Below the pieces are notes generated by a model. It ran no database searches, was not told the DNA's origin, and was given only the letters and a program-made list of their open reading frames with translations. The translations under genes were made by a program, and so were the position numbers. From Alphaproteobacteria bacterium (GTDB lineage: Bacteria > Pseudomonadota > Alphaproteobacteria > CAAHEQ01 > UBA3637): a stretch of DNA of 37,119 nucleotides. Position 1 is the stretch's first letter. Each line of letters starts with the position of its first letter. Location of the stretch: the NCBI GenBank assembly GCA_900772625.1, contig CAAHEQ010000099.1:1-37119 (forward strand). Reading direction: 5' to 3'. This document shows, in pieces, positions 1-37,119 of this stretch.

Positions 1-1782
1 GAAAATCACCGCGCGAGCTGTAAAGGCGGGGTCTGTGTTTGCCGTATCTAAATATGACGAAAAAGCACTAGCCAATGTTTGGATCGTTTCAGATTGAAGA
101 GTGGGATTTTCCAAAGCCTGCAAGATTTCTTGCAACGCGAACTCTTGCCCAATTTCATAGCGGTTAAACAAATCCGAGTCATGGGAAATAAGGTGCAGCG
201 CGTCTTGTTTGGAATAATCCATATCGACCGTAATCGGTGCAGTGAAGTGGCGATTAAATGACAACACGGGGCGAGAAGCGATATTTTCAAAAACAAACGT
301 CTGTTCCTTTTTGTCAAATACCAGCGTTTCTGCCACCATGTCGTTGCCATTTTCATCCACTAAACCGATGTCAATTGGCATCATAAACACGGCATCAGAG
401 CCTTTGATTGACTGGCTTAGGGTTAGTGTATAGCGCTGATTTGCCGCATCGTAATGCGCCATTACTTTTACTTCGGGTCTGCCCGCAACCGAATACCAAT
501 TCATAAATGGTTTTAAATCGATGTGATTTGCGTCCTCGATACACTTGACGAAATCATCAATTGTGACGGCTTGCCCATCATGGCGCGAAAAATACAAATC
601 AGTGCCTTTGCGAAAGCCATTCCAGCCAACGAGCTTTTCTTGCATACGAATCAACTCTGCGCCTTTTTCATACACGGTTGTTGTATAAAAGTTTTCGATT
701 GTTGCAAAACTTTCGGGACGAACAGGGTGTTTTAAAGGGCCGTCATCAGACGGGAATTGGTACAGCTTTAACGCATTAACATCATCAATTCGCTTGACGA
801 CTTTGGAACGCATATCGGAGGTGAATGTTTCATCGCGGTAAACGGTAAAGCCTTCCTTCAATGATAAGTTAAACCAATCACGTGCCGTCACGCGGTCACC
901 GCTCCAGTTGTGGAAATACTCGTGCGCGACAACACCCTCGACAAACTCGTAAGTCGCATCTGTAGCGGTGTCTTGATCGGCCAGCAAGCACGAATCGTTA
1001 AAGATGTTCAAGCTTTTGTTTTCCATTGCGCCTGCGTTAAAGTCCGAAACTGCCACAATGTTGAATAAATCCAAATCATATTCGCGGCCAAACTTATCCT
1101 CGTCCCACTTCATCGCGCGCTTGAGGCTGTCCATAGCATAAAGCAATCTGCCTTCTTTGCCTTTTTCGCAGTAAATGCGCAAATCGACTTTGCGGCCTGA
1201 GCACGTCTGAAATGTATCCTCGATATGTCCCAAATCGCCCGCTACCAAAGCAAATAAATAAGAGGGCTTTGCGAACGGATCATGCCAGACGACCGTATCG
1301 CCTTCGTCCTTGATTTTGTTGCCATTCGACAGCAAAACAGGGTATTTTGCGCGCTCGGCGTGAATAGTGACGGTATAGACGCTCATCACATCTGGGTGGT
1401 CGAGAAAGAACGTAATGCCACGAAAGCCCTCGGGCTCGCATTGCGTGCAATAAATGCCTTTTGACATATAAAGCCCCATTAAACGCGTGTTTTTGGCAGG
1501 TGCGATTTGCGTTGTAATTTCCAAAGTACAACTGTCTGCCAATCCCGTTATTGTCAATGTGTTGTCGCTCAGTTGATAATCTTGATATTCTTTGCCGTCT
1601 ACACGCACAGACAAAAGCGTCACATCTTCTCGGCCATTGAGTATCAACGGCGCGTCATTGATTTTTTGCAAATGCAGTTTGCTTTTAACAATGGTCGCTT
1701 CTGGATTGAGCGTGAAATCTAATTCTGTAGCGCTGATTTTATAATCGGGCGCGCGATAGTCTTTGCGATAAGTCAGTTTCAT
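1..1782 (-). CDS. pepN: aminopeptidase N (M1 family); the C-terminal part runs off the left edge
   Basis: Absent from the ORF track because it is open to base 1. My translation from the ATG at 1782..1780 gives MKLTYRKDYRAPDYKISATELDF... It contains the GAMEN motif and the zinc motif VAHEYFHNWSGD, followed by LKEGFT. It stays in frame for 594 codons down to position 1. Confidence 0.93.
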   Translation of the reverse strand, partial: MKLTYRKDYRAPDYKISATELDFTLNPEATIVKSKLHLQKINDAPLILNGREDVTLLSVRVDGKEYQDYQLSDNTLTITGLADSCTLEITTQIAPAKNTRLMGLYMSKGIYCTQCEPEGFRGITFFLDHPDVMSVYTVTIHAERAKYPVLLSNGNKIKDEGDTVVWHDPFAKPSYLFALVAGDLGHIEDTFQTCSGRKVDLRIYCEKGKEGRLLYAMDSLKRAMKWDEDKFGREYDLDLFNIVAVSDFNAGAMENKSLNIFNDSCLLADQDTATDATYEFVEGVVAHEYFHNWSGDRVTARDWFNLSLKEGFTVYRDETFTSDMRSKVVKRIDDVNALKLYQFPSDDGPLKHPVRPESFATIENFYTTTVYEKGAELIRMQEKLVGWNGFRKGTDLYFSRHDGQAVTIDDFVKCIEDANHIDLKPFMNWYSVAGRPEVKVMAHYDAANQRYTLTLSQSIKGSDAVFMMPIDIGLVDENGNDMVAETLVFDKKEQTFVFENIASRPVLSFNRHFTAPITVDMDYSKQDALHLISHDSDLFNRYEIGQEFALQEILQALENPTLQSETIQTLASAFSSYLDTANTDPAFTARAVIF

Positions 1783-2504
1783 TTTTTCACCTTTTTATTG
1801 AGATCTGTTTTTGATTGCACAGGCTTTGTAGTCATTTTGACGCTAGATGTCTTTTTGATTTTGGAAAGCTCGCCTTGCCAGTATTGGCTGCGTTCGAAGT
1901 TGGCAGGCACATCAGAACCACCTGCATAAATAGATATTAAAGAAATAATTGCATTTTGATGACCTCTTTGAGCCGCAGCCTCATAAAATGTCAGCGCTTC
2001 AAAAGGACGCGCTTGTCCGTTATAGCCACGTTCCAACCACACAGCGCTTGCATACAAAGCATCAAGGTGACCTTGCGCGGCCGCCAGCAGGGCGTAATTT
2101 AATGCTTTTTCCTTGTTTTGTGCAACGCCTTCGCCACGGTCGTACATCAGCGCAATTTGGTATTGCGATAAGGCGTGCCCCAACTCGGCGGCTCGTTCAA
2201 AATAAATAGCGCCTTGCAAAGCGTTTGGCTTGTTAAATTCGTTGTGACCTTCAATTTCCAATTTGCCCAGCGTGTAATAAGCTTGTGCATTTTTCGATTG
2301 GGCTGCCCTTAAAAGGTGAGTACGTGCTTGCCCATATTCCGCGTTTTGAAGCGCAAGCATCCCTTGCGCAAAATGCTGACTTGGCGTCATTGTCGCGTTT
2401 TTGTAGATCGGCAAAATGATGATGAACAAAAACAACAACAAAAATGCAGCAATCCAAAACACCGCTTTGACAGGGCGTGCTTTTTTGACTTTTTTGAAAA
2501 ACAT
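1779..2504 (-). CDS. Sel1-like repeat (SLR/TPR-family) protein with an N-terminal membrane anchor
   Basis: 241 aa. Hydrophobic N-terminus (AVFWIAAFLLLFLFIIILPI). Several Sel1-type repeats follow (AQAYYTLGKLEIEG..., AAELGHALSQYQIALMYDRGEGVAQNKEKALNYALLAAAQGHLDALY...). SD AAGGGAG lies 7 nt upstream of the ATG. Its TGA overlaps the pepN ATG (ATGA). Confidence 0.85.
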   Translation of the reverse strand: MFFKKVKKARPVKAVFWIAAFLLLFLFIIILPIYKNATMTPSQHFAQGMLALQNAEYGQARTHLLRAAQSKNAQAYYTLGKLEIEGHNEFNKPNALQGAIYFERAAELGHALSQYQIALMYDRGEGVAQNKEKALNYALLAAAQGHLDALYASAVWLERGYNGQARPFEALTFYEAAAQRGHQNAIISLISIYAGGSDVPANFERSQYWQGELSKIKKTSSVKMTTKPVQSKTDLNKKVKK

Positions 2505-2586
2505 TATCTACTCCCTTCATTTAAAACTTGCAATACAACATAATATAAGATATATTGAGCCAAACATCAACAAAAAAAGAAAGCAA

Positions 2587-3885
2587 ATGAGCAACATTTT
2601 TATTTTTGATAAATACGACTTTGATCCTCAGACAGGCATATTGGCTTTACACTATCAAAAAGAGGCGTATCATTTTGTTGAAACGATTACTTTTCCAAAT
2701 GCTCCATTGCATTTGTCCGATATGGCTTTGCAAGCGTTGGACGCCATTTTCCATTTGGCGCACATAGCGGCGGGGATCAGCTATTACAAAGCCTTTGCTG
2801 GTGCCGATATTCAAATCAACACGTGTGCACTTTCAAAGCCTGAAGCCGCATTTTTTAACGATTTTTATTTTTATGGTTTGGGGCAGTTCGCTTATCAAAA
2901 TAACTTAACACTTTCATTTGATTTTCCATATTCGGATAAAGCGCAAGAAAAGCCTTTTGCGCTCGACCTTGCTGACGCGGCGTTTGTGCCTGTGGGAGGC
3001 GGCAAGGACAGCTCTGTGACAACCGAGCTTTTGCGTTTGGCGGGTATGCCCTTGACGCTGGTTTCCATTAACTCTGCACGCCCGATTGAGGATTGCAAAA
3101 AGGTTGCACACCTGCCACAGATGGTAATCTTGCGCCAAATCAGCCAAGTGTTGTTGCAAAACAACGCCCATTTTTTGAATGGACACGTGCCTATTACTGG
3201 GATTTTAGCTTTTATTTTGTGGGCAGCAAGCGTGATTTACGACAAGCGTTTTGTTGTGATGAGTTGTGAAAAAAGCGCGGACGAGGGCAACTTTAACCAC
3301 GTCAACCACCAATGGAGCAAGTCATCACAATTCGAACAAAGCTTTTACCGCTTAACGCAATCAATTACGCCGCAGTTTCGGTATTTTTCGCTTTTGAGGC
3401 CTTTTTCGGAAATGCAAATTGCCGCCTTGTTCGCCGAATATTGTGCAGATTATTTTGATGTGTTTACAAGTTGCAATCATGCTTTTCATATTGATACGCA
3501 AAAGCGCCTTGAGCGTTGGTGTGGCGCGTGCGATAAATGCCGTTTTGTGTTTTTAATTCTAGCACCGTTTATCGAACGAAACAAGTTAATTGATATTTTT
3601 GGCTGTAATCCATTGAATGACCCAGCGCAAGAGCAGGGGTATTTGGAATTATTTGGGTTGGCGGGCTTTAAGCCATTCGAGTGTGTCGGCACGCTGTCCG
3701 AGTGCCGCTTAAGCTTAATCAAGCTTTCGCAAAAGCCCGAATGGAAAGACGATTTTATTGTCAAAAAAATGATAAAATCCATAGATTTATCGCAAGAGGA
3801 AACTTTGATGCGGCAGGTGTTTTCTCCCTCGGACAGCCCGCTTATCGAGCAAAGGTTTATAAAATGTTTGAAGATAAAAAAATAG
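2587..3885 (+). CDS. murL: PP-loop ATPase-like protein, candidate UDP-MurNAc-L-Ala-L-Glu epimerase (MurL-like)
   Basis: I chose the internal ATG at 2587 (MSNIFIFDKYDF...). The tracked ORF start at 2416 overlaps the divergent Sel1 gene. About 432 aa. PP-loop-like motif VPVGGGKDSSV and a C-terminal Cys cluster WCGACDKCRF. The gene overlaps the downstream MurD-like ligase by 22 nt. The family call is from memory of the Xanthomonas MurD2/MurL pair. Confidence 0.55.
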   Translation: MSNIFIFDKYDFDPQTGILALHYQKEAYHFVETITFPNAPLHLSDMALQALDAIFHLAHIAAGISYYKAFAGADIQINTCALSKPEAAFFNDFYFYGLGQFAYQNNLTLSFDFPYSDKAQEKPFALDLADAAFVPVGGGKDSSVTTELLRLAGMPLTLVSINSARPIEDCKKVAHLPQMVILRQISQVLLQNNAHFLNGHVPITGILAFILWAASVIYDKRFVVMSCEKSADEGNFNHVNHQWSKSSQFEQSFYRLTQSITPQFRYFSLLRPFSEMQIAALFAEYCADYFDVFTSCNHAFHIDTQKRLERWCGACDKCRFVFLILAPFIERNKLIDIFGCNPLNDPAQEQGYLELFGLAGFKPFECVGTLSECRLSLIKLSQKPEWKDDFIVKKMIKSIDLSQEETLMRQVFSPSDSPLIEQRFIKCLKIKK

Positions 3886-5123
3886 TCATTTGGGGCAACG
3901 GCCGTGAAGGCAAAGCACTTTGTTCATACTTTGCATCACAGGGGCGTGATGTGCCTGTGATAGAGGGCAAAGACGTTGATTTTACGGGCTATGATGTTGT
4001 GTTTAAAAGCCCAGGGATCAGCCTTTATACACCGTGCTTGCAACGCGCGTTGCAAGCAGGCGTTATGGAGTTTTCGGCGACAAACTTGTTTATGGCGATG
4101 CGCCCAAAGACAATGAAAACGATTGCTGTGACTGGCACAAAAGGTAAAAGTACTACTTCATCATTATTATATTACTTGTTGAAAAATAAAGGATTTAATG
4201 TTGGCTATGGCGGCAATATTGGCAAGCCTCTTGTCCAGATGATTGGCGATACTTATGACTATTTTGTTGCCGAGCTTTCCAGCTATCAGTGTGCAGATTT
4301 ACGCTATCCATTTGATATTGCGGTTGTGACAAACTTGTATCCAGAGCACATCGATTGGCACAAAACGCACGAGCGGTATTATGAAGATAAGCTCAACTTA
4401 TTGCGCGTTCGTCATGCGGGGCAAAAAGCGGTTATTAACTGGCAAAACACGGAAACGTTGGTACGGACAAAAGATATGGCCGACTTATTATATTTTAACG
4501 CGCCAAATGCTATTCATTTGTCGGACGGATTTGTTATGGATGGCAGTAAGCCTTTGTTTAAAACGGCTTGCATAACAAACCTGAAAGGTGAACATAATTT
4601 TGAAAATATCTGTGCCGTGCTGACGGTGCTCAAAGCGCTCGGGATTGATTTGGAAGGCATTGAAAAAGATATTGCAACCTTTGAAGCTCTGCCTCATCGC
4701 TTACAAACCGTGGCAAATGTTCAAGGGGTGCAATATGTGGATGACAGCATTTCAACAACGCCTGAAACAGCTTTGGCTGCTTTAAGAGCCTTTGAAGCTT
4801 GCGCGCATCATATTTATTTGCTCGTAGGCGGTTATGATCGTCAACAAGACTATTCCATTTTGCTGGACTATATACGCCAAAATGCATTGGATTTGGTGAC
4901 GTTGATTACAATGCCTGTGACGGGAAAAAGAGTGGCTAAAAAAGCCAAAGAAGAGGGCGTTTTGTTTATTGAAACTGCCTCCGTTTCGGATGCAGTGCAC
5001 ACAGCACAAGCCGCCGCCGTTCAAGGTGATGTTGTGTTGTTATCCCCTGCTGCGCCAAGCTATCACGCTTATAAAAGCTTTGAAGAGCGTGGTGCGGATT
5101 TTGCCGCCGCGATTGAAAAATAA
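3864..5123 (+). CDS. murD2: Mur ligase family, MurD-like UDP-MurNAc-L-Ala:glutamate ligase outside a dcw cluster (MurD2-like)
   Basis: Start taken at the ATG at 3864 (MFEDKKIVIWGNGREGKAL...). Rossmann-type GNGREG, Mur ligase P-loop GTKGKSTT, MurD-like DDSISTTPE, and LLSPAAPSYHAYKSFEERGADF at the C-terminus. It is coupled to the upstream PP-loop gene. Confidence 0.75.
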   Translation: MFEDKKIVIWGNGREGKALCSYFASQGRDVPVIEGKDVDFTGYDVVFKSPGISLYTPCLQRALQAGVMEFSATNLFMAMRPKTMKTIAVTGTKGKSTTSSLLYYLLKNKGFNVGYGGNIGKPLVQMIGDTYDYFVAELSSYQCADLRYPFDIAVVTNLYPEHIDWHKTHERYYEDKLNLLRVRHAGQKAVINWQNTETLVRTKDMADLLYFNAPNAIHLSDGFVMDGSKPLFKTACITNLKGEHNFENICAVLTVLKALGIDLEGIEKDIATFEALPHRLQTVANVQGVQYVDDSISTTPETALAALRAFEACAHHIYLLVGGYDRQQDYSILLDYIRQNALDLVTLITMPVTGKRVAKKAKEEGVLFIETASVSDAVHTAQAAAVQGDVVLLSPAAPSYHAYKSFEERGADFAAAIEK

Positions 5124-5197
5124 TCCATTATTTTGCGTATTGCTACAAAAGTTTTAAGCGCCATTTTTTTTATAGAGGTCTACTTTTTTATTGACGT

Positions 5198-5305
5198 CTA
5201 TCTGTTGGCCCCCATTTTTATCCGACACGCAGTACACTGTCCACAACGGACTTGTCGAATTGTGTCAAACTTCGTTTTTACCAAAGTAGGATAGGGACAT
5301 TTCAT
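5198..5305 (-). pseudogene. truncated N-terminus of a rolling-circle replication initiator (Microviridae VP4-like), 35 codons
   Basis: GGAGGT lies 8 nt before the ATG. Translation is MKCPYPTLVKTKFDTIRQVRCGQCTACRIKMGANR*. The pattern C-x-x-P...CGQCxxCR resembles the conserved N-terminal motif of gokushovirus Rep proteins, which are normally about 300 aa. Confidence 0.3.
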
Positions 5306-5346
5306 AAACGAATACCTCCACGCATTTTACGGTTAATTGAACGAAT

Positions 5347-5406
5347 TCAGCGGCCTTTGCGAATAATTCTACGCAAACGGCGAGCCTTAACTCTCATTCT
5401 ACGCAT
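5347..5406 (-). CDS. 19-aa arginine-rich peptide (microvirus DNA-packaging/J- or ORF8-like)
   Basis: AAGGAGGTG lies upstream. Translation is MRRMRVKARRLRRIIRKGR*. It sits immediately before the Rep-like stub, as the small basic ORF does in gokushoviruses. Confidence 0.25.
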   Translation of the reverse strand: MRRMRVKARRLRRIIRKGR

Positions 5407-5422
5407 TCCACATCACCTCCTT

Positions 5423-5602
5423 TCAAATTGTATCGTTGTTAATTTCGGCCAAAATGTCGGCCATAAGCTCTTTATCTTCACTGGGCTTAATCACCAATAA
5501 CGCACGGCGCAGCAACTTTTCTTAACGCTCATACGCAAGTTTCCAGCGGTGAATGACTTGAGCTTGATTTTCAAATAAAGTTTTAAACATTTGTCTTTTC
5601 AT
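5423..5602 (-). pseudogene. small ORF interrupted by an in-frame TAA (unknown function)
   Basis: AAGGAG SD at 5612-5617 (shown as ctcctt on the plus strand). Translation is MKRQMFKTLFENQAQVIHRWKLAYER*EKLLRRALLVIKPSEDKELMADILAEINNDTI*. The internal stop is at 5522-5524. Confidence 0.3.
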
Positions 5603-5618
5603 AATTTTTTACTCCTTT

Positions 5619-5646
5619 ACTATACATAATATAAATTATGCGACAA
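5619..5646 (-). other. dif-like XerC/XerD recombination site
   Basis: The minus strand reads TTGTCGCATAA-TTTATA-TTATGTATAGT. E. coli dif is GGTGCGCATAA-TGTATA-TTATGTTAAAT. That is 20/28 identical, and 18/19 across the core CGCATAAT.TATATTATGT. Confidence 0.5.
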
Positions 5647-6011
5647 TTATATGAGAGAAAAAGAGGGGCGGTATATATAACTTTTCTTTTGTTTTCAATG
5701 TGTTATAATGACAAATCAATCCCCTGTGGATAACTTTGTGAGTAAGTTTGTTGCAGTGTGTGGAAACCTTTATTGAGAATAAAAAACCTCGTCTTATGTT
5801 GGAAAATCGGCTCAGCTGTATCACTAATCTGGGACAAAATATCGCCTATAGCTTTCCTATATCGCGCGTAAACGCTTTTGCGGCAAGGACAGATTTCTTT
5901 GCTGAGTTTTAGTGGCATTGAGATGCGGTTAATGCTTTTTATTTAACGGGCACAGTTTTACTATTTTGCGAAGCTCTGGTACAGGAACACGAAAAATGTC
6001 CAACTTTTTTC

Positions 6012-6030
6012 CGAAAGCCCTCCTCTTATT
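6012..6030 (-). repeat. copy 2 of a 19-nt 'stop + strong SD' module
   Basis: The minus strand reads AATAAGAGGAGGGCTTTCG. It is 17/19 identical to 6196-6214. No usable start codon or ORF follows. Confidence 0.5.
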
Positions 6031-6195
6031 GCTGGTATGAAAACTGACAGAGCGTTTCGCAATTTGTTATCAGTCTCCAGGCTTGGACGTTTGCTAATTT
6101 GGTTTTATCGCAGATTTCACTTTATGAATGTCGTTCCTGTTATTTAGCTGCCGCATCCCACTATAAAACGAAACAAAGCGTCCGCTAAAGGTTAT

Positions 6196-6214
6196 CAAAA
6201 GCCCTCCTTTTATT
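6196..6214 (-). repeat. copy 1 of a 19-nt 'stop + strong SD' module
   Basis: The minus strand reads AATAAAAGGAGGGCTTTTG. It is 17/19 identical to 6012-6030. Confidence 0.5.
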
Positions 6215-6432
6215 AAATCTGTATTATGCTCAACATCGGTAAAACGGACGCATCGGTGTTCCGTTGAATGCACGAATTTTAGCGTTCTTAGAGATAAGAG
6301 CAACGATGCAAAATTGCCCCTCCCCCTGCTCTAGTATTGGAAAGCTATTAATTATGTTTTCTGATAAAAGGCACCAAACTTAAGTTAAATTTGATGCCCA
6401 TAATAAATTATATAAGCCGTTAAAATGCGGAT

Positions 6433-7275
6433 TTAAGACTTTTGACCTTGCTTAACTTTGGCTAAATTCGCGACATTAACGCCATTTTTGTCCGATTTTT
6501 GCAAAGCCAATTTCCGTGCCAATTTCCGTTCAACATTCTTTTTGGCTAATGCCAATTTCCGGCCATTTTCAACATTCTTTTTGGCCTCGGACGTCCAAGT
6601 ATATTCGTTATTCAAACGCTTACGGGCGCTGTCGATAGCAAAATACATTTCATCAACCGTTTCGATTTTACCAAAAGCATAATATAGTAAAGCTGGTTCG
6701 ACAACATTGTGCGCATCGTGTTCCATACGTTGCGGGTTTTTGTAATTTTTATTTTGCGCATCTGCGCCAAAGCCCAGACTATTGAACGTCAAAATGTCCT
6801 TCAGACCATCGCCAACAAACTGGTGCGCTTCACCAAACACATTATTGTGATCACGAAAAGCATGCGCCATTTCGGGGATCAGATCGGAAAAGCAACCAGG
6901 CACCAGCCAAATCGTGCCACGACCAAACAACGAAGGCTCATAATGCGGCGTTTTCTGCTGCTTTCCTTTTTCAATGATTTTGCTCATTAAGTTCATATTG
7001 TCATCTGTTTGTTCCAGAATTTCAGGATAGCCACTCAACCGCGAAAGCGTGTACATACGATTGAGCAGTTCGAGTGCGCCTTCTGGATCTCTGCTACAGT
7101 TTTTTGCAAAGCGTTCCAAATTCTTTTTCGTTTCCTTACTTTGCGGAGAAATAAGCTCTTCATACATATTGCCAAAAACCGCCAGTTGTTCAGAAGCAGG
7201 AAACTGTGAAATTGCGGACCTTTCTTTGCCGTTAAACGAGTATGTCGCAAGGCCCTTTTGTCGTGCTTGACGCAA
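6433..7275 (-). CDS. orphan hypothetical protein; probably frameshift-disrupted, with the true start likely at the ATG at 7361
   Basis: The 280-aa ORF starts only at a TTG with no SD. A better start (ATG at 7361, preceded by AGAGAGAGAGAAAT) lies in another frame. The two frames join by a 1-nt change at the A6 run at 7283-7288. I recognised no family. The C-terminus is Lys-rich and repetitive (KKNVENGRKLALAKKNVERKLARKLAL). Confidence 0.5.
   Translation of the reverse strand: MRQARQKGLATYSFNGKERSAISQFPASEQLAVFGNMYEELISPQSKETKKNLERFAKNCSRDPEGALELLNRMYTLSRLSGYPEILEQTDDNMNLMSKIIEKGKQQKTPHYEPSLFGRGTIWLVPGCFSDLIPEMAHAFRDHNNVFGEAHQFVGDGLKDILTFNSLGFGADAQNKNYKNPQRMEHDAHNVVEPALLYYAFGKIETVDEMYFAIDSARKRLNNEYTWTSEAKKNVENGRKLALAKKNVERKLARKLALQKSDKNGVNVANLAKVKQGQKS
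6506..6585 (-). repeat. imperfect tandem repeats inside the 3' end of the orphan gene
   Basis: gccaatttccgt occurs twice in perfect tandem (6506-6529), with a third near-copy at 6551-6562. tcaacattctttttggc occurs twice (6530-6546 and 6569-6585). Confidence 0.8.
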
Positions 7276-7493
7276 TGCAGTATTTTTTCGCCACCCAACA
7301 AAGTCGCACCCGCGGTAAGCCGCGCCATTGAAATGCTCGTTAATTTATTCTTCAGTCCCATATTTCTCTCTCTCTTTACGATTTAGTCTGCATACTTTTA
7401 TATATTTATTGTAGCTTTATTATCAGCAAACGTCAAAACAATTTGGGGAAAAATAGCGCCGCCCTGCTCGGTCTCAGAGCCCAAAAAAAGCAC

Positions 7494-7527
7494 AAAAAAA
7501 ACTCCCCTGCCCGTCAAGGCAGAGGAG
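7494..7527 (-). terminator. intrinsic terminator of ppdK
   Basis: The minus strand reads CTCCTCTGCC-ttgac-GGCAGGGGAG. This is a 10-bp stem with one G-U pair, followed by T8. It starts 24 nt after the ppdK stop. Confidence 0.8.
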
Positions 7528-7550
7528 CTTTTCGTATCCTTTAAAAAGAA

Positions 7551-10208
7551 TTACTTGCTTGCTTTTGCAGCAGCTTGAGCAGCAGCCAAACGTGCAATAG
7601 GAACACGATATGGAGAGCAAGATACGCCGTCCAAGTATTCGTTCAAGAATTCAATGGACTTCGGATCGCCACCGTGCTCACCGCAGATCGACAAGTATAA
7701 GTTTGGATTTGTCGAACGACCGTCTTTGCAAGCCATTGCAATCAACTTACCAACGCCTTGAGCGTCCAAAGATTGGAACGGATCGCGTTCGTAAATGCCT
7801 TTTGCAACGTATGTTGGCAAGAATGAGCCAGCATCGTCACGGCTCATACCCAAAGTTGTTTGAGTCAAGTCGTTTGTACCGAATTCAAAGAAGTCAGCGA
7901 TTGTTGCGATTTCATCAGCCAACAAAGCGGCACGAGGCAATTCAATCATTGTGCCAACAAAGTATTCAATCTTTTTGCCTTTTTCAGCAAAGACTTTTTC
8001 AGCTGTTTCGTCAATAATCTTCTTGCAGATTTCCAATTCTTTCTTGGAGGAGATCAAAGGAACTTCAATTTCTGGAATGACCTTGAGGCCTTTGTCTGCA
8101 ACGATCAAAGCAGCTTCAATGATCGCGCGTGTTTGCATTTCACAGATTTCTGGGAACACAACAGCCAAACGGCAACCACGCAAGCCGAGCATTGGGTTTG
8201 CTTCGTGCAATTGAGCTGTACGAGCTTGAATTTCTTCAACTGTCACACCCAATTCTTGAGCAATCTTAACTTGGTCTTCTTTCTTTTGTGGCAAGAATTC
8301 GTGCAAAGGTGGATCCAATAAACGAATTGTCACAGGCAAGCCTTCCATAATTTCGAACAACTTCGCAAAGTCATCACGTTGGTATGGCAACAATTTTGCC
8401 AAAGCATTACGACGAGAAGCTTCATCTTTTGCCAAAATCATTTCACGCATGTGGTTGATTCGACCTGGGTCGAAGAACATGTGTTCTGTACGGCACAAAC
8501 CAATACCTTGAGCACCGAACTTACGAGCTGTTTGAGCATCCAATGGTGTTTCAGCATTTGCACGAACTTTCACTGTGCGGATTTCATCAACCCAACCCAT
8601 GAATTCGCCAAAGTCGCCGACCATTTCTGGAACAACCAAAGGCAAAGCACCCTTCATCACTTGACCTGTCGTACCATCGAGGGAGATCATATCGCCTTCT
8701 TTCATGATGACATCGCCAACTTTCAAGAACTTGCCTTCATAGTCAATGCGCAATTCAGCAACGCCAGACACGCAAGGACGACCCATACCACGAGCCACAA
8801 CGGCCGCGTGAGATGTCATACCACCACGAGCTGTCAAAATACCTTGAGAAACGTGCATACCAGCAATGTCTTCTGGAGATGTTTCAACACGAACCAAAAC
8901 GACCTTTTTGCCTGTTGCAGCAACTGTTTCAGCATCTTTTGCGTTGAAGACGATTTGACCAACCGCAGCACCTGGAGATGCTGGCAAGCCAGTTGCAATG
9001 ACTTCACGTTTTGCGGATTTGTCGAACATTGGGTGCAACAATTGATCCAATTGTGCAGGTTCTACACGCAAAACAGCTTCTTTCTTTGTCAACAAGCCTT
9101 CACGAACCATATCAACCGCGATTTTCAAAGCAGCTGGGCCTGTGCGCTTACCATTACGTGTTTGCAACATCCACAATTTGCCGTCTTGGATAGTGAATTC
9201 CATATCTTGCATATCTTTGTAGTGTGCTTCCAATTTTGCACGAATATCAGACAATTGTTTGAATAATTCAGGGAATTCGTCTTCCATACATGGCAAATCG
9301 ATGCCGCGGCGTTCTTTGACTAAACGAGTCATTGGTTGAGGTGTACGAATACCAGCCACAACGTCTTCGCCTTGAGCATTCTTCAAATACTCACCATAGA
9401 AATAGTTTTCACCAGTTGCAGGGTCACGAGAGAAGCAAACACCAGTTGCCGAGTTGTCACCCGAGTTGCCGAACACCATTGTTTGGACGTTCACAGCTGT
9501 ACCCCAGTCGCCTGGAATGTTGTTTAGCTTACGATAGTAAATAGCACGGTCGACCATCCAAGAACCGAACACAGCGCCGATACCGCCCCACAATTGATCT
9601 TGAGGGTTTTGTGGCAAAGGTTTGCCTTCGTCTTCACAGATTTTTTTGAATTCTGCGATAACGTCTTTCAATTGCTCAACAGTCATTTCGTTATCGAACT
9701 TGTAGCCGTTTTCTTCGCGAACGCGATCCAAAACGTGTTCGAATTTGTGGCTGTCCACACCCATCACAACGTCAGCATACATTTGAATGAAACGGCGGTA
9801 GGAGTCGTAAGCAAATCTTTCGTTGCCAGAAACTTTTGCCAAACCTTTAACAGTTTCGTCATTCAAACCGAGGTTCAAGACTGTATCCATCATACCAGGC
9901 ATAGAAACGCGAGCGCCCGAACGAACAGAGAACAACAATGGATTTTCAGCATCGCCAAATTTTTTGCCCATTTTTGCTTCGATACCAGCCAAAGCAGCTT
10001 CAACAGCTGGCTTCAATTCTGCTGGGTATGTGTGGTTGTTTTCATAATAATATGTACAAACTTCTGTAGTAATCGTGAAACCTGGAGGAACAGGAACACC
10101 AATGCTTGCCATTTCTGCCAAGTTAGCGCCTTTACCACCCAACAAGTTTCTCATATCTGCGCGACCTTCAGCTTGTCCGTCGCCAAACGTGTAAACCCAT
10201 TTTGTCAT
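7551..10208 (-). CDS. ppdK: pyruvate, phosphate dikinase
   Basis: 885 aa. MTKWVYTFGDGQAEGRADMRNLLGGKGANLAEM..., phosphohistidine region GGMTSHAAVVARGMG, and C-terminal PEP-utilising TIM domain (GLCRTEHMF, FFEFGTNDLTQ, CGEHGGDP). Confidence 0.97.
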   Translation of the reverse strand: MTKWVYTFGDGQAEGRADMRNLLGGKGANLAEMASIGVPVPPGFTITTEVCTYYYENNHTYPAELKPAVEAALAGIEAKMGKKFGDAENPLLFSVRSGARVSMPGMMDTVLNLGLNDETVKGLAKVSGNERFAYDSYRRFIQMYADVVMGVDSHKFEHVLDRVREENGYKFDNEMTVEQLKDVIAEFKKICEDEGKPLPQNPQDQLWGGIGAVFGSWMVDRAIYYRKLNNIPGDWGTAVNVQTMVFGNSGDNSATGVCFSRDPATGENYFYGEYLKNAQGEDVVAGIRTPQPMTRLVKERRGIDLPCMEDEFPELFKQLSDIRAKLEAHYKDMQDMEFTIQDGKLWMLQTRNGKRTGPAALKIAVDMVREGLLTKKEAVLRVEPAQLDQLLHPMFDKSAKREVIATGLPASPGAAVGQIVFNAKDAETVAATGKKVVLVRVETSPEDIAGMHVSQGILTARGGMTSHAAVVARGMGRPCVSGVAELRIDYEGKFLKVGDVIMKEGDMISLDGTTGQVMKGALPLVVPEMVGDFGEFMGWVDEIRTVKVRANAETPLDAQTARKFGAQGIGLCRTEHMFFDPGRINHMREMILAKDEASRRNALAKLLPYQRDDFAKLFEIMEGLPVTIRLLDPPLHEFLPQKKEDQVKIAQELGVTVEEIQARTAQLHEANPMLGLRGCRLAVVFPEICEMQTRAIIEAALIVADKGLKVIPEIEVPLISSKKELEICKKIIDETAEKVFAEKGKKIEYFVGTMIELPRAALLADEIATIADFFEFGTNDLTQTTLGMSRDDAGSFLPTYVAKGIYERDPFQSLDAQGVGKLIAMACKDGRSTNPNLYLSICGEHGGDPKSIEFLNEYLDGVSCSPYRVPIARLAAAQAAAKASK

Positions 10209-10379
10209 GGATGTATTTATCCTTTCTTTAAATTAAACATCAAAGCCACAACTGTATGCTGGAAAACCATAGTTTTAAGCGCATACAGGTATGCTTTTTT
10301 TAAACGGATAATTTTTAGCACGCTTTTAAATTAAATGCAAGCGTTTTTTTACAACATTTTGTATTTAAAGTAAGAAGCC

Positions 10380-12236
10380 CTATTCTTCCAGCTTTTCACT
10401 CAACTCAAGCCAGCGATTTTCATTTTGTTCGACTTGCTTGTTCAGCTCGGCTAATTCCTTTTGTAAGTCGACCATTTGAGCAGGCAAAAGCTGGCCTGTA
10501 AACAGGTTTTCGATATCGGCAATACGCCTGTTGGCTTTACTTAAAAACTCTTCAATGCGCTTGATTTCGTCCCGAATGGGGCGCAAGGCTGCATGCTTAG
10601 CGGCTTGCATTTGGCGCTTTTCTTTGGGACTGAGCACAGGAGCTTTTTCTTTTGCTTCCTCAGAGGCAGGCGTTTTAGTCGCCGATAAAACCAGCTTTTT
10701 ATACGCATCAATGTCTTCATCAAACGGTTTGCACGTGCCGTTTGCAACCAACCACAAGCGGTCGGCCACCGTTTCGATTAAATGCATATCGTGCGTAATT
10801 AAAATCACTGCGCCAGCATAAGCGTTCAGCGCTTCAACAAGCCCGTCTCTGGCCTCGATATCAAGGTGGTTTGTGGGCTCGTCCAAAATCAGTAAGTTCG
10901 GCCGATCGCACGTAATGCCAGCAAACAAAAGCCGCGCTTTTTCGCCACCCGAAAGCTTATCAATTTGCGTGAGCGCTTTTTGCCCTTCCAGACCAAAACG
11001 TGCTAAGTGAGTACGGATTTTCGTCTCGTTTGCACCTTTTATTAAAGAGCCGATATACATCACAGGTGTTTGCCCAAATGGCAAAAGCTCTGTTTGGTGT
11101 TGCGCAAAATAGCCTATTTTCAGCTTTTTTGACGCCGTCATTTCGCCCGTAAACAAAGGCAATTTGCCATCCAGCAATTTTGCCAGCGTAGACTTACCAT
11201 TTCCGTTTGCTCCGAGCAATGCAATGCGGTCGTCTTTATCGATTTGCAAGTTAAGCTTTGAAAGAATTTCTTTGCCCTGCTCATAACCCGTAGAGCCATT
11301 TTCCATTTTAATAATTGGTGAGACAAGCTCGTCTGGTTCTGGAAACGAAAAATGCGTAAAAGCTGTTTCATAATCAACGACTTGCATTGACAAGCGCTCC
11401 AACATCTTTAAGCGGCTTTGCGCCTGTTTTGCCTTTGTGGCCTTATAGCGGAAACGGTCGACAAAAGATTGCAAATGCTTGCGTACGTTTTCTTGCTTTT
11501 CCAACATTTTTTGCTGCAGATTCTGTTGCTCGGCGCGCGTGCGCAAATACGTATCATAGTTGCCGTTATAAGTATTGAGTTTTTTGCATTCGAAATGCAC
11601 AATCATATTGCACAGATTGTTTAAAAAGTTGCGGTCATGAGAAATCAGTAAAAGCGATCCGCGATATTTTTGTAAAAAGCTCAACAGCCACATCGAGCTT
11701 TCCAAATCCAAGTGGTTGGTGGGCTCGTCCAGCAGTAAAATATCGGAGGGTTGAAACAACGTTCCTGCCAGCGCGACCCGCATACGCCAACCGCCCGAAA
11801 ACTCGGACAAAGTACGGTAAAAGTCGCTGTCTTTAAATCCCAAACCTTTTAAGATTTGGCAAGCTCGAGCATTGGCCGAATCGGCCTTAATTGCGCTAAG
11901 GCGTTCATAAATGGCGGGTAATTCAATATCGGGGGCTGTTTCAAGCGCCTTTAAAAGCGCTTCCCTCTCGGTATCTTTGGATAAAATAAACGGCAAAATG
12001 CCAACGGAAGTGTCCGCAATTTCCTGCGCCATAAAGGCCAGCCTAGACGATGTCGGATAGCTGATTTGTCCGTCCTCGAGTGATATTTCGTTTTGGATTG
12101 CTTTAAACAACGTGGATTTGCCGCAACCATTAAAGCCGACAAGGCCAACTTTTTTGTTGTCAGGGATATGTGCGCTGGCGTGCTCCAGCAAAGTTTTACC
12201 ACAAATGCGGATAGTAATGTCATTTAAATCTATCAT
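10380..12236 (-). CDS. ABC-F family ATPase (Uup/YheS-like; two ABC domains, linker and C-terminal coiled coil)
   Basis: Start taken at the internal ATG at 12236 (MIDLNDITIRICGK...). Walker A motifs GFNGCGKST and GANGNGKST, signature motifs LSGGWRMR and LSGGEKAR, and no transmembrane domain. Confidence 0.9.
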   Translation of the reverse strand: MIDLNDITIRICGKTLLEHASAHIPDNKKVGLVGFNGCGKSTLFKAIQNEISLEDGQISYPTSSRLAFMAQEIADTSVGILPFILSKDTEREALLKALETAPDIELPAIYERLSAIKADSANARACQILKGLGFKDSDFYRTLSEFSGGWRMRVALAGTLFQPSDILLLDEPTNHLDLESSMWLLSFLQKYRGSLLLISHDRNFLNNLCNMIVHFECKKLNTYNGNYDTYLRTRAEQQNLQQKMLEKQENVRKHLQSFVDRFRYKATKAKQAQSRLKMLERLSMQVVDYETAFTHFSFPEPDELVSPIIKMENGSTGYEQGKEILSKLNLQIDKDDRIALLGANGNGKSTLAKLLDGKLPLFTGEMTASKKLKIGYFAQHQTELLPFGQTPVMYIGSLIKGANETKIRTHLARFGLEGQKALTQIDKLSGGEKARLLFAGITCDRPNLLILDEPTNHLDIEARDGLVEALNAYAGAVILITHDMHLIETVADRLWLVANGTCKPFDEDIDAYKKLVLSATKTPASEEAKEKAPVLSPKEKRQMQAAKHAALRPIRDEIKRIEEFLSKANRRIADIENLFTGQLLPAQMVDLQKELAELNKQVEQNENRWLELSEKLEE

Positions 12237-12283
12237 AATGCGCTCTTTTATAGTTGATTTTTTGAAAAATGTCAAAGAAAAGC

Positions 12284-12312
12284 TTGTAAAAAGCAAAACT
12301 TTTTTCTATTAT
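12284..12312 (+). promoter_or_regulatory. candidate sigma70 promoter for the metallophosphoesterase gene
   Basis: TTGTAA, 17 nt spacer, TATTAT. It ends 26 nt upstream of the ATG at 12339. Confidence 0.35.
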
Positions 12313-12338
12313 TCTTTCAAAAAGAAAGAGAAACTTTT

Positions 12339-13208
12339 ATGCGCACCATTGGACTTATTTTTACATTTGTTGTTTTCTTATTATTTTTAACAATACTGGC
12401 CTTAATTGGGGCGTTATTTGGCTTGTTTTTCGCGCCTGTTTGGTTGTTTGTTGCGGCGGGTGCTTTGGTTGCGCTCAGCACTTTTTTGGGGACGCGAGCG
12501 CCCAGCATTTGCCGTTTAAAGCTAAAGGCTGGGCTTGATAAGCCCGTTAAAATAGTCCAGCTGAGCGATTTGCATATCGGCTCTGGCTTTGGCAAGCGGT
12601 GGCTGGCTGATGTGGTGCAAAAGACAAATGCTCTTGCGCCCGATGTTGTGCTGATTACGGGTGATTTAATTGATGGCGTGCCCGCAACTTTGATGGACGA
12701 GCTGATGCCTTTGAGTCAAATCAAAGCCCCTGCTTATTTTGTGTGGGGCAATCATGAGTATTATTACGGCTTGAACAAGTGGCGACAAGCATTTGAAAAA
12801 CTTGGATTAAAGTTGTTGGAAAACAATGCTGTTTTATTCTCGGGGCTTGCTATTGGGGGTGTAGGTGTTCCATATGCTGACGCAGTGGGCGCTCCTGCTC
12901 CCGATTTAGCGCAAACATTTGCTCGAGTGCCTGTGACGGCGCGGCGTCTTTTATTGTCGCACTATCCTGAAGTGTTTGACAAAGCTATACATCACAATAT
13001 CTTTTTGCAGCTGTCAGGCCACACGCACGGCGGACAATTTTTCTTTCCGCTGTCGTGGCCTACAAAGCGCGCAAATGCGGGGTATTTGAAAGGTCTGTAC
13101 TGCAAAGGCAATCAGTTTTTATACGTCAGTCAAGGGACGGGACTTTGGGGAGGCTTGCCTGTCAGGTTGGGCACGTACCCCGAAATCACGCTATTTGAGC
13201 TATCTTAA
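12339..13208 (+). CDS. membrane-anchored metallophosphoesterase (calcineurin-like)
   Basis: 289 aa. N-terminal transmembrane helices. Motifs DLHIG, GDLIDG, GNHEYY and GHTHGGQ. Confidence 0.88.
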   Translation: MRTIGLIFTFVVFLLFLTILALIGALFGLFFAPVWLFVAAGALVALSTFLGTRAPSICRLKLKAGLDKPVKIVQLSDLHIGSGFGKRWLADVVQKTNALAPDVVLITGDLIDGVPATLMDELMPLSQIKAPAYFVWGNHEYYYGLNKWRQAFEKLGLKLLENNAVLFSGLAIGGVGVPYADAVGAPAPDLAQTFARVPVTARRLLLSHYPEVFDKAIHHNIFLQLSGHTHGGQFFFPLSWPTKRANAGYLKGLYCKGNQFLYVSQGTGLWGGLPVRLGTYPEITLFELS

Positions 13209-14242
13209 TCTTGTTTCTTTTCGATAAAGCACGCATCACCATAAGAGAAAAAGCGGTAATACGCGTCTATGGCGTGTTGATAAGCTTTTTTCATCACGTC
13301 CGTACCCGCAAACGCGCATACCAACATAAACAATGTGCTTTGTGGCAAATGAAAGTTTGTAAACAAAACATCAACGAAACGAAAGCGATAACCAGGTGTG
13401 ATAAATATCGATGTTTCTTCAGAAAATGGGTGAATAACGCCCTGCTCATCGGTTGCACTTTCAAGCAAGCGCATTGCTGTTGTGCCGACCACGATAATGC
13501 GTCTGCCCTCGCGTTTAGCTTGGTTCAATCGGTCTGCTACTTGTTTTGTAATAATGCCGTATTCGGCGTGCATTTTATGATCTTTTGTATCCGCAACTTT
13601 GACAGGTAAAAACGTTCCGCCACCGACATGCAGCGTTAAAAACTCCTCTTGAACGCCCTTTTGTTTGATTTGTTGCATCAGCTCTTTGGTAAAATGCAAG
13701 CCCGCAGTCGGTGCTGCAACAGCACCTTCGTGTTTTGCATAAACCGTCTGATAATTGGCTTTGTCGGTTTCCTCGCCGCTTTTCCCGCGCTTGATATAAG
13801 GCGGTAAAGGCATAATGCCGTGCACATGCAAGGCAGCAAATAAATCTGGGCCGCTTTTGTTAAATTGCAATGTCACAGGGCCGTCCGCGTCTTTGGCAAG
13901 TACTTGCGCGCTAAAATCACCGCCGAACACAACATTGTCGCCAATTTTTAAACGGCGTGCATTTTTAATCAAGCATTTCCATGTCGATAAATCAATTTGC
14001 TTGAGCAAGGTCGCCTCGATGCTGGCCTCGCCACGCTTGCCGTAAATGCGGGCAGGAATAACTTTTGTATCGTTAAAAACCAACACATCGCCTTTTTTCA
14101 GCAAAGATGGCAAATCACGGATGATTTTATCCTCAAGTCCCGTTTGCGTAATATGCAACAAGCGCGCGCTGTCACGCGGACTGGCTGGTTCGTTTGCTAT
14201 TCTATCGGCAGGCAGATCAAAATTGAAAATATCAACACGCAT
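13205..14242 (-). CDS. queA: S-adenosylmethionine:tRNA ribosyltransferase-isomerase
   Basis: 345 aa. MRVDIFNFDLPADRIANEPASPRDSARLL..., LPPYI and AAPTAGLHFT are typical of QueA. Confidence 0.95.
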   Translation of the reverse strand: MRVDIFNFDLPADRIANEPASPRDSARLLHITQTGLEDKIIRDLPSLLKKGDVLVFNDTKVIPARIYGKRGEASIEATLLKQIDLSTWKCLIKNARRLKIGDNVVFGGDFSAQVLAKDADGPVTLQFNKSGPDLFAALHVHGIMPLPPYIKRGKSGEETDKANYQTVYAKHEGAVAAPTAGLHFTKELMQQIKQKGVQEEFLTLHVGGGTFLPVKVADTKDHKMHAEYGIITKQVADRLNQAKREGRRIIVVGTTAMRLLESATDEQGVIHPFSEETSIFITPGYRFRFVDVLFTNFHLPQSTLFMLVCAFAGTDVMKKAYQHAIDAYYRFFSYGDACFIEKKQD

Positions 14243-14254
14243 TTTATTTATTCT

Positions 14255-14761
14255 TTAAAAATCGATATCCGTAGAATCGTCTTTAATTTCATCCTCGTTA
14301 AAGGCAACATAGTTTTCAACAAGCTCGATTTGTTCCGAAACGACATAATCGAACATATCTTCAAACGAGCCAAAAGCTTTAATTAAAGAGCCTTCAAACT
14401 CGTCAATGATTTGGAACTTTTTGCGCGCTGGGTTATAAATGAAGTTCTCATCATCGGAATGCCCCAAAATAACGCATCCTTTTTTGTCGGGATTGAGCGC
14501 TTGGAAAATACGGTTTTGAGAATATAAATCCGTAATGTTTAATCCGCGGCGCTTATCAGTGTGTGTGCTGGCTCCAAAAAACTCCATACCACCCCAAAAT
14601 ACGCCGTCAGAGGTAAACAATAATTCGGCATATTCATCGGGCAATTCCACCCCTAATCCTTTCAAATCTTGTGAAACTTTTTCAAATTGCTCATCCGTCA
14701 TTGCAGGCGCTTTAAACACGCCGCCGACATCTTCCATTTTTAATAAATTTTCTTTAAACAT
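14255..14761 (-). CDS. SMI1/KNR4 (SUKH-1) family protein, immunity-protein-like
   Basis: Start taken at the ATG at 14761 (MFKENLL...), with SD AAAGGGAG 6 nt upstream. LPDEYAELLFTSDGVFWGG is the typical SUKH-1 core. The C-terminus is acidic. Confidence 0.6.
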   Translation of the reverse strand: MFKENLLKMEDVGGVFKAPAMTDEQFEKVSQDLKGLGVELPDEYAELLFTSDGVFWGGMEFFGASTHTDKRRGLNITDLYSQNRIFQALNPDKKGCVILGHSDDENFIYNPARKKFQIIDEFEGSLIKAFGSFEDMFDYVVSEQIELVENYVAFNEDEIKDDSTDIDF

Positions 14762-14862
14762 AGTTGCTCCCTTTGAATAACATTTGCTCATCATAGGATT
14801 GATTTATTAACAAAAAGTTTAGCAACACACATTTTTATGCATTTATTATCAATAGCCAGATG

Positions 14863-16281
14863 TTAAACCAAAGCGATATGCAAAACGTTTGTATTGCCCT
14901 TTTCAGCAATTGGCATACCAGCCGTGATAATCAATGCATCGCCTTTGTGAGCCAAGCCTTTTTCGGCTGCCGTTTGGCGCGCCACAGGAATGACTTGATT
15001 GAGCTCGGATAGCAACTCTGTTTTCACGGAATACACGCCCCACGCAAGGGTCAGCTTACGCATCACCTCGTCCGAGCAGGTCAGGTTCAAAGTCGGAATC
15101 GTGGTTCTTTGACGAGCAACACGTAAAGCTGTTGCGCCAGACAGCGAATAAGTCACAACACACGCCGCATTTTCCAAAACTTTGGCCATAGTCGGTACAG
15201 CCGATGTAATTGCTGAAGCGACTAAATGGTCGGCGGGCAGCGAAATGACGTCCATAGACTTTTTATAAAAAGCATCTTCTTCTGTGTGCAAAATGACTTT
15301 GCGCATCATCGATACCGCCATAACGGGGTACTCCCCAACCGCTGTTTCGCCCGAAAGCATCACGCAATCAACACCGTCATAAACGGCCGTAGCAACATCG
15401 GAAACTTCCGCTCTTGTTGGAGTTGGATTATGAATCATACTTTCCAACATTTGGGTTGCGATGATAACGGGTTTACCTTTAGCACGGCATTTTTGCACAA
15501 TGCTTTTTTGAAGCGATGGCAAATCTTCAATTGGGCATTCAACGCCCAAATCACCACGCGCCACCATAATCGCGTCCGACAAATCAATGATTTCATCAAT
15601 ATTTTGAAGTGCTGCAGGCTTTTCAACTTTGGTAATAATTGCGGCTCTGTCTTTGATGATTTTGCGCGCGTGTTTTAAGTCTTCTGGACGCTGTACGAAC
15701 GACAGAGCGATCCAGTCTGCGCCCAGCTCAAGCGCCGTATCCAAATCAACCAAATCCTTTTTTGTCAGTGCTGAGATAGGCAGCGTCACATTCGGAACAT
15801 TAACGCCTTTGTGGTCAGACAAAACGCCGCCCGTAATCACGCGCGTGTTGGCAAAATCTTTGCCACAATCGAGAACTTCCAAGCGAATCAAGCCGTCATT
15901 TAAAAGCAGATGTGTTCCTTTTTCCAAAACGGCAAAAATCTCTTTGTGCGGCAACTCTACGCGCTTTTCATTGCCGAGCGTTTTATCCATATCAAGGCGG
16001 AAGTAATCGCCCGACTTGAGCACAATCGAGCCTTTTTTAAAGCGTCCTACGCGCAATTTAGGCCCTTGCATATCGCAAATAATGCCGATAGGCATTCCAA
16101 GGTGCTTTTCGGCCGCACGAATATATTGTACGTTTTGCGCATGGCCTTGCTTATCGCCGTGACTGAAGTTCAAACGAAAGAGGTTAGCGCCTGCATGTAC
16201 CAGCTCTTCAATGCGATGTGCTGAAGATGTCGCAGGCCCTAATGTCGCAATGATTTTGGTAAATGGTAATCTTTTTTTCAT
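14863..16281 (-). CDS. pyk: pyruvate kinase
   Basis: 472 aa. TKIIATLGPATSS, RLNFSHG and MVARGDLGVE motifs. Confidence 0.96.
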   Translation of the reverse strand: MKKRLPFTKIIATLGPATSSAHRIEELVHAGANLFRLNFSHGDKQGHAQNVQYIRAAEKHLGMPIGIICDMQGPKLRVGRFKKGSIVLKSGDYFRLDMDKTLGNEKRVELPHKEIFAVLEKGTHLLLNDGLIRLEVLDCGKDFANTRVITGGVLSDHKGVNVPNVTLPISALTKKDLVDLDTALELGADWIALSFVQRPEDLKHARKIIKDRAAIITKVEKPAALQNIDEIIDLSDAIMVARGDLGVECPIEDLPSLQKSIVQKCRAKGKPVIIATQMLESMIHNPTPTRAEVSDVATAVYDGVDCVMLSGETAVGEYPVMAVSMMRKVILHTEEDAFYKKSMDVISLPADHLVASAITSAVPTMAKVLENAACVVTYSLSGATALRVARQRTTIPTLNLTCSDEVMRKLTLAWGVYSVKTELLSELNQVIPVARQTAAEKGLAHKGDALIITAGMPIAEKGNTNVLHIALV

Positions 16282-16293
16282 TATTTCCTCGTC

Positions 16294-17196
16294 TTATATC
16301 CCGCTGACTGTTAACGTCATTTGTCCTGTAATCGTTTCGGCGCCCCCAATACTTTGAATGCCCGTTCCGACAACACCGCGCGAGGCAAGGTTAAACGCAT
16401 TGCACGCCATTGATGTTGGCTCAAGGCAGAAAAAGTTTTTTCTGTAAGGAGCATATAGGACAAGATGCGAGAAATGTTCATCTGTCTTAATGTCTAGCTG
16501 CATACCAAACTTTGGCCATTTGACCATCGCATTGCCGTCAAAGCCACCAAAGCATGTGTCAAAGACAGAAGCGGAAAGTTCTCGAGGTTGTACAAACGAC
16601 CACTCTTGTGGTGTATGATAAGGCTTATCAATCGGATCATTTTCGTGATACCAAACATTTTTGGAATTAAATCTTAATGTGACATTTGGCGTGCGGTTGA
16701 AATATGGGTGAATCCCAAAGCCACACGGCATCGGCATAATGCCATTGTTTTTAATCGACAGTTCAATATCCAGCGACTTATCTTTTAAAGTATAAACCAC
16801 ACAAGCATCATACGAAAATGGAAAGCCTTTGTCTTTTTCTTTGCTGTGTGACATGGCAAGCTTTACCGAAGTAGCCGATTTTTCTAGCACCTTCCACGCT
16901 GTGCGCCAGCCGTCACCATGAATCGGTTCAGCAAACATTGGGTGATTCGCGGGCACCGAGCGTTTGATTCCCCAATAGGTAAACTCACCGTCCTTGATTC
17001 GATGCGTATAAGGCAACATCAAAAACATTGCCATCCCGAGCGGGTCTCGTTTTGCCACTGCCGTAGCGGAGGCCGAACGCATCACGTCAAAGAGCTTTTC
17101 GCCCTTTGTGCGAAAGTACGTCAGCGCAGCCCCACATTCGGGCAAAACGCCTATTTCGATAAAATCATTAGCCAAGTGAATCACACTGTCAGACAT
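16294..17196 (-). CDS. aldose 1-epimerase family protein
   Basis: 300 aa. GIHPYFN motif and overall mutarotase-like pattern. It lies 3 nt downstream of the GGDEF gene stop. Confidence 0.8.
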   Translation of the reverse strand: MSDSVIHLANDFIEIGVLPECGAALTYFRTKGEKLFDVMRSASATAVAKRDPLGMAMFLMLPYTHRIKDGEFTYWGIKRSVPANHPMFAEPIHGDGWRTAWKVLEKSATSVKLAMSHSKEKDKGFPFSYDACVVYTLKDKSLDIELSIKNNGIMPMPCGFGIHPYFNRTPNVTLRFNSKNVWYHENDPIDKPYHTPQEWSFVQPRELSASVFDTCFGGFDGNAMVKWPKFGMQLDIKTDEHFSHLVLYAPYRKNFFCLEPTSMACNAFNLASRGVVGTGIQSIGGAETITGQMTLTVSGI

Positions 17197-17199
17197 TTT

Positions 17200-18252
17200 T
17201 TATTCCTTTGTTTTTTTGTGCTGAGAATGAGCCTTTAAATCTTGATTGGCACGCACTAACATTGCGTCAATCGAATCTTTATCGTCTTGTTTTGCAGCCA
17301 CACCAAACGCCGTTGTAATAAACGCATTGCCTATTTCTGTTTTCAAGTTTTGCTCTTGAATCTTAAGACGTAAACGCTCGATTAAGAACGGCACGTTTTC
17401 AAACGGTGTTTCGGGCAACAAAATCGCAAACTCGACATCGCCGATTCGCCCTAAGTAGTCTGAATCACGAATAGACTCTTTACAAATTTTAACCGTCTTT
17501 TGCAAAGCTTCATCGCCAAAGCTGTAGCCGAACTCTTGACCTAAAACGCGGAAGTGATCCAACTTTAAGATCAACAACGACAATGTGCGGTTATAGCGAA
17601 TAGCACGTTTTAATTCTTTTTCACCGTACTCCAAGAAAGCCGAGCGGTTCAACACCCCCGTCAGCGGATCAATCGATGTTAAGTATTTAAGCTTTTCTTC
17701 CAATTGCTTGCGGCGCGTAATGTCAAAGCCGACCGAGCGAATTTCAACGGGTTTGTTATCTTCATCATAAACTACGCGATTCGTCCACGAAACCCAAACA
17801 ATTGTGCCGTCTTTTTTCATATTCTTTGTTTCAACATCGACATAAAGTTGCGGGTTGATTAAAATGCGCTCGATCAAAGTAGGCTGAGAGCTGAGGCGCT
17901 TTTTGGGTTGAGGCGCAATCGTGCCCAACACAAGATGGCCAACCATTTCGTCTTTTGTATAGCCGAAAAACTCCATTGCATAATCGTTGACATACGTAAT
18001 GACGCCCTTTTGGTCAAAAGCCACAATAATACTTTTGGCTGTTTCATCCGAAAAGTCATCGCACAAATCATTTTTTTGTTTTTTCAGCTCTTCTAACTCC
18101 TTGCTTTGCTTTGCAAACGATTCGCTTGCGCTTTGCAAGTTTTTGCAGATTCGGTTGTGACGCAACCGCAAACCGACATAAAGGAAAATAAACAAACATG
18201 CAACAGTCGCGCAAACTGTTGCAAAAACCCAAACTTCAGTACAAGTTTCCAT
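17200..18252 (-). CDS. membrane-anchored PAS-GGDEF protein with a degenerate active site
   Basis: 350 aa. N-terminal transmembrane segment, then a PAS-like segment (GVITYVNDYAMEFFGYTKDEMVG). The GGDEF domain starts at DPLTGVLNRSAF, but the signature reads RIGDVEF instead of GGDEF/GGEEF. Confidence 0.8.
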   Translation of the reverse strand: METCTEVWVFATVCATVACLFIFLYVGLRLRHNRICKNLQSASESFAKQSKELEELKKQKNDLCDDFSDETAKSIIVAFDQKGVITYVNDYAMEFFGYTKDEMVGHLVLGTIAPQPKKRLSSQPTLIERILINPQLYVDVETKNMKKDGTIVWVSWTNRVVYDEDNKPVEIRSVGFDITRRKQLEEKLKYLTSIDPLTGVLNRSAFLEYGEKELKRAIRYNRTLSLLILKLDHFRVLGQEFGYSFGDEALQKTVKICKESIRDSDYLGRIGDVEFAILLPETPFENVPFLIERLRLKIQEQNLKTEIGNAFITTAFGVAAKQDDKDSIDAMLVRANQDLKAHSQHKKTKE

Positions 18253-18387
18253 TTTTTACCCCATTTTTATTTTTCTAATAGACCCTATCTTAACGAATAA
18301 AAATAAATGACGCAACTAATTTTAATGAAAATATTGACTTTTTTTTGTTTTTAGTGCAATTTATACTTAAATTATAAAGGATTTAAA

Positions 18388-19839
18388 ATGGTAAAACAGG
18401 AAACTTTAGCCTTCGTACAGTCTTTGGACGACAAATATAAGTATGGCTTTGAAACAGATATCGAATCGGAAACAGCACCCAAAGGCCTGAGCGAGGACAT
18501 TATACGTTTTATCAGTGCGAAAAAACAAGAGCCTCAATGGCTGATGGATTTTCGTTTGCAAGCGTTTCGTAAATGGCAACAAATGGACGAGCCACACTGG
18601 GCAAAGCTCCATTATGAGCCGATTGACTATCAAAATCTTTATTATTACGCTGCGCCGAAAAAAGCGGCAGATGCGCCAAAGGACTTAAGCGAGGTTGATC
18701 CAAAGATTTTGCAAACCTATGAAAAGCTGGGCATTCCGCTTAATGAACAAAAAGTTCTGGCTGGTGTTGTTGCTGTGGATGCGATTTTCGACAGCGTTTC
18801 GGTTGCAACAACCTATAAGGCAAAGCTGGCCGAAAAAGGCATTATTTTTTGTTCGATTTCTGAAGCGGTTAAAAATCACCCTCACCTTGTGCAAAAATAC
18901 TTGGGCTCTGTCGTGCCCGCGACCGATAACTTTTTTGCGGCGCTTAACAGCGCGGTCTTTTCGGACGGCTCGTTTGTGTATATTCCAAAAGGTGTTAAGT
19001 GCCCGATGGAATTGTCGAGCTATTTTCGCATTAACGCTAAAAATGCGGGACAGTTCGAGCGCACACTGATTATTTGTGACGAAGACGCTTACGTCAGTTA
19101 TTTGGAAGGTTGTACCGCGCCTCAACGCGATGAAAATCAACTCCACGCGGCGATTGTTGAAATTATCGTGCACGACAGAGGCGAAGTCAAATACTCGACT
19201 GTGCAAAACTGGTATCCTGGCGATAAAAACGGCAAAGGCGGTATTTATAACTTTGTGACTAAGCGCGGTTTGTGCCACAATAATGCTAAGCTTTCGTGGA
19301 CGCAGGTGGAGACAGGATCGGCCATTACATGGAAATATCCGTCTTGCATTTTAAAGGGCGACAATTCGGTGGGTGAGTTTTACTCGGTCGCGCTGACAAA
19401 CAATTACCAGCAAGCCGATACAGGCACAAAGATGATACACATCGGCAAAAATACACGTTCGACAATTATTTCAAAAGGCATTTCGGCTGGGCACTCTAAT
19501 CAAACTTATCGCGGGCTTGTGAAAATGGCGACTAAGGCGGACGGCGCAAGAAACTTTTCGAAATGTGACAGCTTGCTGATTGGTTCGACTTGCGGGGCGC
19601 ACACTGTGCCTGTGCAGCAAATAGCAAACCCACGCGCGGTGATCGAACACGAAGCCACAACCAGCAAAATCAGTGACGAGCAATTGTTTTATGCGATGCA
19701 GCGTGGATTGTCTGAAGAGCAAGCCGTTGCGCTGATTGTGAATGGTTTTTGTAAAGAAGTGATGCAACACTTGCCAATGGAGTTTGCAATTGAAGCAGGA
19801 CGCTTGATTGGGCTTTCGCTTGAGGGCTCGGTTGGATAG
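18388..19839 (+). CDS. sufB: Fe-S cluster assembly scaffold SufB
   Basis: 483 aa. Typical SufB sequence throughout (e.g. [29 protein letters not shown]). Confidence 0.96.
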
Positions 19840-19857
19840 AAAATTAAAGGATTGAAA

Positions 19858-20601
19858 ATGGCATTATTACAAGTAAAAGATTTATATGCACGCACCAGCG
19901 ATAAGGAGATTTTAAAGGGTCTTTCGATGACGATTGAGTCTGGCAAAGTCTATGCAATTATGGGACCTAATGGCTCTGGCAAAAGCACATTGATGAACGT
20001 CATTGCAGGCAATCCTGTGTATGAAGTGACGGCAGGTAGCGCAGAATTAAAAGGCAAAGATTTGCTTCAAATGACACCCGATCAACGCGCAAATGAAGGC
20101 ATCTTTTTGGGCTTTCAATATCCTGTGGAAATTGCAGGCGTGTCTTATGGGCAATTCTTAAAGCAGGCTCTGGCCGCTAAAATGAAGTACCAAGGAAAGC
20201 CTGCGCTGGATCCTGTGGCGTACATCAAACGCTTGAAAGTCCGTGCAAAAGCGCTCGGCGTGTCAGATGAAATGCTCAAACGCCAAGTCAATGTGGGCTT
20301 TTCGGGCGGCGAAAAAAAACGTATGGAAATGTTGCAAATGGCGTTCCTTGAGCCCGAGCTTTGCATTTTAGATGAAATGGATTCAGGCCTTGACGTAGAC
20401 GCGCTCAAAACGGTTGCGGACGGCGTCAATTTAATGCGCGATAAAAATCGCTCATTTATGATCATTACGCACTATGAGCGTTTGCTGGACTTAATCGAAC
20501 CCGATGTGGTGTACGTTCTTGTTAATGGCAAGGTCGTGGAAATGGGCGATAAAAAGCTAGCGTTAAAGTTGGAAGAGCACGGTTATGCAGACTATAAATA
20601 A
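19858..20601 (+). CDS. sufC: Fe-S cluster assembly ATPase SufC
   Basis: ATG at 19858 (MALLQVKDL...) with AAAGGA 6 nt upstream; the tracked start at 19852 is a TTG. Walker A GPNGSGKST, FSGGEKKR and ILDEMDSGLD. Confidence 0.95.
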   Translation: MALLQVKDLYARTSDKEILKGLSMTIESGKVYAIMGPNGSGKSTLMNVIAGNPVYEVTAGSAELKGKDLLQMTPDQRANEGIFLGFQYPVEIAGVSYGQFLKQALAAKMKYQGKPALDPVAYIKRLKVRAKALGVSDEMLKRQVNVGFSGGEKKRMEMLQMAFLEPELCILDEMDSGLDVDALKTVADGVNLMRDKNRSFMIITHYERLLDLIEPDVVYVLVNGKVVEMGDKKLALKLEEHGYADYK

Positions 20602-21202
20602 ACTCATCAATGCGGGCGAAAAAAAATCCGAAGTCTTCTGCGATGTTGCGGGCATACTGGAAATCGCAGTGTATCAAGATGCGACCTATAGTGCGACTTT
20701 CTTGCAAACAGGTCAGGATTTGAATATCAAAGTTTCGCTTTTGGGCGAAAATGCCAGAGCCGATATTCGTGTGATTTATTTGTCCTCGACCGATCACAAC
20801 AACCGCATTCGATGCGAAATGCGCCACCTGACGCCTAAAACTTTTTCCACGCAAACGATAAAAGGTGTGGCTTCTGGTTATGGCTCGGCGGATTTTTATG
20901 GCGTGGTTCGTATTCCATTTGATAGCCAGAAATGCGAAGGTTCACAATCGCACAAAGGCTTGCTTTTGTCGGACAATGCCAGCATTGCCTGCACGCCTGA
21001 GTTAGAGATTTACGCAGATGACGTGAAGTGTAATCATGGCTCGACAGTTGGCAATTTGGACAAAGCGCAACTATTTTATTTACAGAGCCGTGGTATCTGC
21101 CGCAAACAAGCTGAGCATATGTTAATCAAAGCCTTCCTGTGCGCGGATTTGCCCAGTGGTTTAGAAAACAAAATTGATGAATGGTTGATGAAAAATGAAT
21201 AA
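20585..21202 (+). CDS. sufD: SufD-like protein, half-length (C-terminal beta-helix/dimerisation part only)
   Basis: 205 aa. It overlaps sufC by 17 nt and sufS by 8 nt. The CNHGSTVGNLDKAQLFYLQSRGI region is SufD/SufB-like. Confidence 0.75.
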   Translation: MQTINKLINAGEKKSEVFCDVAGILEIAVYQDATYSATFLQTGQDLNIKVSLLGENARADIRVIYLSSTDHNNRIRCEMRHLTPKTFSTQTIKGVASGYGSADFYGVVRIPFDSQKCEGSQSHKGLLLSDNASIACTPELEIYADDVKCNHGSTVGNLDKAQLFYLQSRGICRKQAEHMLIKAFLCADLPSGLENKIDEWLMKNE

Positions 21203-22394
21203 GCAAGATTTTCCTGTTTTTAAAACATACCCTGATTTGGTTTATTTGGATAGCGGTGCATCGGCGCAAAAACCGCAAATCGTGCTGGAAACGATGATGG
21301 AGTTTGCGCAAAAGAAATATGCAAACGTGCATCGCGGTTCTTATTATTTATCCGAAATGGCAACAATGGCGTACGAAAAAGCGCGCCGCACGGTGGCCGA
21401 GTTTTTGGGTGCACGCTATGAGGACATTATTTTTGTACGCGGTGCAACAGAGGCGATCAACCTTGTGGCCCAAACGTATGGCCACACTTTAAAGGCTGGC
21501 GATGAAGTTTTAATCTCGGAGGCTGAGCACCATTCCAATATCGTGCCATGGCAACTGCTTGCTGCCGAGCGCGACATAAATTTAAAATATGTCAATGTTC
21601 TGCCGTCTGGCGAGCTGAACTTAAACGATTTTGAAAACAAGCTGACGGATAAAACAAAGTTGGTTGCAATTACTCAAATGTCAAATGTGCTGGGGCTTTT
21701 AAACCCGATTGACGAGATTGTTAAAAAAGCCCACAAAGCGGGAGCTAAAGTGTTGATAGACGGCTGTCAAGCCATTGTCCACACGCCAATTGATTTGCGC
21801 AAATCAGATATAGATTTTTATGCTTTTTCAGGGCACAAGCTTTACGGCCCGACAGGAATAGGCGTGCTGTATGGCAAATCAGAAATTATGAATACGCTGC
21901 CTCCTTGGCAAGGCGGTGGTGATATGATTAAGCAAGTCAAGTTGACAGGCTCGACTTTTGCTGATACCCCTGCTCGTTTCGAAGCTGGTACGCCCGCAAT
22001 TATTGAATCGGTTGGCTTGATGAGCGCGCTCAACTATGTCAAAAGCATTGGCTATGACAAGATGATTGACAACGAAAATCAAGTGATGCACTTGCTCAAA
22101 GAAGCGCTCAATTCGATGAAGCGCGTGCAAGTGCTGGGGGACTTAGCCCCAAAAAAAAGCTTGGTTTGCTTTAATTTAAAGGGCATTCATCCGCAAGATG
22201 TCGCGATGGTCTTGTCCGAACAAAATGTTGCCGTGCGGGTGGGACACCATTGTGCGCAACCGATAACAGAAAAATATGGCGTGACGGCGTCCATTCGTGT
22301 ATCGCTGGGTCTGTATAATGACGGCGATGATATTTCAAAGTTCTTAAATGCCCTGAAGAAAGCCGAAAAGATTTTAGGAAGTGTACGTAAATGA
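21195..22394 (+). CDS. sufS: cysteine desulfurase SufS (group II)
   Basis: 399 aa. PLP lysine in FSGHKLYGPTGIG and catalytic cysteine in RVGHHCAQP. Confidence 0.95.
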   Translation: MNKQDFPVFKTYPDLVYLDSGASAQKPQIVLETMMEFAQKKYANVHRGSYYLSEMATMAYEKARRTVAEFLGARYEDIIFVRGATEAINLVAQTYGHTLKAGDEVLISEAEHHSNIVPWQLLAAERDINLKYVNVLPSGELNLNDFENKLTDKTKLVAITQMSNVLGLLNPIDEIVKKAHKAGAKVLIDGCQAIVHTPIDLRKSDIDFYAFSGHKLYGPTGIGVLYGKSEIMNTLPPWQGGGDMIKQVKLTGSTFADTPARFEAGTPAIIESVGLMSALNYVKSIGYDKMIDNENQVMHLLKEALNSMKRVQVLGDLAPKKSLVCFNLKGIHPQDVAMVLSEQNVAVRVGHHCAQPITEKYGVTASIRVSLGLYNDGDDISKFLNALKKAEKILGSVRK

Positions 22395-22882
22395 CCGATA
22401 CAACAAAGCAATCCTTAGAAAGTTTAAACACCTACGATAAGGCAGTATCCGGCGTGTTCCCAGAAGCCTCTGAAATGCCGAATGCCGCTTTGGATATAGC
22501 GCAAGAATCCCCCGCCGAATTTCATGCCAGGTTGGGTGAACCGTTGCCTGCAGGGTTGCCAATAGCGACCGAAAGTATGGTTATCGAGGCGCTCAAAACC
22601 GTCCAAGATCCCGAGCTTGCGTTGGATATATATTCGCTGGGACTGATCTACAAAATCGACATAGCGAAAAATGGCGATGTTGCGATCGAAATGACGCTGA
22701 CTTCCCCGATGTGCCCGATTGCGGGAGAAATGCCCGCGATGGTAGCGCAAGCGGTTGCACGGGTCGAAGGCGTTGGTGTGGTCGATGTGTCGCTTGTGTG
22801 GGATCCACCTTGGACGCTGGATATGTTAGACGATGATTTGAAAATCGCGCTGGGCATAGATATTCCTCTTTCAGATGAATAA
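22391..22882 (+). CDS. sufT: DUF59/MIP18-family Fe-S assembly protein (SufT-like) with an N-terminal extension
   Basis: 163 aa. ATGA overlap with sufS. The DUF59 core is VIEALKTVQDPELALDIYSLGLIY...TLTSPMCP. Confidence 0.8.
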   Translation: MTDTTKQSLESLNTYDKAVSGVFPEASEMPNAALDIAQESPAEFHARLGEPLPAGLPIATESMVIEALKTVQDPELALDIYSLGLIYKIDIAKNGDVAIEMTLTSPMCPIAGEMPAMVAQAVARVEGVGVVDVSLVWDPPWTLDMLDDDLKIALGIDIPLSDE

Positions 22883-22884
22883 AC

Positions 22885-22913
22885 TTGACAAAAAGTGTTA
22901 ATGGTGCTATATT
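22885..22913 (+). promoter_or_regulatory. near-consensus sigma70 promoter of the Fic-like gene
   Basis: TTGACA (22885-22890), 17 nt spacer, TATATT (22908-22913). The ATG follows at 22937 with AAAAGGA upstream. Confidence 0.55.
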
Positions 22914-22936
22914 AATCTTTTAAAAAAGGATACAAG

Positions 22937-23743
22937 ATGCCACCTACTGCACAAAACGTCATAAAAAAAATGCTCTTTATTGAATCTATAAAGAGCTTTT
23001 ATCGTGGTATTGCTCAGTCACAGCTTAAAGCAAAGTTGTACAATTGGGTTATAAAAAACTTGTCTCAAGAGCTCTACTATACGCCGCAAACGATTAAGAG
23101 GCTCGGTTTTGCTGACAGTCAAACACAAAAAATTATTGCCCAAGAGCATGCTAATAATAAAGAAGCGAGCTTGTTTTTCAAGGAAAGCCTTGAATTACAT
23201 ATTCCCTATTCGACTGAGTTTGTGAAGAAAACACATCAAATAATGCTTTCTCAAATTATGTTGACTGCGGGCGAATATCGACGTCACAACGTACGATTGG
23301 CACAAACAGACATTCGGCCTCCTGCACCTGGTGAAATTTACGATAAAATGGTTTGGCTGGATAAAGAATACAACAAAAAGCCTGCCAACATAGTCAGTAT
23401 TTTGGATTTGCATTATAACATTGTTGTGACTCAACCTTTTGCAGACGGCAATAAACGCGTGGCACGTTGGCTTTTAAATTATGAGCTTTTGCGTAATAAT
23501 TACGGTCCTTTGCTCATTTCAGCACAAGATAATGGTGAATATATTAACGCACTCGAAAAGCGCTTTGTCAGTGCTGATACCGCAGCCTATTATGCCTTTA
23601 TGCTCAATAAAATGCAACAAACTATACGCTTGTCTTTGCCGATTTTACGTTCTGAGGGCAGCAATCGTATCGCTATGCCAATAGTACAAAGAAAACACCG
23701 CAACCCTCTTGTGATGAATGTACAAAATCAATATACGTCATAG
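22937..23743 (+). CDS. Fic/DOC-fold protein with a non-canonical active-site motif
   Basis: 268 aa. AGEYRRHNVRL, then HYNIVVTQPFADGNKRVARWLLNYEL. The canonical Fic motif HxFx(D/E)GNGRxxR is replaced by QPFADGNKRVAR (His to Gln, Gly to Lys). Confidence 0.75.
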   Translation: MPPTAQNVIKKMLFIESIKSFYRGIAQSQLKAKLYNWVIKNLSQELYYTPQTIKRLGFADSQTQKIIAQEHANNKEASLFFKESLELHIPYSTEFVKKTHQIMLSQIMLTAGEYRRHNVRLAQTDIRPPAPGEIYDKMVWLDKEYNKKPANIVSILDLHYNIVVTQPFADGNKRVARWLLNYELLRNNYGPLLISAQDNGEYINALEKRFVSADTAAYYAFMLNKMQQTIRLSLPILRSEGSNRIAMPIVQRKHRNPLVMNVQNQYTS

Positions 23744-23795
23744 TTTGTCGAGGAACATCGTTTTTATCAAAACGACATACACGCGTCTCAACGAT

Positions 23796-24191
23796 TTAAT
23801 TGCGCTGTTTTGAAAAGACGCCACAAATTCCTTGCACGATTGAATGGCAAATTTTTTTAACTTGTTGTTTATAATAAGCGGCACGAATGCGGGCAAGGCG
23901 CTCTTTTGCTTGTTGGCGGTATGCTGCGCGCTGAGCTTTAAGCTGCTGCTCGGCTTTTTCACATTCCATTTGGTAAGCGACTTCTGCCACGTCTTTTGTT
24001 TCATAGCCGACAATCTGTCCGAAATTATTTCGTTTTGGTATGTCGATTGTAAAGCCCGTCATCGCGGGCATTTTGGGCTGTTTAATGCCCATATTTTCTG
24101 GTATTTCATCAACACAGTTAGCACTATTCTTTTTGATGATAGTTCCGTCTGAAAGAACCTCGTAAGGCCCGATACAATCTACTATTGACAT
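23796..24191 (-). CDS. hypothetical protein (orphan; C-terminal coiled-coil-like region)
   Basis: 131 aa. Strong SD AAGGAGG 4 nt upstream of the ATG. No motif recognised. Confidence 0.6.
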   Translation of the reverse strand: MSIVDCIGPYEVLSDGTIIKKNSANCVDEIPENMGIKQPKMPAMTGFTIDIPKRNNFGQIVGYETKDVAEVAYQMECEKAEQQLKAQRAAYRQQAKERLARIRAAYYKQQVKKICHSIVQGICGVFSKQRN

Positions 24192-24221
24192 TTTGCCTCC
24201 TTAAAACAACGTCTATAATAC

Positions 24222-24251
24222 ATATATACCACGTTTGAGACGAAAAATCAA
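24222..24251 (-). promoter_or_regulatory. candidate sigma70 promoter of the 131-aa ORF
   Basis: The minus strand reads TTGATT (24251-24246), 18 nt spacer, TATATA (24227-24222). Confidence 0.3.
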
Positions 24252-24278
24252 GCAATTAAATACGTGTGCAAAACTTTT

Positions 24279-24599
24279 TTAAGCTTTTTGAATTTGGCGC
24301 GAAATTACACAAGAAACCTGTTGCTGGTGTGATACTTTGTTGTGGCGTGGCATATAGCTCATCATAGCCTCATAAACTTTGTCTGGTTCTTCTGGAATAT
24401 GATAAGGTACAGCGCCCTTTTCGATTGCACGCATAACAATGCGTTGATTTTCTTGACGCATTTCTTCTGATTGTTTAGCACTTTGACTTTCTTTAATGCT
24501 CAATTCGTTCGCAATAAACTTAGCCACAGCTGCTTTCCAAATAGTTTCTCTGACGTCATTGATAATCGTTGTTGTTTCAAAATCTTTATGTCCTGTCAT
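24279..24599 (-). CDS. hypothetical protein (orphan)
   Basis: 106 aa. Weak SD (AAAGGA). No motif recognised. Confidence 0.5.
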   Translation of the reverse strand: MTGHKDFETTTIINDVRETIWKAAVAKFIANELSIKESQSAKQSEEMRQENQRIVMRAIEKGAVPYHIPEEPDKVYEAMMSYMPRHNKVSHQQQVSCVISRQIQKA

Positions 24600-24888
24600 T
24601 TTTTTGTCCTTTTAAAAGCATAAAAAAAGCACCGTTCCAAAGGAAGATGCTTTTTAAAATCAAAACAAAATCGCAAACCCTTTGGTCAACCCCGCGTGTT
24701 TTCCAATAGTAGCAATTCAAATAAGTTTTGTGTATTTGTTTTCATCATATCTCGGATTATCTCATATAAAAAGACGCTTGTCAACAATTTTCTTTTATGA
24801 TATGTCGTTTTTTTAGTTGACTTTTTATATAAAATATGCCATCTTTTAAAACAAAAGTTATTGAATTAAGAAGAAAAAGGAATTAAAG

Positions 24889-25173
24889 ATGACACGCTCA
24901 GAATTAATCGAACACATTGCGATGAATAACCCGCATCTGTATTTCAGCGATGTAGAACGCATTGTCGCAACTATTTTTAACCGCATTGAAAAAGCGCTTG
25001 CAGACGGTGACCGCGTTGAATTGCGCGGCTTCGGTGTGTTTGGCACAAAGCAAAGATTGTCCCGCACAGCTCGCAATCCGAAAACGGGTGTTGCGGTCCA
25101 AGTCCAATCAAAGGCTGTCCCTTATTTCAAAGCAGGCAAAGTATTAAAGCAACGCATTAACGCACAAAAATAA
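24889..25173 (+). CDS. ihfB: integration host factor subunit beta
   Basis: 94 aa. [23 protein letters not shown]...[45 protein letters not shown] follows the IHF-beta/HU fold pattern and resembles alphaproteobacterial IhfB. Confidence 0.92.
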
Positions 25174-25187
25174 AGGCTTGAAGAAAA

Positions 25188-26042
25188 ATGAACTGGCTGA
25201 CAAACTATGCACGTCCAAAGTTAAGTAAACTCGTTGAACAACGGGATATTCCTGATAACTTATGGATTGGCTGTCCTGATTGCAGCAAGATGATTTTTCA
25301 TAAAGAACTGGAAGAAAATGCTTTTGTATGCCCTTCATGTGGGCACCATTTTAAGTTTTCGACAGACGCGCGTTTGAAAATGATGTTTGATGACGGCGCT
25401 TTTGAAGTATTGCCTATGCCTCAAGTCAAAACAGATCCTTTGAGTTTTTCGGATTTGAAAAAGTATTCAGATCGCCTCAAGGATGCCAAAAAGAAAACGC
25501 AAAGCGATGAAGCCATTACTGTGGCATTTGGTAAAATCGGCTCAATGCCTGCCGTTGTCGGCGTGTTTAATTTTGATTTTATGGGTGGTTCGATGAGCCC
25601 TGCGGTTGGTGAAGCAATCGTTTGTGCTGCTCAGCGTGCTACCAAAGAAAAAGCCGCGTTGATTTTAATTCCCGCATCAGGTGGCGCGCGTATGCAAGAA
25701 GGCATTTTGTCTTTGATGCAAATGCCGCGCACAACGTTGGCAGTCGAAATGTTTAAGCAAACAAAACTCCCCTATATTGTCATTTTCACAAATCCTACAA
25801 CAGGCGGTGTGACAGCATCTTTTGCAATGCTGGGTGATGTGCATTTGGCTGAACCTGGTGCTTTGATTGGTTTTGCTGGTGCGCGCGTGATTGAACAAAC
25901 AATTCGTGAAGTCTTGCCAGAGGGTTTCCAACGTTCGGAATATTTGGAAGAACACGGTATGATTGACAAGGTTGTTGACAGGCGCAAGATGAAAGAAGAA
26001 CTTGTCAAAGTATTAAGTTTGTTAATGCCTGCAAGAGATTGA
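25188..26042 (+). CDS. accD: acetyl-CoA carboxylase carboxyltransferase subunit beta
   Basis: 284 aa. N-terminal zinc ribbon CPDC...CPSCGHH, then the carboxyltransferase core (FDFMGGSMSPAVGE). Confidence 0.95.
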   Translation: MNWLTNYARPKLSKLVEQRDIPDNLWIGCPDCSKMIFHKELEENAFVCPSCGHHFKFSTDARLKMMFDDGAFEVLPMPQVKTDPLSFSDLKKYSDRLKDAKKKTQSDEAITVAFGKIGSMPAVVGVFNFDFMGGSMSPAVGEAIVCAAQRATKEKAALILIPASGGARMQEGILSLMQMPRTTLAVEMFKQTKLPYIVIFTNPTTGGVTASFAMLGDVHLAEPGALIGFAGARVIEQTIREVLPEGFQRSEYLEEHGMIDKVVDRRKMKEELVKVLSLLMPARD

Positions 26043-26066
26043 TTTTTTGTATGGGGGGGTAAAGAA

Positions 26067-26528
26067 ATGCTGATTAAAACAAACGCCATTCAAAATGGTT
26101 ATTTTTTGGATAAGTATGGCAAGCGAGGCCAACAATTCAAAAGCTCGATGCCATCGTATTCATTTGGTTTCAAAGTGGAAGATTTGCCCAAACGTACCGT
26201 ATCGCTCGCATTTGTATTGGACGATCCTGACTCAGTTCCTGTGTGCGGATTTAAATGGATTCATTGGCTTGGCGCTAATTTAACCGAGCTCGAGTTGCCC
26301 GATAATGAGAGCATTCACGCAACGACTTTTATCCAAGGCAAAAACAGCTGGGACAAAAATATGTACGGCGGGATGATGCCACCCGATAAAACGCACACAT
26401 ATGTGTTTCGCGTATACGCCGTAGATTGTATGCTCGACTTAAAAACGGGCTTTACATGGGAAGATTTAAAAGCGTGCGCGCCGCATATGATTGACTCGGC
26501 ATGCATTTATGGCAAGTATAAAAGCTAG
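26067..26528 (+). CDS. YbhB/YbcL family Raf-kinase-inhibitor-like (PEBP) protein
   Basis: 153 aa. The pattern LDDPDSV...WIHWLGANL...Y.FRVYA is typical of bacterial PEBP proteins. Confidence 0.8.
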   Translation: MLIKTNAIQNGYFLDKYGKRGQQFKSSMPSYSFGFKVEDLPKRTVSLAFVLDDPDSVPVCGFKWIHWLGANLTELELPDNESIHATTFIQGKNSWDKNMYGGMMPPDKTHTYVFRVYAVDCMLDLKTGFTWEDLKACAPHMIDSACIYGKYKS

Positions 26529-27049
26529 TAAAACATTGCTTTAGAAATCAAAATCGCCAAAACAACACCCGCTAAATCGGCTACGATTCCTGCGATGAGC
26601 GCATGACGAAATCGCGTAATGCCTACCGCGCCAAAATAAACCGACAAAACGTAAAATGTTGTTTCCGAGCTACCAACCATAACGGCGGCCGTTTTCGTAA
26701 TCGGTGCGTTTGCACCATAGGTTGTGGCAAGTTCGGCAAACATACCATTAGCGCCAGATCCAGACAAAGAACGCATTAACGCCAAAGGCAGCAACTCGGC
26801 TGGCATTCCAAAGGCTTCCAACAAAGGCTTTAAAAGCTGGGCAAGCAAGTCCATTGCACCGCTTGCACGAAACATTGCTACGCTTACCATCATTGCAATC
26901 AAGTACGGAATAATGCGCACGGCAACTTCAAAGCCCTGCTTTGCACCTTGTGGAAAAGTCTCGTAAATGGGGACTTTCTTGTAAGAGGCATAAATCAAAA
27001 TCAATGCAATCAAGCAGGGCAAGATCGCGTATGAAATGCTTTCAATCAT
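26525..27049 (-). CDS. nucleoside-recognition-domain membrane protein (SpmB-like)
   Basis: 174 aa polytopic membrane protein. It resembles spore maturation protein B homologues and overlaps the upstream SpmA-like gene by 4 nt. Confidence 0.7.
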   Translation of the reverse strand: MIESISYAILPCLIALILIYASYKKVPIYETFPQGAKQGFEVAVRIIPYLIAMMVSVAMFRASGAMDLLAQLLKPLLEAFGMPAELLPLALMRSLSGSGANGMFAELATTYGANAPITKTAAVMVGSSETTFYVLSVYFGAVGITRFRHALIAGIVADLAGVVLAILISKAMFY

Positions 27050-27693
27050 AAGTGCTCCTTTCGAGCGTCTGAGAGATTCTTTTGCCCTACTGACGGATCT
27101 CTTTTGGCGGGTTCTGGCGATAATTTAATCAACACTTTGACAAACGTCACGCCGATAATCAACGCACCCGCCGTTGTTAAAAAAGTCGGCAAGATGATGT
27201 CGCTGGCATTAACGGCACCCAAGCTCATCAAAATCGCCATAACGGAAATAGGCAGAATTTGCACGCCCGCCGTATTGATTGTCAAAAAAGTACACATCGC
27301 GTCCGATGCTGTGTTTTTTGGATTTTTGTTCAGCTGTTGCAAGCCCTCCATCGCCTTAATTCCAATCGGTGTAGCCGCATTGCCCAGCCCCAGCGCATTG
27401 GCAGTAATGTTCATTGCTATGTCGGCTTGCACAGAGCTGTCCTTGGGCACATCGGGAAAAATCAAGCGCAGCACGGGCGACAAAACTTTGGCTATCAGTT
27501 GCAAGAGCCCTGCTTTTTGCGCTATATGCATCAGCCCGAGCCACAGGCTCATAATGCCGACAAGTCCTAAACTGACCGTCACTGCAGTGCTGGAGGCGGT
27601 TAAAATCGCATCAGAAACTTCTTTCATCTTGCCATAAAAAAGCCCCACCACAACGGACGAAACAATTAAAAACAACCATATATAATTCATCAA
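27046..27693 (-). CDS. nucleoside-recognition-domain membrane protein (SpmA-like)
   Basis: 215 aa. MNYIWLFLIV... and NITANALGLGNAATPIGIKAM are typical of SpmA/gate-domain proteins. Confidence 0.7.
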   Translation of the reverse strand: MMNYIWLFLIVSSVVVGLFYGKMKEVSDAILTASSTAVTVSLGLVGIMSLWLGLMHIAQKAGLLQLIAKVLSPVLRLIFPDVPKDSSVQADIAMNITANALGLGNAATPIGIKAMEGLQQLNKNPKNTASDAMCTFLTINTAGVQILPISVMAILMSLGAVNASDIILPTFLTTAGALIIGVTFVKVLIKLSPEPAKRDPSVGQKNLSDARKEHL

Positions 27694-27751
27694 TCGCTTT
27701 TACCTTTCACAAGCTTTTTTTCTCCCAAAAAAGGAGATTCCGTCACCCAAC

Positions 27752-27782
27752 AAAAAAAGGCAGAGCCATACGCCCTGCCCTT
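27752..27782 (-). terminator. intrinsic terminator after the ABC exporter gene
   Basis: The minus strand reads AAGGGCAG-ggcgtatggct-CTGCCTTT followed by a T run. It starts 8 nt after the stop codon. Confidence 0.55.
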
Positions 27783-27789
27783 ATTTAAC

Positions 27790-29565
27790 CTACATTGCAT
27801 GCCGCTTGAATTGCGCCATATAAAGGCTTTTATACGCGCCATTTTCACGCGACAACAATTCATCGTGTGTGCCTTGTTCGACAATCTCACCTTCGTTAAT
27901 CACAACAATTTTGTCGGCATTTTGGACGGTCGATAAACGGTGCGCAATGACAAACACTGTGCGGTCGCGCATCAAGTTGTCAATGGCTTGTTGCACAATA
28001 GCTTCCGATTTGTTGTCGAGCGCAGAAGTGGCTTCGTCCAAAATCACAATTGGCGCATTTTTCAAAAAAGCTCTGGCAATTGCGACACGTTGCTTTTGTC
28101 CACCAGAAAGCAGAGAACCACGCTCGCCTATCGGGGTATCCAATCCTTTGTCCAAGTCCGCAACGAACTCGTCTACGCACGCCATTTTAACAGCGCGTTC
28201 AATTTCTTGCTCGGTTGCATTTTCTCTGCCCAGCAAGATGTTGTCGCGGATAGTCCCCGAAAATAAAAAGTTATCTTGGAAAACAACGGCAATTTGATCG
28301 CGCAAGGAATGCAAAGTCAAATCTCTGATATCCGTGCCATCGATTTTGACAGCGCCATTTTTGACATCGTAAAAACGCGGAATCAAGTTCACAATCGTGC
28401 TTTTACCACCGCCCGAGTTGCCCACAAATGCAACCGTTTGGCCTTTTTTCACATCAAGGTTAATGCCGCGCAAAATGGGCACATTTGGCTTATACTCAAA
28501 GTCTACATTTTCAAAACTTAAGCCTTTACGAATCCCTTTTAATTCTTTTGCGTCTTTCTTGGATGTTATTGGAATCTTGTACTCCAACATTTCCATTACA
28601 CGCTCGACCGCAAGGAAGGACAGTTGAACTTGGTTAAAGTTCTTGCCAATACTCTTGATTGGTGTGTAAAGTGCAAGCAAGGACGCCATAAAAGCCACAA
28701 AATCGCCTGCCGTCATCGTGCCCGAAACAATCAAGAAGCTGCCAAAGCCGATCGCGCCTGCAAGACCTATCGCGATGATGATGTGCATCAAAGGCGACAG
28801 CCACGCCGTCCGCTGGACTGTTTTGATTGTCAGCTTAAAGGATTTGTTTAAAATGTCGTAAAATTGCTCGCGTTTTAAGTCCTGCAAGTTGTACGACATA
28901 ATAGTTTTAGCGCCCGCGTGCGTTTCGTTAAAAACAGTATAGCTGGCAGCACTGACTTCAACCGTTTTATTAACAACATCTTTAATGCGCTTTCTGATAC
29001 CCGCTAAAGGCCACAAAGCTAAGCCCAAAATAAAAATCGCCAAAATAGCCAATTGCCACGAAGTATACAGCAACACGCCGACCAACGCAATGGATGAGAA
29101 AATGCGGGTGGTAAAAGTCTTGACATTCGCCAAAAGCCCCGAACATGCAATGATTGGATCGGCATTAAAGCGCTGGGCCAGCTCGCCTGAGGAGTGCGTA
29201 TCGTAAAAGCTTAAATCCATATTCATCAATTTGCGGTAAAGTTTGCGTTGCATTTCCTGTGTAATCTTGCCGCCCGTCCACGCACTTAAATATGCAGCGC
29301 CATATTCCAACAGGCCTTGCAACACTGTAAAGCCAATAATCGCCACAGGAATAACCCACAAAGGAAGTCCCCACGGCGTATCAGCTCCTTTTGACAGAAC
29401 AACCGTATCCGTAAAAGGCTTTAAAGCCAGCGTCATCACGGCATCAAGCGAGCCAATTGGAATCGTAATTAAAATGCTCAACAAACATTTAAACCAGTGC
29501 GGTTTGACAAAAGGCCAAAGATAAGAATAATTGACGACAAATTGGTTTTTCGTTTTCAGTTTCAC
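27790..29565 (-). CDS. ABC exporter, fused permease and ATPase (MsbA/lipid exporter-like)
   Basis: 591 aa. Six-helix transmembrane domain, Walker A GNSGGGKST, signature LSGGQKQR and Walker B ILDEATSALD. Confidence 0.9.
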   Translation of the reverse strand: MKLKTKNQFVVNYSYLWPFVKPHWFKCLLSILITIPIGSLDAVMTLALKPFTDTVVLSKGADTPWGLPLWVIPVAIIGFTVLQGLLEYGAAYLSAWTGGKITQEMQRKLYRKLMNMDLSFYDTHSSGELAQRFNADPIIACSGLLANVKTFTTRIFSSIALVGVLLYTSWQLAILAIFILGLALWPLAGIRKRIKDVVNKTVEVSAASYTVFNETHAGAKTIMSYNLQDLKREQFYDILNKSFKLTIKTVQRTAWLSPLMHIIIAIGLAGAIGFGSFLIVSGTMTAGDFVAFMASLLALYTPIKSIGKNFNQVQLSFLAVERVMEMLEYKIPITSKKDAKELKGIRKGLSFENVDFEYKPNVPILRGINLDVKKGQTVAFVGNSGGGKSTIVNLIPRFYDVKNGAVKIDGTDIRDLTLHSLRDQIAVVFQDNFLFSGTIRDNILLGRENATEQEIERAVKMACVDEFVADLDKGLDTPIGERGSLLSGGQKQRVAIARAFLKNAPIVILDEATSALDNKSEAIVQQAIDNLMRDRTVFVIAHRLSTVQNADKIVVINEGEIVEQGTHDELLSRENGAYKSLYMAQFKRHAM

Positions 29566-29581
29566 TTAAAAAAGCTCCTAC

Positions 29582-31243
29582 CTATATCATTTCAATATTT
29601 GACAAACGCGTCATCAAACGCTCCGCTCCCATGACTTGCATAATTGCATACAAGTCTGCCGATTGCGTTTTCCCGCACGTAAAGACGCGCAGCACACCCG
29701 CAGCATCAGCAACCGAACCTTTAAATGCGCTTGGGTTTTCGCGGTATGCTTTCATATCGCAAGTAAAGCCATTCTCGGTTGCAACTTGCTTGATTTTATC
29801 AAACCACGTATTTTTGTCATCCGCAGGATTGTAAAGTTTCATAAATCCTTTAAGAATGTTATTTATGTCATTGACGGATAAAGGTTTTAAGATTGCATAC
29901 GCTTCTCCAGTCGTTAGTGTGAATTGGTTATCAAAGAAGAAAGAAGTTTCTTTTTTAACATCACTCCACACGGCGATATCTTTACGAGGCTTTTTTGTAT
30001 TCGAGCGCTCAATGTCCAAAATCCGTTTCATATAATCGGCATTTTCTTTCATAACAGTTGCAAATGGCACGTCATATTTTTCGCACCATTCGAGCGTTTG
30101 ATTATATACTTCTTCAGCGCTCATATGGCTGATCAGCTCGCGAGAAATGCTGTCCAACTTTACAAAGTCAAACAATGCGCCAGATGCGCCCATTTTTTTA
30201 ATTGAGAATGGGAACTCTTTATAGGACTTCAGTGGATTTTGACGGCGCCAATCTTCAAAGTTCGAGTTAGCCAAGTTTAATAAATACTCGACAATTGCTT
30301 GCTTTGGATAACCTTTTTCATCAAAGTACGTGACATTGGCTTCGGGGTCAAGACGTTTAGAAAGCTTGCGGCGATTGCCGTTTTCATCCAACTTTTGAAT
30401 GTGCGAGATATGCGCATACTTTGGAGCACGCCAACCAGCTGTTTGGAAAAGTTGAATATGCAAAGGCAATGAAGAAAGCCACTCTTCACCGCGCAAAACA
30501 ACCGTTGTGCCCATCAAATGGTCATCAATTAAATGCGCAAAGTGATACGTTGGCAGGCCGTCACCTTTCATAACAGGAATATCCAAATCATTTTCTGGAA
30601 ATTCACGCTTGCCGCGAATTAAATCTTCAACAACAATCTTTTTTGTATAATGGCCAGGGGATTTAAAACGCACTACAAAGCGCTTGCCTTCTTGCAGGTT
30701 TTTCAAAATCTCGTCCTCAGTCAGTTTGCGGCATTTTGCAAATGGGCCATAATAACCTGGGCGGATATTGGCTTTGCTTTGCATTTCGTGTGTTTTTTCA
30801 TTCTCCTCTTCGGTGCAAAAGCACAAGTAAGCTTTATCTTCTTCCAACCATTTTTTAATGTATGCTTGGTAAATCGACTTGCGCGCACTTTGGAAATAAG
30901 GACCATAAGCCCCCTTCTCTGGCGCATTCAAAAAAGGCCCTTCATCATATTCAATGCCATATTGTTGAAATGCGGGCAACAAAACGTCAACAGCGTCATT
31001 CACTTTACGCTTTTGGTCAGTATCTTCAACACGCAAAAAGAAAACGCCACCGCTTTGGTGAGCAACTCGCTCAGGAATCAAAGCCGCAGACAACGTCCCT
31101 AAATGCAAATATCCCGTTGGACTTGGCGCAGTACGCGTGACAACAGCCCCATTTGGCAATTGACGCGCTGGATACTTTGCTTCAATTTCTTCCACGCTAG
31201 GCAATGGATCAGGGAAAACCAAATCAATAATTTCTTTTTTCAT
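29582..31243 (-). CDS. gltX: glutamate--tRNA ligase (long form)
   Basis: 553 aa. Class I HIGH region APSPTGYLHLGT, FLRVEDTDQKR, KMSKS-like KLSKR, and a GltX-type C-terminal anticodon-binding region. Confidence 0.88.
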   Translation of the reverse strand: MKKEIIDLVFPDPLPSVEEIEAKYPARQLPNGAVVTRTAPSPTGYLHLGTLSAALIPERVAHQSGGVFFLRVEDTDQKRKVNDAVDVLLPAFQQYGIEYDEGPFLNAPEKGAYGPYFQSARKSIYQAYIKKWLEEDKAYLCFCTEEENEKTHEMQSKANIRPGYYGPFAKCRKLTEDEILKNLQEGKRFVVRFKSPGHYTKKIVVEDLIRGKREFPENDLDIPVMKGDGLPTYHFAHLIDDHLMGTTVVLRGEEWLSSLPLHIQLFQTAGWRAPKYAHISHIQKLDENGNRRKLSKRLDPEANVTYFDEKGYPKQAIVEYLLNLANSNFEDWRRQNPLKSYKEFPFSIKKMGASGALFDFVKLDSISRELISHMSAEEVYNQTLEWCEKYDVPFATVMKENADYMKRILDIERSNTKKPRKDIAVWSDVKKETSFFFDNQFTLTTGEAYAILKPLSVNDINNILKGFMKLYNPADDKNTWFDKIKQVATENGFTCDMKAYRENPSAFKGSVADAAGVLRVFTCGKTQSADLYAIMQVMGAERLMTRLSNIEMI

Positions 31244-31513
31244 TTTACTTCTCGCATATTAAAAAATTGACATAATGATGTCATCATAAAAGAATTTTAT
31301 ATAAAATGCAAGTCCTGTTTATATTTTTTTATGTATTTGTTTTGCGGAGCTTTTTACGCTTTGTTTGGAATCTCAAACACAGCCCAGTTCCTTTTTAAGT
31401 ACGGACAAATACGTATCATCTTATCCTTTCTCAATAATGATACTTTGTGCTTAACGTATCACATTTGGATAAAAATTTAACATAAATCGTTCGTTAATTT
31501 AAATGACTTCGGG

Positions 31514-33673
31514 TTAAGTCGCCATCGCCTCTTTCACTTGTTGGGTCAACGTCACAAAGTCGCGCTTACCAGAGCCCAAAAGGGGCAAGTTTTCGCGGTA
31601 CAAAATTGTGCGTGGAATATAGAGCTCGGAATAGCCTTGCTGCTGAATAAAGGACGCCAACTTGGACATCGATATATCTTTTTTCGTTGCCACCAAAATC
31701 AGCTGCTCGCCCTTTGTTTCGTGCGGAATAGCGACAACCGAACAATCAAACTCTTCGCCATCATAACACTTTTTCACCAAAGTTTCGATAATCGGCAACG
31801 ATACCATTTCACCCGCTACTTTAGCAAAGCGTTTTAAGCGGCCTTTCAAATACGCAAAGCCCATATCATCAAATGAAACGATATCACCCGTATCGTACCA
31901 ACCACCCGCAGGGGGAATAACGACTGTCGGATTTTGCGCCGTCATTGCGCCCAGCATTATATTAGGCCCTTTGACACACAAGCTGCCGCCGTCTTGAATG
32001 CCCTCAACGGGTTTGAGCTTGTACTCAATGGCGGGCAACATCTTGCCAATCGAGTTAAAATTACAAAAGATGCGGTTGTTAACCGTTAAAAATGGCGAAC
32101 ATTCGGTTGTGCCATAGCCTTCGAACAAACGTATGCCAAAGCGTTCCATCCATAAAAGACGCGTTGCTTGTTGAACAGGCTCTGCCGCCCCCAACACAAA
32201 GCGCAACGTGTGAAAATCAAACGGGTGTGCGACTTTGGCGTACGAGTGCAAAAAGCTGTCTGTGCCAAACAAAATGGTTGCGCCGATGTTGTAAATGACT
32301 TCGGGGATAGCGCGATAGTGAAGCGGGCTTGGGTAAATAAACAACCGTCCCCCCGACAGCAGTGGGAAAAATGTGCCGATAATCAAGCCAAAGCAATGGA
32401 AAAGTGGCAAACAGTTAAAGACTATGTCTGTGCGATTGATGTCAACGGCCGAGCTGAACTGACGAATATTCGCAACCAAGTTTTGATGAGATAAAACAAT
32501 GCCTTTGGGTTGGCCTGTTGAGCCAGAAGTAAACAAAATTACTGCGCGTTTGCTGCCACTGAATGCATAAGGCACAAGCTTGCGCTTATAAGCGGCGGCC
32601 GCTTTGAAACGGTTTTTAACGCCAAATTGACTTTCAACATCTTCGGTATACAAAACCAAAACGCCCTGCACTTGTATCGCGCCAATTAACATCTCCAAAT
32701 GGTGCTCTTTGATAAAAGCTTTGCTGGTCAGAACAACCTGAATGCCTGCGGTCGAAATGGCCGATACGACATTTGCCAGACCCGATGTATAGTTCAGCAT
32801 AGCCGCTACACGCTCATATGCCATTAAACCTAACGTCACGCATACAGTTCGCACTTCATTTGGCAACAACACGCCGAGCGGTTTTTGGTGCGGGATGATT
32901 TTATTTAAGACAAATGCATATTGGTAGGCTTTGACAAGCAAGTCTCGGTACGAGTAAGTTTGACGCTGGACGTCTTCCACAACCTGCGGGCGCTCGAACA
33001 AACCATTATGCGCATTGCTTTTTGCGGCACGCATAAACTCGGCAAAGAACGAGGCTGTCGGACGGAATGTCGCTTTAAACGCCACATTTTGCATCATCTG
33101 ATAAATCTCGTTACTGATGTAATGGCGGCTTTGTTTGCCCAAAGGCGATATTTTAAACGGCACAGGCTTTTGTATCGTCACGGTTGTGCGTGGACAAAAA
33201 CGGCAGTACTTTTTATCTTGCAATTTCGAACAATAACCATATTGCGCTCCGTCTATCCACACAGGGACAAATGGCACTTTGGCGCGGTCTGCTATGACGC
33301 CAGGGGCTTCGTAAATCTTCATCAAGTTGCCCGTTTCAGTAATTTTGCCTTCGGCGAAAATCGCGCAAGATTGGCCTTTTTCAAGCCACGTCACCATTTT
33401 TTTGATGTCATTTGTATCAAGTGGATTAAATTGTTCGATGTCTGCATAACGCATCAAGTACTTGATTTTCTTTTCACGCATCGAAAAGCGATCCAGCGCA
33501 AAGCAAACGCGTTCTGGTAAAAAAGCATACAAGAACAAAATATCCAATGTTGACACGTGGTTTGAGATGTATAAAACTGTTTTTGGATAACGGCGCGGGT
33601 TTTTAAGCCATACAGCACGAACTTTGAAAGTCTTAAAGAAACAGCGCAATAAAAAGCGTATCAAGTTTTCCAT
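31514..33673 (-). CDS. aas: bifunctional 2-acylglycerophosphoethanolamine acyltransferase / acyl-ACP synthetase
   Basis: 719 aa. N-terminal PlsC-type acyltransferase box NHVSTLD, followed by an adenylate-forming domain (FTSGSTGQPKG, GYGTTE). Confidence 0.9.
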   Translation of the reverse strand: MENLIRFLLRCFFKTFKVRAVWLKNPRRYPKTVLYISNHVSTLDILFLYAFLPERVCFALDRFSMREKKIKYLMRYADIEQFNPLDTNDIKKMVTWLEKGQSCAIFAEGKITETGNLMKIYEAPGVIADRAKVPFVPVWIDGAQYGYCSKLQDKKYCRFCPRTTVTIQKPVPFKISPLGKQSRHYISNEIYQMMQNVAFKATFRPTASFFAEFMRAAKSNAHNGLFERPQVVEDVQRQTYSYRDLLVKAYQYAFVLNKIIPHQKPLGVLLPNEVRTVCVTLGLMAYERVAAMLNYTSGLANVVSAISTAGIQVVLTSKAFIKEHHLEMLIGAIQVQGVLVLYTEDVESQFGVKNRFKAAAAYKRKLVPYAFSGSKRAVILFTSGSTGQPKGIVLSHQNLVANIRQFSSAVDINRTDIVFNCLPLFHCFGLIIGTFFPLLSGGRLFIYPSPLHYRAIPEVIYNIGATILFGTDSFLHSYAKVAHPFDFHTLRFVLGAAEPVQQATRLLWMERFGIRLFEGYGTTECSPFLTVNNRIFCNFNSIGKMLPAIEYKLKPVEGIQDGGSLCVKGPNIMLGAMTAQNPTVVIPPAGGWYDTGDIVSFDDMGFAYLKGRLKRFAKVAGEMVSLPIIETLVKKCYDGEEFDCSVVAIPHETKGEQLILVATKKDISMSKLASFIQQQGYSELYIPRTILYRENLPLLGSGKRDFVTLTQQVKEAMAT

Positions 33674-33682
33674 TAGTGTTAT

Positions 33683-34585
33683 TTAGCTATTTTTAAAGTT
33701 TAACTCAAAGCCTTCATCTTGCAAAATCGACAAGAAGTCCGCCAAGAAAAGCTTTTCTTTTTCGTCCGTTTTACCGTCCGCCACAATCAGTTCCATCAGC
33801 TTTTCTAAAAACATTTTGACAACCCAACCTTCTTTGCCCAAAATGCGCTCCAGCGCATAGTAAAAGCTTTGTGTATCGGGATAGTTCATCTTTAAATACT
33901 GCATCAGCGCTTCATCGGTAAAGCTCAAATCTGGGCAACGTTTGTGGACGTACTCAACGACTTTTTGCAATTCGCGCTCATCGCGCTGGCCGTCTATGCC
34001 AGAGATATACAAAAGCGCCGTGATTTCATACCGCGCGCGTTCAATAGCTGTTTTCATCTCGCTACCAGAGCCAGTCAAAGTGCTGAAGCGTGACATATCT
34101 TTATTGTTTTGGGGCATAGCGGGCTTTTGCTGCGACAAAGGAAGTTCATTCAAATCGATGCCGAGCACTTGCTCGAAAAATTGCGATACGTTCACATAAA
34201 CGTTTTCAGAAGCAACATCTGTAATCTGTTTGATGTTTTCTAACTTAATCAAGCGTGGAGCATTGATGTCCAAACACAAAGCGTCTATAAATATATGAGA
34301 ACCATTTTTAAACACACGGCGAATTACAACGGGTCTGTCTTTAGGCTCGCCCGAAAGTGATAGATAATTCATCTTGACTTTCACTGAAATGCCACCTGCC
34401 AGCAAGTTTTTCGGGTTAGCTTGCTTTTGCACGTGGCTGAATGCCTCTTGCTTTTCCTTTGTTTCGGCAGGCGGTGTGTTTGCCGCATTCCACTCGTTGC
34501 GAAAAGCCACAACATCTTGGCCGGCGAATCTGGCAACGGCGTCCATCAAGGCTGTATCTGAAGTCATTATGCGTTCTCCCGTCAT
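33683..34585 (-). CDS. soluble hypothetical protein with TerB-like C-terminal repeats; fourth gene of the MoxR operon
   Basis: 300 aa with no transmembrane segment. ATGA overlap with the DUF4381 gene. The C-terminal half has two TerB-like signatures (ISGIDGQRDERELQKV and IVADGKTDEKEKLFLADF). The middle segment RPVVIRRVFKNGSHIFIDALCLDINAPRLIKLENIKQI weakly resembles a WYL/SH3-like barrel pattern. Confidence 0.6.
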   Translation of the reverse strand: MTGERIMTSDTALMDAVARFAGQDVVAFRNEWNAANTPPAETKEKQEAFSHVQKQANPKNLLAGGISVKVKMNYLSLSGEPKDRPVVIRRVFKNGSHIFIDALCLDINAPRLIKLENIKQITDVASENVYVNVSQFFEQVLGIDLNELPLSQQKPAMPQNNKDMSRFSTLTGSGSEMKTAIERARYEITALLYISGIDGQRDERELQKVVEYVHKRCPDLSFTDEALMQYLKMNYPDTQSFYYALERILGKEGWVVKMFLEKLMELIVADGKTDEKEKLFLADFLSILQDEGFELNFKNS

Positions 34586-35052
34586 TTTAATCGCTTTAAT
34601 ATCTTTTTAAACCACTTCTTATAATCGTTGATGATTCGCGTTTTTTGCGAATCTGGCACGATGTTTTCTTTAGCATACATACTTTTTTGCAAAAGGTCTA
34701 CATATTCTTTTGAAAAAATGTTTGAGCCTGTGCTGTTGAGCAAATCTATCCACTCTTTTTCATACAAAGGTGCGACCTTTGAGCGGCCGTAAAGTGCGAT
34801 TGCTACTTGCTTAGCGAGCGTATTGAGCCCCAACAGTACAGACCTTGCGTCGGACAGATTTGCAATCTCGTCAAAGCGGCGTTTGACATAGCGTTTGGTT
34901 GAAAAACGCCAACGATAGAACAAGTACAACGCCCCCATCATAACCACGACCAGCAACAAAATCACCAACCACCACCCAATCGCAAGTGGAAATATGGCTG
35001 GGCTTGGCGGTACGTGTAAACCTTTCAGATGTGACAAGTCGATATTATTCAT
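34582..35052 (-). CDS. DUF4381 family single-pass membrane protein
   Basis: 156 aa. PPSPAIFPLAIGWWLVILLLVVV followed by basic residues, as in DUF4381 proteins of MoxR/Bat operons. It has 4-nt overlaps on both sides. Confidence 0.7.
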   Translation of the reverse strand: MNNIDLSHLKGLHVPPSPAIFPLAIGWWLVILLLVVVMMGALYLFYRWRFSTKRYVKRRFDEIANLSDARSVLLGLNTLAKQVAIALYGRSKVAPLYEKEWIDLLNSTGSNIFSKEYVDLLQKSMYAKENIVPDSQKTRIINDYKKWFKKILKRLK

Positions 35053-35984
35053 CTGTTATGCTTTCGTTTCTTGCTGACTACTTTAGCCACTGCGTCATAA
35101 TAATTCATATCTGAGCTGACTGGTATATACTTAATTTGATATTTAAGTGCAAAGTCCCTCAGCATCAACAAACGTTTAAAAAAATGATGCACATAAGTAT
35201 CGTGAATGTCTTTTTGGCGCGTGTCTAATGTGACGTGTTTTTTGCCGTCCGAAACAAGATAAACATTGGGGCTGGGGCAACGACCTTCCAATACATCATA
35301 AATGTTAATTAAGTTGACTTCGTTTGTTTTGGCAAGCGAGGCAAGTGCTTTTTTAACATCTTCATCAAAGTCGGAAAAATCGCTTAAAACAAAAATCACA
35401 TTACCGTTTCGGCAAACGCGGCGCAATTTTAAGCAAGCATTTGCTAATGAGATGTTTTCTTGTAGGTTCTCATAGTAATGTTTTTGACGCGTATTTTCAC
35501 TAATGACATTGAAAAAAGACATTATCCGCCGTCGTATGCGGGATGGACGAAAGACTAACATATCATCATCGGCCAAAACGATGCCGCCTACTTTATCTTT
35601 TTGCTCGTTAAAGTACCAAGCTAACATGCCCACAAGATGGGCAGCGATAACGGATTTAAAGGCTTGCTTTGTACCGAATTTCATTTGTGCACGCAAATCA
35701 ATCAAAAACCAAACATATCGGTCTTTTTCTTCGCTGAATACCTTAGTATAAACTTTGCCAGTTCTTGCAGCCAAACGCCAATCAACTGTTCTGACTTCAT
35801 CTCCTGGCTGATATTGACGCACATCAGAAAACTCCATACCACGCCCTTTGACAAAAGAGGTATTCGTGCCTGCTCGTTTAGATGTTTTTTTGTTGTCAAC
35901 AGACTTTAACCGATAAGTTTGATACTTATCTTTTATCAAGCTTTCAAGAGAGGCAAAAACAGATTCATTTAAATTTTCAATCAT
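35049..35984 (-). CDS. DUF58 family protein (VWA-like fold, MoxR partner)
   Basis: 311 aa. The hallmark is FSDVRQYQPGDEVRTVDWRLAARTGKVYTKVFSEEKD. Confidence 0.85.
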   Translation of the reverse strand: MIENLNESVFASLESLIKDKYQTYRLKSVDNKKTSKRAGTNTSFVKGRGMEFSDVRQYQPGDEVRTVDWRLAARTGKVYTKVFSEEKDRYVWFLIDLRAQMKFGTKQAFKSVIAAHLVGMLAWYFNEQKDKVGGIVLADDDMLVFRPSRIRRRIMSFFNVISENTRQKHYYENLQENISLANACLKLRRVCRNGNVIFVLSDFSDFDEDVKKALASLAKTNEVNLINIYDVLEGRCPSPNVYLVSDGKKHVTLDTRQKDIHDTYVHHFFKRLLMLRDFALKYQIKYIPVSSDMNYYDAVAKVVSKKRKHNR

Positions 35985-36949
35985 TATGGCAAGGGGACCT
36001 TTTGCATTAACATATCAATAAATGAATCAGGCGTAATGCCTTTCGCCTCTGCCTCGTAAGTAAGCAACACGCGGTGGCGCAAAACATCATGCAAAACGGC
36101 GTGAATGTCATTTGGCATCACATAATCGCGACCATTGAGCCATGCATAGGCTCTTGAGCACACATCAAGCGCTATTGTACCACGCGGGCTTGCGCCATAT
36201 TCAACATAAGACGCCATAGCAGGATCATACGCCGCAGGGTTGCGGGTTGCCATAATGAATTGCACAATGTATTCTTCCAGCTCGCTCGACAGATGGACGT
36301 ACTGTACTTCGGCTCTGGCTTGCTTGACTTGCTTTTGCGTAATTTTTTGAAGTTGAGTATTTTCAAGCTGCTGGCGTGCTTCATTTCGCACAATTTGTAA
36401 AATCTTGTGTTCTGATGCTGCATCAGGGTGGCCAATGCGTACAAACATTAAAAAACGGTCGAGTTGCGCTTCGGGCAAAGGATATGTGCCTTCGTTTTCA
36501 ATCGGGTTTTGAGTGGCCATTACAAGGAACAACTCGGGCAACAAATAAGTCGTTGCACCAACCGTCACTTGGCGCTCTGCCATAGCTTCCAACAAAGCAG
36601 ATTGCACTTTGGCGGGCGCACGGTTAATTTCATCGGCCAAAATAAAGTTGTGGAAAATAGGTCCTTTTTGGAAAACAAACGTACCATTTTCGGGCCGATA
36701 AACATCGCTGCCCGTAATGTCGGCAGGCAGCAAGTCTGGCGTAAATTGGATTCGGTGTGCGTCACATTCAATTGCTTGAGCTAATTTGCGGATAGCTTTT
36801 GTCTTCGCAAGCCCTGGCGCACCTTCGACCAACAAGTGTCCATCGCCCAACAAGCAAACCAACATTTTGTCGATTAAATCCCCTTGCCCAACAATCGAGG
36901 TGTTCATATAACGGCGCAAGTTTATAAAAGCTTCTTGCATTTCTGACAT
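35984..36949 (-). CDS. MoxR-family AAA+ ATPase
   Basis: ATG at 36949 with AAGGAG 8 nt upstream; the tracked start at 36955 is a TTG. Walker A GAPGLAKT and Walker B ILADEINRA, with a MoxR-type C-terminal region. Confidence 0.92.
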   Translation of the reverse strand: MSEMQEAFINLRRYMNTSIVGQGDLIDKMLVCLLGDGHLLVEGAPGLAKTKAIRKLAQAIECDAHRIQFTPDLLPADITGSDVYRPENGTFVFQKGPIFHNFILADEINRAPAKVQSALLEAMAERQVTVGATTYLLPELFLVMATQNPIENEGTYPLPEAQLDRFLMFVRIGHPDAASEHKILQIVRNEARQQLENTQLQKITQKQVKQARAEVQYVHLSSELEEYIVQFIMATRNPAAYDPAMASYVEYGASPRGTIALDVCSRAYAWLNGRDYVMPNDIHAVLHDVLRHRVLLTYEAEAKGITPDSFIDMLMQKVPLP

Positions 36950-37027
36950 TATCAATTCTCCTTTATGTTAAAAAAATACTATACATTGTTTTTTGGATAA
37001 TATAGAATAAAATAAAAAGGAATGCAA

Positions 37028-37119
37028 ATGAGTATTACAATTTTGACGCCTTATCGTCTTTTTTTTATTACCCAAAGCGATGTGCTCTTCGCTTTAATGA
37101 AAGATGGCAGGTTGTTAAA
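37028..37119 (+). CDS. 5' end of an unidentified ORF running off the right edge
   Basis: AAAGGA lies 6-7 nt before the ATG. Translation starts MSITILTPYRLFFITQSDVLFALMKDGRLL. Only about 30 codons are visible. Confidence 0.3.
   Translation, partial: MSITILTPYRLFFITQSDVLFALMKDGRLL

Follow-up and report, generated by a model that had tools for sequence, protein, structure and literature searches.

Integrative mobile elements exploiting Xer (IMEX), among them CTXphi, VGJphi and TLCphi of Vibrio, Cf/phiLf of Xanthomonas, and the gonococcal genetic island, encode no recombinase themselves and insert at the chromosomal dif by means of the host XerCD recombinases. A functional dif is retained at one end of the insertion, so that the other flank gathers insertions. 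Their known attP classes are distinguished by the arm, or the portion of the central region, that is degenerate; the attP of TLCphi, for example, has no proper XerD arm. To our knowledge, none of these classes combines a perfect XerD arm and central region with a degenerate XerC arm. The elements named above are filamentous phages, satellites or islands, whereas the element considered here belongs to the Microviridae.

The closest described systems are themselves microviruses. Kirchberger & Ochman (2020, PMC7062461) found that enterogokushoviruses integrate beside an unchanged host dif and that both xerC and xerD are required for this in E. coli. Our element resembles these prophages of Escherichia and other Enterobacteriaceae, which are integrase-less Microviridae of 4.3 to 4.7 kb with a dif-like motif, in that the phage motif lies near the start of the Rep (VP4) block and the host dif is unchanged. 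It differs in its host, an uncultured gut/rumen alphaproteobacterium, and in phage lineage. The Alpavirinae-type proviruses of Bacteroidetes (Krupovic & Forterre 2011, PMC3091885) are likewise Microviridae integrated in chromosomes, and Xer-mediated integration has been proposed for Bacteroidetes proviruses, according to work cited in PMC7062461. Microvirus prophages (Amoyvirinae) are also known from the literature in Alphaproteobacteria, namely in Sphingomonadaceae, Hyphomicrobiales and Rhodobacteraceae. The Amoyvirinae are small and of high GC content; our phage instead groups by BLAST with gut gokushovirus-like genomes, and the host clade differs. A Xer-dependent microvirus prophage at dif is an established phenomenon, and the present locus is a solid extension of it, not a surprise.

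Here we analyze a stretch of 37,119 nt (the window) in which an earlier note, made from the sequence alone, had pointed to a dif-like site abutting truncated microvirus-like genes. We conclude that the 28-mer at 5619-5646 is very probably the chromosomal dif of the host, situated at the replication terminus, with a decayed microvirus remnant beside it (Table 1).

Results

Table 1. Coordinates of dif, the adjoining remnant and related features in the window
Feature	Position	Strand	Details
murD2, MurD-type ligase of about 419 aa	3864..5123	+	Pfam Mur_ligase_M and Mur_ligase_C; syntenic in L001-L003
Spacer, deletion junction to murD2 stop	5124..5222	none	No phage similarity; no second dif-like site
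Microvirus-derived DNA	5223..5635	-	From the putative crossover inside dif to the deletion junction in Rep; remainder of a phage of about 4.27 kb
ORF3, stub of Rep/VP4 (replication initiator)	5198..5305	-	Encodes MKCPYPTLVKTKFDTIRQVRCGQCTACRIKMGANR
ORF2, small Arg-rich protein	5302..5406	-	Originally 34 aa; 19 aa in the window, TGA at 5349-5347
ORF1 pseudogene, 59 codons	5423..5602	-	In-frame TAA at 5524-5522
Chromosomal dif (very probable)	5619..5646	-	Basis: sequence, same 28-mer in relatives, KOPS convergence
XerD arm of dif	5629-5619		TTATGTATAGT
Central region of dif	5635-5630		TTTATA
XerC arm of dif	5646-5636		TTGTCGCATAA
Conserved block, XerC-arm side of dif	5690..5767	-	DnaA-box cluster and ATAACACATTGAAAAC block
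KOPS-type GGGGAGGG	6318..6325	-	Intergenic, directed to dif
KOPS-type GGGCAGGG	7505..7512	-	Intergenic, directed to dif
KOPS-type GGGCAGGG	27773..27780	-	Intergenic, directed to dif

Identification of dif

The 28-mer, TTGTCGCATAATTTATATTATGTATAGT (minus strand, 5646..5619), shares 20 of its 28 positions with E. coli dif, and 18 of the 19 in CGCATAA-TGTATA-TTATGT, which bears out the match first reported. The Hamming distance alone is unremarkable, the second-best place in the window matching E. coli dif at 19/28. The core CGCATAA-N6-TTATG is exact at the site and occurs as a single copy in the window even with one mismatch allowed, a setting at which shuffled sequence yields a mean of 0.25 matches; hence, the specificity of the dif assignment derives from this exact core and not from the Hamming score. 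Relative to the proteobacterial dif sites surveyed by Carnoy & Roten (2009, PMC2731167), the site has the same length (28 bp), intergenic location, AT-richness and inner arms (CATAA/TTATG), but its central region is TTTATA, not TGTATA, and its XerD arm ends in TATAGT. The XerC arm, TTGTCGCATAA, is identical at 11/11 positions to that of the predicted dif of Magnetospirillum magneticum, and the XerD arm, TTATGTATAGT, is akin to the XerD arms of Rhodobacter and Bordetella dif (PMC2731167). One dif is present in the 37 kb of genome examined, and Pfam/profile annotation of the same 37 kb found no xerC, xerD or ftsK gene.

An identical 28-mer was found in at least nine other contigs of related uncultured gut/rumen Alphaproteobacteria. 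In the three nearest species (L001, L002 and L003) it sits just downstream of murD2; their MurD2 proteins are only 61 to 65% identical, and yet their 28-mers are the same. It is also present in strain L079 and in six further metagenome contigs (L084 to L089), one of which, L088, has ATG instead of TTG at the outer end. In related genomes the site is intergenic, with sequence and position conserved. From L004 onward, where MurD2 identity is 48% or less, no such site occurs within 10 kb of murD2, and murD2-dif synteny is confined to the closest clade. Within that clade murD2 is the conserved host neighbor of dif on the side of the XerD arm; gene calling gives a 419-aa product there in sister strain L072, and Pfam backs the identities of the left neighbors as MurL and a MurD-type ligase.

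The DNA flanking dif on the XerD side shows no mutual similarity among L001 to L003. In the three nearest species the interval from murD2 to dif measures 96, 175 and 640 nt, with unrelated sequences. Because this interval differs in both length and sequence among relatives, the module found there in the window is an insertion and not an ordinary conserved spacer, which settles the question raised at the outset of whether relatives hold the same interval as conserved non-coding DNA. L002 carries a second, different remnant at the same place.

The polarity of KOPS-type motifs (FtsK-orienting polar sequences) bears on where the terminus lies. All 28 copies of GGGNAGGG in eight dif loci point to dif: with the loci oriented from XerC to XerD, 13 plus-strand and no minus-strand copies lie to the left, and no plus-strand and 15 minus-strand copies lie to the right. 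An unbiased scan of 7-mer polarity at dif loci ranked GGCAGGG first. Relative to the local ORF, 12 of the 28 motifs are sense, 10 are antisense and 6 are intergenic, and the coding strand therefore does not explain the polarity. The window alone has just three such motifs, all on one side of dif and all correctly oriented, the two-sided convergence coming from the loci of related species and not from the window species. Genes are likewise directed to dif (by length, 74% of those to the XerC side and 65% of those to the XerD side), as the loosely compatible gene orientation noticed earlier had indicated. Bulk GC skew in the window tracks gene orientation, and skew at four-fold degenerate sites has no switch at dif. 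Thus, of the two polarity checks that had been proposed, KOPS gave a clear answer in the related loci and GC skew did not. [quoted passage not shown]

It might be argued that the 28-mer is a phage-borne or chance palindrome and that the true dif lies elsewhere in the genome, given the narrow lead of 20/28 over 19/28 against E. coli dif, the uninformative GC skew and a genome coverage of 37 kb. We consider this very unlikely, as the 28-mer is 100% conserved in species without the phage module, the 28 KOPS converge on it irrespective of gene strand, its XerC arm is that of a published alphaproteobacterial dif (PMC2731167), and free phages of the lineage described below lack this host XerC arm.

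A DnaA-box cluster beside dif

The conserved block on the XerC-arm side of dif contains the only perfect DnaA box in the window, TTATCCACA (5733-5725), and two imperfect boxes (5745-5737 and 5767-5759). This block is kept in 8 of 10 host loci, at variable spacing from dif, and two loci have dif without boxes. A DnaA-box cluster at a terminus is not expected; none beside dif is described in the survey of Carnoy & Roten (PMC2731167), and our literature search found no report of DnaA boxes beside dif.

Such a cluster raises the possibility that the conserved block is oriC and not the terminus. With one perfect and two imperfect boxes 80 to 120 nt from dif in the window, 2 to 4 boxes in the corresponding position of seven other loci and a conserved AT-rich block, the region has some of the appearance of an origin. 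However, the genes converge on dif and do not diverge from it, and KOPS on either side point inward, as is characteristic of a terminus; the boxes, moreover, are few and all of one orientation, they are missing from two loci that have dif, and there is no dnaA, dnaN, parAB or hemE within the 37 kb. An oriC identity is extremely unlikely and was rejected on the basis of gene orientation and KOPS polarity.

A microvirus remnant abutting dif

Positions 5223-5646 align end to end with microvirus contigs L074 to L077, with 67% nucleotide identity over 431 to 439 nt. The homology begins at the central region of dif and ends after the TGTCG of Rep codon 28-29 (about 5222). L074 is a complete circular Microviridae genome of 4,265 nt, which together with four partial relatives makes up the set L074 to L078; the lineage was found only in the Logan and ENA assemblies. 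These contigs encode an F-type capsid (Pfam E = 7e-134), a pilot protein and a 283-aa Rep (phrog_942 E = 1e-92). No integrase was found in the 4,265 nt of L074, in which Pfam and PHROGs name the capsid, pilot protein and Rep only and assign the other scanned products to no named family. By BLAST, the capsid is at most 56% identical to that of any GenBank microvirus, the nearest being unclassified faecal metagenome Microviridae, while Rep is up to 59% identical to its nearest relatives, unclassified faecal Microviridae, and 38% identical to VP4 of Gokushovirus WZ-2015a. Judged by these BLAST neighbors, Rep and capsid group with gut gokushovirus-like genomes.

The gene order in L074 to L078, a 60-aa ORF (P0005) followed by a 40-aa basic ORF and Rep, is the same as in the window, so that the mini-ORFs taken earlier for microviral genes do have homologues in the same order on Microviridae contigs with F-type capsid, pilot protein and Rep. 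The intact version of ORF1 shares 58% identity over 59 aa with the 60-aa gene of L075; its homologue is a 60-aa microvirus protein (also P0005) of unassigned function, and a search of GenBank phages with ORF1 gave no match. The in-frame TAA described for the 59-codon ORF was seen where expected and is CAA in sister strains L072 and L079 and in the phages. For ORF2, the 19-aa Arg-rich peptide reported earlier (MRRMRVKARRLRRIIRKGR, 5406-5347, ending in TGA) is correct for the window but is not the original product, which was 34 aa long: in L072, where AGA replaces the TGA, the product is MRRMRVNGRRLRRIIRKGRRIRSINRKMRGGIRL and is 68% identical to that of the 40-aa gene of L075. ORF2 is similar to the small basic DNA-binding protein that microviruses encode, its composition and position suggesting a binding role, and had no family match in PHROGs.

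Codons 1 to 29 of ORF3 (5305-5219) are homologous to Rep, and the last six codons and the stop are unrelated DNA past the deletion junction. The Rep N-terminal stub that had been postulated is therefore present through codon 29, 16 of 29 residues (55%) being identical by BLASTP to the N terminus of the 283-aa L075 Rep (local tblastn E = 1.6e-6). A tblastn search of GenBank phages with ORF3 gave 87 weak matches, overwhelmingly to Microviridae; among the 30 of these that were listed, 27 are annotated as Rep or VP4 and 3 have no annotation, and 27 start at query residue 1. The match to phrog_942 was weak (E = 0.068), and a protein search with the query padded to 50 aa found only the stub of the sister strain. 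Ribosome-binding sites precede all three ORFs: AAAGGAG one base past dif for ORF1, GAAAGGAGG for ORF2 and GGAGG for ORF3. The ORF3 stop is separated from that of murD2 (5123) by 74 nt.

Short-peptide family searches were weak (phrog_942 E = 0.068; phrog_4600 E = 0.003), and ORF1 has no match among GenBank phages; the mini-ORFs could on these grounds be host small genes or chance ORFs with a coincidental likeness to microviruses. We give this idea practically no credence: the three ORFs are collinear with three consecutive microvirus genes at 55 to 68% identity, and nucleotide identity is 67% over about 430 nt. This collinear identity refutes a chance or host-gene origin.

The attachment site and the extent of the deletion

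Just upstream of ORF1, all five phage contigs carry TTTATATTATGTATAGT, a dif-like attP that is identical at 17/17 positions to the central region and XerD arm of the host dif. The equivalents of the XerC arm vary among the phages and match the host at 5 to 7 of 11 positions. As the free phages lack the host XerC arm, that arm in the window is host DNA. The layout originally put forward, with the module at dif, holds insofar as the module adjoins dif, and is refined in that the attachment site of the free phages lies upstream of ORF1 and not at Rep. An exact search of IMG/VR with 24 nt of the host site returned nothing, and a search with the 17-mer gave 30 matches, none of them related to the L074-type phage.

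At the other end, comparison of 5124-5222 with the microvirus contigs by blastn yielded nothing beyond matches of 11 to 13 nt, the level expected by chance, with no attR and no phage DNA. Because this spacer has neither phage similarity nor a second dif-like site, attR is missing. Beyond the window's own species, the spacer has a different sequence in strain L079. The host loci searched contain neither a capsid or pilot gene nor any other phage gene, and no host contig was found to contain an intact prophage with two junctions. With no complete prophage between dif and a hybrid attR, the approximately 410 nt that are left constitute a remnant and not a prophage, in line with the deletion proposed in the earlier note: phage homology stops at Rep codon 29. 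Searched against Rfam, the window as a whole gave no RNA family, and a promoter scan of 5000-6500 gave nothing above chance.

Decay of the remnant

ORF1 and ORF2 both contain nonsense mutations in the window, and both are intact in L072. In L079, ORF1 is intact, ORF2 has a different nonsense mutation, and the Rep stub is lost. With ORF1 and ORF2 preserved in one sister strain and the Rep stub gone from another, erosion of the remnant is still under way, and the remnant is probably without function.

A phage module kept by the host, for example for superinfection exclusion or as a small DNA-binding regulator expressed from ORF1 and ORF2, would account for the intact genes of L072, the intact ORF1 of L079 and the persistence of strong ribosome-binding sites, and resident gokushovirus DNA is known to give superinfection immunity in E. 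coli (PMC7062461). Between the window and L079, a hand count of ORF1 gave about 6 synonymous and 5 non-synonymous substitutions, which loosely suggests constraint but is too few for a selection test. We nevertheless consider such domestication unlikely. The window has lost both ORFs to nonsense mutations and L079 has separately lost ORF2 and the Rep stub; the stub has diverged by about 9% between strains, compared with about 2% overall in the same alignment (mean column identity, 98%); and the module is absent from every other species with an identical dif. A decaying remnant remains our preferred interpretation.

Discussion

Our results are consistent with the following course of events, in which integration at dif is reconstructed from the junction, the attP and the homology. 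A circular ssDNA microvirus of about 4.27 kb, without an integrase and with a dif-like attP just upstream of ORF1-ORF2-Rep, would have entered the host, and host XerCD would have recombined its double-stranded replicative form with dif; we infer the catalysis and the order of strand exchange. XerCD dependence is suggested by the position of the junction inside dif and by the precedent in E. coli. The left junction would then be a perfect dif, re-formed because the phage XerD arm is identical to that of the host, with the phage ribosome-binding site directly after it and then ORF1, ORF2 and Rep. Subsequently, a deletion starting at Rep codon 29 removed the remainder of that gene together with the capsid, scaffold and pilot genes and the hybrid attR on the right, leaving about 410 nt that are no longer able to excise and are now decaying.

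Several features separate this element from the enterogokushoviruses. In the motif of the latter, the first 15 nt are reported to be conserved and the spacer and XerD arm to be variable (PMC7062461), whereas here attP is invariant in its central region and XerD arm and degenerate in its XerC arm. The interval from attP to Rep contains two small genes, ORF1 and the basic ORF2, and only about 10% of the prophage is kept in the window, unlike in enterogokushovirus prophages.

We propose, as a tentative and still doubtful hypothesis, that a gut microvirus lineage is temperate on uncultured gut/rumen Alphaproteobacteria by way of an undescribed class of Xer attachment, in which the central region and XerD arm are kept and the XerC arm is free, and that, separately, dif in these bacteria is coupled to a DnaA-box cluster. 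If this is true, there would be an XerD-anchored path of integration distinct from the CTX, VGJ, TLC and enterogokushovirus modes, and the coupling to DnaA boxes would point to a connection of the replication initiator with events at the terminus. The phage attP design and the cluster of DnaA boxes are both open to experiment.

For most gut microviruses, no host is known. The identity of 17 nt between attP and dif, together with the remnant, ties one faecal lineage to uncultured gut/rumen Alphaproteobacteria; among its members are relatives of bajarodmic viruses 140 and 1120, which have been published and have similar motifs. Because a second, different remnant occupies the same place in L002, lysogeny appears to recur in this clade. 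The terminus of these metagenome-assembled genomes is placed at the murD2 region, which may aid scaffolding and estimates of growth rate from read coverage. Xer-mediated lysogeny of microviruses would thus reach beyond the Enterobacteriaceae and Bacteroidetes.

A host dif site at the replication terminus

The exact core CGCATAA-N6-TTATG, which is the specific signal, occurs once in the window even when up to one mismatch is allowed; the one-mismatch search gave a mean of 0.25 matches in shuffled sequence. The 28-bp site (see the table) shares 20 of its 28 positions with E. coli dif. The predicted dif of Magnetospirillum magneticum has an identical XerC arm, and over its full length the window site is in line with published dif sites of Alphaproteobacteria and Betaproteobacteria (PMC2731167). 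Relatives were sought with the MurD2 protein against species-representative genomes, and the matches came only from metagenome-assembled genomes of uncultured gut and rumen Alphaproteobacteria. The host loci with the nearest MurD2 proteins (61 to 65% identity), L001, L002 (Hadza gut sample) and L003 (yak rumen), all carry the identical 28-mer directly downstream of murD2, at 96, 640 and 175 nt from the stop codon, respectively. The intervening sequences are unrelated, and the invariant part of this comparison is the 28-mer plus 4 extra bases. The site was also present in six more contigs from a metagenome scan and in a diverged sister strain, L079. The host DNA next to the XerC arm is conserved, and variable DNA is confined to the XerD-arm side, which differs in every species carrying the site. 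The earlier note had asked whether the murD2-ppdK interval of related genomes is empty or holds an intact microvirus prophage: the sequence between murD2 and dif proved unrelated among them, in keeping with an insertion in the window, and no intact prophage was found in any host contig.

The FtsK-orienting motif (KOPS) GGGNAGGG was counted in eight distinct host loci, each oriented from XerC arm to XerD arm. There were 13 plus-strand and 0 minus-strand copies on the left (XerC-arm) side and 0 and 15, respectively, on the right (XerD-arm) side; 28 of 28 are directed toward the site. In L003 and in three of the metagenome-scan contigs (L084, L085 and L088), motifs flank both sides and the strand switch falls exactly at the site. 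An unbiased polarity scan of all 7-mers placed GGCAGGG, GGGCAGG and GCAGGGC all in the top four words. As the 28 motifs are divided among sense (12), antisense (10) and intergenic (6) positions relative to the local ORF, coding strand does not account for this polarity; all three window copies are intergenic. Genes converge on the site as well: of the coding length, 74% to its XerC side and 65% to its XerD side is directed toward it. GC skew gave no usable signal for the site. The presence of XerC, XerD and FtsK is assumed, because none of their genes lies within the 37-kb window. From the identical 28-mer in relatives and the KOPS polarity, we infer that the 28-mer is the real host dif at the replication terminus, a possibility that the earlier note had raised; its view that local gene orientation is loosely compatible with a terminus also stands.

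Features of the window and of compared loci
Feature	Locus	Position	Strand	Details
dif	window	5646-5619	-	TTGTCGCATAA-TTTATA-TTATGTATAGT
ORF1	window	5602-5423	-	59 codons, in-frame TAA
ORF2	window	5406-5347	-	19-aa arginine-rich peptide
ORF3	window	5305-5198	-	35 codons, MKCPYP...CGQCTACR
DnaA-box/ATAAnnnATTGAAAAnAAAG region	window	5690-5767	-	
Perfect TTATCCACA	window	5733-5725		
KOPS motifs	window	6318, 7505, 27773		
murD2, longest ORF	window	3681		GTG start; region 3681-3885
murD2, start backed by relatives	window	3864		ATG
280-aa ORF	window	6433-7275	-	
Fic-domain gene	window	22937-23743		
Low-GC region	window	23000-25100		GC 0.38 vs 0.44 overall
ORFs without Pfam match	window	23796-24191, 24279-24599	-	downstream of Fic-domain gene
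accD	window	25188		
Synteny break	window	~6400-25100		
Synteny break	L001	11400-14900		
Synteny break	L002	11960-13600		
Synteny break	L003	11460-15040		
murD2-dif interval	L002	11296-11928		
Stem-loop	L074	2738-2785		AGCACAG, 17-nt loop, CTGTGCT
dif-like motif	L082	3261-3288		AAGACTCATAA-TGCATA-TTATGTATAGT
dif-like motif	L081	3019-3046		AGTGTGATAAA-TTTATA-TTATGTATAGA
dif-like site	L115	93-120		AAGGCGCATAA-TTTATA-TTATGTATAGT

Surroundings of dif

DnaA boxes beside dif at the terminus are unexpected. A tandem DnaA-box pair (consensus TTAYNCACAAAGTTATCCACAGG) with a ATAAnnnATTGAAAAnAAAG block lies 55 to 105 nt from the dif XerC arm in 8 of 10 host loci, namely the window and, in the same position, L001, L002, L003, L079, L084, L087 and L088; the spacing to dif varies between loci, and L085 and L086 are without the cluster. 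Both the orientation of the genes and the KOPS polarity speak against this region being a replication origin, and we found no report in the literature of a DnaA-box pair adjoining dif.

Synteny is broken at dif. Past the site, unrelated accessory genes (ankyrin-repeat, Ser-rich and small ORFs) fill 2 to 4 kb in L001 to L003, and an IHF-like gene and accD come after them, whereas in the window ~19 kb of housekeeping genes lies between dif and accD (ppdK, ABC-F, queA, pyk, a GGDEF protein, the suf operon and a Fic protein). The difference resembles a rearrangement with the terminus as its anchor. The gene nearest to dif on its XerC-arm side in the window, a 280-aa ORF with a lysine- and alanine-rich repetitive C-terminus, had no Pfam or PHROG match; its counterpart in sister strain L072 is called as a 389-aa gene. 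Farther along, a low-GC region contains two ORFs without a Pfam match, downstream of a Fic-domain gene.

A microvirus remnant beside dif

The sequence AAAGGAG begins one base past dif and is followed by three minus-strand ORFs, all accurately described in the earlier note. ORF3 ends 74 nt from the stop codon of the convergent MurD-type ligase gene, upstream of which is a MurL-type epimerase gene. The longest murD2 ORF would overlap murL by ~200 nt; the start backed by relatives gives 419 aa, as called in L072, and the usual short overlap.

A tblastn search with the ORF3 stub gave 87 weak matches, overwhelmingly to Microviridae; among the 30 matches listed, 27 carry a replication initiator or VP4 annotation and 27 start at stub residue 1. 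The phrog_942 profile matched the stub at an E value of 0.068. By themselves, these short-peptide searches are only suggestive of a microviral origin. The decisive match was that of ORF1, 58% identical to a 60-aa protein (P0005) encoded on five small contigs. The two ends of one of these, L074, overlap by 30 nt, which makes it a circular genome of 4,265 nt. Among its genes are those for an F-type major capsid protein (Pfam E = 7e-134), a pilot protein matching phrog_8689 (E = 2e-21) and a Rep of 283 aa (phrog_942, E = 1e-92; PF23343). As in the window, Rep comes directly after a small arginine-rich ORF (40 aa in L074), which itself directly follows the ORF1 homologue. Compared pairwise with its phage counterpart, ORF1 of the window module is 58% identical, ORF2 68% and Rep 55% over residues 1 to 29, and the nucleotide alignment with the phage spans the whole of window positions 5223-5646 at 67% identity. 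These alignments identify the mini-ORFs as a microvirus remnant, the origin that the earlier note had suspected. In GenBank, the closest genomes are those of microviruses in faecal metagenomes of lemurs, rodents and a tortoise, with capsid identities of at most 56%. L074 also has a conserved stem-loop in the intergenic region that separates its 127-aa gene from the pilot gene, with a possible role as a terminator or as a priming signal for the complementary strand.

Proposed integration junction

In all five phage contigs, TTTATATTATGTATAGT, identical to the host central region plus XerD arm (17/17), lies directly upstream of the ORF1 ribosome-binding site. The preceding 11 nt vary by phage genotype (TTGTAGTATTT in L074, TGTATGGTTAA in L075 and L077, TTATTGTTTAA in L076 and TTGTAATTTTA in L078) and match the host XerC arm at 5 to 7 of 11 positions. 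A crossover inside the central region would join the host XerC arm, the central region, the phage XerD arm and ORF1-ORF2-Rep, and the predicted product is a perfect dif with phage genes immediately after it. Phage homology in the window starts at the dif central region, and the arrangement agrees exactly with this product. Enterogokushoviruses, which have been studied by experiment, likewise integrate beside an unchanged host dif, with xerC and xerD required (PMC7062461). However, the first 15 nt of their E. coli phage motif are reported to be conserved and the spacer and XerD arm variable, whereas the phages here conserve the opposite half, the central region and XerD arm.

Two published rodent-faeces microviruses, bajarodmic viruses 140 (L082; PQ006236.1) and 1120 (L081; PQ007394.1), have dif-like motifs upstream of Rep, with XerD arms that are exact or carry 1 mismatch relative to the host-clade dif; this similarity suggests that they are temperate on hosts with a similar dif. 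A full dif-like site also lies close to the end (~100 nt) of the 37.8-kb IMG/VR contig L115 (IMGVR_UViG_3300028832_000331), where a further element may border a host dif.

Deletion and decay of the remnant

Phage homology ends after Rep codon 28-29 (~5222), and the 99 nt between this point and murD2 hold no phage match and no second dif-like site. Capsid, pilot and other phage genes were absent from every host locus examined. Together, these results indicate that ~90% of the prophage, including attR, the right-hand hybrid attachment site, has been deleted; the earlier note, too, had taken the module for a deletion remnant. Loss of attR would lock the remnant in place. Decay was compared in three strains of the same or closely related species. 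ORF1 and ORF2 (34 aa) are intact and the Rep stub present in L072 and L073; the window and L089 have a TAA in ORF1 and a TGA in ORF2 and retain the stub; L079 has an intact ORF1, a TAA at ORF2 codon 17 and no stub, homology stopping at the Rep ATG. These states represent stages of decay.

In the murD2-dif interval of L002, dif is directly followed by eight codons (MDIQEVKI) similar to the N-terminal part of ORF1. About 70 nt beyond them, a stretch of 49 nt shares 86% identity with the intergenic hairpin of L074 (AGCACAG...CTGTGCT), and a 73-aa ORF that includes a hydrophobic segment comes next. This interval is a second microvirus remnant at dif, in another species, independent of that in the window and with a different deletion.

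In summary, the observation made in the earlier note is confirmed and its interpretation supported. Xer-dependent microvirus lysogeny at dif is a known mechanism; what this case adds is a new host clade, a new phage lineage and a new design of the phage attachment site (attP).
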